From Nitrospirota bacterium (GTDB lineage Bacteria; Nitrospirota; UBA9217): DNA of 64,000 nt. Below, one piece after another: positions 1 through 64,000 of the stretch. Position 1 is the stretch's first letter; every line of letters begins with the position of its first letter. The stretch lies in contig CAVWHO010000019.1 in assembly GCA_963754875.1 (NCBI GenBank), positions 64,001-128,000 on the forward strand, written 5' to 3'. The translations under genes and the position numbers were made by a program. The notes beneath the pieces were generated by a model. The model saw only the letters and a list, made by a program, of their open reading frames with translations, had not been told where the DNA came from and ran no database searches.

Positions 1-1
1 C

Positions 2-1231
2 CGGGCGGTTTTATTTTCCGCAATTGCCGAAGGCGAAACCGTTATTACCGGATTTCTCACCGGCGAAGATACACAAAATACCGCGAAAGCGGTGCAGACC
101 ATGGGAATCGAAGTGGCAGGTTTGGGGACCGAGCGTCTCGTTGTGCACGGCAAGGGGCTGGACGGTCTCTCCGAACCTGTCGACGTGCTCGACCTCGGAA
201 ACTCGGGCACGGGCATGCGTCTCCTGGCCGGTTTGCTTGCAGGGCAGAATTTTTTTTCCGTTCTCTCCGGCGACCGGTACCTGAGAAACAGGCCGATGGC
301 CAGAATTGTCGAGCCGCTCCGGCAGATGGGCGCGGTCATTGACGGCCGTTCCAACGGCAGGTTCGCCCCGCTCTCCATCAGGGGCGGCGGCAATGCCATC
401 AAGCCTATCGACTACGTAAGCCCCGTTGCCAGCGCCCAGGTCAAGTCCGCGGTTCTCCTTGCAGGACTGTACGCGAACGGAACAACGTCGGTACGGGAAC
501 CGTCGAAATCGCGGGACCACACCGAGCGGATGTTCCGGTTTTTTGGACTGGACGTCAAAGAAGAGGGAACAACCGTGGCGGTACGCGGCGGTCAGCGCCT
601 GCGCGCACAGGGGCAGCTCGACATTCCGTCAGACATTTCATCGGCCGCGTTCTTCATCGTAGCCGCATCGATCGTCCCGGGCTCCGACGTGACGATACGA
701 AACGTCGGGGTGAACCCCACGCGCACCGGCATCATCGATGTCCTTCTGCAAATGGGCGCTGACATTACACTCCACAGCAGGCGCGAACAGGCAGGCGAAC
801 CCGTGGCTGACATCCGGGTACGCCACCGCAAGCTCAACGCCGCCCGGATCGACGGGACCATGATTCCCCGTGCAATCGATGAAATCCCCGTCTTGTCCGT
901 GGCCGCGTCCTATGCTGCGGGAAAGACCGTCATTCGGGACGCAGCCGAACTTCGGGTCAAGGAATCCGACCGGATCTCGACCATTGCCGGGGAACTCCGC
1001 AGGATGGGAGTGACGGTAACAGAGCTTCCCGACGGCATGGAGATCATTGGCAGGGACGTGCTTGACAGCGCTGTGTGCGAGAGCCACGGGGATCACCGAA
1101 TCGCCATGTCCATGGCCATTGCCGGTCTCGCTGCTCACGGAACTACAGTGGTGCGCGATATTGGCTGGATCGATACATCGTTCCCGGGCTTCGAACGGAT
1201 CTTGCGGCAGACAGCGTATCCGCCGGAGTAG
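2..1231 (+). CDS. aroA: 3-phosphoshikimate 1-carboxyvinyltransferase (EPSP synthase), 5' truncated by window edge
   Basis: Frame is open from position 2 (RAVLFSAIAEGETVITGFLTGED...). Motifs LDLGNSGTGMR, ASAQVKSA, ELRVKESDRI, HGDHRIAM. Confidence 0.97.
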   Translation, partial: RAVLFSAIAEGETVITGFLTGEDTQNTAKAVQTMGIEVAGLGTERLVVHGKGLDGLSEPVDVLDLGNSGTGMRLLAGLLAGQNFFSVLSGDRYLRNRPMARIVEPLRQMGAVIDGRSNGRFAPLSIRGGGNAIKPIDYVSPVASAQVKSAVLLAGLYANGTTSVREPSKSRDHTERMFRFFGLDVKEEGTTVAVRGGQRLRAQGQLDIPSDISSAAFFIVAASIVPGSDVTIRNVGVNPTRTGIIDVLLQMGADITLHSRREQAGEPVADIRVRHRKLNAARIDGTMIPRAIDEIPVLSVAASYAAGKTVIRDAAELRVKESDRISTIAGELRRMGVTVTELPDGMEIIGRDVLDSAVCESHGDHRIAMSMAIAGLAAHGTTVVRDIGWIDTSFPGFERILRQTAYPPE

Positions 1232-1278
1232 CGGTCGACAATTAAATTGTGCTTATCTGAGGCGAACAACCTTGAACA

Positions 1279-1348
1279 TTTGACAGGATAACAGGATTGA
1301 CGGGATGGAGGGTTATTTTATCCGATTTTATTCTGTGATCCCGTCAAA
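1279..1348. repeat. Short palindromic intergenic element (tandem ACAGGAT-like units; TTGACGGGAT...ATCCCGTCAA inverted repeat)
   Basis: TTGACGGGAT at 1297-1306 pairs with ATCCCGTCAA at 1338-1347; preceded by TGACAGGATAACAGGAT. Confidence 0.55.
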
Positions 1349-1381
1349 CTGTTATTTCGGTTTTATCCGGATCTGGTCATC

Positions 1382-2056
1382 ATGAAGAAAAAAGGATTGG
1401 TAATAGCCCTTGACGGGCCATCGGGCGCGGGCAAAAGTACCATTGCCCGGCTCTTGGCTCGGAAACTGGGTTATATATATATAGATACCGGCGCTATGTA
1501 CCGGGCAATCGGCTGGAAGGCGAAGCAGGAACACATCGACCCGGCCGATGAGCCGAAACTTGCCGAGCTCTGCCTGCGGACCGAGGTCTTGATCAAGAAC
1601 GACGACAGCGACCCCAGGGTTTCCGTTGACGGCAGGGATGTGAGCGGCGAGATACGGACCCCGGAAATGGGAATGATGGCGTCCTCCGTGTCGAAGTCTC
1701 CGGCGGTCCGGGCACGGCTTCTTACCCTGCAGAGAGAGCTCGGCAGAAACGGCGGCGTGGTGATGGACGGCAGGGACATCGGCACGGTCGTATTTCCCGA
1801 CGCTGAGGTGAAATTTTATCTGGACGCGAGCGCCGAGGAACGCGGCCGTCGCCGCTACCTTGAGCTGAAGGCAAAGGGCATGGACGTTGATCTGGCGCAG
1901 ATCACGAAGGAAATCCAGGACCGCGATAAACAGGACAGCGGCCGCGCCCTGGCCCCGCTCAGGAAAGCCGAGGACGCCCAGCTGCTCGATTCGACGGGAG
2001 TGAGCATCGATGATGTCCTGGCCACGATGCTGTCGGCAGTGCAAAAGGTGCAGTAA
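1382..2056 (+). CDS. cmk: Cytidylate kinase
   Basis: IALDGPSGAGKST P-loop, YIDTGAMYRA, GRDIGTVVFPDA. Confidence 0.97.
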   Translation: MKKKGLVIALDGPSGAGKSTIARLLARKLGYIYIDTGAMYRAIGWKAKQEHIDPADEPKLAELCLRTEVLIKNDDSDPRVSVDGRDVSGEIRTPEMGMMASSVSKSPAVRARLLTLQRELGRNGGVVMDGRDIGTVVFPDAEVKFYLDASAEERGRRRYLELKAKGMDVDLAQITKEIQDRDKQDSGRALAPLRKAEDAQLLDSTGVSIDDVLATMLSAVQKVQ

Positions 2057-2061
2057 CGAAC

Positions 2062-2898
2062 ATGGAAATATTTCTTGCAGATAAAGCGGGGTTCTGTTTC
2101 GGCGTCAAACGGGCGATCAATACCGCATTCGAAGCTGTCGGTAAAACACGGGTGTATTGCCTGGGACCGCTGATACACAATCCGCAGGAAGTTGATCGTC
2201 TGCGCCGTGCAGGCGTGCAGACCGTTGAAGATTTCAGCACCCTGAGCCCCGGTGATACGCTCATTATTCGTTCGCACGGGGTGCCGCCGCGCGTGCTTAC
2301 GCAGGCCCGCGATATGGGGCTCTCCATCATCGACCTTACCTGTCCTTTTGTGGGGAAGGCGCAGCGTTTCGCAGAGGCGCTCTATAAGGAAGGATACCAG
2401 GTTGTTGTCGTAGGGGAGAAGAAGCACCCCGAGGTTCAAAGTATTCTGGGATACGCCGGTGAGAACGCCGTTGTCGTAGAAACAGCAGAAGATGTGGAAA
2501 GTGTGAAGCTCCAGGGTCGGCTTGGCGTCGTTGCGCAAACTACGCAATCATATGGTAATTTTTCAGAAATTGTGCTAACATTATTGCGTATTTCCAAAGA
2601 ATTAAAGGTCTTCAACACTATCTGCAGCTCAACCAAGGAACGTCAGGAAGCTGCCCGCGTGCTTGCGAGGCAGGTTGACCTTATGCTGGTCGTGGGCGGT
2701 CGCAACAGCGCCAATACCAGCAGGTTGGCAGACTTGTGCCGGAAGGAAGGAAAACCCACCTATCATATCGAGGTGGCAGACGAGATACGGGCTGAGTGGC
2801 TTAAAGGCGTTACCAAGATAGGAGTCACTGCCGGTGCTTCCACGCCTGACTGGCTCGTGGATGGTGTCATCGAAAAATTGAAGCTCACTCGTCAGTAA
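2062..2898 (+). CDS. ispH: 4-hydroxy-3-methylbut-2-enyl diphosphate reductase
   Basis: AGFCFGVKRA, DLTCPFV, NTICSST, GVTAGASTP; sits between cmk and rpsA. Confidence 0.96.
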   Translation: MEIFLADKAGFCFGVKRAINTAFEAVGKTRVYCLGPLIHNPQEVDRLRRAGVQTVEDFSTLSPGDTLIIRSHGVPPRVLTQARDMGLSIIDLTCPFVGKAQRFAEALYKEGYQVVVVGEKKHPEVQSILGYAGENAVVVETAEDVESVKLQGRLGVVAQTTQSYGNFSEIVLTLLRISKELKVFNTICSSTKERQEAARVLARQVDLMLVVGGRNSANTSRLADLCRKEGKPTYHIEVADEIRAEWLKGVTKIGVTAGASTPDWLVDGVIEKLKLTRQ

Positions 2899-3007
2899 CG
2901 TGAGGCGCAGAGTATCAAAGCGTTATGAGGAAAAAACAAATTTCACATTTTGTCTGAAGAATTTGATGATTACGGAAGAGTTCACTTTCAGGAGGTAGGG
3001 ACGTTTC

Positions 3008-4702
3008 ATGGGAGATACGCGAGAAGATATGGAGCACGAAGAGAACACCGCAGCAGCCGGGCAGGAAACGGAGTTCGAGCAACTGTACAACCAGTCATTG
3101 AAACGTTTTAAGGCTGGGACGCTTGTCCGGGCGCGGGTGCTGCAGATCCGGTCGGGTGTCGTGATGGTGGACCTCGGCTACAAGTCGGACGGCATTATTC
3201 CCGTGGAACAATTCACGGAGGAAGAACTGAAAGTTCTGAAACCGGGAGATGAAATCGAGGTGCTGCTCGAAGCCGCGGAAGACACCAATGGGAACATCAT
3301 GCTCTCCCGGGATAAGGCAAAGAAGCTCCAGGTCTGGGACGATTTAAACCGCGCCTATCAGAGCGGGACGCCGGTCAGCGGGAAGGTGCTCTCGACGATC
3401 AAGGGCGGCTTGAGCGTCGACATCGGCGGAGTGATCGCGTTCCTGCCCGGGTCCCAGGTCGATGTCAAGCCCGTCCAGAACCTCGGCAGGATGGTCGGGC
3501 AGAGCATGGACCTCAAAATCATCAAGATGAACTCGGGCCGCGGCAACATCGTGCTCTCTCGAAGAGCCCTCCTGGAACATGCGCAGAACCTCAAGAAGGA
3601 AGCAACGCTCTCCGCCCTCGCCGAGGGACAGATCGTGAGCGGGGTCATCAAGAACATTACCGACTATGGCGCCTTTGTCGATCTTGGGGGCATTGACGGC
3701 CTGATGCATATCACCGATATTTCCTGGGGCAGGATCAACCATCCCTCGGAGGCATTCAAGGTCGGCGACCGCGTAGAAGTCGTAATTCTCAAGTACGATC
3801 GGGAGAAGCAGAAGGTATCACTCGGCATGAAGCAGAAAACGCCGGACCCCTGGCTGTCCGCGGCTGAGAAATATCCCGTGGGCGGAAGGGTGCGCGGCAA
3901 GGTCGTGAGCCTGACCGATTACGGCGCTTTTGTAGAACTGGAGCACGGCATTGAAGGGCTCGTTCACGTGTCCGAAATGTCCTGGGTCCAGAAAGTCAAG
4001 CACCCTTCCAAGATCGTTTCTTTCGGCGATATGATCGAAGCGCAGGTGTTAGCGGTTGATCCGAATGCGAAACGCATCTCGCTCGGCATAAAGCAGATCC
4101 AGCCGAATCCCTGGCAGACCATCGGCGATCGCTATCCCGTCGGTTCTCAGGTAGAAGGCAAGGTCAAGACGATCACGGACTTCGGCGCCTTCATCGGTCT
4201 TGAGGAAGGGATAGACGGTCTGGTCCACATTTCCGACTTGTCCTGGACAAAACATATCAAGCACCCTTCCGAAATGCTCAAGAAGGGACAGCAGACCAAG
4301 GTTGTCGTGCTTTCCATCGACCCTGCGAAAGAGCGCATCTCACTCGGTCTCAAACAGCTGACACCGGACCCCTGGGACAAAGCCGTCCCCGAGCGGTATA
4401 AGGTCGGCCAGGATGAAACGGTCAAGGTGACGAAGAAGGCCGATTTCGGGCTGTTCGTGGATCTGGAGCAGGGGATCGAGGGTCTCATTCCCACATCGGA
4501 GATCCCCAAAGACGCCGAGGAAATTAAAGAAGGTGCTGAAGTGACCGCACGTGTCATCAAAGTAGACAGGAACGACCGCAAGATCGCGCTTTCGATCAAG
4601 GCCCATATTAAGGGCAGAGACCGGTCGACCCTGAAGGAATACATGAACCAGCAGCAAAAGCCCGACACGACGATTGGCGCACTGTTGAAGGAACGGAGCT
4701 GA
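3008..4702 (+). CDS. rpsA: 30S ribosomal protein S1
   Basis: Repeated S1 domains (TDYGAFVDLGGIDGLMHITDISW and similar); GGAGG upstream. Confidence 0.97.
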   Translation: MGDTREDMEHEENTAAAGQETEFEQLYNQSLKRFKAGTLVRARVLQIRSGVVMVDLGYKSDGIIPVEQFTEEELKVLKPGDEIEVLLEAAEDTNGNIMLSRDKAKKLQVWDDLNRAYQSGTPVSGKVLSTIKGGLSVDIGGVIAFLPGSQVDVKPVQNLGRMVGQSMDLKIIKMNSGRGNIVLSRRALLEHAQNLKKEATLSALAEGQIVSGVIKNITDYGAFVDLGGIDGLMHITDISWGRINHPSEAFKVGDRVEVVILKYDREKQKVSLGMKQKTPDPWLSAAEKYPVGGRVRGKVVSLTDYGAFVELEHGIEGLVHVSEMSWVQKVKHPSKIVSFGDMIEAQVLAVDPNAKRISLGIKQIQPNPWQTIGDRYPVGSQVEGKVKTITDFGAFIGLEEGIDGLVHISDLSWTKHIKHPSEMLKKGQQTKVVVLSIDPAKERISLGLKQLTPDPWDKAVPERYKVGQDETVKVTKKADFGLFVDLEQGIEGLIPTSEIPKDAEEIKEGAEVTARVIKVDRNDRKIALSIKAHIKGRDRSTLKEYMNQQQKPDTTIGALLKERS

Positions 4703-4706
4703 TCGC

Positions 4707-5606
4707 ATGAAACGGAATCCCGTTTTGACGGTGCTGGGGACCGCGGTTGCGCTTGGGGTGCTGTTCGTTCTTCTCCTCGCTCTTGCCTCGTATCTCACGG
4801 GGGGCAAGGGCCGATCTGCCTCCCTCTCGGTCGTCGGTTCAGACAAAGTAGCGCTCGTCAAGATAGAAGGATTGCTCGTCTCCTCAGACAACATTGTAGA
4901 GGAACTGCATGATTACACTGAGGATGGTTCCATTAAGGCCATCGTTCTTCGGATAGACAGCCCGGGCGGCGGTGTGGTCGCTGCCCAGGAAATCTATAAT
5001 GCGGTGAAGAATGCGCGAAAAGAAGGAAAGAAAGTCGTCGTGTCCATGGGGTCGGTGGCTGCGTCGGGCGGCTATTACATTGCGGCGGGTGCTGACAAAA
5101 TCGTCGCCAACCCCGGCACGCTCACCGGAAGCATCGGCGTCATCATGGAGTTTGCCAACGTTGAAAAGCTCCTGGAGAAAATCGGCGTAAAAGGGATGGT
5201 CATAAAAGCGGGACAATTCAAGGACGTAGGATCTCCGTTCCGTGAGATGACCGACCAGGAAAAGAAACTCTTGCAGGGTGTGATCGACGACGTGCACGCC
5301 CAGTTCATCGATGCGGTAGCCAAGGGGCGAAGCATCCCGCTTGACGACGTTAAGGCAATAGCAGACGGCCGTATATTCACGGGACGCCAGGCGCTTAAGC
5401 TCAAGCTCGTCGACAAGATGGGAGACCTGACCGAAAGCATCCAGCTGGCGGGGACGTTGGCAGGGATCAAGGGAAAGCCGACGATCGTGGAAAAAAAGAA
5501 AAAGATTCCGTTCCTTGACTATTTGAAAGAAGAGTCTGCAGCATGGATCGGAGATGTTCTTACACGTGGACTCAGCAGGAACACTGTGTCATTACAGTAT
5601 CGATAA
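4707..5606 (+). CDS. sppA: Signal peptide peptidase SppA (36K type)
   Basis: IDSPGGGV, AASGGYYIA, TGSIGVI, ADGRIFTG; N-terminal TM helix. Confidence 0.93.
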   Translation: MKRNPVLTVLGTAVALGVLFVLLLALASYLTGGKGRSASLSVVGSDKVALVKIEGLLVSSDNIVEELHDYTEDGSIKAIVLRIDSPGGGVVAAQEIYNAVKNARKEGKKVVVSMGSVAASGGYYIAAGADKIVANPGTLTGSIGVIMEFANVEKLLEKIGVKGMVIKAGQFKDVGSPFREMTDQEKKLLQGVIDDVHAQFIDAVAKGRSIPLDDVKAIADGRIFTGRQALKLKLVDKMGDLTESIQLAGTLAGIKGKPTIVEKKKKIPFLDYLKEESAAWIGDVLTRGLSRNTVSLQYR

Positions 5607-5642
5607 TCGATAGAGTCTGTTGCACTTCTAGGAGGGTATTGC

Positions 5643-5927
5643 ATGACAAAGGCGGAACTGGTTGACAAAATAGCCGAAAAAAAGCCGGGTTTAACCAGGA
5701 AACAAGTGGAAGTCGTCGTCAATACTGTGCTCGACGGAATAAAAGAAGCCTTGTCCCGTGAAGACAAAGTCGAGATCCGGGGCTTCGGCAGTTTCCGTAT
5801 CCGGCATCGGCGGGCAAAAGAGGGCAGGAATCCCAAGACCGGTGAGACCGTCCAGGTGCCGCCCAAGAAAGTGCCGTTCTTTAAAGCTGGCAAAGAGATG
5901 CGTGAAATGGTCGATGGCAAGCTCTAG
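5643..5927 (+). CDS. ihfB: Integration host factor beta / HU family DNA-binding protein
   Basis: MTKAEL, VEIRGFGSF, GRNPKTGE, VPFFKAGKE; follows rpsA-sppA. Confidence 0.85.
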   Translation: MTKAELVDKIAEKKPGLTRKQVEVVVNTVLDGIKEALSREDKVEIRGFGSFRIRHRRAKEGRNPKTGETVQVPPKKVPFFKAGKEMREMVDGKL

Positions 5928-6114
5928 CGCACGATTCGTGCTGTATGGCTGCTTATCTTTCCCCGGGTAGTTGCCGAACAGCCTTCAGCAACGCTGAAAT
6001 GCAAGAGCCACAAAGACGTCCGAAACGAAGGAGCATTCAGTTGGTGAATCTCTATCGCATCGGGTGGCTTGGTGGCTCTTTCGTTTTGAAGCATGAACAC
6101 CGCCGGCCTGAGAG

Positions 6115-6762
6115 ATGATGCATACTGAATATTTTGACGTGCTGGACTGCAGTGCCAGAAAGACCGGAGAAGTAATCGCCCGCCACGAGGCGCACCGGAC
6201 CGGTGCGTGGCATGGGGCGTTCCATTGCCTTATTATCGGGGAACTGAACGGCCGTGGTTATGCGCTGTTCCAGAAGCGGTCGATGGCGAAAATGATAGCT
6301 CCGGGCAAGTTTGATGTAAGCGTTGGCGGACATTATGCAAGCGGCGAGGACGTTGCGGCCGCGGGTCCACGCGAAATCAAAGAAGAACTCGGCATCGATG
6401 TGCAATTTGCCGAACTCCTGCCCGTCGGGCGCAGGGTCTTCGTATACTGCTTCGAGCCTGGTGTCCGGGAGTGCGAATTTCAGGATGTGTTCTTTCTTCC
6501 CCGGAGTATCCGTCCCGAGGAGTTAATGCTCCAGCGCGAAGAGCTGGACGGAGTCATCACGATGAACGTGGAACAGGGCATATCTCTTTTTTCGAGAACG
6601 ATACTGCAGACTGAAGTTTTTCTGCACGGGACCAACGGCCGGCGGGAACATCTCTGGGTCGCTGCTGACGATTTCGTCCCCTCGCTCGACAACTATTACC
6701 TCAAGCTGCTCCTTCTTACGCGCCGGTATTTGAGCGGCGACCGCGAACATCTTCTCATTTGA
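6115..6762 (+). CDS. NUDIX hydrolase (IDI-like)
   Basis: R.EAH..G.WH, GKFDVSVGGH, Nudix box REIKEELG. Confidence 0.8.
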   Translation: MMHTEYFDVLDCSARKTGEVIARHEAHRTGAWHGAFHCLIIGELNGRGYALFQKRSMAKMIAPGKFDVSVGGHYASGEDVAAAGPREIKEELGIDVQFAELLPVGRRVFVYCFEPGVRECEFQDVFFLPRSIRPEELMLQREELDGVITMNVEQGISLFSRTILQTEVFLHGTNGRREHLWVAADDFVPSLDNYYLKLLLLTRRYLSGDREHLLI

Positions 6763-7045
6763 ACCTGCCTATTGCTTCATTTTAGCAAAATTTTTTTTAT
6801 CCTCAAATAATCAATTACCGTACACTCAACCTTTCCGCCATCACCTGCGTCGTGCTCTCCCTCAGGGAGCCTCGTACGCTGGACTTTGGACCCTGAACTT
6901 TCCTCATCTCTGACTTGACTATCAATGCAATTCAGGTAAACTTAAAAAAGATTGTGTTCGGCGAGATCCTTGCGACAGGAGGGTAGGGGGTAAAACCGCA
7001 GCGGTAGTACTCTGCGCGAACGTCGGTTTCTCCCTCGCAAACGGC

Positions 7046-7561
7046 ATGAAACTAACGTGGCTTATCAGCGGGCTGCTTGTCGTCATTATCGCTGCTCTCG
7101 CCGTCCTTGCGTTCATGTACATTCTGCCGCTCGATCTTCGGGACCGCTCCCCGCTCCAGCCGATAGCGTTCAGCCATAAGAAGCACGCGGGCGACAACGC
7201 CATTCCTTGCCTTTTCTGTCACCGTTATGCCCCGAAGTCTTCGGTCGCCGGCATTCCCGCAGTTGCGGACTGTCGCGCCTGCCACCTGTTCATAGCTCAG
7301 AACGCTCCCGAAATCAAAAAGCTGATGATGTATTGGGATAAAAAAGAACCGGTCCCCTGGGTCAGGGTCTACGGCGTGCCCGACTTCGTCTATTTCCCGC
7401 ACATGATGCATATACGAGCCGGGCTCGATTGCGGCACCTGTCACGGTAACGTGGCATCTATGGAACGGATTACCCGGAGCGTTAAAATCAAAATGGGTTG
7501 GTGTCTGAATTGCCATCGCCGGCACAAGGCAAGCATCGATTGCTGGACGTGCCATAAGTGA
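7046..7561 (+). CDS. actA: Membrane-anchored pentaheme cytochrome c (ActA/QrcA-like)
   Basis: N-terminal TM helix, QPIAFSHKKH, five CxxCH motifs (CLFCH, CRACH, CGTCH, CLNCH, CWTCH), MGWC. Confidence 0.85.
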   Translation: MKLTWLISGLLVVIIAALAVLAFMYILPLDLRDRSPLQPIAFSHKKHAGDNAIPCLFCHRYAPKSSVAGIPAVADCRACHLFIAQNAPEIKKLMMYWDKKEPVPWVRVYGVPDFVYFPHMMHIRAGLDCGTCHGNVASMERITRSVKIKMGWCLNCHRRHKASIDCWTCHK

Positions 7562-7668
7562 TTTTGGACCGAGCCGGCCATGTCGGCGTGATTTACGGCA
7601 ACACCCTGCATTCGCGGCATAGCACTCATAATCGCTGGGTGCAGGCACGGTTGCCTTGGTCCAAAAAA
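7562..7668. repeat. ~107 bp MITE/REP-like element with terminal inverted repeats, copy 1
   Basis: Ends TTTTGGACCGAG...CTTGGTCCAAAA; reverse complement closely matches 12202-12314. Confidence 0.8.
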
Positions 7669-7683
7669 GTACAGGGAGCCTGA

Positions 7684-9882
7684 ATGGATCGCAGAACCTT
7701 TTTGCAGTTAAGCGGCATCACAGCAGCCACCGCTCTTTTGGCAGGGTGCAAGTCCGCGAACGAGAAGTTGATCCCCTACCTGATCCCGCCCGATGAGGGG
7801 GTTACGCCGGGGATAGCCAACTACTATGCCAGCTCCTGCCGGTCCTGCCAGGCGGGGTGCGGCATCCTCGTGCGGGTGTCGGAAGGGAGGGCCAAAAAAA
7901 TCGAGGGGAACCCCCTCCACCCCGTTAACAAGGGAAAACTCTGCGCACGGGGGCAGGCCGCCCTTCAGGAGCTTTATCATCCCGATCGTGTACGGCAGCC
8001 GCTCAAGCGCAGCGGACCCCGCGGTTCGGAAGAATTCACGAGGATTTCCTGGGAAGAGGCGCTGACTCTGCTCGTGGGACAACTCAAGAACCTCCAGCGG
8101 GAAAAGACGACTGACCGTCTTTCCTTCATGACACCGCAGCTTGCCGGTACGCTCTCTGAACTGACGACACGCTTCATGCATTCGTACGGTTCGCCCAACC
8201 ATGTCTCATACGAACTGCTCGGTCCGGATTGGCTTCGGCTGGCCAACCGTAAAAGCTTTGGTCAGAAGAGACTTCCCTATTATGATATCAGCGAGACCCG
8301 TTATTTGCTCAGTTTCGGCGCAGATTTCGTAGAAAACCATTTATCGCCTGTTCAGTACGGCTACGCCTTCGGCAAGATGCGCCAGGGCAGGGATACGGTC
8401 CGAGGCCATTTCGCCTATGTAGGCGGCCGGATGTCTTTGACCGCTGCATCGGCTGATCGATGGATGCCTGCGAAGCCGGGAAGCGAAGGGGCGCTGGCCC
8501 TGGGTATGGCGCGGCTCATCCTTGCCGAGTCCCTTTTTGATCAAGCTTCAACCGCAGCGAACGGGCTTCACGTGGAAACACTGTTACAGGGGCTGAAGGC
8601 GTACGATCTTCCCCGTGTCGCCGAAGAGACCGGATTGGCACAGCAGGCCATTGCCGAAATTGCCCGTGAGTTCGCTACGACCCGTCCCTCGCTCGCTATG
8701 GCAGGCGAGGCAATTGCCTTTCAGAGCAACGGTTTGGAATCGGTCCGCGCAGTCCAACTCCTGAACGTGCTGGTGGGGAACATGAACCACACCGGCGGGA
8801 TCTACCCGGACAACGGGCCTTCGGATGGCCCGACCGACTCTTTTGACAGGCTTCTTCCCCTTGTCAAGAAAATGAACTCCGGCGGTATCCAGATAGCCCT
8901 GATCTACGGCGATCCTGTCCATACCGTTCCTCCGGCAACCGGTTTTCAAGAGGCGCTCTCCAAAGTCCCGTTCATCGTCAGCTTCTCATCGCTCATGGAC
9001 GATACCGCTCTTCAGGCTGATCTGGTCCTCCCCGACCACGCCGCTTTGGAGAGTTGGGGGGACGTGATCCCGCAGGCCGGAACGCGGGAAGGAGTAATCG
9101 GGCTTATGCAGCCTGTGGTGACGCCCGTGTTCGACACGCGCCAGTTCTCCGAGGTGCTGATGACAGTGGCGAGCGAACTGGGTGGGAAGATGAAGGCGGC
9201 ATTTCCCTACCCCTCCTATCTGGAAATGCTGCGGGCTGAAGTGAGAAAGCGTGCCGGCGTTTCCGGCAACAAGGATTTCGAGGCAACGTGGGTAGACCTG
9301 CTCCGCAAGGGGGGAATGTTCAAAACGAACCTTGGCCGGGTCAAAGGTTATAATTGGCTGAGAGGCGCGAGAATCCCCGAACCCGCGAAGCCCCGGTTTG
9401 CCGGGAATGAAAAGGAATTTCCGTTCCATCTTTCAATTTATCCTTCAACAGCCTTTTACGACGGACGTGGTGCTCCGCTTCCCTGGCTCCAGCAGCTTCC
9501 TGATCCGATGACCACAGCGGTCTGGGACAGTTGGGTCGAGATCAACCCCAAGACCGCTGCCGAGCTTGGAATTAACTTCGGCGATCTGGTCGAGGTAACT
9601 TCTTCTCAGGGCTCGCTGCGTGTACCCGCGGTGATCTACCCCGGTATACGTCCCGACATGGTGGCAATCCCCCTGGGACAGGGGCATAGGGACATGGGAC
9701 GCTATGCAAAGGGAAGGGGAGCGAACCCGCTTCAGCTTTTGGCGGTGACTATTGAAGGATCTGCACCTCAACCGGCGTGGAATGCCACACGCGTGCGCGT
9801 GACCCGGATTTCGGACAAGGGGGGACTCGTGACTACTGGTCATCCGCAGGGGAGCTACCGGAGCGACTTGATAGAGATATAA
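7684..9882 (+). CDS. Molybdopterin oxidoreductase-like subunit of ACIII (ActB1/QrcB-like), Tat lipoprotein
   Basis: Tat motif MDRRTFL, lipobox LAGC, CRSCQAGC...LCARGQ Fe-S motif, PWLQQLPDP.T..VWDSWVEINP. Confidence 0.85.
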   Translation: MDRRTFLQLSGITAATALLAGCKSANEKLIPYLIPPDEGVTPGIANYYASSCRSCQAGCGILVRVSEGRAKKIEGNPLHPVNKGKLCARGQAALQELYHPDRVRQPLKRSGPRGSEEFTRISWEEALTLLVGQLKNLQREKTTDRLSFMTPQLAGTLSELTTRFMHSYGSPNHVSYELLGPDWLRLANRKSFGQKRLPYYDISETRYLLSFGADFVENHLSPVQYGYAFGKMRQGRDTVRGHFAYVGGRMSLTAASADRWMPAKPGSEGALALGMARLILAESLFDQASTAANGLHVETLLQGLKAYDLPRVAEETGLAQQAIAEIAREFATTRPSLAMAGEAIAFQSNGLESVRAVQLLNVLVGNMNHTGGIYPDNGPSDGPTDSFDRLLPLVKKMNSGGIQIALIYGDPVHTVPPATGFQEALSKVPFIVSFSSLMDDTALQADLVLPDHAALESWGDVIPQAGTREGVIGLMQPVVTPVFDTRQFSEVLMTVASELGGKMKAAFPYPSYLEMLRAEVRKRAGVSGNKDFEATWVDLLRKGGMFKTNLGRVKGYNWLRGARIPEPAKPRFAGNEKEFPFHLSIYPSTAFYDGRGAPLPWLQQLPDPMTTAVWDSWVEINPKTAAELGINFGDLVEVTSSQGSLRVPAVIYPGIRPDMVAIPLGQGHRDMGRYAKGRGANPLQLLAVTIEGSAPQPAWNATRVRVTRISDKGGLVTTGHPQGSYRSDLIEI

Positions 9883-9900
9883 ATCTTGGAAAGGCGTTTT

Positions 9901-10022
9901 TCGCGCAAAGCCGCAAAGAACGCAAAGGAAATCAGACAATACAAAGCTTAAATCAAAAAAATGCTGATTGGCTGTATTCTAAATTCTCAAACCCATTTGA
10001 ATTTCTTTGCGGCTTTGCGCGA
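9901..10022. repeat. Palindromic element: perfect 20 bp inverted repeat with CGCAAAG units around an AT-rich core
   Basis: TCGCGCAAAGCCGCAAAGAA (9901-9920) and its exact reverse complement (10003-10022). Confidence 0.8.
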
Positions 10023-10054
10023 GACGGTTTTTTTAAGATAAGGATTTTATCAAT

Positions 10055-10774
10055 ATGGAAAAAATGACAAGTCCGTACAAATGGGGAATGGTGATCGACC
10101 TCGACCGCTGCACCGGCTGCGGCGCCTGCGTGGTTGCCTGTCAGGCGGAAAACAACGTGGCCATTTGCGAGAAAAAGGAGATCGCCGAAGGCCGCAACAT
10201 GCATTGGCTCAGGATCGAGCGATTCTGGGTGGGCGAGTACCCTGACGTGCAGGTGCGCTTCCTGCCTGTGCTCTGCCAACACTGCCACGACGCTCCTTGC
10301 GAGCCGGTCTGTCCGGTCTTTGCCAGCTACCACAACCCCGACGGCCTGAACGGCCAAGTCTACAACCGCTGTGTCGGCACCCGTTACTGCGGCAACAACT
10401 GCCCCTATGCTGTGCGTGTTTTCAACTTTCACGACCACGAGCACGCCTGGCCGCCGCCGCTCGACAACCAGCTCTCCCCGGACATCACCGTGCGTCCCCG
10501 CGGGGTGATGGAAAAGTGTTCCTTCTGCATCCAGCGGATTCGCAGGGCAAAGGAAGGCGCCAAGGCTGAGGGACGGCTGATCCGCGACGGAGAGGTGCAG
10601 CCTGCCTGCGCCCAGACCTGCCCCGCGGATGCCCTGGTCTTCGGCAACATGGCCGACCCGCAGAGCCGCGTTGCAAGGCTTTCGCGCAGCCCACGCAGTT
10701 TCCGGCTCCTGGAGCATCTGGGCACGCATCCATCGATCAACTATCTCAAGGGGGGAGGACGCGAACATGTCTGA
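10055..10774 (+). CDS. 4Fe-4S dicluster subunit (ActB2/QrcC/NrfC-like)
   Basis: WGMVIDLDRCTGCGACVVAC, CQHC..APCEPVCP, YNRCVGTRYCGNNCPY, RGVMEKCSFC. Confidence 0.9.
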   Translation: MEKMTSPYKWGMVIDLDRCTGCGACVVACQAENNVAICEKKEIAEGRNMHWLRIERFWVGEYPDVQVRFLPVLCQHCHDAPCEPVCPVFASYHNPDGLNGQVYNRCVGTRYCGNNCPYAVRVFNFHDHEHAWPPPLDNQLSPDITVRPRGVMEKCSFCIQRIRRAKEGAKAEGRLIRDGEVQPACAQTCPADALVFGNMADPQSRVARLSRSPRSFRLLEHLGTHPSINYLKGGGREHV

Positions 10775-12133
10775 GCATACACTCGCGGCAAAAAGCGCCG
10801 GACAGTTGAACGACGAGATGCTTTCGTCGATGCGGCCGCCGACCTGGCGGTGGTACGGGCTCGCGTTCTTTCTCGGTGTCGTGGTCGCCTGGGGGCTCGC
10901 CGCCTTCACTTACCAGGTGATGACTGACTTGAGCGTAACCGGCCTGGACCGGCCGGTCATGTGGGGAATCTATATCGCCAACTTCGTGTTCTGGGTCGGC
11001 CTTTCCCATTCCGGCACCATGGTCTCAGCCATCCTGCGCCTCTCCCAGGCCAACTGGCGCAGGCCGATCCTTCGCGCTGCCGAGGCGATGACGGTTTTCA
11101 GCATCACCGTAGCCGGTCTTTTCCCGGTCATTCACCTGGGCCGAAACTGGGTCGTCTACTATTTCATGCCCTACCCCAATCAGCGGGGACTATGGCCGAA
11201 TTTCCGGTCTCCGCTTTTATGGGACGCCACGGCCATCACGACCTATATCATCGGCAGCAGCCTCTTTCTCTACCTGGGAATGCTCCCCGATCTTGCCGTT
11301 GTCCGCGACCGGTCTACGGGCTGGCGAAAAAAAATTTATGCCGTCCTCGCCATGGGGTGGCGGGGAACGGCCCGCGAGTGGGTGGTGTTCCGCCAGGCCT
11401 CGACGCTCATGGCGGCACTTATCATCCCGGTGGCCGTCTCGGTGCATTCGATCGTTGCCTGGGATTTCGCCGTTACGGTTATCCCGGGCTGGCACAGCAC
11501 CATTTTCCCCCCTACTTCGTGATCGGCGCAATCACCTCCGGCGTGGCCGCGGTCATCACGCTCATGATCATCATCCGTCGCGTCTTCCACCTGGAGGACT
11601 ATCTCACCCCGCTTCACTTCGACAATATGGGGAAACTCTTGCTCGTCATCTGCCTGCTCTGGTCTTACGCCTATTTCGTCGAGGTCCAGACGACCTGGTA
11701 CGCCCATGAGCCGATCGAATGGGAGGTCTTCAGCTTCATGTCGGGCAAGTACACGCCGCTGCTTATCCTCATGCTTATCGGCAACTCGGTGCTACCGGTC
11801 GCAGGCCTCTGTTTCAAAAAAATCAGGCGTTCCATCAGGGCGATGCTCGTCATCACCGTTTTCGTCAACGTGGGCATGTTCATCGAGCGCTACCTCATCA
11901 TTGTGCCGTCGCTCTCTCACAAGAACATGCCCTTTATCTGGGGCAGCTACTCGCCCTCGTGGGTGGAACTCTCCGTTACCGCGGCTGCATTTGCCGGGTT
12001 TACGCTCATGTATACGCTCTTTGCAAAATTCTTCCCCATGGTGGCGGTGACCGATGTGCGGGAACTTGGGGTACGCCATACCGATGTCAGACTCGGCCGG
12101 GCAAAGGTGCATTCGATTTCGGAAGAGGAGTAA
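10767..12133 (+). CDS. actC: NrfD/PsrC family quinol-binding membrane subunit ActC; one-base frameshift at C-run 11507-11512
   Basis: WGIYIANFVFWVG, AEAMT, NFRSPLLWD and VSVHSIV..DFA in one frame. WHSTIFPP|YFVIGAI continues in a second frame after a C6 run that is one C short. Confidence 0.85.
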
Positions 12134-12201
12134 AACGATTATGGATTGCACCCTGCACTCGCGCTACGCACTCGTAAGCGCGGGTGTAAACGGAATGCGG
12201 A

Positions 12202-12314
12202 TTTTTTGGACCGAGGCCACCGTGCCAGCATCCAGCGATAATGAGTGCTATGCCGCGAATGCAGGGTGTTGCCGTAAGAGGTAACGCCGACGCGGTCGGC
12301 TTGGTCCATAAAAA
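12202..12314. repeat. MITE/REP-like element, copy 2 (inverted relative to 7562-7668), with a degenerate core hairpin at 12147-12188
   Basis: Shares ATGAGTGCTATGCCGCGAATGCAGGGTGTTGCCGTAA exactly with the reverse complement of copy 1, plus TTTTGGACC / GGTCCA ends. Confidence 0.8.
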
Positions 12315-12325
12315 GGAGTAGTTGG

Positions 12326-12835
12326 ATGGAGACTCTGGGGATTTTTAAGAATGTTGAGACAGCAACCAGGGCAGTGGACGGCCTGATCAAGGCGGGATTT
12401 TCCGAGGAAATTATCACCTCGCTGACGTCTGCGCCCTATCCCGACGGTGTGCTGGTGAAGACCGTCCAGCGCACCTGGTTCCGCTGGTTGTCCGTGGGCG
12501 GCGGAATTTTCGGCGCCTGTGCGGGTTTTCTTTTGGCTGCCGGCACTGCTTATATGTATCCGGTGCAGACAGGAGACAAGCCGATCATCGCCTACTACCC
12601 GACCGGTATCATCACCTATGAGCTCACTATGCTTTTTGCCATTCTCGGGGCCATTGTTGGGATGTTCGTAGAAATGAAGCTGCCGCCGAGAAAAGGGCGG
12701 CCCTACGATCCCGCCATCGCCGAGGGGTACATCGGCATCAGTGTGTCCGTCCCTGCAGGTGACCGCAGAAACCGGGCGGAGTCCATCATGAAGGAAGCCG
12801 GCGCCCTTCGCACAACAGCAGAGGAAACTCTATGA
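12326..12835 (+). CDS. actD: ACIII subunit ActD (DUF3341)
   Basis: Two TM helices, GDKP and ITYELTMLFA motif; downstream of actC. Confidence 0.8.
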   Translation: METLGIFKNVETATRAVDGLIKAGFSEEIITSLTSAPYPDGVLVKTVQRTWFRWLSVGGGIFGACAGFLLAAGTAYMYPVQTGDKPIIAYYPTGIITYELTMLFAILGAIVGMFVEMKLPPRKGRPYDPAIAEGYIGISVSVPAGDRRNRAESIMKEAGALRTTAEETL

Positions 12836-13290
12836 AGAAATCTTTTTCTTTACTGATTATTCTGGCAGCGGCACCTTTACTGATGGCTGCGATCTGGATG
12901 GACGATCAGCAAACCTACAAACCGTACAAAGCGCCGGTCCTTTCCCCGCCTGTTGGTTCTGTGCCCGTATCGGGCAAGGAGCTCGTTTCGCCGGACTCAG
13001 AGCTGCGAAATCCCATCGCCCCCACGCAGGAATCCGTGGCCCGGGGCAAGTCACTTTTTGAAATCAACTGTCAAATATGCCACGGTCAGACCTCGGCGGA
13101 ACGCGGTCCGGTCGGAAAAAAACTCGTTCCGCCGCCTCCCGGCCTCGACCATGACATGGTGAAGGGCTTGAGCGACTCGACTATTTTCAAGGCAATAACC
13201 TTCGGATTCGGACGCATGCCCATTTTCAAGGACAAACTCCTGCCGGAAGAGCGGTGGAGTCTGGTCAACTTCCTGCGTACTCGCAAATGA
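12832..13290 (+). CDS. actE: Monoheme cytochrome c, ActE-like
   Basis: Signal peptide, WMDDQ..YKPY, NPIAPT..SVARG, CQICHG, GRMP. Confidence 0.8.
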   Translation: MKKSFSLLIILAAAPLLMAAIWMDDQQTYKPYKAPVLSPPVGSVPVSGKELVSPDSELRNPIAPTQESVARGKSLFEINCQICHGQTSAERGPVGKKLVPPPPGLDHDMVKGLSDSTIFKAITFGFGRMPIFKDKLLPEERWSLVNFLRTRK

Positions 13291-13598
13291 GGTGGCCGGC
13301 GTTTTTGCCGGCCCGTTGCTTCCGTGTAGATATTGCAAAGGCCTCCCCAGGGCGAACCTAGCCCGTGTTGAGGGGAAAAGGGGTTGTCGCTGGCTGTTCC
13401 GTAACTTCAGAGACCCGAAGGTTGTTCGGCCGTATCTATCATGACAAAGTGACACAGTCCGAGACAGAATTGACGGAGCTTATTATTCGAAGCGATTGAA
13501 GTATGCGAAGAGGGCTGTTGAAGCAGATGACCGATTGGGTAACACACCGCTTTTAAAGCCGGCATGCTCGAATCGTTCGTAATCGGAAGATGGCTTCT

Positions 13599-13988
13599 TT
13601 ACGCCTGCTGCGGGCCGGTCTGCTTGAGGTAGTTGATAATGATGCTGCCGATCTCCTTAAACTGAAAGGGCTTGATGATATATCCATGGATGCCGAGCTT
13701 TGAGCAATCTATGATATCATGCTTTGTTGACAGGGACGTTGCCATGACGATTTTCGTGGTCTGGTCGTGCATCTTTTCTCGAATTTCCTTCAGCACGGAA
13801 TAGCCTGTCATGACCGGCATCACGATATCGAGAACAATAATGTCCGGTCGCCACTCCTGATAGAGACCGAGGGCCTCCTTGCCGTTCGCGGCTAAGCGCA
13901 TATCAAAAAGGTCCTCAGCGAGCCCTTTTCGGTAAAGTTCCAGCGTGTCTTTATCGTCTTCAGCTATAAGTATCTTGATCTTGGCCAT
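13599..13988 (-). CDS. Single-domain response regulator
   Basis: ILIAEDD, LDIVMP, YIIKPF; ATG at 13988 with GGAG upstream. Confidence 0.9.
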   Translation of the reverse strand: MAKIKILIAEDDKDTLELYRKGLAEDLFDMRLAANGKEALGLYQEWRPDIIVLDIVMPVMTGYSVLKEIREKMHDQTTKIVMATSLSTKHDIIDCSKLGIHGYIIKPFQFKEIGSIIINYLKQTGPQQA

Positions 13989-14061
13989 CCTGCTTCTCCC
14001 GACAACGACGCTTTGTAGTATAACATAATCAATGGAGGTCGGCAATCAACGGGAATTTTAT

Positions 14062-17000
14062 CTACTCGAAGGTGACCCGTACGAGATCGAGGTATTCCGA
14101 CAGCTTCGTGATCATTTTCCCGCACTCCTCATGATCGCGCTCCTTCGCCGCCTTTTCCAGCTGCCGGCCGATTTCGGTAATAGCGTCGAAGCCGTAACCG
14201 CCGCCCGACCCTTTCATGGTGTGTCCCAAAATACGGATAGTTTCATAATCACATTGCCCTGCAGCTCGCAGAAGATTCTCGACATCCACTCGTCTTTTTT
14301 GTAAATATCCGGGAACGAGATCCTGCAGCTCCTTGTCAACTCGTACATCAATGTCCTGTCTTCCCCGGGATGGTCTCCTGCCGTGATGCGCATACTGCCG
14401 GATCGAGGAGAGGAGTGCTTTTCGCGAAATGGGCTTGGTAAGACAGGTCGTGCAGCCGGCGTCCAGGCAGGCCCGGTTCTCTTCGTTCGACGTAATGCCG
14501 GTCAGTGCGATAATCGGCGTCGTGGCCGCTTGGCGGTCACGTTCCCATGCCCGAATAGACCGGCAGGCAGTGAGTCCGTCCATGACCGGCATCTGCATAT
14601 CCATGAGTACGATGTCATACTTTCCGGTCTGGTATTTATCGACCGCCACCCGGCCGTTTTCGCAAAGGTCCAGTATATACGGGAATCCGCCAACATATTT
14701 TTTTACGAGCAGCCGATTTGCTTCATCATCGTCAGCATAAAGAATGCGCATGCGGTCGTTGTCTACGGGCATTGTATTTCTGCCGGAATCGCCTCGATCC
14801 AGCACTTCGCGTACCTTGTTCGCAAGGGTCGCGGGCATCAGAGGCTTCTGGATGAGGACCAGATCGGGGTTGCCGTCGCCGCGATTTACCAGGGCATCGC
14901 CGGTGTAACCGGACATGAAAATCACTTTGATGTTGGGACGCCGCTCCCGGAGCCGATCCGCCAGCTGTGCCCCGTTTATTCCCGGCATGACAACGTCCGT
15001 GAGGAGGAGATCTATGGAGCCGGGATAGACATCACCGGTCTTCATTGCATTCTCTCCCGAGGACGCTTCGAGAAGGTTGTAGCCGAGCGGCCGGAGTGTA
15101 CTTGCCACCAGTTTCACAATGGTTGGTTCATCATCCGCCACCAGTACGGTTTCGGTGCCGCGAACGGGCACGGACTGCTTATACTCGACGGTCTTCTCCA
15201 CTCCGCGGTCGATCAGGGGGAAGTAGAGTTCAAACGTCGTGCCCTGACCCGGTTTGCTGCGGACAACAACGTGACCGCTATGCTGCTTCACAATCCCGTA
15301 TACCGTGGCGAGTCCCAGCCCCGTTCCTTTGCCCCGACCTTTGGTCGTGAAAAACGGCTCGAAAACGCGTTCTTTTACTTCAGCGCTCATGCCTGTGCCG
15401 GTGTCAATCACGGATAACAGAATAAATTGGCCATTGCCAATGTCCTGGTCATGCTCTTTGGGAGGACCGGTTTCCGCAGTCTGGATCGTGACGTGTCCCC
15501 CAACGGGCATGGCATCCCGGGCATTCACGAGCAGGTTCATCAGAATTTGCTCTATCTGTCCCACGTCTGCCACGATGTTTTTGAGTGGTTTATGGAGTTT
15601 CAGCTCCAGCACTATCTGTGCCCCGATCAGACGGCCGATCATTTTTACCATGTTTTCGATGACGGTGTTCAGATTGACGACTTTCATCTCGAGGACCTGC
15701 TTCCGGCTGAACGCCAGGAGCTGTTTCGTGAGAACCGCGGCCCGCTCGCCCGATTCACTGATGATTCTGAGGTCTTCCGCCACGGGATCGTGGTCGGACA
15801 CTTTGTTCAGCGCCAGCCTGCTGAAACCGATGATAGCCGAGAGGATATTGTTGAAGTCGTGGGCGATGGCGCCGGCCAGGCGGCCGATGGAATCCATTTT
15901 CTGTATCTGCAGAAGTTCGTCCTGCAGTTTCCGCTGCTCCTCTTCGGCTTTTTTGCGGTCCGTGATGTCCCTCACAATGTGAACCGTTCCCAGAAAGCGG
16001 CCCTGCCGGTCCGTTCGGGGAAGCGCCTTGGTTTCCAAGTACCGGTTCAGGTGGGGCTCAAACATTTCCGAAACGCTTGATGCTCCGGTCAGTTGGGTCC
16101 GGCAAGTGGCGCACGATGCAGGGGGCTTATCTAGGCCGTGGTATGCTTCATAACATTTTCTCATTTCAATGTCATGAAAAGGACCACAGAGGAGGTCCTT
16201 TGCCGCTTTGTTTGCCTGGATAATGTTGAATTTGTCATCATGGATTGTGATCGCATCATTGATGACATTGAAGGTTTCCTCCCATTCATCCCGCGCCTTG
16301 CGGATAGAGTCCTGCATCCTTTTAATGTCGTTGATCTCCTTGATGATGACTACGGCCCCGGCCAGCTTTTTTTCATTGCTCAGCAGAGGATCGGCTGAGG
16401 CCAGGACCCAAAGGTCCTTATCGGCAAGATACAATTCGCGCTCTTCATGCTTTCGGGACTGCATCATGAGGGACAGTGGGTCCCTGTGGCGTTTCATTTC
16501 ATCGCAGCGGAACAAACCGGAGAATGGTTTTCCGTTGATCTCAGCAAAGGTGCAGTTCCAAAAGACGGTCGCGGCCCTGTTAGTCCTCACAACCCGGAGG
16601 TCCTGATCGAGCAACATGATGACGTCTTTCGCGGCATCGAATATCACCCTCCATTCCGTGGAGGCGTTTTCCAGAGCTTCCTCCGCATGCGTTCGGTCGA
16701 CGATTTCTTTCTGCAGGTTATCGACGGTTTCGGTCAGTCTCTCCGTTCGTTCTGCAATCAGCTGTTCGAGCCGGCTCCGATGCTCTTCCAGGTCGAACTT
16801 GAGGCTGAGCTCACTGATGAGCCGGTTGAAGTTGATCGTGCGAAGTATCAGGGAACTCGCCAGGAGAGCGACGAGGAAGGTATTCGCAATAACAAAGGTT
16901 CGGGCGTCCGTGATCCGCTCCGAGACGAGAATTGGAGCCAGATACACGAAATAGACCGTTACCGCGTTGAGCAGGGAAAACAGGAAACTCGTGGGTAAAA

Positions 17001-17358
17001 AAATGACGACCCAGATGCCGATGAGGCCCATTCCCATGTAGTAGGGAGAAGCGTAGCCCCCTGTCTGCAGGACCATGCTTTCTACTGCTATGGACGCTCC
17101 GAGAATGCCGAGATAAACAAGATTTTTATGGAAGCGAATACCCCGATGTTTGTTTTTGATCGTAGTTAGGTAGACGGCCAGCAGACCGCCGGCAATCGAA
17201 ACCCGCCAGGCGAGAAATGTCCTGAAATTTTCCGGCGTGGTCACGAAATCCAGGCCGGCAAAGAGCATGAACAGTATTGCGCCGCCCAAACACAGGATGG
17301 GTGACCAGAACTTAAACAATTCGGCAAGGTTGTCTTCTATGTAAGAGTTCTTGTTCAT
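14062..17358 (-). CDS. Membrane hybrid histidine kinase: TM-PAS-PAS-HisKA-HATPase-REC-REC-Hpt
   Basis: N-terminal TM bundle; AHDFNN, FEPFFTTK, GTGLGL; LLTDVVMP and LMDMQMP receivers; HTMKGSGG Hpt motif. Confidence 0.92.
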   Translation of the reverse strand: MNKNSYIEDNLAELFKFWSPILCLGGAILFMLFAGLDFVTTPENFRTFLAWRVSIAGGLLAVYLTTIKNKHRGIRFHKNLVYLGILGASIAVESMVLQTGGYASPYYMGMGLIGIWVVIFLPTSFLFSLLNAVTVYFVYLAPILVSERITDARTFVIANTFLVALLASSLILRTINFNRLISELSLKFDLEEHRSRLEQLIAERTERLTETVDNLQKEIVDRTHAEEALENASTEWRVIFDAAKDVIMLLDQDLRVVRTNRAATVFWNCTFAEINGKPFSGLFRCDEMKRHRDPLSLMMQSRKHEERELYLADKDLWVLASADPLLSNEKKLAGAVVIIKEINDIKRMQDSIRKARDEWEETFNVINDAITIHDDKFNIIQANKAAKDLLCGPFHDIEMRKCYEAYHGLDKPPASCATCRTQLTGASSVSEMFEPHLNRYLETKALPRTDRQGRFLGTVHIVRDITDRKKAEEEQRKLQDELLQIQKMDSIGRLAGAIAHDFNNILSAIIGFSRLALNKVSDHDPVAEDLRIISESGERAAVLTKQLLAFSRKQVLEMKVVNLNTVIENMVKMIGRLIGAQIVLELKLHKPLKNIVADVGQIEQILMNLLVNARDAMPVGGHVTIQTAETGPPKEHDQDIGNGQFILLSVIDTGTGMSAEVKERVFEPFFTTKGRGKGTGLGLATVYGIVKQHSGHVVVRSKPGQGTTFELYFPLIDRGVEKTVEYKQSVPVRGTETVLVADDEPTIVKLVASTLRPLGYNLLEASSGENAMKTGDVYPGSIDLLLTDVVMPGINGAQLADRLRERRPNIKVIFMSGYTGDALVNRGDGNPDLVLIQKPLMPATLANKVREVLDRGDSGRNTMPVDNDRMRILYADDDEANRLLVKKYVGGFPYILDLCENGRVAVDKYQTGKYDIVLMDMQMPVMDGLTACRSIRAWERDRQAATTPIIALTGITSNEENRACLDAGCTTCLTKPISRKALLSSIRQYAHHGRRPSRGRQDIDVRVDKELQDLVPGYLQKRRVDVENLLRAAGQCDYETIRILGHTMKGSGGGYGFDAITEIGRQLEKAAKERDHEECGKMITKLSEYLDLVRVTFE

Positions 17359-17525
17359 GCGGGAATAGGAGTTCGCTGCCGGAAATCTCTAAGTCGAAAG
17401 GGAGCATAAAAAAGCGGCCTTTCGTTTCTTATCGTCAGCACGATGAAAAACTTAAATAAAATCTGCTACAATATCTCCAGAACGTGAAGAGGGAAACGAA
17501 TAAACGCAGTCATTTGTGATCTATT

Positions 17526-18909
17526 ATGCCATCCTCCTCATACGACGCAATCATCATCGGCACCGGGCCTGCAGGCATCTTTGCTGCGCTTGAACTGGTA
17601 AAAAACAGCCGTCTGAAAATTCTCATGATCGAGAAAGGCGGCGACCTTGAGCATCGGGCCTGCCCCATGATCGAATCCGCGGTCCCCTGCGTCCAATGCG
17701 GGCTTTGCGGCATCCTCTGCGGCTGGGGCGGCGCAGGGGCTTACAGCGACGGCAAACTGACGCTTACCTCGGATTTTGGAGGATGGCTCAAGGACTATCT
17801 TTCCCCGGGCGAGCTCACAGCTTCAATAGACTATGTCGATTCCATTTATCGAGCCTTCGGCGCAGGCGGCGACGTGCACGGTGAGAACAAGGATGCGCTG
17901 TCCCGTCTCCGGAAAAAGGCGGCAGGGTACGACCTTGAACTCATTCCGGCCAGGATCCGGCACATCGGAACGGACATGTGCCGGGAAGTCCTGAGGCGGT
18001 TTAAAAACGAGCTGGACAATAAAGTAGATTTTCTCTTCGATACCACGGTGCAGCAGATCAGGGTGAACGACGGGACTGCAGCAGGCGTGACGCTCAACGG
18101 CACTACGACGATCGAAGCAAAGCACATTATTGTTGCCGCGGGCAGGGAAGGGTCCTCGTGGCTTTCGGGCGAAGCGAAGCGGCTGGGCCTCGCGGTCAAG
18201 AAGAACCCCGTAGACATCGGCGTACGGGTCGAGCTCCCGGCCCAGATCATGAAGGACATCACCGACGTTGCCTATGAAGGGAAGTTCATCTATTATTCGA
18301 AACGGTTCCGCGATCGCGTGCGCACCTTCTGCATGAATCCCTACGGCGAGGTGGTCAAGGAGTACAGCGAAGGCATCTACAGCGTGAACGGCCACAGCTA
18401 TAAGAACCGGAGAACGGAGAATACGAACTTTGCCCTTCTCGTGAGCACGGACTTCACCGAACCCTTTGATGATCCTATCTCCTACGGCAAGTACATTGCC
18501 GGCCTTGCCAATCTCCTTGGCGGCGGGGTGATCGTCCAGCGACTCGGGGACCTCAAGATGGGCCGGCAGGTCCACGCCCGGGAGAATTGCCGAGGCTTCG
18601 GTCCGGCCGACGCTGGAAGACGCGACGCCCGGGGACCTCAGTTTCGTGCTGCCCTACCGTCACCTGCTTAACATTACGGAAATGCTCGAAGCGCTCGACA
18701 ACATAGCGCCGGGCGCAAATTCAGGGGATACGCTTCTTTACGGGGTAGAGGTGAAGTTTTATTCCATGAAATTGCAACTTTCACCGGGCCTGGAAACTGA
18801 AGTGAAAAACCTTTTCGCAGTCGGCGACGGTGCGGGCGTGACGCGGGGGTTGATCCAGGCTTCCATATCCGGAGTTGTAGCGGCAAGAGAAATACTGAAG
18901 AGGAGCTGA
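17526..18909 (+). CDS. FAD-dependent oxidoreductase (conserved uncharacterised family); frameshift near 18565
   Basis: IIIGTGPAG, GWGGAGAYSDGKL, VRTFCMNP. The shifted frame continues RSTPGRI...TPGDLSFVLPYR...GDGAGVTRGL. Confidence 0.8.
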
Positions 18910-18967
18910 TTGCAGATAATCGAAAATTCGGTGGATCAGCAGACGTCCCTGACTCAACTGACCGTCT

Positions 18968-19175
18968 TCACTTCATTCCTCCCCCAACCTGTTTTGTCCT
19001 CACCTCTATAAAGAAATCGCATTTCTTGCGGCCGCCGATCTTCGTTGCATGGAAGGTCTGCATCCTTTTCCTGCACAGGGCCCCGCAATCTGCCGGCACG
19101 TCTTCCCTGCATGTCGCGTGAAAGCAGAACAATTGCGGTCCTGTTCTTCGGGACAATGATAAAATTCCAGCAATT
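18968..19175 (-). pseudogene. Degenerate two-CW-domain-like small Cys-rich protein
   Basis: Joining three frames gives approximately NCW|EFYHCPEEQDRNCSAFTRHAGKTCRQIAG|xLCRKRMQTFHATKIGGRKKCDFFIEV. Two frameshifts, and Arg where the family typically has Trp and Cys. Confidence 0.55.
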
Positions 19176-19465
19176 CGGCGGAGCCGCTTGTCGTTGCGTT
19201 TTTTGGCTGTTCGACGCCAGCTTGGAAAAAATTTCAATCCCGCGACTTGGAATCCCCCGGCTCCAGCCGGGTGAGGAGCGCCCGTAACCGCGGGAGGTCG
19301 TGTTATTAGAAGGAGCCTCCGCAATCTGCAGGAGGGGCTCCACTAAGCTTGCTCATAGTGCTCTTATTGAATTGCTGGCTGATCTCAATACCCGGGACCG
19401 GGTATTCTTAGGGTATGAGCAGAAGATGTTAAAAAGCCGGGGAGCAAGTCAGGATCGTGTAGAAA

Positions 19466-20140
19466 CTATCCTACCCATAACCCGTACAACACTATCAGCG
19501 CGAGTCCCGGCAGCATGTCTATGGTTTTGATGGTTTTTATTTTTAACAGGTTGAAACCGATCGCGAGCACGATAATGCCACCCACACCGTCGATGTTGTT
19601 CATCATCCGCTCCGTTGCGAGGAAGGTAAGCGCTCCGGAGAAAGTCGTCAGAATGCCCTGAACGACAAGAACTGTGATCGCCGAGATGGCGACCGAGGGC
19701 CCGTAACGCGAAGCGAGAACAAAAGAGGCAAACCCGTCCATCACGGACTTTGTCTTGATAAGCATACCGTCGTTGTAGAGCCCGTCCTTGAGCGAACCGA
19801 TGATGGTCATGGACCCGACGCAGAAAAGCGTGCTCGCGACGAGAAACCCCTCTATGTCGTATTTGCCTGACAGATAAGAGTCGTTCAAACGGTTGAGAGT
19901 TCCGTGCAGCCGATCTTCGAGTTTCATCATACTGCCTGCGAACGTCCCGAGTACGAGCGCAAATACCAGGGGAACGATGTCGCTTCCGTGCAGGCTCATC
20001 TTGATCCCCACGAATGCGGTCACCAGCCCGAGCACGATAAAAACTTTTTCTTTTACATCGTCGTGGATCTTTTTTCCCGCAAGAAGGCCGAGCACGCTTC
20101 CCGTGGCGACCAAAATGCCATTGAAGAGATACCCTTTCAT
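19466..20140 (-). CDS. DUF554 family membrane protein
   Basis: GFLVASTLFCVGSMTIIGSL.DG, KSVMDG, DMLP; multiple TM helices. Confidence 0.9.
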   Translation of the reverse strand: MKGYLFNGILVATGSVLGLLAGKKIHDDVKEKVFIVLGLVTAFVGIKMSLHGSDIVPLVFALVLGTFAGSMMKLEDRLHGTLNRLNDSYLSGKYDIEGFLVASTLFCVGSMTIIGSLKDGLYNDGMLIKTKSVMDGFASFVLASRYGPSVAISAITVLVVQGILTTFSGALTFLATERMMNNIDGVGGIIVLAIGFNLLKIKTIKTIDMLPGLALIVLYGLWVG

Positions 20141-20344
20141 GGGGGCCTATTATAATCACATCCGTTATTTATTGAAACAGAAATATAGGGATCATGGGTG
20201 ACGGATTTTGGATTACGCAATTTTTTGTTACTAATCGCACGCATGGGATTACTTAAAATTTTAATTGAGTAATTTTTAAAGTTGTGATATGGTATGCAAT
20301 CACATAGCTGTTATAATGCAATTCTCATTAAGGAGGGGAAAAGG

Positions 20345-20641
20345 ATGAAGAAGATCGGAGTAGTGTTCGCAGTTGTGATTTTTGTTGTATCGTTGGTTTC
20401 TCTGGCGTTTGCAGCTGGCATGCAGAAGGGTACTATCAAGAGCGTAGATGCAAAGACCGGCACGGTAGTGTTCTGTGAAGAAGGCACCAACAAGGATGTG
20501 ACCCTGAAAGCAGACAAGTCCGTTGATCTCGGCAAAATAAATGCCGGAGAAAAGGTAGAGGTCTCCATCGAGAAAGACATGCTGAAGCACGTGATGGCCG
20601 CTCCGGCCGCAGCGAAGCCGAAGGCACCGGTGGGTTGCTAG
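20345..20641 (+). CDS. Small secreted protein ending in ...KPKAPVGC
   Basis: GGAGG upstream, signal peptide ending AFA, small beta-rich domain, Ala/Lys/Pro linker, terminal Gly-Cys, followed by a terminator. Confidence 0.8.
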   Translation: MKKIGVVFAVVIFVVSLVSLAFAAGMQKGTIKSVDAKTGTVVFCEEGTNKDVTLKADKSVDLGKINAGEKVEVSIEKDMLKHVMAAPAAAKPKAPVGC

Positions 20642-20662
20642 GCTAATAACGCATTCATCAGT

Positions 20663-20699
20663 AAGGGAGTCCCCGTAAGGGCGACTCCCTTTTTCTTTT
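20663..20699 (+). terminator. Rho-independent terminator
   Basis: GGGAGTC-CCCGTAAGGGC-GACTCCC followed by a T-run. Confidence 0.8.
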
Positions 20700-20750
20700 G
20701 TGCGCCCGCGCCATATTTCTTAACGAACATTCTTGTAAATCGAACAGTGT

Positions 20751-21231
20751 ATGAGACTTTGGTCGCCGCACCCTCGATATCTTGGTCCTCAGGGATTGTT
20801 TGCCCTCTGGCGGGAAGGACTGCTTGCACAAAAGGTCCTGCAGGGGAAAACAGCAGGATATCGGAATCATCCGCAGCTTGAACGTTTCCATCCCCAGCCC
20901 CGGTCACGGCTATTGCAACCTATCTGCATGCTGTCCATGGAGAATCGTTTCGAGGCGGCTACTCTTTCAACTCGGATAAAATAGCTGCCCTTGATGTTGT
21001 CGAACAATTCCCTGTACCCGTGGACAACTGCTGTTTGAGGTTACGCATTTGAAAAAGAAACTCAGAGGCCGGAATACCGAGCGATTCCGCAATTTGCTGC
21101 ACGACCAGGAGATTGGCTTGCAACCCCTTTTTTCCCTGAGAAACGGAGAAGTCGAACTGTGGGAGCAACGGCCCGGGAGCACGACCCTTCAACAAGGCGT
21201 ACAGAGAGGGGCGTCCCACAAAATACCTTGA
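20751..21231 (+). pseudogene. Pyrimidine-dimer DNA glycosylase / endonuclease V family, two frameshifts
   Basis: MRLWSPHPRYLGPQGLFALWREGLLAQKVLQGKTAGYRNHPQLERF, then frame 2 PVTAIATYLHAVHGES..GGYSFNSDKI, then frame 3 TRGQLLFEVTHLKKKL...QPLF...GEVELWE. Confidence 0.7.
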
Positions 21232-21314
21232 TTTATAGGGGAGTTTGTTTTATTATTGTCATCCAATTGCGGACAGATGAGAACCGTAAAAACAGAAACA
21301 ACGAGGAGGAAGCA

Positions 21315-21545
21315 GTGATCAAAGTGAACCAGGAAGAGCTCAAACAAAAGATCGAGAAACTGAAAAAGGCGGCAACGGAAAGGGCGACGAAGGCGGAAGG
21401 CAAAAAGGGGGCCGACACGGGGGTCCGCAAGGCACGCAAACAGGTCAAGCGGGCACAGAGAAAACTTCGTGCTGCCAAGGCGTACAAGTCTGCGGGTAAG
21501 AAAGCCGGCGAAGCGAAGCCGGCCGAGGAAAAGGCGTCCGCGTAG
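21315..21545 (+). CDS. Small, very basic Lys/Ala-rich hypothetical protein
   Basis: GAGGAGG RBS then GTG at 21315; 76 aa, helical and Lys-rich. Confidence 0.65.
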   Translation: MIKVNQEELKQKIEKLKKAATERATKAEGKKGADTGVRKARKQVKRAQRKLRAAKAYKSAGKKAGEAKPAEEKASA

Positions 21546-21560
21546 CCGGAAGGCAACAGC

Positions 21561-22289
21561 GTGTCGCGCGTCCCTTCTCATAGGATGATGCCGTTGCGCA
21601 GGGCATGCGTGCTCTTCGCGGTCGTGGTGTCGGCAGCAGCATGCGCGGGTACGGTCGGCCCGTCGGCGCGGAGGGCTGCTCCGGCGCCGTCCCAGCCCAT
21701 TGCATCGTCGGTCACTTCATCGGTAACAGCACCTGCCCGGGGGCCTGCCCCCGTCTCCCGGGAAACAGGGACCGCAGCCTGGTACGGCAAGGAGTATCAG
21801 GGGAAGAAGACGGCGAGCGGAGAGGTCTTTGACATGAACAGCCTCACTGCCGCCCACCGGACCTTGCCGCTCGGCACGGTCATTCGAGTTACTAATCTTG
21901 AAAATGAAAAAAGCGTTACCGTTGCCATAAACGACCGCGGCCCATTCACCAATAATTGCATTCTGGATCTTTCCTACGCGGCAGCCAGGAAGCTGGGTAT
22001 CGTTGCTCAAGGCACGGGGCGCGTGCAGATCGATATACTGGAAGCAGGGCGTGAGCCGGCGCAGTATACGGTGAATGCCGCGACCTTTACCGAGGAAGAG
22101 AATGCACGACTTCTGAAATTCCGTCTATCAAAAAAGTTCGAAGTGGTTACCATCGTACCGTTCGAGACGAATGTTGCCAGGTTCTATCGAGTACGCGTCG
22201 GGTCCTATTCATCAGAAGAGCTTGCGGAACATGTGGCAGCGAAGTTGGCGCGCGAGGGGCTTGAAGCGGTCGTCTTGCGAAAAGACTGA
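21561..22289 (+). CDS. rlpA: Septal ring lytic transglycosylase RlpA family lipoprotein with SPOR domain
   Basis: Lipobox AAC, GTAAWYG, TASGE.FD...TAAHRTLP, INDRGPF, C-terminal YRVRVG; start codon uncertain. Confidence 0.9.
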   Translation: MSRVPSHRMMPLRRACVLFAVVVSAAACAGTVGPSARRAAPAPSQPIASSVTSSVTAPARGPAPVSRETGTAAWYGKEYQGKKTASGEVFDMNSLTAAHRTLPLGTVIRVTNLENEKSVTVAINDRGPFTNNCILDLSYAAARKLGIVAQGTGRVQIDILEAGREPAQYTVNAATFTEEENARLLKFRLSKKFEVVTIVPFETNVARFYRVRVGSYSSEELAEHVAAKLAREGLEAVVLRKD

Positions 22290-22493
22290 ACTCACTCAAT
22301 GAAAATTAGTGACTCTGTAAACAATACGGATTTAACCACGAGGCATACCCTGCTGTTGCCAGGACGCGGGCACAAGCAGAGAAAACCTGTTTATGTGTAA
22401 TAAGCGTTTTTTCCCTGTCTCCGTGCCCTGCGGTAGATATTTTTTGCAGTTTTTACAAAATGAAGATGATAGTGGAGAATCCAGGCAGGTCCT

Positions 22494-23990
22494 ATGAAGA
22501 TTAACGTCAGTGCAGGCACGCTCGAAAAACACAAAACAGACGGTGCAGCCATCCTTCTCTTCGCAGAGGAGAAATTCGGGGCTACGTTGGCGCGGATCGA
22601 TAAAGCGCTCGGTGGGACTGTGGCGCAGCTCATAGAACGCGGTGATTTTAAGCCCAAGCCGGGAGCAGTCCATCTTCTTTACCCCGAAGGCCGGATCGCA
22701 GCAAAGCGGCTGGTCCTCGCCGGACTGGGCAAGCGGAGCGAGTTCACGCTCAACCGCCTGCGGCAGGCTGTCGGCAAGGCAGCTCCTTCGTTGCGGGCAG
22801 CCGGAGCACGGGATGTCACTCTCCTCGTTGAAGATTACGGCCTGGATCCTGAAGGAGTGTCCCAAGCCCTGGCCGAAGGGAGCATGCTCGGCCTCTACCG
22901 CTTTTTGAAATACAAAACCAACGACGAGAACGACCGGAAGAAAGATATCATGTCGATCATGCTTCTGACCGAGACCACTGCTTCGGTCAAAGCCCTTCAG
23001 GCAGGCGCCAAGGCCGGAGAGGTGATTGCCGACTCCGCCATCATGGTTCGCGACATGGTGAGTTCTCCGCCTGTTGATATGACGCCGACGATCGTAGCCG
23101 CTAAGGCGCGGGAGCTTGCGCGGCAGTTTGGTTTGACCGTACAGGTGCTCGAACGCGCCCAGATGCAGAAGCTCGGCATGGGCGCTCTTCTCGGGGTCGC
23201 TTCGGGGAGCGTGCAGCCGCCGAAGTTCGTCATTATCGAGTACCGGAAGGGCGGGAAAAAACCTGTTATCGCACTTGTGGGCAAGACCATCACTTTCGAT
23301 TCCGGCGGCATATCGATCAAGCCTTCCGAGAACATGGACAAGATGAAGGACGACATGTCAGGCGGGGCAGCGGTGCTCGGAGCGCTCCGCACGGCTGCAG
23401 CACTCAAACTCCCGCTCAACATTGTCGGTCTGCTCCCGGCAACGGAGAACATGCCGAGCGGCAGCGCGTACAAGCCCGGCGATGTGCTCCGGACAATGTC
23501 CGGGAAGACCATCGAGATCATCAATACTGATGCGGAAGGAAGACTTATCCTGTCCGATGCTCTCGCGTACGCATGCCGGTACAAACCGGCGGTGATCGTG
23601 GACATTGCAACGCTCACCGGGGCCTGCAGGGTCGCCCTCGGCCAGGAGGCCACGGGCATGGTCGGCACGGATGAGAAACTGAAGCAGAAGATCCGCGAGG
23701 CCGGCGAGAAGACGGGCGAGCGCGTCTGGGAAATGCCGCTCTGGGAAGGCTACTACGACCAGATCAAGAGCGACATTGCAGACATGAAGAACGCCGGCGG
23801 CAGGGACGGCGGCGTGATCACGGCTGCAGCGCTTCTTTCCAAGTTCGTGCAGAAGTATCCCTGGGTGCACCTTGATATCGCGGCAACTGCCTGGACCGAG
23901 AAGGACCGGCCATATACGCCGAAAGGCGCGACCGGCATCGGAATGCGGCTGTTAACGCAGTTTCTCAGGGACTACGACAAGAAAAATTAG
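22494..23990 (+). CDS. pepA: Leucyl aminopeptidase (M17)
   Basis: GKTITFDSGG, MKDDMSG, NTDAEGRL, DIATLTGA, WVHLDIA. Confidence 0.95.
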   Translation: MKINVSAGTLEKHKTDGAAILLFAEEKFGATLARIDKALGGTVAQLIERGDFKPKPGAVHLLYPEGRIAAKRLVLAGLGKRSEFTLNRLRQAVGKAAPSLRAAGARDVTLLVEDYGLDPEGVSQALAEGSMLGLYRFLKYKTNDENDRKKDIMSIMLLTETTASVKALQAGAKAGEVIADSAIMVRDMVSSPPVDMTPTIVAAKARELARQFGLTVQVLERAQMQKLGMGALLGVASGSVQPPKFVIIEYRKGGKKPVIALVGKTITFDSGGISIKPSENMDKMKDDMSGGAAVLGALRTAAALKLPLNIVGLLPATENMPSGSAYKPGDVLRTMSGKTIEIINTDAEGRLILSDALAYACRYKPAVIVDIATLTGACRVALGQEATGMVGTDEKLKQKIREAGEKTGERVWEMPLWEGYYDQIKSDIADMKNAGGRDGGVITAAALLSKFVQKYPWVHLDIAATAWTEKDRPYTPKGATGIGMRLLTQFLRDYDKKN

Positions 23991-24123
23991 CCACAGGACA
24001 CGGAGGAACTGAGAAAGACGAGAGCATTAAGCATCAGGGACGAAAAAAACAGGAATATATTCTTCAATTGCTTTCAGTACACAATCGTTCATGATTCTCT
24101 CTGTGTCTCCGAGTCTCTGTGGC
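23990..24123. repeat. Imperfect palindromic intergenic element (GCCACAG...CTGTGGC type)
   Basis: GCCACAGGACACGGAG... at left pairs imperfectly with CTCTGTGTCTCCGAGTCTCTGTGGC at right, around an AT-rich core. Confidence 0.6.
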
Positions 24124-24133
24124 GGAATTCCTT

Positions 24134-25033
24134 ATGGACCTCCATCAGATCGAAATATTCTGCACCCTCATCAAACTCTGCAGTTTCTCAAAAGCAGCTG
24201 AAGCACTCTACCTCACCCAGCCGACCGTGAGCGGCCATATTAAAAATCTTGAACAGGAACTGGGAGTAAAACTTCTCGACCGCCTCGGCAAACAGGTCAT
24301 GCCCACAGAGGCCGGGGATATGCTTTTTCGGCACGGGCAGGAGCTTCTTACTCTGCGCGATCGGGCCCGAGAGGAAATCGCGGGCCTGTCAGGCCGGGTG
24401 AGCGGCCTCCTGAAGATCGGCGGGAGCACAATACCCGGCGCCTACCTTCTTCCGTCGTTCATCGGAACATTCAAGAAACAACATCCCTCCGCTACCATTC
24501 AGCTCCTTATCGACGATACCGTGAAGATAACACAAGCCGTGTTGAACGGTGATCTCCATCTTGGTGTCGTCGGCGCACCTATGATTGACCCCCAATTGGA
24601 GAGCCACCCGTACCTGCGGGATGAACTCGTTGTTGCGGTACCAGCGACGCACGCCTGGGCCAAAAAACGGACCATCACGCCCGAGGCCCTGTGCGGGGCG
24701 CCGTTCATTCTCCGTGAAACAGGTTCGGGTACGCGCCGCACCATGGAAGAGCGGCTCGGGGAAACGGGTATCTCAATCGCAGACCTGAACACGATTGCGG
24801 TGATGGGAAGCAGCGACGCTGTGCGCCAGTCAATAAAAGGCGGGCTCGGCATATCGATCCTCTCGATCCGTGCGATCAAGGATGATATCGTTGCAAAAAG
24901 GCTTGCTGCAGTGCGGCTCAAGGGGATGCCGATCGAACGGAATTTTTCCATTATCTTGCGCAAGGGCAAGAGCCGTTCGACTTTGTGCCAGACCTTCCTC
25001 AATTTTCTTCTTAAAGTGAAGTCGAGCGCCTGA
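24134..25033 (+). CDS. LysR family regulator (CysL / selenium-metabolism-associated type)
   Basis: SFSKAAEALYLTQPTVS HTH, GSTIPGAYLLP, RETGSGTR. Confidence 0.88.
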   Translation: MDLHQIEIFCTLIKLCSFSKAAEALYLTQPTVSGHIKNLEQELGVKLLDRLGKQVMPTEAGDMLFRHGQELLTLRDRAREEIAGLSGRVSGLLKIGGSTIPGAYLLPSFIGTFKKQHPSATIQLLIDDTVKITQAVLNGDLHLGVVGAPMIDPQLESHPYLRDELVVAVPATHAWAKKRTITPEALCGAPFILRETGSGTRRTMEERLGETGISIADLNTIAVMGSSDAVRQSIKGGLGISILSIRAIKDDIVAKRLAAVRLKGMPIERNFSIILRKGKSRSTLCQTFLNFLLKVKSSA

Positions 25034-25148
25034 TGCCGTCGACTTCCCACGCCGCAACTACACAAGCCTCTCAAAATTTGCAAGTAACTTCTCCTGTTTT
25101 CAAACCCCTTCATTGACACGTCTGTTCCATATGGAGTAATATTTATTC

Positions 25149-27155
25149 ATGACGAGATTTAAAATCGTATCAGACTTTAAACCTACAGGCGACCAGCCGC
25201 AGGCGATCGATAAACTGACCGAAGGCGTCGTCAAGGGCCTTCCGCACCAGGTGCTTCTGGGTGTGACCGGGTCAGGCAAGACGTTCACCATAGCAAACGT
25301 GGTGGAGCGGGTCCAGAGGCCCACGCTCGTTATTGCCCATAACAAGACCCTGGCTGCGCAGTTGTATAACGAGTTCAAAGAGCTCTTTCCCGAGAATGCG
25401 GTGGAGTACTTCGTCTCCTATTACGATTACTACCAACCCGAAGCGTACCTGCCCACGACCGACACCTATATAGAGAAAGATTCTTCCATCAATGAGCAGA
25501 TCGACCGCATGCGGCACTCGGCAACGAATTCACTCTTCGAACGGAGCGACGTGATCGTGGTGTCTTCGGTCTCGTGCATCTACGGCCTGGGCTCGCCGGA
25601 AGCATACCACGGCATGTTGCTCTTTCTGGAAAAAGGCCAGCAGCTCGAACGGAACGAGATCCTCCGGAAACTCGTGGACATCCAGTACACGCGGAACGAC
25701 TTCGATTTCCAGCGCGGCACGTTCCGGGTGCGCGGGGACGTGGTGGAAATCTTTCCCGCGTCCTTTGAGAATACGGCAATCCGCGTCGAGCTGTTCGGCG
25801 ACGAGATCGACGCGATCTCGGAGTTCGACCCGCTCCTGGGCACGCCGCTCAAAAAGCTCGAAAAAGTCGCCATTTATCCGGGCAGCCATTATGTGATCCC
25901 GGAATCGCGCATGAAAGCGGCCATTGACGGCATTCACGAGGAGCTCCGAGAGCGAATCCAGCATTTCCGCAAGATGAACAAGCTGATCGAGGCCCAGCGC
26001 ATCGAGCAGCGGACCATGTTCGACCTCGAAATGATCCAGGAAATGGGCTACTGCCACGGGATCGAAAACTACTCGCGACACCTTTCAGGACGGGCGCCGG
26101 GGGAAGCTCCGCCGACATTGCTCGATTACTTCCCCAAGGATTTCCTGCTCGTTGTTGACGAGTCCCATGCCACGGTCCCGCAGATCGGCGGCATGTACAA
26201 CGGCGATCGGGCGCGCAAACAGACGCTGGTGGAGTTCGGCTTCCGTTTGCCTTCGGCCCTCGACAACCGTCCGCTCAACTTTGAAGAGTTCGAGGCACGC
26301 GTGCACCAGACCGTGTATGTTTCCGCTACACCGTCGGATTTCGAGACGAATAAATCCGGCAACCGGATCATTGAGCAGGTCATTCGTCCGACAGGGCTCA
26401 CCGACCCGCAGATCGCGATCAGGCCCGTCAAGGGACAGGTGGACGATCTTTTGAACGAGATCAGGAAGCGGGCCGAAATAAAAGAGCGGGTGCTCGTGAC
26501 CACGCTCACAAAGAGAATGGCGGAGGATCTGACCGAGCATTACAAGGAACTGAATGTGAAGGTCGCCTATCTGCACTCCGATATCGATACGCTCGAACGG
26601 GTGGATATCATCCGCGATCTGCGCCTGGGCAAATACGACGTGCTCGTCGGCATCAACCTGCTCCGTGAAGGGCTTGACATCCCCGAGGTATCACTGGTGG
26701 CGATCCTGGACGCGGACAAGGAAGGGTTCCTGCGCTCCACGCGGTCGCTCATCCAGACCATGGGCCGCGCTGCCCGGCATGTGAACGGCGAGGTCATTCT
26801 CTACGCAGAGCGGATCACCGATTCGATGAGGAATGCGATCAGCGAAACGAACCGACGGCGAACGGTCCAGGAAGAGTACAACAAGAAGCACAACATTACG
26901 CCGATATCCATCAAGAAGAACATCCAGGCCACGCTCCGGACCGTGTACGAGCAGGATTACTTTACCGTGCCGATCGCTGCAGAAGATGCCGGAGAATACG
27001 TGCCCACGGTGAACATCCCCGCGCTCATTGCATCGCTCGATAAACAGATGCGTGCAGCAGCCAAGGAACTGGATTTCGAAACAGCAGCAGAGCTTCGGGA
27101 CAAGATCAGGTCACTCAGGCAGCAGGAAATGGCGGTAGGGGTGAAAGTGGAGTAA
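25149..27155 (+). CDS. uvrB: Excinuclease ABC subunit B
   Basis: [27 protein letters not shown]-terminal UVR domain. Confidence 0.98.
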
Positions 27156-27224
27156 AAGGCAGGGGACAGGGGACAGGGTAACAAGGGCATGGCTGTTGCG
27201 GATGAAATCTAAGGTCCTTTCACC

Positions 27225-27782
27225 TTAATATCTTTGCGGCAATTCGTTTTTTCCTTTTGAAAGATCCAGATGCACGGTAACGTTGTCATCAGACAGCCAG
27301 ACCTGTCCGTCTTGAATCGAACAGTGAAGCTGCATGGTGCGCTGTGCAAGTTTTGTCAACTCCTGGCCGGCCCCAACAGGCAGGTTGATGACAACCAGGT
27401 TTTTTAAACTTTCGAGGCCGCCCTTTACCTGCTTCCACCAGACATCTGCGCTATGGCCGCTGAAGCTGTAGACGACCACCTGCTTCGCTCGTCCGCAGGC
27501 CTTGCGGAGGCGTTTTTCGTCAGGCTGGCCCACATCGATCCAGAGCTCGATCGCCCCGGTCAAATCCTTTTGCCACAACGCAGGCTCGTCATCAGTACTC
27601 ATCCCTTCCGCAAACGCTAAAGCTTCATGGGCGTGAAGAACAAAGGCAAGCAGCCGCACCATCATGCGTTCGTCGTTTTCCGATGGGTGGCGGGCGATGG
27701 TGAGGAAATGGTCCTGGTAGTAATTGCGGTCCATGTCGCTTATATGGAGTGCAGCTTTAAAGATCGTTGCTTTCAAAGCCAT
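27225..27782 (-). CDS. yaeQ: YaeQ family protein
   Basis: MALKATIFKA.L.ISDMDR.YY, ARHPSE.DERMM.RLLA, WIDVGQPD. Confidence 0.92.
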   Translation of the reverse strand: MALKATIFKAALHISDMDRNYYQDHFLTIARHPSENDERMMVRLLAFVLHAHEALAFAEGMSTDDEPALWQKDLTGAIELWIDVGQPDEKRLRKACGRAKQVVVYSFSGHSADVWWKQVKGGLESLKNLVVINLPVGAGQELTKLAQRTMQLHCSIQDGQVWLSDDNVTVHLDLSKGKNELPQRY

Positions 27783-27824
27783 ATCAAAGATTCCGTTTCC
27801 GGACGAAGGGAAATCTTCCCATCC

Positions 27825-28019
27825 TTACGAGAGAACAGCTTTCACCCGTCCCACAGCTCCGCTCTCAAGCCTTACCTTGATCCCGTGCGGGTGCGTGGGA
27901 GATTTTGTCAGTATCTCAGCCACAATCCCTTCGGTCAAGTTACCGCTCCGCTGGTCGCTCTTCAATACGATCGAAACACGCAAGCCCCGTGTAATGTCAG
28001 CACGTCTCGTCCCATCCAT
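27825..28019 (-). CDS. YwbE family protein (DUF2196)
   Basis: IVLK.DQRSG.LTEG.V..ILTKS..HPHGIKVRL..G.VGRV. Confidence 0.9.
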   Translation of the reverse strand: MDGTRRADITRGLRVSIVLKSDQRSGNLTEGIVAEILTKSPTHPHGIKVRLESGAVGRVKAVLS

Positions 28020-28195
28020 AATACATTTCTCAAAGTAACGTATCGTTACGGCTCGATTGAGTAGTGCAGCCTACCTTATGTGAACATGAAATGCAAGAAT
28101 TTTGAAAGGCAAGGGCCAGTCCGCAAATATAGCTAGCCCCTTGCCCCTTAGGGGAACCTAATGTACGCTAAACATCGACCGCTTGTTGCAACCAG

Positions 28196-28910
28196 CTACT
28201 TTTTTACATCCACCATTAAAAGCTCGGCATCGTTTTCAGCAACTACGTCAATCTCTGCTTCCTCGGTGATCATTGCCGCGCCCAGGGTCGGCACTTTCGT
28301 GCTATTCACGGTTATCGGTCCTCCCTCCAGCACGTAAAGATAAATACCCCGTCCGTCCTCAAGCTCATAATGCTCGGTCTTCCCGGCATGAAGAAAACTG
28401 GAAAGCACCCTGGCATCGGAAACGATCGGCAGGGTGCCCTTATCCCTGTTCGATACCAGCGGCAGAAACCTGTCAGTCCTGCTCTCCTTCTCGATTGCCT
28501 TCTGTTCTACGGCGGGTTCGAGGCCTTGCTTGGACGGGTAGAACCACATCTGGATGAAGCGCATCGGCTCGTCCGGACAGATTGTTGATCTCCGAGTGCC
28601 ACATGCCGCGGCCGACCGTCGTATGCTGCACCCATCCTTTCTTGAGAACGCCGCCTTTGCCGCGCTCGTCCGCGTGCCTGAATTCCCCGGCAGCAACGTA
28701 GGTGACGACCTCGTTGTCCTGATGGGGATGGAGCGGCCAGACTGCGCCGGGTGTCAGCGTGTCATCATTAAAGACGCGAAGCTCTCCAAAATCTTTAAAT
28801 CGGGGATCAAAGTAATCGCCGAAGGAGAAATGCCATCTTCCGTGGAAGTCTCCGTTCTCGATCTCGCCATCGATCTGATATATGTTTTTGGGATCACGAA
28901 CCTGTATCAT
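28196..28910 (-). CDS. Pirin family protein (YhhW-like); frameshift near 28577
   Basis: HFSFGDYFDP, LRVFNDD, HPHQDNE, GRGMWHSEIN, then shifted frame PDEPMRFIQMW...YLYVLEG. Confidence 0.85.
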
Positions 28911-29121
28911 GGTTTGCCTCCTTTTCCTTAAAAGAGGAGCTATATCCTCTCGTTGCATTATACATCAGAGGCATACCGTTTTTGCTATGAAAAAAGTGTC
29001 TGGTTTTTATAGGATTCATCGGCACGCGCGCTGCCTACCTTTTTAACGGATTTTTTAGACTTTCCCGAGAACTCAATTCCGCGTTCCGCAATGCGTCCAT
29101 CCGTGGTACAATAATCATGCA

Positions 29122-30969
29122 ATGACCCTCGAAGAAAAACTCCAGAACCTCCCGGACGAGCCGGGAGTCTATATGATGAAGGACAGCCGGGGGCACATCA
29201 TCTACATCGGCAAGGCCGTGTCCCTCTGGAACCGGGTCCGTTCGTATTTTCAGAAGGGCAGCAAAGGCGAGAAGACCGAGATCATGGTACGCCAGATCGC
29301 CGACCTTGAGACTATCGTGACCCACACCGAGCTTGAGGCCCTGGCGCTCGAATCGAACCTTATCAAGAAACACCATCCCCGGTACAACATCATCCTTCGC
29401 GACGACAAGAACTATCCGTACCTCCGGTTCGATCTGAAACCCGAATATCCCCGGCTCGAGGTCGTGCGCAGGATCAAGAAGGACGGCGCTCTCTACTACG
29501 GTCCCTATGTCCCGGCCGGCGGCATGTGGGAGACGCTCGCGCTCATCCGCCGCACGTTCCCGATCGCCCCGTGTAAGATCGAATTCAAGGCGGACAAGCC
29601 GGGGCGTCCCTGCATCCAGTTCCAGATCGGCCGCTGCTTGGGGCCGTGCTCGGGAGAAGTTGACAAGGCAGCATATTCCGACGTCGTTTCCCAGGTCCGT
29701 TTTTTCCTCGAAGGCAAGAACCGCGACCTCCTCGATATGCTGAAGCAGCGCATGGAAGAAGCATCAGAGAAAATGGAATACGAGCGGGCTGCCGAGCTCC
29801 GCGACCGGATCGCGAAGATAGAGGGCGCATTCGAAAAACAGAAGATCATTTCTTCCGGCTTTGAGAACCAGGACGTGATCGGCATGGCCTTCGAAACCGA
29901 TCGCGCGGACATCCAGGCGCTCTTTATCAGGAACGGCCTGCTGCTGGGGCGGAAGGATTTTTATCTCGACGACGTGCGGGGCATGACCGAAGAGGAAGTG
30001 TTGAACGACTTTCTGCGCCAGTTCTATGCAAAAGAGATGATCGTGCCACCCGAGGTTCTTCTTCCGATCGAGGTTCCTGACCGCGCGACCATCGAGCATT
30101 GGCTCATGGACAAGCGTGACGCTAAAGTGGAGGTTCTGGTACCGCAGCGCGGCCGAAAGCGAGAGCTCGTCCAGATGGCATCGGACAATGCGGCGCAGTC
30201 GTTGCGGGAACACACCCTTTCGCAGAGGAGCAAAGAAAAGATCCTGCTGCGGCTCCAGGAGGAACTGGGGCTCCTGAACCTGCCGCGCAGGATAGAGGCC
30301 TTCGATATCTCGCAGATCCAGGGCACCGAGTCTGTCGCGAGCATGGTGTCCTTCGAGGACAACCTGCCGGACAAAAGAAACTACAAGAAATTCAAGATTC
30401 GGACCGTTGCGGGCCAGGATGACTTCGCGAGCATGGCGGAAGTCATCAGGCGGAGGTATACCAGGGCGAAGGAAGAGGGCGTCCTGCCCGATCTGATCCT
30501 GATCGACGGAGGCAAAGGCCAACTCAACGCGGCACTCGACGTGCTGAAGGAATTAGACGTAAAAGGTCCCGATATCATCGGTCTTGCCAAGGCCCGGAGC
30601 GGCGACGAGGGTGCTGAACGGGAATTTGAACGCGTATTCCTGCCCGGTGTTGACGAGCCGGTGATCCTTGATCCGACGAGCGCTGTTACCCACCTGGTCG
30701 CGCGGGTGCGCGATGAGGCGCACCGGTTCGCGATCACCTATCATCGCAAACTTAGGGAGAAGCGAGCCGTGCATTCGGAGCTCGATGATATTACCGGCAT
30801 CGGCGAAACGAGGAAAAAAGCGCTGCTGCGGCATTTCGGGAGCGTCGAAAAGATCAAACAGGCGACTGTGGAAGAACTGGCAGTGGTGAAGGGGATGTCG
30901 AAGAAGGTAGCGGAGGAAGTAGCAAACTATTTTCAAGGCGCCAGGGTTCAGGGACGAGGGTCCTGGTAA
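29122..30969 (+). CDS. uvrC: Excinuclease ABC subunit C
   Basis: PGVY.M, YIGKA, RDDK.YPY, IEAFDIS, IDGGKGQL, RDEAHRFA, HhH. Confidence 0.98.
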   Translation: MTLEEKLQNLPDEPGVYMMKDSRGHIIYIGKAVSLWNRVRSYFQKGSKGEKTEIMVRQIADLETIVTHTELEALALESNLIKKHHPRYNIILRDDKNYPYLRFDLKPEYPRLEVVRRIKKDGALYYGPYVPAGGMWETLALIRRTFPIAPCKIEFKADKPGRPCIQFQIGRCLGPCSGEVDKAAYSDVVSQVRFFLEGKNRDLLDMLKQRMEEASEKMEYERAAELRDRIAKIEGAFEKQKIISSGFENQDVIGMAFETDRADIQALFIRNGLLLGRKDFYLDDVRGMTEEEVLNDFLRQFYAKEMIVPPEVLLPIEVPDRATIEHWLMDKRDAKVEVLVPQRGRKRELVQMASDNAAQSLREHTLSQRSKEKILLRLQEELGLLNLPRRIEAFDISQIQGTESVASMVSFEDNLPDKRNYKKFKIRTVAGQDDFASMAEVIRRRYTRAKEEGVLPDLILIDGGKGQLNAALDVLKELDVKGPDIIGLAKARSGDEGAEREFERVFLPGVDEPVILDPTSAVTHLVARVRDEAHRFAITYHRKLREKRAVHSELDDITGIGETRKKALLRHFGSVEKIKQATVEELAVVKGMSKKVAEEVANYFQGARVQGRGSW

Positions 30970-31047
30970 TAGAGGGGGAGATTATAGAGGGACATGGTTG
31001 TTTTTCCTGGCCCCGGATAGTGCCCCCTTTTCATCCAAGGAGTTTTC

Positions 31048-31896
31048 ATGACCAACGAACAATGGCTGGACATATTCAAACAGATCGGGAAAAAGATGTG
31101 CGACGGGATCACTGCGACCCTGAGAAAGGAAGGCGGCACCATACCGCTGGGCAAGGGTGCGGGCGGCGACAAGACCTTTCCCGTGGACAAGTGGGCGGAG
31201 GACATCGTCATCGCGGCGCTCGAGAAAGCGCACCAAGAGGGCGAGACCTTCACGCTCATTTCCGAGGAGCTCGGCGTCAGGAAGTTCGGGGAAGGCAAAA
31301 AGATCGTGCTCGTCGATCCCATCGACGGGAGCAACAACGCAAAGAGCGGGATCCCGTTTTTTTCCACGTCCCTCGCGCTGCTGAACAGCGACACGCTGGA
31401 TACGCTTGCCGTGGGCTACGTGATCAACCTTGCGGCAGGCGATGAGTTCTGGGCGCTGCGCGGAAGCGGCGCCTACAAGAACGGCATGGCGCATCACAGA
31501 CGTCGGCGACCGAGGGTATCACGATCGTGGCATACGAGGCATCGTCCCCGAAAGTCCGACCTGCCGCGTCTCCTGCCGCTTCTTGGCGCAGGCGAGGCGG
31601 ACTCGTTGCTTCGGCTCCACGGCACTCGACCTCGCGTACCTTGCTTCGGGAGCGACGAGCGTGTTCGCGACCGCCACGGCGTCCCGTGCCTTCGATTACG
31701 CGGCCGGCATGCTGATCCTCACGGAGGCGGGCGGTGTGATCACCGATCTCTCGGGGGGGCGCTCGACCGTGTTGTCGTCGGTCTTGAACGGACTGCTCCG
31801 CTGCTGGCGAGCAAGAACAAGGCGACGCACGCGCTGGCGTTGAACACTCTTACTGCGCAAGGCGGGATAATAAATTCGCTCAGTATTGACATGTAA
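31048..31896 (+). CDS. Inositol monophosphatase / FBPase family; about five frameshifts in 31490-31760
   Basis: DKWAE, SEE.G, VDPIDGS.N. Later motifs (VAYEASSP, RCFGSTALDLAYLASG, FDYAAG.LIL.EAGG) are scattered across three frames; true stop uncertain. Confidence 0.75.
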   Translation: MTNEQWLDIFKQIGKKMCDGITATLRKEGGTIPLGKGAGGDKTFPVDKWAEDIVIAALEKAHQEGETFTLISEELGVRKFGEGKKIVLVDPIDGSNNAKSGIPFFSTSLALLNSDTLDTLAVGYVINLAAGDEFWALRGSGAYKNGMAHHRRRRPRVSRSWHTRHRPRKSDLPRLLPLLGAGEADSLLRLHGTRPRVPCFGSDERVRDRHGVPCLRLRGRHADPHGGGRCDHRSLGGALDRVVVGLERTAPLLASKNKATHALALNTLTAQGGIINSLSIDM

Positions 31897-31919
31897 TTCT
31901 TTTTATGTAATTATGAAGC

Positions 31920-32843
31920 ATGGCATTAGTGAACCACACCACGCGCGAAATTAACGCGAAGATCGTTTATTACGGACCCGGCCTTTGTGGTAAAACGACG
32001 AACATCCATCTGATCTATCACCGGATTGCGCCGACACAGCGCGGCAAGCTCATTTCACTGGCCACGGAGACGGACCGGACGCTGTTCTTCGATTTTCTGC
32101 CCGTTGAACTCGGGACCATCAAGAATTACAAGGTTCGGTTCCACCTCTATACGGTTCCGGGCCAGGTTTTTTACAACGCGACCCGCAAACTCGTGCTGAA
32201 AGGAGCGGACGGCGTGATTTTCGTGGCCGATTCCCAGCGCGCCATGGTGGACGCAAACATCGAGAGCCTGACGAACCTGCGAGACAACTTTGCCGAGCAG
32301 GGCGTCAACCTGGCTGAGTTCCCTATGGTCATCCAGTACAACAAACGTGACTTGCCCGATATTCTTCCCGTCGAGGAATTGAACGCGGTGATGAACCCGC
32401 GCAGAGTGCCTTTCTACGAAGCGGTTGCAAAAACGGGCGAAGGCGTACTTAAAACGTTTACCGCCATATCAAAACTCGTGCTTCAGGACATGCAAAAATA
32501 TCCTGAACGGCATAACTTCACGTTGACCGACATTGTCGGCAATGCCGAAAAAAAACCGGAGACGCCCCAGGACATTATGCGGGAAATGCCTGCACCGGAA
32601 CCGTCGATGCCCGGAGCTCCCATGGCTGAGGCAAAGCCGGAAATGGCGGCCTTGGAGCAGGCCGTGGACGCCGGGATGAAGGTGAATGTCGGCAAGGCGG
32701 TCATGGAAGACGGCCAAATCGTCCTTCCCTTCGATCTCATGACACGTGACCGTGAAGATCAGTACCAGCTGCGCGTTGCGATCGATATGGCGGCGCCGGC
32801 ATCCAAGCGGTTCAGGATTGTCGTCAAGAGTTTCAGAAAATGA
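31920..32843 (+). CDS. mglA: MglA-family small GTPase with C-terminal extension
   Basis: KIVYYGPGLCGKTTN, DRTLFFDFLP, TVPGQVFY, YNKRDL. Confidence 0.88.
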   Translation: MALVNHTTREINAKIVYYGPGLCGKTTNIHLIYHRIAPTQRGKLISLATETDRTLFFDFLPVELGTIKNYKVRFHLYTVPGQVFYNATRKLVLKGADGVIFVADSQRAMVDANIESLTNLRDNFAEQGVNLAEFPMVIQYNKRDLPDILPVEELNAVMNPRRVPFYEAVAKTGEGVLKTFTAISKLVLQDMQKYPERHNFTLTDIVGNAEKKPETPQDIMREMPAPEPSMPGAPMAEAKPEMAALEQAVDAGMKVNVGKAVMEDGQIVLPFDLMTRDREDQYQLRVAIDMAAPASKRFRIVVKSFRK

Positions 32844-32932
32844 TCTGCTCACGCAGACGAAAGCAAGGGCATACGGCGGGTTTCGGTCTCTGTAGTATGA
32901 ACATTGTGCAGTGAACTCATAGTGAGGTTCCT

Positions 32933-33646
32933 ATGTCAAAAGTGACGGCACTCATTCCGGCGGCCGGCGTGGGAAAACGCATGGGCAAGGCCGTTGCGAA
33001 GCAATTCCTTCCTCTCGGCGACATGCCCATGCTTGCGCATACCCTCCTTGCATTTCAGCGGACCTCCGAGGTCGACGAAATCATCCCCATCCTTTCCGAG
33101 GAAGACATGGAAGGGTGTTTGAAGGACATTATCGAACAGTTCCATATCACCAAAGTGCGGACCCTCGTCGTCGGCGGCAAGGAACGGCAGGATTCGGTCG
33201 CCAACGGCCTCCATAAGTTGGAGAAGGACACGGCAATCGTGCTGGTGCATGACGCCGTCCGGCCTTTTGTGACGCCTGAGATGATCAGGGAGTCTATTGA
33301 TTACGCGAAAAAAGGCGAGTGTGTAGCTGTCGGCGTTCCTCTCAAGGACACGGTCAAAGAGGTGAACGCAAAAAGTATGGTGGTCCAGACACTCGAGCGG
33401 AGCAGGCTGTGGGCCATCCAGACGCCGCAGGCATTCCCGGTCAAGGTTATCAAGCATGCTTACGCGACGGCGCACAAACAAAATATGTATGGCACCGACG
33501 ACGCGACGCTGGTTGAGCGGGCCGGGAACAAGGTCCGAGTGATCATGGGGAGCTATGAGAACATCAAGATCACCACACCTGAAGATCTCCTGCTTGCGGA
33601 AGAGATCCTGAAAAGGAGATATGATGCGGATCGGCACAGGGTATGA
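32933..33646 (+). CDS. ispD: 2-C-methyl-D-erythritol 4-phosphate cytidylyltransferase
   Basis: PAAG.GKRMG, KQFL, GG.ERQDSV, VHDAVRP, QTPQ.F, TDDA, NIKITT.EDL. Confidence 0.95.
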
Positions 33647-34100
33647 TGTCCACCGTCTCGTTTCGGGCCGCAAGCTCATGATCGGCGGCGTCGAAATACC
33701 GTCCGAGCAGGGACTGCTGGGCCATTCGGACGCGGATGTCCTGCTCCATGCCATTTGTGACGCCTTGCTTGGTGCCGCGTGTCTCGGTGACATCGGCAGG
33801 CATTTCCCGGACACGGCGCCGAAATACAAAGGGATTTCCAGCCTGGTGCTGCTTGGGGAAGTGCATCGGCTTTTAGGGGAAGCGGGATTTCGCGTGAACA
33901 ATATCGATGCCACGATCGTCGCGGAAAAGCCTAAAATGGCGCCGCACATACGGGCAATGGTGGAAAACATTGCAACGGCAGTCAAAACCGAACGTTCGCT
34001 TGTAAACGTGAAGGCTACGACGACGGAGGGACTCGGCTTCACGGGACGTGGCGAAGGAATGGCGGCATATGCGGTCTGCACAATCAAAAAAGTGGAGTGA
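33621..34100 (+). CDS. ispF: 2-C-methyl-D-erythritol 2,4-cyclodiphosphate synthase
   Basis: [39 protein letters not shown]. Confidence 0.95.
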
Positions 34101-34695
34101 TTCCATTCGGTTCGCTTTTTTCATCGCGGCCTGTTTTGTGGTTGTCGTGACGCCGTCGTTTGTTCAGGCCGACGGAAAGGCTGTCGAGCAGGAACAAGGG
34201 CAGGCGAAAGGGCAGAAACAGGAGAAACACGTTCTCTACGAGTGGACCGACAGTAAGGGAGGCGTGCACATTACCGATCAGCCCGGCACGATCCCGGAAC
34301 GATACCGCTCGACGGTACATCAAGTGGAGGCCCCGCCGGGTGAAAAAACAGAATCAATTGAACAACGCAGTGCCCCGGAGTCCGGAATTTCCGATAACGC
34401 AGAGAACGAAGCAGATCTTAAGGAGACTTGGCAGCAGCGGATGCGGGGAGCAAAGCGGCATCTTGCAGATCTCGAGCAGCAGTACCAGGCGCTCGATCAA
34501 AAACGGAATGAGGTGCTGGGAAGATGGGGAGGCGTTGCTTCCGGGCGTCTTGAGGATAAAGAAGAAGCAGAACGTATCGGCCTGGAAATGAAGCACGTTC
34601 AGCAGGAGATCAGTGACGCCAGGAACCAGATTGACGTTGTGATCCCGGACGAAGCGCGTAAGGCGGGAATCCCCCCGGGATGGCTGAGGGAATGA
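34048..34695 (+). CDS. DUF4124-like secreted protein (start uncertain)
   Basis: Hydrophobic signal, [23 protein letters not shown], coiled coil, [13 protein letters not shown]. Confidence 0.7.
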
Positions 34696-34796
34696 GGACA
34701 GAATTGCACATTTCCCGATTTTAAATCGTCGAATAACAACGAAGTCCATTGCGCATTTTCAGCCGACAATCGAACATCTCTCATCTAAATCAAAAA

Positions 34797-35456
34797 ATGA
34801 TCGAGACTTTTCGCAAGATAAAAAAAGATTTTCATGCCGCGCTCTCCATGGATCCTGCTGCAACGAGCAAGATCGAGGTCGCCCTTACCTATGCGGGTTT
34901 CCACGCCCTGTTGTTCTACCGTTTGGCGCATTGGCTGCGGAAAAAACGACTGCCCTTTATTCCGCGGGCGCTTTCGCAGTTTGCACGGTTCCTCACCGGC
35001 ATAGAAATCCATCCGGGAGCGATTATCGGCTCAGGTCTGTTTATCGACCATGGCATGGGTGTGGTGATTGGAGAGACCACGGAAATCGGGGACAACGTCA
35101 CGCTCTTCCAGGGCATCACACTGGGAGGGACCGGCAAGCAGCGCGGGAAGCGCCATCCCACATTAGGCAGCCATGTCGTCGTTGGTGCCGGCGCGAAGGT
35201 GCTTGGTCCCATTAAAGTCGGTGACTATGTAAAAATCGGTGCGAACTCGGTAGTGCTCCAGGACGTACCGGACCACTCGACCGTGGTCGGCATACCGGGA
35301 CGGATCGTGCGGATCAAAGACGAGCGTGTGCCGGATGAAGCACTCTTGGATCACATTAATATCCCTGACCCCATAGCCGACCGGCTTATTGATCTGCAGC
35401 TTCAGATTGATTTACTGAAGAAGGAAATGGAGAGCATCAAAAAGTCGAAGGGCTGA
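34797..35456 (+). CDS. cysE: Serine O-acetyltransferase
   Basis: [32 protein letters not shown]. Confidence 0.95.
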
Positions 35457-35510
35457 TATGGGATTTATTGACGGGAAGACAGTTTGACGACGTGCTTTTG
35501 CTATTGCGCG

Positions 35511-35939
35511 TCATTCCGCCATGATTTTGTAACTGTGCGTTATAGCCCCTGTCTTAGCGAGCGTTGCACCGACTGAACAATATTTTTCCAGGGACAGCTT
35601 GATTGCCCGTTCCACTGCTTCTTTCTCGACGCCCCTGCCTCGGACCACATATTCGATATGAACTTCCTTGTACACCTTCGGATAATCGTCGGTCTTTTCT
35701 CCCCTGACATTGATCTCCAGTCCGACGACGGGTTGACGTTTTTTCCGCAGAATTGATATCACATCCATGCCCGAGCAACCGCCGAATCCGACGAGCAATA
35801 GTTCCATGGGACGGAAGCCTGCGTTGTGCCCCCCCGATATATCGTCCGCATCCATGTTCAGCGTATGTCCGGATGTGGCATTTCCTGAAAAATGCATATC
35901 CTTAACAAGCGTTACTTTAGCCTCAACCATTGTCACCAT
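35511..35939 (-). CDS. OsmC/YhfA family protein
   Basis: RPMELLL.G.GGCSGMDV, LS.EKYCSV. Confidence 0.9.
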   Translation of the reverse strand: MVTMVEAKVTLVKDMHFSGNATSGHTLNMDADDISGGHNAGFRPMELLLVGFGGCSGMDVISILRKKRQPVVGLEINVRGEKTDDYPKVYKEVHIEYVVRGRGVEKEAVERAIKLSLEKYCSVGATLAKTGAITHSYKIMAE

Positions 35940-36190
35940 GCCCCTTCATATATGAATTATTTCGACCATGATAGCAAAAGGGACGGAGCGTGTCAACATC
36001 GGATGGAATTACGGAGGATATCGAGATTGATCATGTTTACCAGAGGAGCATTTTTCGTACTACATTCAGTTACAAAAAAAATAGTTAAATTACCGTTTGT
36101 AACTTTTCATAGGTGTCTTTTATTATATTTTTCTATTATCATTGTAGGAATACCGGATTAATAATAGCGCTGACAAATTATTATTTGATC

Positions 36191-36257
36191 TAAGATTTTG
36201 ATTAATAAATAGATTATTTTTCATGGGTTTAATCTATTCTCTGGCAAGTTATTTGCA
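36191..36257 (+). promoter_or_regulatory. Sigma54 (-24/-12) promoter candidate with upstream IHF site, facing dsrA
   Basis: TGGCAAGTTATTTGCA at 36242-36257 has the correct GG-N10-GC spacing. AATCAAAATCTTA (minus strand, 36191-36203) fits WATCAANNNNTTR. Confidence 0.55.
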
Positions 36258-36699
36258 ATAAAAAATCGGTTCCTTAATTAGCAAAGTAACTTAGTGTAAG
36301 TTATTGTATTTGCATGATTGTTTTCTTAAATATTCTAAACGATGAAAATTATCCGGGATTATGGTCCGATTAGTATTTTTTATTTGACTAATCTTGTTGC
36401 TAAACATACAATCTGTTGTCCAAATAATGGCTTCGAGTAAAATTTTATAAGAGTATAGCATTAGATGTCATTATCGATGCACTTCGTTAGACTGTTTTAA
36501 TCCTTACATTTTCTATAATAATTATTTAGAAAGGGGGCCGTTACACCTTAACCGACAACGTGTTTTCGGCAGATTTCAGGAAGCACGAGGAAAAGAGTTA
36601 CGGAAAGCGCGATCCAGTTTTCGTTTTGTTCAGCAAAAGAATAAGCGTCCCATGAGCATTGATAAATGTGAGATAAATCAATAAGGAGGATTTCCTAAC

Positions 36700-37878
36700 A
36701 TGAGCAATGATGGCAAGACCCCGATGCTTGACGACCTGGAAAAAGGCGTGTGGCCAAGTTTTGTAAAAGAAATTAAAAAGGCCGCCGTGAAAAGTAATAC
36801 GGCGAAAGATCTGCTCAATATTTTGGAGCGATCATACCGAGATAAAGTGACCCACTGGAAGCATGGCGGTATCGTGGGTGTTCTCGGTTACGGCGGGGGC
36901 GTTATCGGCCGTTACTGTGATCTTCCGGCTGAATACCCGGGTGTGGCTCATTTCCACACGGTCCGTATCAACCAGCCGTCCGGATTCTACTACACATCCA
37001 GCGCGCTTCGTGATCTCATGGATATCTGGGACAAATATGGAAGCGGTCTGACCAACTTCCACGGATCCACGGGAGACATGGTGCTCCTCGGAACGCAGAC
37101 TGATAAACTCGAGCCGATTTTCGCTGAAACAACGGCAAAGGGTTGGGATCTCGGCGGTTCCGGTTCCTGCCTCCGTACCCCAAGTTGCTGTGTCGGCATG
37201 TCCCGTTGCGAATATGCTACCATTGATGCAATGGATATATGCAACACCCTTACCCATAAGTTCCAGGATGAACTCCATCGTCCCGCATTCCCCTACAAGT
37301 TCAAGATCAAGGTTTCCGGCTGCGCAAACGATTGCACCGCTGCCGTTGCGCGCGCTGACATGTCTATCATCGGCACCTGGCGCGACAATATCCGGATCGA
37401 TCAGGCCGAGGTAAAGAACTGCGCCAAGAACATGGACATCAAGACCGAAGTGACCGACATGTGCCCGACCAAGTGCATGAACTGGGACGGCAGCACGCTC
37501 AAGATCAACGACAAGGACTGTAACCGCTGCATGCACTGCATCAACCGCATGCCCAAAGCCCTGCGCCCCGGCAAAGAGAAAGGCGCAACCATCATGCTCG
37601 GCGGTAAAGCACCGATCGTGACCGGCGCACTCATGAGCTGGGTTCTTGTTCCTTTCATGAAGCTTGAAGCCCCCTATGATAACATCGAAGCCCTCATCCG
37701 CAAACTTTGGGAATGGTGGGATGATCACGGAAAGAACCGCGAGCGTATCGGTGAGTTGGTAGATCGTATGGGCATGAGATCCATGCTTGAAGCAACCGGC
37801 CTGCCGCCCGTGCCGCAGATGGTGAAAGCCCCGAGGTCGAACCCGTACGTATTCTGGTCCGCGGACGACGTGAAATAA
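36700..37878 (+). CDS. dsrA: Dissimilatory sulfite reductase alpha subunit
   Basis: WPSFV, HWKHGGIVGV.GYGGGVIGRY, NFHGSTGD, CX5C (CVGMSRC) and CX3C (CANDC), CNRCMHC. Confidence 0.98.
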   Translation: MSNDGKTPMLDDLEKGVWPSFVKEIKKAAVKSNTAKDLLNILERSYRDKVTHWKHGGIVGVLGYGGGVIGRYCDLPAEYPGVAHFHTVRINQPSGFYYTSSALRDLMDIWDKYGSGLTNFHGSTGDMVLLGTQTDKLEPIFAETTAKGWDLGGSGSCLRTPSCCVGMSRCEYATIDAMDICNTLTHKFQDELHRPAFPYKFKIKVSGCANDCTAAVARADMSIIGTWRDNIRIDQAEVKNCAKNMDIKTEVTDMCPTKCMNWDGSTLKINDKDCNRCMHCINRMPKALRPGKEKGATIMLGGKAPIVTGALMSWVLVPFMKLEAPYDNIEALIRKLWEWWDDHGKNRERIGELVDRMGMRSMLEATGLPPVPQMVKAPRSNPYVFWSADDVK

Positions 37879-37898
37879 TCTAAGGAGGATAACTTAAA

Positions 37899-38972
37899 AT
37901 GGCCGACAAACCAAAGAGAATAACCGATATTGGAGCCCCTCACTTTAGCAAATTCTTGCCTCCCGTGATCGCGAAAAACTACGGGAAGTGGAAGTATCAT
38001 GAAGTTATCGATAAAGGCACCATGAAACACGTATCTGAGACAGGCGAAGAACTTTATACCGTACGTATTGCAACACCCCGTCTCGTCAGCAGCGATTATA
38101 TCCGCGAGATGTGCAATTACGCTGATAAATTCAGCGGAGGCCACCTTCGCTGGACAACCCGTCACAACATCGAGTTTTTCCCAGCAAAGGACCAGGTAGA
38201 GTCGCTCAAGTCAGCGCTCAAGAAGGAAGGACACCTCGTTGGCGGTATCGGCTACGGCATCAGCAACGTGGTGCATACCCAGGGCTGGATCCACTGCCAC
38301 ACCCCGGCAACGGACGCTTCCGGCGTGGTAAAGGCGGTCATGGACGAGCTGCATGAATACTTTACGACGAAGACCCTTCCGGCCCGCGTCAGGATCGCCT
38401 TGGCATGCTGCCTGAATATGTGCGGCGCCGTTCATTGCTCCGATATCGCGATCCTCGGCATTCACCGTAAGCCCCCGAAGGTTAACGAGGCGACCATTGC
38501 GAACCAGTGCGAGATCCCGACGACTATCGCATCCTGCCCCACGGGCGCTATCAGCCCGAACCCGGCAGCGAAGTCGGTCAAGATCAAAGAAGAACGCTGC
38601 ATGTATTGCGGTAACTGCTACACGATGTGCCCGTCATTGCCATTGGCTGATGCGACGGGCGATGGTATCTCCATCTATGTAGGTGGTAAGGTTTCGAATG
38701 CACGTGGTCCGGCGCGTATGTCCAGGCTTGCCATACCGTTCCTGCCGAACAATCCGCCGCGCTGGCCTGAAGTCGTAAAGGCCGTGAAGCACCTGGTGGA
38801 AGTCTACGCCAAGGATGCACAGAAGCATGAGCGCATGGGTGAGTGGATTGAGCGCATTGGTTGGGAGCGGTTCTTTAAACTGACCGGCCTCGCGTTTACG
38901 TATCAGCACATTGACGATTTCACCTTTGCTCGCGAGACGTTCAGAATGACCCCAACCTTCAAGTGGGAATAA
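37899..38972 (+). CDS. dsrB: Dissimilatory sulfite reductase beta subunit
   Basis: [53 protein letters not shown]. Confidence 0.98.
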
Positions 38973-39061
38973 TGGTCTGAAAGGTGTATACTATCAATCC
39001 GGCCCTGGATTTACTCCGGGGCCGGATTAGCTGTTGTTACAACTTATTGGAGGGGACGATT

Positions 39062-39298
39062 ATGGACGCTGTAGAACTGCAGAAAAAAGTGTATGAGCTG
39101 GTGCAAAAGAGCCAGGGTAAGAAAAAGCTGAAGCCCAAGGACATCAGCAATGCCATGGAGGCGGAAGGCGCGACCCAGGCAGAGGTTAAAGCCGCGCTCC
39201 GTGAGCTGATAGACGGCGGCAAGCTGGTATATTCCTACTTCGGCGGCACTGCTGTCGAAATCCCGCACACAGAGGGTTCGGCTAACCCGCAGTCATAA
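39062..39298 (+). CDS. dsrD: DsrD winged-helix protein
   Basis: 78 aa directly after dsrB; KKKLKPKD...VKAALRELI..GKLVYSYFGG; GGAGG RBS. Confidence 0.85.
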   Translation: MDAVELQKKVYELVQKSQGKKKLKPKDISNAMEAEGATQAEVKAALRELIDGGKLVYSYFGGTAVEIPHTEGSANPQS

Positions 39299-40695
39299 TG
39301 CAGACCGTACCGAGGCTGGTGATTTCAGCCGCGAGAGGCGGGCTCGGCAAGACGACCCTGTCCCTCGGCATTGTCACTGCCTGGAGAAGGCGGGGGCGGC
39401 AGGTTGCGGTTTTTAAAAAAGGACCGGATTTCATTGATGCGGGCTGGCTCGGGGTTGCAGCAGGAAGACCCTGCTATAACCTCGATATGTTCATGATGGA
39501 GCAGGATCGCATCGAGCGTTCTTTCACTGACCATGCAGCTGGCGCAGACGCGGCAATCATTGAAGGAAACCGCGGGCTGTACGACGGCGTAGACGAGTCC
39601 GGAATTTACAGCACAGCCCGATTAGCAAAACTTCTGAAGACGCCCGTTATCCTGATCGTCGACGGGACGAAGGCATCCGCGACGGTCGCGGCTGTCGTTC
39701 TCGGATTGCAGCACTATGACGCAGACGTTCTCATCGCCGGGATTATCCTGAACAACGTATCGTCTTTGCGCCATGAAAACGTTATCCGGAAGGCAATTGC
39801 AGCGAGCAGCAGCATCCCCGTAGTCGGCGTCGTACCGAAGCAACGACGCGGCGAGTTTCCTGAGCGGCATATGGGGTTGACGCCGTTCCACGAACACCCG
39901 GAAGTAGAGCAGGCGATAGACGCTTCAGCATCCATTGCAGAAAACCATCTCGATCTTGAAGCACTGTGGAATATCGCGTGTACTGCTCAGGTGATCGAGA
40001 ACAGGGGAAACACGAAAATCCAGCCGCCCGTGCGAAAAGAGGACCGGGTCGTTGTGGGAGTCATCAGGGACCGGGCATTTCAGTTCTACTATCCCGATAA
40101 TCTGGAGGAGCTCGAACGACACGGGGCGCTGATCAGAGAAATAAATGCATTACATGACAAGAGACTGCCCGACGATATCGACGCCCTCTATATCGGCGGG
40201 GGGTTTCCTGAGACACAGGCTGCGGAGTTGGCGGCGAACCGGGGTTTTTGTGCATCGCTCAAAGCCGCAGCAGAAAACGGAATGCCCATTTACGCGGAGT
40301 GCGGTGGTCTGATTTACCTGGGGAGGAGCCTCACCGTCGGCGGTGAACGATATGCCATGACGGCGGTGCTGCCGCTTGATTTCGTTCTTGAGAAAAAACC
40401 CCAGGCGCACGGGTATACGATACTGGAGACCAACGACAAGAGTCCGTTCCTTGACAAGGGAGTCACTATTCGCGGCCATGAGTTTCATTATTCTCGGGTC
40501 GTCAATCTTGACGGTTTGCCTCCCATGGCGTATCATGTTTCACGGGGCAGCGGCATTGACGGGAAAACCGACGGTATTGTGTATAAAAATGTACTGGCAT
40601 CATATACTCATCTTCACTCCCTCGGCACACCCGAATGGGCGCCGGCTATGATTCGAAGCGCCCTTGGGCATCGAACAGTGAAGCGGCCCGCATAG
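39298..40695 (+). CDS. dsrN: DsrN siroheme amidase (cobyrinate a,c-diamide synthase family)
   Basis: GG.GKTT, KKGPDFID, EGNRGLYDG, GGGFPE, YAECGG, GHEFHYS; follows dsrD. Confidence 0.9.
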   Translation: MQTVPRLVISAARGGLGKTTLSLGIVTAWRRRGRQVAVFKKGPDFIDAGWLGVAAGRPCYNLDMFMMEQDRIERSFTDHAAGADAAIIEGNRGLYDGVDESGIYSTARLAKLLKTPVILIVDGTKASATVAAVVLGLQHYDADVLIAGIILNNVSSLRHENVIRKAIAASSSIPVVGVVPKQRRGEFPERHMGLTPFHEHPEVEQAIDASASIAENHLDLEALWNIACTAQVIENRGNTKIQPPVRKEDRVVVGVIRDRAFQFYYPDNLEELERHGALIREINALHDKRLPDDIDALYIGGGFPETQAAELAANRGFCASLKAAAENGMPIYAECGGLIYLGRSLTVGGERYAMTAVLPLDFVLEKKPQAHGYTILETNDKSPFLDKGVTIRGHEFHYSRVVNLDGLPPMAYHVSRGSGIDGKTDGIVYKNVLASYTHLHSLGTPEWAPAMIRSALGHRTVKRPA

Positions 40696-40708
40696 AAGGC
40701 AGGTATTA

Positions 40709-41074
40709 TTGAGGTCCGGACCAAGGGAAGGTAGGGAGCCGGTTTGCCCTTTTTGCAAGGCCAGCCTGGCTCGCCCGGCAACGATGACCGTTAATAGGAT
40801 GGAACGGGTAAGCGGAGGAACGTGCGGCACCTGCGGAGCGATGTACATTGTCGATCCCACGAGCAAGAACGTGGGAGAGGTGATGATGCAAGCTCTCGGC
40901 ATTGCGGCGGAAAAACTGTCGAAGGACATGTCCGACCTCGTTGCGGGAGAAGATTACGAAGATGCATTGCTCAGCTATGATTGGCGGACGCATCGATCGC
41001 CCGGCATCAGCAAAGGCTTTATGGATGGGTATGGACGGTTATATATTATCAAGGTGAAACAGAAGCCGGCCTGA
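40709..41074 (+). CDS. Hypothetical protein with CPFC...CGTC motif
   Basis: Fills the dsrN-dsrC gap; TTG start; two CxxC pairs. Confidence 0.7.
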   Translation: MRSGPREGREPVCPFCKASLARPATMTVNRMERVSGGTCGTCGAMYIVDPTSKNVGEVMMQALGIAAEKLSKDMSDLVAGEDYEDALLSYDWRTHRSPGISKGFMDGYGRLYIIKVKQKPA

Positions 41075-41179
41075 GGTGCGGTGTTATAGTTTGAATGGGT
41101 TATCGTGTAGTTTCAGAGATGTACTATTAGATGAGGGACCGATGAGGCGTCCGACTATTTTCATGAAAGGGGAACAACA

Positions 41180-41515
41180 ATGGGAACGGTTACAGTAAAA
41201 GGCAAGACTATTGAAGTGGATGAAGACGGATTTTTGGCGAATCTGGACGAATGGAGCATGGACATTGCCAAATATTTTGCGGAGGTCGAAGGAATCGATA
41301 TGACGGATCAGCATTGGGAAGTCGTCAATTTCCTCCGCGACTACTACAAGCAGTATCAGATTGCGCCGATGATCAAGATCCTCGTAAAGGAAATCGGCAA
41401 GAAGCTGGGACCCGAAAAAGGCAATACTAAGTATCTGTATGAGCTCTATCCGGGTGGCCCGGCAAAGCAGGCATGTAAAATCGCCGGTCTTCCGAAGCCT
41501 ACGGGCTGCGTGTAA
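41180..41515 (+). CDS. dsrC: Sulfur carrier DsrC
   Basis: DEDGFL, HWEVV.FLR.YY, C-terminal ACKIAGLPKPTGCV with both conserved Cys (CX10C). Confidence 0.96.
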   Translation: MGTVTVKGKTIEVDEDGFLANLDEWSMDIAKYFAEVEGIDMTDQHWEVVNFLRDYYKQYQIAPMIKILVKEIGKKLGPEKGNTKYLYELYPGGPAKQACKIAGLPKPTGCV

Positions 41516-41700
41516 GATCGTTTCTCCTTGTTCTATCTCCTGCCGGCAGCCTTACCTGTGGAAGGCCGACCGGACAGAGGGATCAAAGATTCCGGTCGTC
41601 CCTGTCTAGCGCATGCACGAGAGCTGCCGCAGTTTCCGTGCGACTGTGTTTTCGATACGGAAGCGTTGCATGTAGGCGCTGAAAGAGAAAGGTATCAATC

Positions 41701-41886
41701 ATGTACATGGTAACCGTTGACAAGAACAAGTGCGATGGAGACGGCACCTGCGTAAATGTGTGTCCGCAGTCCGTGTTCAAAGTTGAAAGCGGCAAAGCCG
41801 AGCCGGTGAATATGTCGGAATGCATTAACTGTCTGACCTGCGTGGAAAGCTGCCCGCAGCAGGCTATCACGGTCTCCGAGATCTAA
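41701..41886 (+). CDS. Dicluster ferredoxin, copy 1
   Basis: CDGDGTC...CP and CINCLTC...CP. Confidence 0.92.
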   Translation: MYMVTVDKNKCDGDGTCVNVCPQSVFKVESGKAEPVNMSECINCLTCVESCPQQAITVSEI

Positions 41887-41910
41887 CGCAGTGAAAGACC
41901 AGTACACCAA

Positions 41911-41946
41911 AAGGGGATAGTTGAACGACTAGTCCCCTGTTTTTTT
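41911..41946 (+). terminator. Rho-independent terminator after ferredoxin 1
   Basis: AGGGGA-N13-AGTCCCCT hairpin followed by a T-run. Confidence 0.65.
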
Positions 41947-41975
41947 ATCATGATATCGCCCAGGGAGGTGAGAAG

Positions 41976-42275
41976 ATGAAATTAGCATTATTCTTAAGCG
42001 ACTGGAGAAGAACGGAAGACAGTTTTGAAAGAATTAAAGCCGACAAGATGGGAGTAATCCTCGTAGGCAATGGTGTCTATCATGCCGTTGTCAAAGAGAA
42101 CGGCAAGGATTCACCTGTGCTTTCCAAGGCAGGGGCGAGCTTTTACGTGCTGTCCGATGATCTGACCACGAGGGGATATACATCTGCAAACGTCAACTCA
42201 AAAGTGAAGGTTGTCAGCTACGGCGACATCGTCGATCTTATAATGAATGATTACGAGAAAACGGCCTGGATATAG
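41976..42275 (+). CDS. dsrH: DsrH/TusB-like protein
   Basis: ILVGNGVY, YVLSDDLTTRG, VVSYGDIVDL; 99 aa. Confidence 0.75.
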   Translation: MKLALFLSDWRRTEDSFERIKADKMGVILVGNGVYHAVVKENGKDSPVLSKAGASFYVLSDDLTTRGYTSANVNSKVKVVSYGDIVDLIMNDYEKTAWI

Positions 42276-42359
42276 GACGATAAACAGAGGTGAGCGAGGG
42301 GCAATGCCGGATAGGATATGCGCTCCCTCATCCATCATACAAAGGTTAAGGAGGATAGA

Positions 42360-42719
42360 ATGGGAGAATTAACGATAGGAGTATTCTCTTCCCTGGTCGG
42401 TTCGATGTCGCTTGATTTTTCGTTCAAGCTTGCCGATGCCGCAATCGCCAAGGGTCATAAGGTGAATATGTGGCTGTCCGGCAATGCCGTCATGATGGCC
42501 AAGAAGGGACAGAAGCAGTTCAAGGATTACTCGCATAATGAAAAGCTTATGAAGGAACTGATGGGCAAGGGCATGGAAATCACCGTCTGCGAGGCTTGTG
42601 CAGAAGCCCGGGGGTACCATAAGGAAGATGTTCCGGAAGGCATGAAGCGTGCCAGCATGGACTGGTACCTGGCCAAGACCGTCAAGACCGACAAGCTGCT
42701 TCATATCGGAGGTGAGTAA
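42360..42719 (+). CDS. dsrE: DsrE/TusD-like sulfurtransferase
   Basis: LADAAIAKGHKVNMWLSGNAV, VCEACAEARG; AGGAGG RBS. Confidence 0.75.
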   Translation: MGELTIGVFSSLVGSMSLDFSFKLADAAIAKGHKVNMWLSGNAVMMAKKGQKQFKDYSHNEKLMKELMGKGMEITVCEACAEARGYHKEDVPEGMKRASMDWYLAKTVKTDKLLHIGGE

Positions 42720-43132
42720 TGGGAGCCGTAAATTTACTATTCGTTGTGCAGAGACCGCCGTACAAGAGCGAGAACCCCCGTCTTGCGCTCACCCATGCCA
42801 TCGCGAGCCAGACGGCAGAGATCTACATGGACGACGGCGATTCCGTTGTCCCGATCATCGTGTTCGTCGGCGACGGCGTCTTGAACGTGGTGAAGGACCA
42901 GCAGGCCATGAAGGTCTACGGAGTGACGAGCACGGAAAGCCATATCAAGAGCTGCCTGATGATCGACCTCCCGGTCTGGGTCTGCAAGGAAGACATGGCA
43001 CGGCTCGGGCTCAAAGAAGAAAACATGATCACCAATGCCGAGGAGTTGGGCGCCGATATGAAAACAAAGTTCGTCTCCTTCGCCGAGATCCAGAAAGAAA
43101 TGGATTCAGTGAAACATTTGCTGTTCTTTTAA
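42719..43132 (+). CDS. dsrF: DsrF/TusC-like protein
   Basis: LLFVVQRPPY, FVGDGVL...KDQ, VWVCKEDM..LG; start overlaps the dsrE stop. Confidence 0.7.
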   Translation: MGAVNLLFVVQRPPYKSENPRLALTHAIASQTAEIYMDDGDSVVPIIVFVGDGVLNVVKDQQAMKVYGVTSTESHIKSCLMIDLPVWVCKEDMARLGLKEENMITNAEELGADMKTKFVSFAEIQKEMDSVKHLLFF

Positions 43133-43175
43133 CGACGCAGCAAACGCTGCAGGCGTGCTTATGACTCACGGGGAA

Positions 43176-43691
43176 ATGAAACTCAACAACTATTTGCTGG
43201 GGAAAAAAACCGCCATTCTGAAAAAATGGTTCGATGCCGTTGTGGAGACGTATCCCAACGAAACGTCAGCCTTTTTAAAGAAGCAGAAGGCCCAGTTCAC
43301 CAACCCGGTCGGCTATACGTTCGCGGAAGGACTCGAACATCTTTTCGACGCGCTGCTCCAGGGGATGCTTCCCGACACCGTCTCCCGGTTTCTCGACAGC
43401 ATTGTCAGGCTGCGGGCGATCCAGGAGTTCGAGCCGTCTGAAGCGGTGATGTTCATCTTCCGGCTCAAGAAGGTGGTCCGGCAGGAGCTTGGCAACGAAC
43501 TTCTGCAACAACAGGAAATCATCGAGGGACTGGCGACCTTCGAGTCCTCCGTTGACGACCTGGCCCTGTACGCTTTCGATCTTTATGTAAAATGCCGAGA
43601 GAAGATTTTTGAACTCAAGGCAAATGAAGCGAAAAATATGACCTTCAGGCTTTTGCAGCAGGCGCGCCTCATCGTCGACAACCAGGATTGA
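43176..43691 (+). CDS. dsrT: DsrT (RsbRD N-terminal domain protein)
   Basis: ILKKWF...ETYP, FTNPVG, RLRAIQEF.PSEAV.F, AFD.Y..CREK; precedes dsrM. Confidence 0.9.
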   Translation: MKLNNYLLGKKTAILKKWFDAVVETYPNETSAFLKKQKAQFTNPVGYTFAEGLEHLFDALLQGMLPDTVSRFLDSIVRLRAIQEFEPSEAVMFIFRLKKVVRQELGNELLQQQEIIEGLATFESSVDDLALYAFDLYVKCREKIFELKANEAKNMTFRLLQQARLIVDNQD

Positions 43692-43747
43692 GACTTAAGG
43701 AGCGAGATGGCTGAGGCTGCTAACCTAAATTGAAAAGAGGTAACGAA

Positions 43748-44740
43748 ATGAAAGCCATAATTTCTTTCATTGCAGTGCTTATCCTCGCAGCGATAGCTTA
43801 TGTGGGGGTCGAGATGCTGAACGCCCGATACGTTTTCGGTGTCGTTATCCCCTACCTGGCTGTTGCGACCTTTATTATCTTCATGATCGTCCGTATCCTA
43901 AAATGGGGCAGTTCGCCGGTTCCGTTCCGTATTCCCACAACATGCGGTCAGCAGAAGTCATTCCCCTGGATAAAGCACAGCAAACTGGAAAATCCCTCCG
44001 GCGCTCTCGGCGTGATGGGCAGGATGGCCCTCGAAGTGCTGTTCTTCCGTTCGCTCTTCAGGAACCTGAAAACGCAGCTGCGGGATGATTCTCAGTTGAC
44101 CTACGGTGAGGCCAAATGGCTCTGGGCGGCAGGGTTGGCCTTCCATTGGTCGTTTCTCATTATCCTGATCCGACATCTCAGGTTCTTTACTCAGCAGGTC
44201 CCGGCAGCAGTGCAGCTTGTAGAATTGCTTGACAGCTTCCTGCAGATCGGTGTGCCGCTCCTGTATATAACCGATGCGGTGCTTCTTGGTGCGGTAACCT
44301 ATCTCTTCATCAGAAGGATCGGGCTTCCTCAGGTCCGTTATATATCCCTCATCAACGATTACTTTCCGCTCTTTCTGATTTTCGGCATAGCACTCTCCGG
44401 TGCGCTCATGCGGTACTTCTTTAAAACCGACATCGTCAGCGTCAAGATGCTCACGATGAGCCTGGTCAGCTTCAATCCGCAAATTCCCGAGGGGATCGGC
44501 GTTGTTTTTTACATCCACCTGTTTCTCATCTGTACGTTGTTCGCCTATTTCCCCTTCAGCAAGCTTGTCCACATGGGCGGCGTCTTCATGAGCCCTACCC
44601 GCGTCCTGGCGAACAACAGCCGCGTAAAGCGGCATATCAATCCCTGGAATTATCCGGTGCATGTCCATACCTATGAAGAATATGAAAATGACTTCAGGGC
44701 GAAGATGAAAGATGCCGGCCTGCCGGTAGAAAAGGAGTAA
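43748..44740 (+). CDS. dsrM: DsrM cytochrome b
   Basis: PVPFRIPTTCGQ, EVLFFRSLFRN, FHWSF...RHLR, YFPFSKL.H. Confidence 0.95.
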   Translation: MKAIISFIAVLILAAIAYVGVEMLNARYVFGVVIPYLAVATFIIFMIVRILKWGSSPVPFRIPTTCGQQKSFPWIKHSKLENPSGALGVMGRMALEVLFFRSLFRNLKTQLRDDSQLTYGEAKWLWAAGLAFHWSFLIILIRHLRFFTQQVPAAVQLVELLDSFLQIGVPLLYITDAVLLGAVTYLFIRRIGLPQVRYISLINDYFPLFLIFGIALSGALMRYFFKTDIVSVKMLTMSLVSFNPQIPEGIGVVFYIHLFLICTLFAYFPFSKLVHMGGVFMSPTRVLANNSRVKRHINPWNYPVHVHTYEEYENDFRAKMKDAGLPVEKE

Positions 44741-44742
44741 TC

Positions 44743-46362
44743 ATGGCGAAACTTCCGAAACCAGAAGAATTAGCAAAAATTGATTACACGCTGCCGAAAA
44801 CGGGCTGGATGGATACGCCCGTTGTTTTTAAAGAGGGTATGTTCTGCCATGGTTCGAAGCCGAAGAGCCTCGAGCTCGTCAGCTTTCCGAACCCCCGAGA
44901 GTGGAGACCCGCAGACGCGGACTGGAAATTGCCTGAAAACTGGAAGGAGATTCTCCTCAAGGGGATCGCAGAGCGGCTCGAAAAGTACCGGTCCTTCCGG
45001 CTGTTCATGGACATCTGCGTGCGCTGCGGCGCCTGTGCGGACAAATGCCACTTCTTTATCGGTACCGGCGACCCGAAGAACATGCCGGTGCTCAGGGCCG
45101 AGCTGATACGCTCAGTTTATCGCAAAGAGTTCACCCTGGCAGGCAAGATCTTCGGTAAGATGGCAGGCGCGCGCGAGCTTACCATCGATGTACTGAAGGA
45201 GTGGTGGTACTATTTCTTTCAATGTACCGAATGCCGGCGCTGCTCGGTCTTCTGCCCCTACGGCATCGACCAGGCCGAGATCACGATCATCGGCCGAGAG
45301 CTTCTCAATCTGCTCGGCCTGAACATTGAGTGGATCGCCGGTCCGGTCTCGAACTGCTATATGAAGGGTAACCACCTGGGTCTCGAACCCCATACGATCG
45401 TCGGCAACCTCGAGTACATGCTCGACGATATCGAGACCGTCACCGGCAAGAGGATCAAGCCGACCTTCAACCGAAAGGGCGCAGAGATCCTGTTCGTAAC
45501 GCCGTCGGGCGATTTGTTTGCGGATCCCGGTACGTACACGTGCATGGGATACCTTATGCTGTTCGAGGAACTGGGGCTCGACTATACCTGGAGCACCTAT
45601 GCTTCTGAAGGAGGAAACTTCGGTTTCTTCACCTCGAACGAGATGGGAAAGCGGCTCAATTCCAAGATCTATGCAGAGGCCAAGCGTCTCGGCGTAAAAT
45701 GGATCCTCGGCGGAGAGTGCGGCCACATGTGGCGGGTGCTCTCCCAGTACATGGATACCTGGAACGGTCCGGCGGATTTCCTGGAAGTCCCGAAATCGCC
45801 GATTACCGGTACAGTGTTCGAACAAGCGAAATCGATGAAGATGGTCCATGTTGCGGAGTTCACCGCTGATCTGATCAGGAACAATAAGCTCAAGCTCGAT
45901 CCGAAGCGGAACGACCACCTCAAGGTCACGTGGCATGATTCCTGTAACGTTGCGCGCGGCATGGGCATGCTGGAAGAGCCGCGCTATGTGCTCAAGAGCG
46001 TGGTGAACAACTTCTATGAAATGCCCGAAGACACGATACGCGAAAAGACCTTCTGTTGCGGCAGCGGCACGGGCTTAAATGCCTCGGAAGACATGGACCT
46101 CCGCATGAAAGGCGGGTTCCCCCGTGCGAACGCGGTCAAGTTCGTTGCCGAGCACCACGGCGTGAACATGCTTGCCAACGTCTGTGCCATCGACCGGGCA
46201 ACACTCAAACCCTTGATGGATTACTGGGTCCCCAGTGTGAACGTATGCGGCCTCCACGAACTCGTGGCGAACGCCCTGGTCATGACAGGGGAGAAGGAGC
46301 GGACGACCGATCTCCGCGGCGAACCCCTCCCCTCTGCCCAAGCGAAGGAGGAAAAAGCCTAA
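44743..46362 (+). CDS. dsrK: DsrK Fe-S catalytic subunit
   Basis: CVRCGACADKC, CTECRRCSVFCP, GECGHMWR, HDSCN, FCCG. Confidence 0.96.
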   Translation: MAKLPKPEELAKIDYTLPKTGWMDTPVVFKEGMFCHGSKPKSLELVSFPNPREWRPADADWKLPENWKEILLKGIAERLEKYRSFRLFMDICVRCGACADKCHFFIGTGDPKNMPVLRAELIRSVYRKEFTLAGKIFGKMAGARELTIDVLKEWWYYFFQCTECRRCSVFCPYGIDQAEITIIGRELLNLLGLNIEWIAGPVSNCYMKGNHLGLEPHTIVGNLEYMLDDIETVTGKRIKPTFNRKGAEILFVTPSGDLFADPGTYTCMGYLMLFEELGLDYTWSTYASEGGNFGFFTSNEMGKRLNSKIYAEAKRLGVKWILGGECGHMWRVLSQYMDTWNGPADFLEVPKSPITGTVFEQAKSMKMVHVAEFTADLIRNNKLKLDPKRNDHLKVTWHDSCNVARGMGMLEEPRYVLKSVVNNFYEMPEDTIREKTFCCGSGTGLNASEDMDLRMKGGFPRANAVKFVAEHHGVNMLANVCAIDRATLKPLMDYWVPSVNVCGLHELVANALVMTGEKERTTDLRGEPLPSAQAKEEKA

Positions 46363-46790
46363 TGAAACTCTATGACGGCGGTAAAATAATCGTCGGGCTT
46401 CTGGTGTTCATCGGGATAGCGACGTTCCCCTTTTACTACAACATCGGCAAGGTGAATGCGAAGCCGGATCCGAAAACGGACACGCCTGCGATCCAGGAGT
46501 GGGAAAAACTGAATGGAAAAAAAGAGTGCATTGAGTCCAAGGAGTACATGCGGGCCGAGCACATGCAGCTGCTGAACAACTGGCGGGACGCGGTCGTACG
46601 CGGGACCTACCGTCAGTACACGAGCATGACGAGCGGCAAGCACTTCAACATGAGCCTGCAGAACGGCTGCATGAAATGCCATTCGAACAAGAAACAATTC
46701 TGCGACCAGTGCCACAATTACATGGCGGTCAAGCCCTACTGCTGGGACTGCCATATTCAGCCGACGGAGAAGGAGGAGAATAAATCATGA
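46362..46790 (+). CDS. dsrJ: DsrJ triheme cytochrome c
   Basis: MR.EHMQLL..WRD.VVR, CMKCH, CDQCH, CWDCH. Confidence 0.93.
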   Translation: MKLYDGGKIIVGLLVFIGIATFPFYYNIGKVNAKPDPKTDTPAIQEWEKLNGKKECIESKEYMRAEHMQLLNNWRDAVVRGTYRQYTSMTSGKHFNMSLQNGCMKCHSNKKQFCDQCHNYMAVKPYCWDCHIQPTEKEENKS

Positions 46791-47617
46791 GCATGGACAG
46801 GAGACAATTTCTGAAAATTGCCGGCATCTCCTCCATTCTGGGGTTCGGCGCATCGGTGGCATCGGCCACGCATACGGTATGGCAGAAGGGCCTGGAGCCC
46901 CCTCAGGTGGAGCCGAACAAGGAAGGCCTGATTGCAAAGCGGTGGGCCATGGTCGTCGACATGAGCAAGTTTAAGTCCGAGGAAGACATCAACAAGGTCA
47001 CCAGCGCCTGTCACTTGACACATAACGTGCCCGACTTCCGGAACCCTGACGGGACGGTAGACAAGAAACTCGAAATCAAGTGGATTTGGGAAGAGCCCTA
47101 TGAACGGACCTTCCCCGGCTCAGAAAATAAGTTTATGAACGAGCACATCAAGGACATGCCCTTTATCGTGCTCTGCAATCATTGCGACAACCCTCCCTGC
47201 GTTCGGGTTTGCCCCACCAAGGCCACGTTCAAGCTTGAAAACGGCGTCACGATGCAGGACATGCACCGCTGTATCGGGTGCCGGTTCTGTATGGCAGCCT
47301 GTCCCTACGGGTCGCGGAGCTTCAACTGGGTAGACCCAAGGCGGGCACTCAAGCCGGAACTGGAAAACAAAGAGTACCCGACGAGGACCAAGGGCGTTGT
47401 GGAAAAGTGCACCTTCTGCACAGAGCGACTCCAAGTGGGAAAGATTCCTGCTTGCGTCGAAGCCGCTCCCAAGGATGCAATGTTCTTTGGGGACATCGAA
47501 GACCCCAATTCCGAGGTCAGGAAGATCGTGACGTCGCAGCTCACCATCAGGCGCAAGCCCGAACTGGGCACCGGCCCGGCGGTCTATTATCTCATAGGAG
47601 GGAGCGACCATGCTTGA
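46787..47617 (+). CDS. dsrO: DsrO periplasmic Fe-S protein
   Basis: Tat motif MDRRQFLK, CNHCDNPPCVRVCP, CIGCRFCMAACP, VEKCTFC. Confidence 0.93.
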   Translation: MSMDRRQFLKIAGISSILGFGASVASATHTVWQKGLEPPQVEPNKEGLIAKRWAMVVDMSKFKSEEDINKVTSACHLTHNVPDFRNPDGTVDKKLEIKWIWEEPYERTFPGSENKFMNEHIKDMPFIVLCNHCDNPPCVRVCPTKATFKLENGVTMQDMHRCIGCRFCMAACPYGSRSFNWVDPRRALKPELENKEYPTRTKGVVEKCTFCTERLQVGKIPACVEAAPKDAMFFGDIEDPNSEVRKIVTSQLTIRRKPELGTGPAVYYLIGGSDHA

Positions 47618-48782
47618 GAAAGCATTTGAGGGAGGGAAGAAATACTGGGCGTGGCTGATCTTTCTCGGCGCCCTGGCAGCAGTAGGCGTATATTACTATA
47701 TCCAGCAGTTTCAGTATGGGTTGGGACTTACGGGAATGCATCGGGACGTGTCGTGGGGCCTGTACATCGGCCAGTTCACGTTCCTCGTTGGAGTTGCGGC
47801 TTCGGCGGTGATGCTTGTTATACCCTACTATTTGCACGATTTCAAGAAATTCGGCAAGATCGTCATCCTCGGTGAATTTCTTGCAATCTCGGCAGTGACC
47901 ATGTGCATCCTCTTCATTTTTGTGGACATGGGTCAGCCCATGAGGATCATGAATGTCATCCTGCACCCGACGCCGAATTCGGTCATGTTCTGGGATTCCG
48001 TTGTTCTATCCGGCTATCTTGCCATCAACGTACTGGTCGGCTGGGTCACCTTGAGCGCCGACCGGAAAGGCGTTCCGCCGCCAAAGTGGATCCGGTTTTT
48101 CATCTACCTCTCGATTCCCTGGGCAGTGAGTATCCATACGGTGACGGCGTTCTTGTACTCAGGACTTCCGGCGCGTCATTTCTGGCTCAGCGCCGTGATG
48201 GCGGCCCGGTTCCTCGCATCTGCATTTGCTGCAGGTCCGGCCCTGCTCATCATCCTTGCCCTGATCGTGAGAAAAATATCGAAATTCGATCCGGGAAAGG
48301 AGGCCATTCAGGCAATTGGGCAGATCGTGGCCTATGCCATGTTTGCAAACGTGTTTCTCCTCGGGCTCGAATTCTTCACCGCGTTCTACAGCGGTATCCC
48401 GGGCCATGCGGCCTCCTTCATTTATCTCTACCAGGGGCTTGAAGGCCATACTGAGCTCGTACCGCTCATGTGGACGTCTACGATACTTGCAGTTGTTGCG
48501 CTTCTCCTGCTGGTGTTTCCGGCTGCGAGAAAGAAGGAAGGCCTGCTCTCTTTAGCCTGTGTGTCGCTTTTTATTTCGCTCTGGATCGACAAGGGGTTCG
48601 GTCTGATCATCGGCGGTTTCGTGCCGAATCCCTTTGAAGAGGTGCATCCCTACTGGCCGACCATGCCGGAGTCTTTGATCACCCTCGGCGTCTGGGCCAT
48701 TGGGTTCCTGGTCCTTTCCATGCTGTATAAGATTGCAATCTCTGTCAGAGAAAGAACAGCGGGAATAGAAATAGACCATTAA
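47610..48782 (+). CDS. dsrP: DsrP NrfD-family membrane subunit
   Basis: TGM.RDVSWGLYI.QFTFLVGVAASA, SIHTVTAF, ARFLASAF. Confidence 0.94.
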   Translation: MLEKAFEGGKKYWAWLIFLGALAAVGVYYYIQQFQYGLGLTGMHRDVSWGLYIGQFTFLVGVAASAVMLVIPYYLHDFKKFGKIVILGEFLAISAVTMCILFIFVDMGQPMRIMNVILHPTPNSVMFWDSVVLSGYLAINVLVGWVTLSADRKGVPPPKWIRFFIYLSIPWAVSIHTVTAFLYSGLPARHFWLSAVMAARFLASAFAAGPALLIILALIVRKISKFDPGKEAIQAIGQIVAYAMFANVFLLGLEFFTAFYSGIPGHAASFIYLYQGLEGHTELVPLMWTSTILAVVALLLLVFPAARKKEGLLSLACVSLFISLWIDKGFGLIIGGFVPNPFEEVHPYWPTMPESLITLGVWAIGFLVLSMLYKIAISVRERTAGIEIDH

Positions 48783-48804
48783 GAACAAATACTTGCAGAT
48801 TTGT

Positions 48805-48840
48805 AAGGGCCCTCCTGATAATAAGGAAGGGCCCTTTTTT
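48805..48840 (+). terminator. Rho-independent terminator after dsrP
   Basis: AAGGGCCCT...AGGGCCCTT followed by a T-run. Confidence 0.75.
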
Positions 48841-48932
48841 AATCTCAATTTCTTACTTGATTTTATCGGCTCTGCCGGGTAATATATGACGTTTTTGGAA
48901 TCATACTTCAACTGAAGGAGGAACTAGGCACC

Positions 48933-49118
48933 ATGATGATGGTAACGATCGACCAAGCAAAGTGCGACGGAGACGGCACCTGCGCGAACGTCTGTCCGCA
49001 AGCGGTGTTCAAGATCGAGGGTGGCAAAGCCGATCCGGTGAACATGTCCGAATGCATCAACTGCCTGACCTGCGTGGACAGCTGTCCCCAGCAGGCAATA
49101 ACTGTCACCGAGATGTAA
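48933..49118 (+). CDS. Dicluster ferredoxin, copy 2
   Basis: 49 of 61 residues identical to copy 1 by manual alignment; AGGAGG RBS. Confidence 0.92.
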   Translation: MMMVTIDQAKCDGDGTCANVCPQAVFKIEGGKADPVNMSECINCLTCVDSCPQQAITVTEM

Positions 49119-49150
49119 ACAGCAAAGTCAAACTGGATTTACTCATGCAA

Positions 49151-49185
49151 AAGGGGACCGGCTATTCGCCAGTCCCCTTATTTTT
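49151..49185 (+). terminator. Terminator after ferredoxin 2
   Basis: AGGGGA-N13-AGTCCCCT followed by a T-rich tail; same geometry as 41911-41946. Confidence 0.7.
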
Positions 49186-49229
49186 GTACACTCGATGATG
49201 CGCTGAACAGTTTGGCGTATCTCCCGTTC

Positions 49230-50000
49230 TTACTCTTTAGTTATCAGCTTTTGGAATGCCGACATAAATTCGATCGGAAGGGGGAAGACGATAGTCGTAT
49301 TCTTTTCCGTGCCGATCTCGGTCAGTGTCTGGAGGTACCGAAGCTGAAGGGCTATCGGGTTCTTACTTATAACCGCTGCGGCTTCGCCCAGTTTCGCCGA
49401 TGCCTGGAGTTCTCCTTCGGCGTGGATGATCTTAGCGCGGCGCTCGCGTTCCGCCTGTGCCTGGATGGCGATGGCACGCTGCATCTCCGCGGGCAGGTCC
49501 ACGTTCTTCACTTCTACGGTCGCGACCTTCACGCCCCACGGTTCGGTCTGCAGGTCAATCACCTTTTGAAGCTCGGCGTTGATGGCCTCGCGGTTTGAGA
49601 GCAGGTCATCGAGCGAGTTCTGGCCGAGAATGCTCCGGAGGGTGGTCTGGGCGATGAGCGACGTGGCATAGTAGAAGTCCTCTACCTCGATGACGGCCCT
49701 GCTAGGATCGATGACCCTGAAATAAACCACGGCGTTGACTTTAACGGTCACGTTGTCCTTCGTGATCACGTCCTGGGCCGGGACGTCCATCGTTACGGTT
49801 CGCAGGCTCACGCGCACCATCTTCTGTATGCCGGGCCAGAGGAAAATGATCCCCGGTCCTTTTACGCCATGTTCTTTGCTCACTTTGCCGAGGGTGAAGA
49901 TGAGGCCCCGCTCATACTGCTTCAGGATCTTCACGATGTTGTACAGGATGGCTAAGAAGATGATGATTGTGAAGATAAAACTGGTTGCAAATAGTTGCAT
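49230..50000 (-). CDS. SPFH/slipin (band 7) protein
   Basis: [53 protein letters not shown]. Confidence 0.93.
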
Positions 50001-50041
50001 GGTGAGTCCTCCTTTAATGAGTGACAACAGGTCGTTAATTG

Positions 50042-51385
50042 TTACGTGATCTTTTTTACTTTGACTTTCAGCCCTTCCACGGCAGTGACCGTTACTCGTT
50101 CTCCCTTCTGAATCGGCTCGTCGCTCCAGGCACTCCAGTATTCACCCCTCATGAAGACCTGCCCGCCTCCATGGACATCAGTTTTGGCTACAGCCTCCAT
50201 GCCGATCATCCCTTCTTTGCCGGTAGTCGGTTTTTCCCGGTAGACGCGGATTGCGACGGTCATGGTAATGATGAACAGGAGCGCAGACATGGCAACGGCC
50301 GGAATGATTACGGCCCAGGATATCTGCAGGATGGGTGAAGATGAGTTGATCAACATGACTGAACCGAGAAGCATAGAGATGGTTCCTCCGATTCCCAGTA
50401 TCCCGTGACTCGTGATGAAGGCCTCCGCTATGAAGAGACTGATGCCGAGGACAATGAGAAGGAGTCCGGCATAATTGATCGGCAGTGTATGGAGTGCGTA
50501 GAACGCGAGGACCAGGCAGATTGCACCGGCCACACCGGGGAAGATTGCGCCGGGGTTCGAGAGCTCGAAGTAGAGACCGTAAAAGCCGAGGATCATCAGG
50601 ATATAGGCGATGTTGGGATTGCTGATGATTTCGAGCAGCCGGTAGCGGAAGCCCATGTTGATTTCCTTTATTTCTGCGTTTTCCGTAGAGAGTGTTTTTT
50701 TGCCTATAACGAGTTCGACCGTTTTTCCGTTCAGGTCCTTTACCAGGGTCGGTACATCAGGCGCGATAAGATCGATCACATGGTCTTTCAGCGCTTCGGT
50801 GTCGGTAATTGATACGCTGTTTCTCACCGCGTCCTCGGCCCACTTGGCGTTCTTGCCACGCTTTTCGGCAATGCCGCGCGCCATCGCGGCCAGATCGTTT
50901 ACGACTTTTTTTTCCATGGTCTTGTCCATGTTCCCCTGCATCGTAACGGGATGGGCGGCTCCCATGTGCGTCGTCGGCGCCATAGCGGCGATATTGGCTG
51001 CAAGGGTTATGAATACTCCGGCCGACGCTGCCCTGGCACCGCTCGGAGCAACATAGACCACGGTCGCCACATCGGCCGCCATCATTTTCATGACAATCTG
51101 CTGCATGGAGTCAACGAGTCCGCCGGGAGTGTTCAGCTGGATTATGATCGCCTCGGCCTTGGCTTCCGCTGCTTTGTCGATCGCTTTGAGGATATATTCA
51201 GCGACTACCGGCGTAATCGGCGCGTCAATAGTGATGAGGAATATCTGATTGCGCTGTGCAGTAACGGTCGGAGAAGGCTGTTTTGCGGTCTTGTCTTTCT
51301 CGACTGACAAAGCGTCGTGTTCGAACGACGATAACAACAGCAGGAACGAGAAAAACAGGATCATCCGTCTCGTATTTATTTGCAT
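50042..51385 (-). CDS. nfeD: NfeD membrane-bound serine protease
   Basis: [21 protein letters not shown] region, C-terminal GEYW.A. Confidence 0.92.
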
Positions 51386-51492
51386 TACTCTTCTCCTTTT
51401 GATAGCAAAGTATAGCTGCTATGCCATGTGCTGTCAAGAAGTGCTTGACTCTGAAAAGGTTTTTCTGTAGCATCGAAACAGTACAACGCGAT

Positions 51493-52032
51493 ATGAGAGT
51501 GACAGGAGGCATAGGCAGAGGGCAGCGATTAAAGGTCCCGACGGGGTCAGGCGTCAGGCCCACATCGGACAAGGTAAAGCAGGCTTTGTTCAACATTCTC
51601 GGCGACAGGGTAATTGATGCTTCTTTTCTGGATCTCTTTGCAGGTGCGGGCGGCATAGGCATCGAGGCCCTCAGTCGAGAAGCGGGAAGCGTGGTGTTTG
51701 TCGATTCCTCGCAAGGGTCCCTTGCCGTTATTAAAAAAAACATCGAGCAGACCGGGTTCGGGGAACGGGCACAGGTCGTCTTGGACAAGGCAGAGAATTA
51801 CCTGAAAAAGCCATCCGGGCCCTATGACGTCGTTTTTCTCGATCCGCCCTATGCCGAAGACATACAGCCGCTCCTTGATCTGATCGCGGGGGCAGGGATC
51901 GTGAAAGCCGATGGTGTCGTGATCGCAGAGCATTTCAAGAAGCAGCCGTCTCCGGAAAAAGCCGGCACCCTCATTCTGTATCGCGAAGCGCGCTACGGCG
52001 ACACGGTGCTGGCGTTTTATAAAATGGCATAA
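51493..52032 (+). CDS. rsmD: 16S rRNA m2G966 methyltransferase
   Basis: RPTSDKVK..LFNIL, LDLFAG.G..GIEALSR, FLDPPY, YGDT. Confidence 0.93.
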   Translation: MRVTGGIGRGQRLKVPTGSGVRPTSDKVKQALFNILGDRVIDASFLDLFAGAGGIGIEALSREAGSVVFVDSSQGSLAVIKKNIEQTGFGERAQVVLDKAENYLKKPSGPYDVVFLDPPYAEDIQPLLDLIAGAGIVKADGVVIAEHFKKQPSPEKAGTLILYREARYGDTVLAFYKMA

Positions 52033-52117
52033 CGAGGTGCGGTGGGGTCAATCAGCACGAGGTCACCACGCTCCAAAAATCCTGTACTGTCCTATTGTGC
52101 GGTAACAAGGAGGTCGC

Positions 52118-52600
52118 ATGAAACATGTCGCTGTCTATCCCGGCACTTTTGACCCCGTTACCAAAGGGCATGTCGATCTTGTCGAGCGGAGCCTCAGTAT
52201 TTTCGACGAGCTCATCGTCGCGATTGCCGCAAATCCGAGGAAACAGCCGCTCTTTACCCTCGACGAGCGCATCGATATGTTCGCGAAAGTGACAGCGCAA
52301 TTCAAACGGGTGAAGATCGAGGGGTTCGACGGGCTCCTGGTCGATTATGTAAAACAGAAGAAGGCCGTGGGGATCATCCGCGGTCTCCGCGCCGTGTCGG
52401 ACTTTGAGTATGAGATGCAGATGGCTCTCATGAACCGGCGTCTCGATAATACCATTGAGACCGTCTTCCTGATGCCGAATGAGGAATACTCCTTCATCAC
52501 CTCGACGATCGTAAAAGAGGCTGCAAGTTATGGCGGCGATGTCTCAAGCCTCGTGCCGAAAATTGTTGTAGAGAAGCTGAGGAAGAAGTTCCGAAGGTAG
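52118..52600 (+). CDS. coaD: Pantetheine-phosphate adenylyltransferase
   Basis: YPGTFDP.T.GH, RGLRAVSDFEYE.QMA..N. Confidence 0.97.
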   Translation: MKHVAVYPGTFDPVTKGHVDLVERSLSIFDELIVAIAANPRKQPLFTLDERIDMFAKVTAQFKRVKIEGFDGLLVDYVKQKKAVGIIRGLRAVSDFEYEMQMALMNRRLDNTIETVFLMPNEEYSFITSTIVKEAASYGGDVSSLVPKIVVEKLRKKFRR

Positions 52601-52916
52601 GGCTACCATCTTCACCTTCGGGTAACACGCATCTTGTAGTAAACCGGGTAGAAAATACAACGTGGATCACACCAGCAGCTCGTCAAAAAACAGGCACACT
52701 GATTTTTCGGTGTGCTCACTAAAAAACCGCTATTCATAACACTTCCTTGTTGCTTCTTGCCAGCCGAAAGCCTTCTGGATGGGAGTCTCGTTATACCATT
52801 ATTCCGCCTGCCATGAGTAATCTCCGTTTCTTGGGTGTAGGTTAACTGTCTCAAAATGTATTCTGGCGCAGTCCTGCCGTTTTTTTGCGAAAATAGGTCC
52901 TGCTTGTTCTTTTTGG

Positions 52917-52945
52917 GGAACAAAAAAACGCTTTCCTCTGTCTAA
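52917..52945 (+). promoter_or_regulatory. ECF/sigmaE-type promoter candidate
   Basis: GGAAC-N18-GTCTAA about 65 nt upstream of the ATG at 53009. Confidence 0.45.
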
Positions 52946-53008
52946 TGGGTGGAAAGGGCAGGGACGTCTGACCCTGCCTTAAATACCGAGAAGGAAAAGG
53001 AGAAAAAT

Positions 53009-53821
53009 ATGCGTTACGCAGTTATCGGCACAATCATCGGTTTTCTGGTATCAGCAACAGCATTGGCCTATGGCCACGCCAGGCCCTTTCTTGCCGGAAC
53101 AGTCTCGGTTGAGATCGTTTCGGACAATGGCGCCACGTTCCAGAGCTTCCTCCACCAGGACTTCAGGAGGGGAGAAACCCGGGTAATCAAGAAATACCTC
53201 GAGGCGAAAAAAGGGGAAAACTACGGTATCGTAATCAGGAACAACACACCCGAGCGGATCGGCGTGGTCATCGCCGCGGATGGCAGAAACATCATTTCCG
53301 GCAACAGGTCTGATCTGAAAAACAGCGAGACCATGTACATCGTGAACCCGTACGAGTCGGCGCGGTATGACGGCTGGAGGACCACGGAGAGCGAGGTGCA
53401 CCGGTTCTACTTTACCGAACCCGCGGACTCCTACAGTGTCAGGACGTTTGCTGACTCATCGGCGATGGGGGTCATCGCCGTTGCAGTCTTCCGCGAGAAG
53501 GAACGGCCGCAGCCGCTTCTGGAACAGAAACGGAGCGAATCCGCACCTGCCGCTCCGTCAATGGAGGGTGCAAGGCGTGGTCAGGGAAAGGCTCTGGCCG
53601 ACGAGAGTGCCGGCACCGGTTTTGGCGAAGCCCAATACTCTCCGGTCGTCCGCGTCGAGTTTGAACCCGAACGCATGCCAATTCAGAAAACACTGGTCAA
53701 GTATGAATGGCGGGAAACGCTGTGCAGAAAAGGCATTCTTCAGTGCGGGCAGAACCGGAAAAACCGCCTGTGGGATCAGGAAGCGTATGCGCCCTACCCT
53801 CCCGGTTATCCGGGGAATTAG
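53009..53821 (+). CDS. Secreted conserved hypothetical protein
   Basis: AGGAG RBS, signal peptide, GENY.I.IRN, DGRNIISG, DGWR, GVIAVAVFRE, GTGFGE. Confidence 0.8.
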   Translation: MRYAVIGTIIGFLVSATALAYGHARPFLAGTVSVEIVSDNGATFQSFLHQDFRRGETRVIKKYLEAKKGENYGIVIRNNTPERIGVVIAADGRNIISGNRSDLKNSETMYIVNPYESARYDGWRTTESEVHRFYFTEPADSYSVRTFADSSAMGVIAVAVFREKERPQPLLEQKRSESAPAAPSMEGARRGQGKALADESAGTGFGEAQYSPVVRVEFEPERMPIQKTLVKYEWRETLCRKGILQCGQNRKNRLWDQEAYAPYPPGYPGN

Positions 53822-53846
53822 TATGACGCCGTGCAGGATATATAAT

Positions 53847-53876
53847 GGCCCGGAAACGAACCTCTCCGGGCCTTTC
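53847..53876 (+). terminator. Terminator hairpin
   Basis: GGCCCGGA...TCCGGGCC followed by TTT. Confidence 0.6.
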
Positions 53877-54089
53877 GTTCTGTTTTCCAATCCCCAATGA
53901 CGGGTTCTTGCCGGGACAATTTACCGGAATCAATTAAATAACGTGAATCTCTGACGGTCCATTCAATTGCGCTGCAATTATCTTGGACGAGGCTAAGTGT
54001 GGGGAAAATAGCTATTCAGAAAATTTGGCGGAGGATCTTGCTGGAGCCAGGCAAATGATTTTCGAAAAATGAACGTCTCATAAACGCAG

Positions 54090-55985
54090 CTATACCAGTA
54101 AAGAGCCATATTGTTTCCTGACCGTTTCCTGGACCGTTGCAATCAGCTTAAAAGACTCTTTCAACATTGCTCTCTCCATCGTGCTGAGGCATTGGGGATT
54201 GATGAAATTATCCGGCAACGATCCTTCCTTGATTTGCTCGTATTGGTGCCTGAGCCTCAGGGACATCAGAAACTCGAAGGCCTGTTCGAGTTCAACGGAA
54301 AACTTGGCTGCTATGCACGGGCGGTCCTTCATTTCTGCAAGCCGTTCCATCGTGGAGGTATGGAACGCTTTCAGTTCCAGTGCGGAGAACCGTGCAGCGT
54401 CGATGATGGGGCTGAGCCCCGTGATCTTGATGTTGAACGTTCCCTTATGGACACCTTTCTTTTCACATTCGAATTTCCCGAGGAAATCCAGGGGCGGCTT
54501 TTTGTTTACCAAGGCACTTGCCAAATGGGCGAAGAAAGGCACCTCGTCCTTGAGCTCATGCCCCAGGAAAGCCCTGAGCTGTTCGGCGAGCAGGGTATTC
54601 CCGTGCACCGGCCGGAAATCAAAGAAGATCAGGGACCTGAGAATAGCTTCGGTCGTGGGTATGTTGATCCAGTTTGAAAAATATTTTTTCCAGACACTGA
54701 GCGGCTGGCACCACATCGGGTTGCTCGCCATATAGCCGGCGCTGCACGGCGGGAACCCGCACCTGGCCAATGCCTGCTGCATCTGGATGGCGAACTCGGC
54801 AAAATATTGCGCAGCATCATCCGCCTTGCTGCCCCTGTCGTCATAGATGATTGCGTTGTCCTGGTCTGTTTTGAAGGTCTGTTCTTTTCTCCCCTCACTG
54901 CCGAAGATAATCCAGCAGTAGTCCACGGGCGGCTGCCCCATCCGGAACTCGGTGATCTCAAGGGCCTTTTTTAACAGACGGTCATTGATCTCGGTGATGA
55001 TCCTGGTTATGGTGCTTGCCTTGGCACCTTCTTTGATCAGGAGCGTGATGATCCGGTTGATCTTGGTCGCCGCAAACACGAGCCCGTCAATTGTGTCCTG
55101 GTTTTCTATCTCTCGTGCTAGGGACAGCGGCGACATGCCCTGCAACATCATGAGGTCGTGGCTGGTCAGTATCCCTTTCAACTCGCCGTTGCCGACAACG
55201 AGGAGGTGGTGAATATTGTACCGCATCATCTTCAGGAGGGCCTCGTAGCAGTAGTCCCGCACTTCCGCTTTGATGAGCGTAACGCTCATGATATCCCCCA
55301 CCCTTCCGGAAATGTCCCTGCCCCGGGAAACTACCTTGTTTCTGAGGTCCTTGTCCGTGATCACTCCCGACGGCAGACCGTGTTCATCGAGCAGGACCAG
55401 TGAACTGATGCCATGGTTTGCCATGATCTCCGCCGCCTGCTGGATCGACACCTCCTCCGACGCAGTGACTACCTTCCTGGTGGCCAGATCGCCCAGGAGG
55501 TTGGTGAACAGGAGCTTGTCTCCACCGCCGTAAAGCAGCGTGCGGTCGTTCATCTCCTTATAGGCCATATGCATGAGCCGTTTTAATATGGATCTGAGAC
55601 AGAATGCGGAAAATTCGGCGTTCGTTTTCAGCAGTCCAAGGACCGTTTCCCTGTGCACCAAGTAGACCGAGGTGTCTTCCGAAGCAACGATCGTGTCCAG
55701 CGAGATTTCGCCAAGCAGGAAGGAGCGCATGCCGAAAAATTCGCCTGCGGTCCGGCTATCGACCAGCACCTCCTCACCCTCCTTCGTCCTGACGAATACC
55801 TTGACCGCGCCGCTCCGGATCATGGTGAGGTGCTCCGCCGCAGGACCGTTCTGACGGAGGATAACCTGTCCCCGGGGATGAAACGCCAACGACGTGTCCT
55901 TCATGATGCTGGCGAGGACCGTGTGATCAACGAAGCTGAAGGGAGGTGTTTGTTTGAGGAACATGAGTGCGTCGTCAATCGGCAT
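54090..55985 (-). CDS. cNMP-CBS-CBS-DUF294 putative nucleotidyltransferase
   Basis: N-terminal cNMP domain, ITDKDLR CBS pair, GSEGRKEQT.KTDQDNA, MASNP.W, IFFDFR. Confidence 0.92.
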   Translation of the reverse strand: MPIDDALMFLKQTPPFSFVDHTVLASIMKDTSLAFHPRGQVILRQNGPAAEHLTMIRSGAVKVFVRTKEGEEVLVDSRTAGEFFGMRSFLLGEISLDTIVASEDTSVYLVHRETVLGLLKTNAEFSAFCLRSILKRLMHMAYKEMNDRTLLYGGGDKLLFTNLLGDLATRKVVTASEEVSIQQAAEIMANHGISSLVLLDEHGLPSGVITDKDLRNKVVSRGRDISGRVGDIMSVTLIKAEVRDYCYEALLKMMRYNIHHLLVVGNGELKGILTSHDLMMLQGMSPLSLAREIENQDTIDGLVFAATKINRIITLLIKEGAKASTITRIITEINDRLLKKALEITEFRMGQPPVDYCWIIFGSEGRKEQTFKTDQDNAIIYDDRGSKADDAAQYFAEFAIQMQQALARCGFPPCSAGYMASNPMWCQPLSVWKKYFSNWINIPTTEAILRSLIFFDFRPVHGNTLLAEQLRAFLGHELKDEVPFFAHLASALVNKKPPLDFLGKFECEKKGVHKGTFNIKITGLSPIIDAARFSALELKAFHTSTMERLAEMKDRPCIAAKFSVELEQAFEFLMSLRLRHQYEQIKEGSLPDNFINPQCLSTMERAMLKESFKLIATVQETVRKQYGSLLV

Positions 55986-56022
55986 AAGTGCATATCCGCT
56001 ATCTATTTTGAAACGGATGCTG

Positions 56023-56391
56023 TCAACCCGTGATTTCAAGGGCTTTTCTGACAGCTCTCTTCATCTCATCATGCATGAGGGGCTTTACGATGAAATCGCA
56101 AGCCCCTACCTTGATGGATTCTACGGCGGTTGCCAGGGAGGCAAAGGCTGTGATAACAATGACTTTTTGTGCAGGGTTGATCTTGCGGTATTTTGCCAGA
56201 AGCTCAATGCCGCTGATGCCGGGGAGGATGATATCGGTGATGATGAGGTCGTAGGATTTGTACTCGAGCAGTTTGGATGCTGATTCGGCGCTGTCTGCGA
56301 TGTCCACCTCGTAACCTTCGCGGGATAATACTCTTTGCAAAGATGCACAGAGGGTATCTTCGTCTTCGACTATGAGCAGCCTCTCGTCCAT
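56023..56391 (-). CDS. Single-domain response regulator
   Basis: LLIVEDE, TDIILPG, ITAFASL, FIVKP. Confidence 0.88.
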   Translation of the reverse strand: MDERLLIVEDEDTLCASLQRVLSREGYEVDIADSAESASKLLEYKSYDLIITDIILPGISGIELLAKYRKINPAQKVIVITAFASLATAVESIKVGACDFIVKPLMHDEMKRAVRKALEITG

Positions 56392-56729
56392 GTTTCCCCT
56401 CCGTTCTGTTTCGGGGTGATGGCGCGCCTCTACTACTCGTCCAAGAAACGTTGCAAAGATCACGATAGGTAAGTGTCGTTATTATACCATTTATACGGGA
56501 ATAGGAAAGAGAAGAATTTTGCAGATCAGACCATTGCTGAGATGTTTTGACGAAGTCGGTCGGTTTCCCTTGAGCAGATAAATTTAAGACAAATAAACGC
56601 ATAGCATATCTCAAGGGGTCTTGAGAAAAAACCGTTAAAAAAATTGTATATAGAGTGTTAATATATTACAACGAAAATGGGAGATTCATCTCCATTTTGA
56701 ATCTGGCCTTCAGTGTTGGGACCTATAAA

Positions 56730-57560
56730 ATGACACGATATATTTACAAAAAACTTAATAGAACTCTCACGATATCAGTTGTCCTGTGGTTTCTCATTCT
56801 CGTTGCAGCGTCTGTCTCTGGGACGCTCAGTGCCCAGGAAGAAGCAATAGCATCTTCCCTGCCGCCCATCGAGGCGATCCAGCCTGGAGAAACACTGGTT
56901 TACGATGTCAGCTGGTCAAACATCATCGCTGCGGGGACTGCGGTAATGGAGGTCAGGGGCGACACGCTGCCGGATGGAAGGGAGGTCTTTAAGTTTCTCG
57001 TGACAGGCCGTTCCTCAGGAGTGGTAGACAAGTTCTTCAAAGTGTACGATGCCGTCCAGAGTGTCTTCGACCCGCAGGTCATGCAAAGTTTGACCTATAA
57101 CATCGATGAGAATTATGGCAAGAAAAAGAAACGCCGTGCTCTTATTTTCGACCACGCACATAAAACGGTGATGAGCAGGGTGAATGACGACCCACCGGAA
57201 ACCCTGGTCATCCCAGAGCACGTGCAGGACGCTTTGTCGTCGTTCTACTATCTCAGGGCGGTGGAAAATTTTAGTGGGAACAAGGCAATCGTTTTCGACG
57301 TTTATGACAGCGGCAAGATATGGACTGTCGAAGTTTATACGATGGGCAGGGAAATCGTGAAAACGCCAGCAGGGGAGTTCTCCACGATCAAAATCAGGAC
57401 CTATCCTAAGTATAAAGGGGTTTTTATGAACAAAGGAGAGGTCTTCATATGGCTCACGGACGACAGCCGGAAGGTCCCGGTGCTCATGAAGAGCAAACTT
57501 ACTGTCGGATCTTTTGTGTTCACCCTGAGGCAGATGCAGCGGGAAGGAAAGGCGCGATGA
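56730..57560 (+). CDS. DUF3108 family protein
   Basis: Signal/TM segment, GETLVYDVSW..I.AGTA, QDALSSFYYLR, TPAGEF, IWLTDD..KVPV. Confidence 0.8.
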   Translation: MTRYIYKKLNRTLTISVVLWFLILVAASVSGTLSAQEEAIASSLPPIEAIQPGETLVYDVSWSNIIAAGTAVMEVRGDTLPDGREVFKFLVTGRSSGVVDKFFKVYDAVQSVFDPQVMQSLTYNIDENYGKKKKRRALIFDHAHKTVMSRVNDDPPETLVIPEHVQDALSSFYYLRAVENFSGNKAIVFDVYDSGKIWTVEVYTMGREIVKTPAGEFSTIKIRTYPKYKGVFMNKGEVFIWLTDDSRKVPVLMKSKLTVGSFVFTLRQMQREGKAR

Positions 57561-57664
57561 TTATCCCATAGCATGATAATTGTTGCCTCTGCCTGCGCTG
57601 GAACAGATAATCATCGTAGTGAGGTAATTTATACTCTTTGTTTCTCTATTTCTCATGATACGCA

Positions 57665-58015
57665 TCATGCGAGTTCACTGAGCCGTGAGAGCACATCTGT
57701 AATTTGCGGTTTTGGACAAAAAGTGTCAGCTCCGGCACCGAGAAATTCCTTTTCCTTGTTATCCAGACTAAACCCGATGATGAGCGTATCGGGACTTCGT
57801 GTTCGAAGTAGGCTGGTTATCTCGGCACCGTTCATCCCGGGCAAATGATAATCGACTATGGCTGCCCGAAAGCATTTGTCCTCCAGAAGATTCAAGGCCT
57901 GTGAGCCGCTGTCGCAGCAGCTGACGTCGAACCCGTCTGCTTGCAGGATCATTTGTATCGTGTCCGAAAACAATTTGTCATCATCTATTAATAAAAGGTT
58001 TTTCATATTGCTCAT
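57665..58015 (-). CDS. Single-domain response regulator
   Basis: LLIDDD, VDYHLPGMNG, AGAD.FCPKP. Confidence 0.8.
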   Translation of the reverse strand: MSNMKNLLLIDDDKLFSDTIQMILQADGFDVSCCDSGSQALNLLEDKCFRAAIVDYHLPGMNGAEITSLLRTRSPDTLIIGFSLDNKEKEFLGAGADTFCPKPQITDVLSRLSELA

Positions 58016-58159
58016 TTAACATAAATCATTCATGGAGTAAATCACCCGGGATGGGTATTTTCAGGGTATATCGATCCGTAAGTGCGACTTTCGTATGCAA
58101 TATGCCTATTAACCAGTATCGAAACTGCGGAAGAATCCCGTCTGAAACCAGTGCCGCGC

Positions 58160-58984
58160 TCACTGGCTGTTGTGGAGTCTCTGTCTCATCGCCTCATAGA
58201 GAACTACAGCTGCGGCTGTGGCCACATTGAGTGAGTCGATCGTTTCCGCCATGGGGATTCGGACGCGAAGATCGATGGCAGCCATGATGTCCTGGGAGAG
58301 GCCCGCACCCTCCCGACCCACTATCACAGCAGTGGGTTTGGTCAAGTCAACTGCAAAATGCGCTTTGTCACCGTTCAGTGCCGTTGCAACGGTCTGAAAG
58401 CCCGTCTGTCGGCACTTTTGAATGAATGTGGCAATATCTCCGACCTGCACAACAGGGAGGCGCAGGATGCTGTTCATCGAGGCCCGGACCGCCTTTGCGT
58501 TGAACGGGTCAACCGTGTTTGAAGTGATTGCAATGCCCGATGCGCCGACTGCTTCTGCGGTTCTGATAATGGTGCCGAGATTTCCGGGGTCCTGAAGCTG
58601 GTGGGCGACGATGATCAAGCGGGCCTTGTGCTTCAGAAGTGATTCCTCCGTGTGTTGTTTCATCTGAACCACTGCCATTATTGGCTGCGGCGTCTTGCTT
58701 TCGGCGAGCACGTCCATCAGCCGATCAGATACCCAAACGATATCGATGCCTTTGTTTTCCGAGAGCTTGAGCACGCCTTTACCATGGTGCTGGGTGAGTG
58801 ATGGTGTGGCGACAACAGTCTTGACCCCGAGGTCGTCGCGGACCGCCTCTTCGACCATTTTGACGCCTTCAATGAGAAAAACCTGTTCCTTTTTCCGGCG
58901 CTTCGGGTCTGAGAGAGAGCGAAGGTACTTTACCGTGCTGTTGTCTCTGCTGGAGATGGGGTTGAAGGAGCTGGTTTGCCGCAT
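58160..58984 (-). CDS. TrmH/SpoU family RNA methyltransferase
   Basis: QDPGNLGTIIRTA, G.EG.GL, IPM....SLNVA. Confidence 0.92.
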   Translation of the reverse strand: MRQTSSFNPISSRDNSTVKYLRSLSDPKRRKKEQVFLIEGVKMVEEAVRDDLGVKTVVATPSLTQHHGKGVLKLSENKGIDIVWVSDRLMDVLAESKTPQPIMAVVQMKQHTEESLLKHKARLIIVAHQLQDPGNLGTIIRTAEAVGASGIAITSNTVDPFNAKAVRASMNSILRLPVVQVGDIATFIQKCRQTGFQTVATALNGDKAHFAVDLTKPTAVIVGREGAGLSQDIMAAIDLRVRIPMAETIDSLNVATAAAVVLYEAMRQRLHNSQ

Positions 58985-59105
58985 GAGCGGAAGTATAGCA
59001 TAAACAAGGAAAGAACAAATAGAAAATTCCGGAAGAAGGGGGGATTGACACATTTGTTGGCGTACGAACTGACAACGCGACGACGGCTCAAAGACATCAA
59101 TTCGT

Positions 59106-59417
59106 TCACGGCATTTTTTTCCCCCGGGTAGAAGATTTCCCCCCCGATACCTTCATGATGCGGAGCTGTTCCTGATACTGCCGTTCCAGGTCTTGCCATT
59201 GTAGGAGTGATTCATAACTGCCTTCCCAGGCAGCGTAATCGTCCCGGTTGTCCGGGTCATCGTTCAGTCTGCCGGTGCGATATTCATCGATGAAACTACC
59301 TGTGGTTTTGTGATGTTTCTGTTCCATAAGGGCGAGAGTTTTTTTAATGCGCTGAATCGTATTGCCGCAGACCTTCAGTTCCCGGAGCAGGGATATTTCG
59401 AATTCATCTGTATGCAT
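59106..59417 (-). CDS. Hypothetical helical protein
   Basis: AAGGA upstream; ME.KH..TT..F...Y..G.L....DY..W pattern. Confidence 0.65.
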   Translation of the reverse strand: MHTDEFEISLLRELKVCGNTIQRIKKTLALMEQKHHKTTGSFIDEYRTGRLNDDPDNRDDYAAWEGSYESLLQWQDLERQYQEQLRIMKVSGGKSSTRGKKMP

Positions 59418-59653
59418 GTTCGATCCTTGGCCTTTGTGATGAAAATACATTAATATAAAGATTTACGAAAAACAAGGGGTAATGTATGCTTTCGATTTAT
59501 GGCACCCATATCATACAGGTTTTGTAGATTTTTGTTACAAGTTATGTTAATATATGTAACTTAAGGTGTTGATTTTTCGGCTTCCCTATGCCATTAGTCA
59601 GGTGTGAGGAACATAATGTGCAGAAAGGTTACACGGCTAGAGGTGATCAGATC

Positions 59654-59830
59654 ATGAAACGGGATATCTGGGGCTTTTTGTTCTGTCTCGGTCTTGTGCT
59701 GTTCTGCGGACCTTTTCTGAATATCTTCCATAATAGTCTCGCCTATTACCTGTTTATCATCTGGATCGCATTTATCGGGCTCATTTTCCTGGCCTCGACT
59801 TTTTCGGAACGGGACGATGGAGGAAACTAA
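59654..59830 (+). CDS. Small two-TM membrane protein preceding the SLC5 histidine kinase
   Basis: GAGGTG RBS; 58 aa, hydrophobic; abuts the kinase start. Confidence 0.7.
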   Translation: MKRDIWGFLFCLGLVLFCGPFLNIFHNSLAYYLFIIWIAFIGLIFLASTFSERDDGGN

Positions 59831-62776
59831 GTGTTTTCGCCCTGGCTACTTCTGTCTATTATTCTCGGTTACCTTCTGCTCCTTTTTTCCGTAGCGTATT
59901 TCGCGGAGCGGAAGGAACTGCAGGGGAAGAGCCTCGTATCAAATCCTTACATCTATTCTCTCTCTCTGGCCGTGTACTGCACCTCATGGACTTTTTACGG
60001 CAGCGTCGGCAAGGCGGCCAATGCAGGCCTGAGCTTTCTCACGATCTATATCGGCCCCACGCTCATGGCGGCGCTCTGGTGGATCGTGCTCCGGAAAATC
60101 GTCTACCTTTCCCGGGAGAACCGGATTACCACGATCTCGGACTTTATCTCGTCCCGCTATGGCAAATCCATCGGTCTTTCCGTTCTCGTTACCATCGTGG
60201 CCGTCGTCGGCATTACCCCGTACCTCGGACTCCAGTTGAAGGCCGTGATGACGTCATTCGCCCTGCTTTCGGGAAGGCCGGAAGGCAGCCACTTCACCGG
60301 GGCGTTCATCTCATTGCTGCTCGGCGTGTTCGCCGTGATTTTCGGAGCCAGGAGGCTCGACGCCTCGGAACGCCATGGCGGACTGGTCTTTGCCGTGGCC
60401 TTCGAGTCCGCTATCAAGCTTGTGTCGTTCCTCCTTGTCGGGTTCTTCGTGACCTACGGTCTCTTTCACGGTTTCGGAGACATTCTAGGCAAAATACAGC
60501 AGGGGCCGTATGCGTCCCTCCTGAAAATCGGGGACGGGTCTCCGGTCAGTTTCTCTGAATGGGTTTCGTTGACGTTTCTGTCCATGATGGCCATCATGTT
60601 TCTCCCCCGCCAGTTCCATGTTGCCGTTGTGGAGAACTATTCCGTGGACCACATTAAGAAGGCCATGTGGCTCTTCCCGCTGTATCTCTTCCTGATCAAC
60701 ATCTTCGTGCTGCCCATCGCCTGCGGGGGGCTGCTCCTCGGTGATCTCCCGCCTGCGGCGGACTATTTCGTGCTTAGCATCCCCATGCACTACGGCCACC
60801 CGCTCCTGGCGATTATCGTATTCATCGGCGGTTTTTCCGCGGCCACTGCCATGATCATCGTCGAGTCCATCGCTCTCAGCACCATGGTGATGAACAGCTT
60901 CGTCGTGCCCACTTTGTGGGACCTCTCCGCGATCAAGAATTTTTACGCCGTAGTCCTGAACATCAAACGCCTGGTGATCCTGGGATGTGTTTTCCTCGGC
61001 TATGTGTTTGCCATTTACATCGGCCAGTTCGACAGCCTCGTGGACATCGGCCTCAAATCGTTCGAAGCAGTCACCATCTTTGCGCCGTCCATCCTGCTCG
61101 GCCTTTACTGGAAAGGCGGAAACAAAAAGGGCGCAATCGCCGGCATTCTGGCCGGATTTTCCGTCTGGATATACACGCTGCTCATCCCGGCCCTCATGCG
61201 GGCGGGGATCATTGAGAAGGGCAATATTCTGAATGCAATCTTCAACTCAACGCTTCTGAACCCTACGGCGCTCTTCGGGCTCGGAGGCCTGGACCGCTGG
61301 AGCCATTCCCTGTTCTGGGGACTGTTTTTGAACATCTGTTTCTACGTCGGGGTTTCGCTTCTGACCCGTCAGTCCGATGACGAGACGCACCAGGCCATTG
61401 TGTTCGTGGATTCCTTTTCACCGCTCAACCTCGGACCTTCGTACCGGCCTTCGGGGATCGCCGAGGTCGAAGACATCCTGGGGCAGTACGTCGGCCCCGA
61501 TGAGGCGCGTGAGGTTGTGAACGGCTTTCTCAGGAAGAACGGACTGACCCGGACTTCACTGTCAGGCGAATGGCTCATAAAGCTCCGAGAAGAGGCCGAG
61601 AGGGTCCTGTCCGGAGCGATGGGACCGTCCATCAGCACGCTCGTGTTCCAGGACCGGATGGTCCTGACCCACGACGAGGCTTTGCGCGTCTCGGACTCGA
61701 TCCAGCATATATCCCGCAGCCTCCGGCTGTCGCGCCAGGAGCTTGCCGAGGCGAACCGGCAGCTTGCCATGCTCAAGGAGTTCAGCGAGAACATCATCGA
61801 AAGCCTTCCACTCGGCGTGGCCACGCTGGATGAGGCGTTGCGCGTCACATACTGGAACAGCGGCATGGAGATGATCACCGGCGTCGAGAAGTCCGACTCC
61901 CTCGAATGCGACGCCTCGGGCCTGCTTACGTGCCTGGAGCCCAGGCTCTTTACCCCGGAGGTTCGCGAGGGAGAGATCACCTGCAGGAGAAATTTCGATC
62001 CCCAAATCATCCTGAAGGGATATGTGAGCAGACTCACCGGCGCCCAGAAAGGATACGTGCTCGTACTCGAAGATATCACGGAAAAGAAAAAAATCGAGGA
62101 GGAATTGTTTCGCGCAACGAAACACGCCAGCGTCGGGAGGCTCGCGGCGGGCGTGGCGCACGAGATCGGGAACCCGCTTGCCTCCATCTCATCGCTGGTG
62201 CAGGAACTCCAGACCGAGGATGTTTCGTCGTTCACCAAAGACTCTCTCACCACGATCAATGAGCATGTGCACCGTATTGCACGCATTGTCCGAAGCCTCG
62301 GCGACTTCGCGCGGCTCTATCCCAGGCAGAAGGTCGCGACGAGTCTGGGAGATATTCTGGAAAACACGCTCAACCTCGTCCGGTACGATAAAAACTTCCG
62401 CAAGATCGAGATCCGCACCGACGTACAGGCAACGCCGCCCCTCACGATCGACCCGGACCAGATCCAGCAGGTTTTTCTGAACCTGATTCTGAACGCGCGG
62501 GACGCCATGCCGAACGGAGGCAGTCTCGACATCTCCGTGAAGCATATTGACGGCCATGTTCTGATGCTGTTCGCCGATACCGGATGCGGCATTGACCCCG
62601 AGGTCAGAGACAAGGTTTTCGACCCCTTTTTCAGCACCAAGGGGCCCTCTAAAGGTACGGGATTAGGGCTTAGCATATGCTATAGCATCATCAAGGACCA
62701 CGGCGGTACGATCGAGATCGATTCCGAAATAGACAAGGGAACGCGGTTTACGATTAAAATTCCCGTTGGTTCATAA
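59831..62776 (+). CDS. Na+/solute symporter (SLC5)-fused histidine kinase (CbrA/CrbS-like)
   Basis: YSLSLAVYCTSWTFYGSVG, DFISSRYGK, LPRQFHV, PAS-like segment, AHEIGNP, GTGLGL. Confidence 0.92.
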   Translation: MFSPWLLLSIILGYLLLLFSVAYFAERKELQGKSLVSNPYIYSLSLAVYCTSWTFYGSVGKAANAGLSFLTIYIGPTLMAALWWIVLRKIVYLSRENRITTISDFISSRYGKSIGLSVLVTIVAVVGITPYLGLQLKAVMTSFALLSGRPEGSHFTGAFISLLLGVFAVIFGARRLDASERHGGLVFAVAFESAIKLVSFLLVGFFVTYGLFHGFGDILGKIQQGPYASLLKIGDGSPVSFSEWVSLTFLSMMAIMFLPRQFHVAVVENYSVDHIKKAMWLFPLYLFLINIFVLPIACGGLLLGDLPPAADYFVLSIPMHYGHPLLAIIVFIGGFSAATAMIIVESIALSTMVMNSFVVPTLWDLSAIKNFYAVVLNIKRLVILGCVFLGYVFAIYIGQFDSLVDIGLKSFEAVTIFAPSILLGLYWKGGNKKGAIAGILAGFSVWIYTLLIPALMRAGIIEKGNILNAIFNSTLLNPTALFGLGGLDRWSHSLFWGLFLNICFYVGVSLLTRQSDDETHQAIVFVDSFSPLNLGPSYRPSGIAEVEDILGQYVGPDEAREVVNGFLRKNGLTRTSLSGEWLIKLREEAERVLSGAMGPSISTLVFQDRMVLTHDEALRVSDSIQHISRSLRLSRQELAEANRQLAMLKEFSENIIESLPLGVATLDEALRVTYWNSGMEMITGVEKSDSLECDASGLLTCLEPRLFTPEVREGEITCRRNFDPQIILKGYVSRLTGAQKGYVLVLEDITEKKKIEEELFRATKHASVGRLAAGVAHEIGNPLASISSLVQELQTEDVSSFTKDSLTTINEHVHRIARIVRSLGDFARLYPRQKVATSLGDILENTLNLVRYDKNFRKIEIRTDVQATPPLTIDPDQIQQVFLNLILNARDAMPNGGSLDISVKHIDGHVLMLFADTGCGIDPEVRDKVFDPFFSTKGPSKGTGLGLSICYSIIKDHGGTIEIDSEIDKGTRFTIKIPVGS

Positions 62777-63084
62777 CGCTGGTTTTCGGATCGAGCGATT
62801 TTTTGACAAGGTTACAGGAAAATTTACATAACCATGCGGGCGTAACCACGAAAAGGACAAGTTTATGAGATCATAGTTCCCGACTTCGTCCCCCCAAGCA
62901 AGACTGGCGGCACACACAGAGGGGCGGCTGCAAGTCTTGAATCTGTTTTTTTAATCCCCGTCCCACGTCCTCCACCCATCCTCTGTTATCGTATGCAACG
63001 GAGCGGGGCGCGGGACTGTGGTTCATGCTTTGTTTAATCTCGGGAATCCGCATAATGTGCGGATCACGGCAAAAAAGGGGCTTA

Positions 63085-64000
63085 ATGTCGAAGAGCATAC
63101 TGATCGTAGAAGATGAAGAGACCTTGCGGGAGTCCATCAGACGGATCTTCGCAAAAGAAGGGTACGTCGTAGACGGCGCGGAGTCTGCCGAAAAGGCGCT
63201 CTCCCTTCTTGAGACGAGCGTGTACGACGTGATCATCTCGGACATCATCCTTCCGGGTATGGACGGCATCGAAATGCTCACTCAGATACGTGAGCAGATC
63301 CCGGACCAGATCTTTATCGTGGTCACCGCGTACGCGTCGCTCGACACGTCGGTGAAGGCGCTCCGTGCCGGCGCCTATGATTACATCATGAAACCGATCA
63401 TCCACGAAGAAATCAAACAGATCGTCCGGAATGCGCTGCGGCAGAAGAGCCTGCAGACCGAGAACGTGCTGCTCAAACGCGAGATCGGGAAGGACTATGA
63501 CTTCAGCAGTATCATCGGCGAGACGCCCTCACTGAAGACGATCCTCGACGAAGTGAGAGAAGATCACGGACACGAAGAGCACGGTGTTGCTCCTCGGCGA
63601 GACCGGAACGGGCAAGGAGCTTTTCGCCCGTGTCATCCACCACAACAGCACGCGCCGCGACATGCCTTTTGTGCCGATCAACTGTTCCGCCATCCCCGAG
63701 ACGCTCCTCGAGACCGAGCTTTTCGGCCACGTGCGCGGCGCTTTTACGGGGGCGGTGGCGACCAAGAAGGGCATTCTGGAAGAAGCCGAGGGCGGCACGG
63801 TGTTCCTCGATGAGATCGGCGACATGAGCATGTCGCTCCAGGCAAAGCTGCTGCGGGTCATCGAGGACCAGGTTATCCGGCCCGTGGGCAGTACGAAGGG
63901 GACAAAGGTCGACATCCGGCTGGTTTCCGCCACCAACAAAGACCTGAAGGCCGCGGTGCGGGCCGGGACATTCCGGGAAGACCTCTATTACCGTATCAAC
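63085..64000 (+). CDS. NtrC-family sigma54-dependent response regulator; frameshift near 63557; runs off the window
   Basis: REC domain, then a shifted frame with [35 protein letters not shown]. Confidence 0.88.

Follow-up and report, generated by a model that had tools for sequence, protein, structure and literature searches.

The locus described here raises the question of what a DsrEFH-like trio does inside a dsr operon of reductive type, and in which direction sulfur would move between it and DsrC. The window (the whole stretch of 64,000 nucleotides that was analysed), which comes from an uncultured Nitrospirota bacterium, carries the operon in the order dsrA-B-D-N-hyp-C-fdx-H-E-F-T-M-K-J-O-P-fdx, with every gene on the + strand and the last base at 49118 (Table 1). 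This order, as given in a preliminary description of the DNA, was borne out by ORF positions and profile matches. Start codons were chosen by ribosome-binding site for dsrD (39062), dsrE (42360), dsrT (43176), dsrM (43748) and dsrJ (46362).

Table 1. The dsr operon and its features, with positions in the window and the evidence for each call.
Feature	Position	Strand	Evidence
dsrA, reductive bacterial type, 392 aa	36700..37878	+	TIGR02064, 554 bits (cut-off 393)
dsrB, 357 aa	37899..38972	+	TIGR02066, 489 bits (cut-off 342)
G+C-rich hairpin, 14 bp, candidate element in dsrB/dsrD gap	38996..39028	+	Promoter/terminator scan
dsrD, divergent, 78 aa	39062..39298	+	Pfam DsrD, 19.5 bits (under cut-off 24.2); location 3' of dsrB
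dsrN, siroheme amidase, CobB family	39298..40695	+	NF002204, 452 bits
Conserved hypothetical protein, 121 aa, two CxxC motifs	40709..41074	+	Pfam/NCBIfam: no match
dsrC, C-terminal cysteines C99 and C110	41180..41515	+	TIGR03342
Ferredoxin 1, 2x[4Fe-4S], 61 aa	41701..41886	+	Pfam Fer4
DsrH-like subunit, 99 aa, cysteine-free	41976..42275	+	Pfam DsrH
DsrE-like subunit, 119 aa, C77-E-A-C80	42360..42719	+	Alignment to A. vinosum DsrE; AlphaFold model
DsrF-like subunit, 137 aa; start shares one base with dsrE stop	42719..43132	+	Model, Foldseek
dsrT	43176..43691	+	Pfam RsbRD_N, 72 bits; location 5' of dsrM
dsrM	43748..44740	+	NF038037, 534 bits
dsrK	44743..46362	+	NF045796, 732 bits
dsrJ	46362..46790	+	NF038038, 174 bits
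dsrO	46787..47617	+	NF045797, 286 bits
dsrP	47610..48782	+	NF045798, 482 bits
Ferredoxin 2, 61 aa, paralogue of ferredoxin 1	48933..49118	+	Pfam Fer4

The NCBIfam cut-offs were exceeded by dsrA, dsrB, dsrN/CobB, dsrC, dsrM, dsrK, dsrJ, dsrO and dsrP. The dsrD call was made mainly because of the location of the gene behind dsrB, its profile score lying under the cut-off; Pfam DsrD was matched at E<=1 by 11 of 12 aligned orthologues, and a PDB search for DsrD returned no DsrD chain. Both C-terminal cysteines of DsrC are kept in 64/64 orthologues, and the two ferredoxins are identical at 49 of 61 residues. The 121-aa hypothetical protein is retained between dsrN and dsrC among relatives, its look-alikes in the Atlas being clusters without names. 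The promoter/terminator scan performed at chance level (16 terminator-like sites, where chance alone would give 15.2), and the hairpin is therefore only weakly indicated.

In the DsrA tree a 100/99 branch parts the window DsrA from the rDsrA clade, which was represented by phage rdsrA and four Nitrospirota loci with dsrL and without dsrD (midpoint root). The reductive type that had been claimed for DsrAB is supported by this tree, which covers DsrA and has no cultured reference picked by name. The genome-wide search suggested earlier for dsrL, sat, aprAB, qmo and sqr recovered sat-aprBA-qmoABC (aprA by HMM; sat, aprB and qmoABC by sequence and position) and a type III-like sqr; dsrL, said to be missing from the cluster, was found neither there nor elsewhere in the 90%-complete genome. 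This genome also contains narGH, while NrfA was not found in it, and no dsrA was found among the plasmids and viral contigs searched. With sat-aprBA-qmoABC and dsrABD, the organism would be a sulfate reducer.

The H, E and F proteins pass the Pfam DsrH/DsrE cut-offs and miss the TIGR cut-offs for DsrH (47.6 vs 49.2 bits), DsrE (21.3 vs 89.25) and DsrF (34.6 vs 94.15), all three of which (TIGR03012/03010/03011) are cleared by the control trios L097 and L102. Cys77 of the window DsrE aligns with Cys78 of the A. vinosum protein (2HY5), and the motif CE[AS]C is present in 86/86 DsrE orthologues, with Cys77 and Cys80 both invariant. The AlphaFold model of DsrE (pLDDT 89) superimposes on 2HY5_A with TM 0.83 and Z 15.9 (rmsd 2.5 over 115 residues), that of DsrF (pLDDT 87) has 2HY5_B DsrF as its top Foldseek match (TM 0.77), and the DsrH family profile matches 2HY5_C at 3e-7. 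Among solved structures, the top sequence match of the window DsrE is E. coli YchN. Any cysteine at all occurs in only 8/85 DsrH orthologues and none in the window DsrH; in A. vinosum, DsrH Cys20 is required in vivo (PMC3397948). A complex prediction for E, F and H with DsrC scored 0.13 against a mark of 0.32 and carries no weight either way.

In the EFH tree the window trio forms its own clade (100/99), while type I and TusBCD are joined at 99/99, TusBCD being a single row on a long branch. Type II loci from which no DsrF was recovered (L217, L218, L233) and a locus with subunits from two clusters (L183) were left out of this tree. The order-level search for proteobacterial type I references yielded none among 38, and the type I references were therefore taken from other Nitrospirota families; L065, which came from that search, sits in a genome of the window's group. 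Identity of the window trio to type I, TusBCD and type II is 14-28%. As judged from these sequences, the window trio is a separate DsrEFH branch, distinct from both type I and type II. The earlier view that it would not group with TusBCD held, since TusBCD joins type I instead; its identification as the DsrEFH of the oxidative pathway did not, given its separate clade. Our literature search, with subscription papers mostly outside it, found no account of the window trio as a separate family. The pairing of a reductive DsrAB with an EFH-like relay has been published before (PMC6018805, PMC10591310, and as DsrEFH type II/YTD in ISME J 2026, PMC13293266), as the preliminary description had suspected.

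The operon order recurs in 47/48 related loci, with the trio between dsrC-fdx and dsrT-MKJOP as far as the contigs extend, and is therefore typical of the window's family, probably UBA9217, and not an architecture peculiar to this organism. Elsewhere, in 41/42 loci of other families, the trio is followed by tusA (H-E-F-tusA), and 19 of these have dsr genes within the stretch examined; yeeE adjoins the trio and tusA in L151, and neither tusA nor yeeE is present at the window locus. The trio was present in 107/251 Nitrospirota genomes sampled, these being related and hence not independent samples; dsrA accompanies it in 104/107 carriers and a type II trio in 92/107, and 109/251 genomes have neither trio nor dsrA. 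A further 35, including 9/10 of family f15, have dsrA without the trio, and the Dsr pathway therefore has no need of it. Two genomes of genus g26 carry a different set (fdx-A-B-M-K-C) without the trio, aprA or trio-type tusA. Two draft genomes from two families, G027 (100% complete) and G157 (99%), retain H-E-F-tusA and dsrC-M-K and gave no match for dsrA, dsrB or aprA. This indicates DsrC as the partner of the trio, and suggests that a relay would not need DsrAB. In a peat metatranscriptome study, two runs contain relatives at a word share of 0.06, and one contig about 88% identical covers 41683-43938 (fdx-H-E-F-T into M), by itself no evidence of transcription.

Taken together, the trio would be a DsrEFH branch specific to Nitrospirota that probably loads zero-valent sulfur onto DsrC. 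H, E and F would assemble as a trimer, sulfane sulfur would move from TusA, the presumed donor, to DsrE Cys77, and then to DsrC, where Cys110 is the likely acceptor. Gene order, reductive DsrA, the separate clade, the conserved Cys, tusA adjacent elsewhere and co-occurrence with dsrC are observed, and predicted models supply the DsrE and DsrF folds. In vitro, type I (PMC3397948) and type II (PMC13293266) EFH each pass sulfur to DsrC in one direction. The fuller scheme, in which DsrMK(JOP) would reduce the DsrC-bound sulfur to sulfide, is put forward tentatively; a sulfate reducer would gain by it a second, DsrAB-independent entry of zero-valent sulfur into the DsrC cycle.

Several observations count against a relay. 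Cys80 is missing from type I and cable-type DsrE, and the CxxC could indicate thiol-disulfide chemistry. The window DsrH lacks Cys20, and the matching tusA on contig C7 of the same genome is frameshifted in this assembly, as is the adjoining yeeE. The genome has two more EFH-like trios besides the dsr-embedded one, which could do the same job, and the DsrAB-free argument stands on two draft genomes, G027 and G157.

Among alternatives, we take most seriously, while thinking it unlikely, the same relay with DsrC-bound sulfur oxidised by a reversed DsrAB and then by AprAB and Sat, either in nitrate-coupled sulfur oxidation or on the oxidative side of S0 disproportionation. This was the reading of the preliminary description and is the model put forward for type II. 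The type III-like sqr, sat-aprBA-qmoABC and narGH of the genome would suit it, the route has been proposed for cable bacteria (PMC13293266), and it could not be excluded for a related Nitrospirota genome (PMC5812927). However, two trio carriers lack dsrAB, dsrL was not found in this 90%-complete genome, the C7 type II cluster is a closer candidate for an oxidative role, and reversal of a reductive DsrAB is unproven for the enzyme itself. It is improbable that the trio serves DsrC housekeeping, its CxxC reducing or stripping over-sulfurated DsrC or sending DsrC sulfur to TusA for biosynthesis, with no new energy metabolism. Such a constitutive part would fit the constant operon position and the strong conservation of full-length DsrE in the window's family (82-95% identity), and the invariant C77xxC80 is shared with E. 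coli YchN, but neither studied EFH type took sulfur from DsrC in vitro (PMC3397948, PMC13293266) and many dsrA-bearing Nitrospirota lack the trio.

A third alternative, independent of mechanism and decidedly improbable, is one of classification: that the trio is the published type II subtype 1, already catalogued. That subtype is 57% Nitrospirota and nearest to type I (PMC13293266), and tusA adjoins the trio in other families (tusA-yeeE in L151). Our own first reading of the trio as subtype 1 was dropped when a short-DsrH cluster, tusA-yeeE-E-F-H, was found at C7. Its tusA is an orthologue of the trio-adjacent tusA of other families (73% identity). Desulfobulbaceae-type references, which fit the protein of PMC13293266 (Cys67; 110/115/57 aa), group with the C7 trio at 100/100 in the EFH tree, with the window trio outside, and a two-reference profile for DsrE/DsrH gives C7 34.5/31.1 bits but the window trio 8.8/no score. 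Published type II membership calls for all three proteins to score >80 bits on the published HMMs (PMC13293266); a profile built from nine type II trios scores the window trio at 27.6, 3.3 and 4.6 bits. Family f6, which has oxidative dsrAB, contains the short-DsrH family too, matching the subtype 1 description; the protein family of the window trio does not occur there. That the trio relays sulfur for tRNA 2-thiouridine synthesis in the manner of TusBCD, and lies in the operon by chance, is scarcely credible: JGI names many homologues TusD, the predicted DsrE fold matches TusD (TM 0.82) and mnmA is in the genome, but TusBCD groups with type I, away from the window clade, the closed genome G061 has mnmA without any DsrE-family match, and the trio's distribution tracks the dsr genes.

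Returning to the relay onto DsrC, its widest form would make the trio a third DsrEFH type of basal Nitrospirota which, together with TusA, DsrC and DsrMK, would respire sulfur without DsrAB, sulfane sulfur being put straight onto DsrC and reduced to sulfide. Such a module would be built into the dsr operon and could persist once dsrAB and aprA are lost. The dsr-embedded, YTD and selenocysteine-sqr-linked EFH complexes of the window genome would then route sulfur in different directions; we regard this joint reading as doubtful. In genomes, DsrEFH serves as a marker of sulfur oxidation, and type II is newly proposed as a second. As the third clade escapes standard cut-offs, occurs in 107/251 genomes and is accompanied by type II in 92, presence/absence calls are unsafe for these soil and groundwater lineages. 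The trio offers a small, soluble system for how zero-valent sulfur reaches the DsrC cycle, and in which direction, under a reductive DsrAB; if the relay is true, apparent sulfate reducers would have an extra sulfur input.

Compared with known systems, the window trio shares its fold and active-site Cys position with E. coli TusBCD (2D1P) and YchN (1JX7), and its DsrE has the CxxC of YchN. It is only 19-24% identical to TusBCD and travels with dsr genes, and YchN is a single-gene protein. With type I of A. vinosum (2HY5; PMC3397948) it has in common three subunits of similar length, the same predicted folds, a Cys at the Cys78 position and genes close to dsrC. It differs in its 19-28% identity to type I trios, under all three TIGR cut-offs, in the order H-E-F, the additional Cys80, a DsrH without Cys20, and its company of reductive DsrAB and DsrD, with dsrL not found. 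The mixed operons described previously (PMC6018805; PMC10591310) likewise set reductive DsrAB and DsrD beside an EFH complex, but there it is canonical type I, often with DsrL, neither of which the window has; Nitrospirota family f3 (L097, L255, L256) shows this mixed layout of dsrD with type I dsrEFH. Type II/YTD (PMC13293266, PMC13047784, PMC12998232) is likewise a trio of EFH-like proteins, has a single conserved catalytic Cys and a TusA association, and occurs together with reductive dsrAB in Nitrospirota. The window trio, in contrast, is 14-26% identical to it and forms a separate clade, with a longer DsrH (99 aa vs ~57 aa) and DsrF (137 vs 90-115 aa), and lies in the order H-E-F inside the dsr operon.

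A dsr gene order of dsrA-B-D-N-hyp-C-fdx-H-E-F-T-M-K-J-O-P-fdx had been read from the sequence by eye, and the 17 genes were found in exactly this order, all on the forward strand. Intergenic gaps of -8 to 185 bases would fit transcription as a single unit or as a few; the RNA evidence, sequences of relatives from one study, does not demonstrate transcription. The core dsr genes score above their NCBIfam cut-offs, with weak profile support for DsrD. The products of the three embedded genes are members of Pfam families DsrH and DsrE, yet fall below the TIGR cut-offs for canonical DsrH, DsrE and DsrF, which control trios of other Nitrospirota clear. No family match was found for the 121-residue protein encoded ahead of dsrC. 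Elsewhere in the window, the small genes following a QrcB/ActB-like gene suggest an operon for Qrc or for alternative complex III.

Coordinates of the dsr operon and other features in the window and on further contigs (C7, C17, C20) of the same genome
Feature	Location	Positions	Remarks
QrcB/ActB-like molybdopterin-family gene and small genes after it	window	7684-13290	304 bits, below cut-off, for the QrcB/ActB-like gene
cysE (serine acetyltransferase)	window	34749-35456	upstream of dsrA; same in many related loci
dsr operon	window, +	36700-49118	17 genes
121-aa protein	window, +	40709-41074	two CxxC motifs; between dsrN and dsrC across Nitrospirota
DsrH-, DsrE-, DsrF-like trio	window, +	41976-43132	inside the operon
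YTD / DsrEFH type II cluster (L073)	C7	103376-105773	Rieske + cytochrome b set ahead of tusA
E-F-H trio (L284)	C20	231175-233403	third trio; then type III-like sqr
DsrC-family paralogue	C17	138344-138661
DsrC-family paralogue	C20	303744-304025

The proposal that DsrA is of the reductive type was borne out by a 29-row tree, in which a 100/99 branch parts it from phage rDsrA and four Nitrospirota sequences (dsrL-bearing, without dsrD), and it falls among other reductive sequences of Nitrospirota (97/93). The suggested search for sat, aprAB and qmo recovered aprA (912 bits) within a sat-aprB-aprA-qmoABC run on contig C16, its neighbours being presumably sat, aprB and qmoABC as judged by sequence, position and motifs. 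As the preliminary description had also stated for the cluster, dsrL was not found: the genome's top NF009410 score, 378, falls short of the 516 cut-off, although absence is not proven because the genome is 90% complete. A protein adjoining dsrD in L097 scores 597, and the best tblastn matches to this DsrL-like protein read as NfnB-like and glutamate-synthase-like. L097 is one of four loci of Nitrospirota family f3 (with L098, L255 and L256) in which a single cluster holds dsrD, a DsrL-like gene and a DsrA from the reductive side along with canonical type I (A. vinosum-like) dsrEFH. The window's genome also has narGH, but split.

The operon with its embedded trio is typical of the lineage. A DsrE search returned 48 loci, 47 of them titled Nitrospirota or Nitrospir-, including GWC2_57_13, GWC2_57_9 and UBA9217; the genome of the remaining one, titled Betaproteobacteria (L065), belongs to the window's group. 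On this basis UBA9217 is the likely family, listed as DsrAB lineage 10 in PMC10591310. L065 has the operon with 71-94% protein identity to the window's and lies among genomes of that group; its title is probably a mislabel. Gene order is collinear in 47/48 loci as far as the contigs reach (L023 shows no match to dsrT-P downstream of dsrF). In five loci no ferredoxin was detected between C and H.

Across a phylum sample of 251 genomes (DsrE threshold E<=1e-15), DsrE occurs in 107 and dsrA in 139; both are present in 104, DsrE only in 3, dsrA only in 35 and neither in 109, counts that come from related genomes and are not independent. Outside the family, H-E-F-tusA was found in 41 of 42 fetched loci, with dsr genes inside the fetched stretch in 19, mostly convergent with dsrP. 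When 1.84 billion representatives were searched with a profile, 7 proteins reached E<=1e-30, followed by a drop to generic DsrE/YchN-like proteins, and every taxon-bearing source name among 120 listed homologues is Nitrospirota or plain 'bacterium'. Within the family, genus g26 (L240 and L241, from G061 and G054) has a different, long-branched fdx-dsrA-B-M-K-C set, with no match to dsrD, N or T, no trio and no aprA; it looks like a replacement of the ancestral operon.

Predicted models of DsrE and DsrF show the expected folds. DsrE Cys77 aligns with A. vinosum Cys78, and the C77xxC80 motif is invariant (86/86 loci; 120/120 listed homologues). The tusA that trails the trio in other families has an orthologue on contig C7 (73% identity); 47 of the family's 61 genomes have this gene, which adjoins yeeE in 19 of 25 loci. 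The tusA, yeeE and narG genes are frameshifted here and intact in relatives, likely through assembly error. Two near-complete drafts of different families, G027 (L276) and G157 (L275), keep H-E-F-tusA and dsrC-M-K, with no dsrA, dsrB or aprA match; in the third DsrE-only genome, G023, a dsrB fragment is present and the genome is merely fragmented. Because these two drafts retain the trio and dsrC-M-K without a dsrAB match, they point to DsrC, not DsrAB, as its partner. We slightly favour a relay in which DsrC-borne sulfur would be reduced through DsrMK, against which stand the 35 dsrA genomes lacking the trio. Oxidation of trio-delivered sulfur through reversed DsrAB is a possible alternative, as is a housekeeping role for the conserved CxxC. 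The trio offers a cheap test of how, and which way, sulfane sulfur enters the DsrC cycle.

The DsrE gene of the sqr-linked trio carries TGA in frame where the catalytic cysteine would be encoded (UxxC), with a hairpin 16-34 bases downstream; TGA occupies this site in 6/7 related loci and Cys in one, and the genome encodes tRNA-Sec. This DsrE is therefore likely to contain selenocysteine; PMC1088965 lists DsrE-like UXXC selenoproteins.

The general idea of a DsrEFH relay beside reductive dsr genes is already in print (PMC13293266, PMC6018805, PMC10591310); the literature covered also includes PMC12998232, PMC13047784, PMC9751629, PMC10504309, PMC10203281 and PMC3397948. PMC6018805 and PMC10591310 report dsrD together with dsrEFH in other phyla. 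PMC13293266 reports DsrEFH type II, formerly the YTD cluster, in 985 genomes, with subtype 1 being 57% Nitrospirota, and in vitro transfer from TusA to DsrE-Cys67 to DsrC. In PMC11033732 most Thermodesulfovibrionia with reductive dsrAB carry dsrFH without dsrE, probably a partial detection of the window-type trio; the accessible text of PMC5812927 mentions neither dsrE nor tusA. No description of the window-type clade was found in the literature searched, and it appears undescribed.

The genome's second cluster, on C7, reads tusA-yeeE-E(101 aa)-F(92)-H(56). A primer-derived pattern (PMC13293266) led to four metagenome loci, tusA-E(110 aa, Cys67)-F(115)-H(57), whose cluster members carry the name Desulfobulbaceae; the F and H masses of one (L236; 12.8 and 6.9 kDa) agree with Table S4 of that paper. 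In a 42-row tree of concatenated subunits these loci and the C7 trio group at 100/100, the window trio forms its own clade of 17 rows (100/99), type I and TusBCD form a third (99/99) and the sqr-linked trio a fourth (99/98); the mutual order of the four is not to be read from it because long branches meet. Profile scores agree on a separate window clade. The embedded genes had been taken for the DsrEFH of the oxidative pathway, which their separate clade and sub-threshold TIGR scores do not bear out; tRNA thiolation is unlikely, as TusBCD, the E. coli relay, joins type I. Window-type and type II families occur together in 92 genomes, and G036 carries an E-F-H-yeeE cluster, the layout given for the only Nitrospirota isolate in Table S5 of PMC13293266, and, apart from it, an H-E-F-tusA unit adjacent to the dsr operon. 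We conclude that the embedded trio probably constitutes a third DsrEFH clade, set apart by the tree and by profiles built for this analysis. The window clade shares 19-28% identity with type I, 19-24% with TusBCD and 14-26% with type II.
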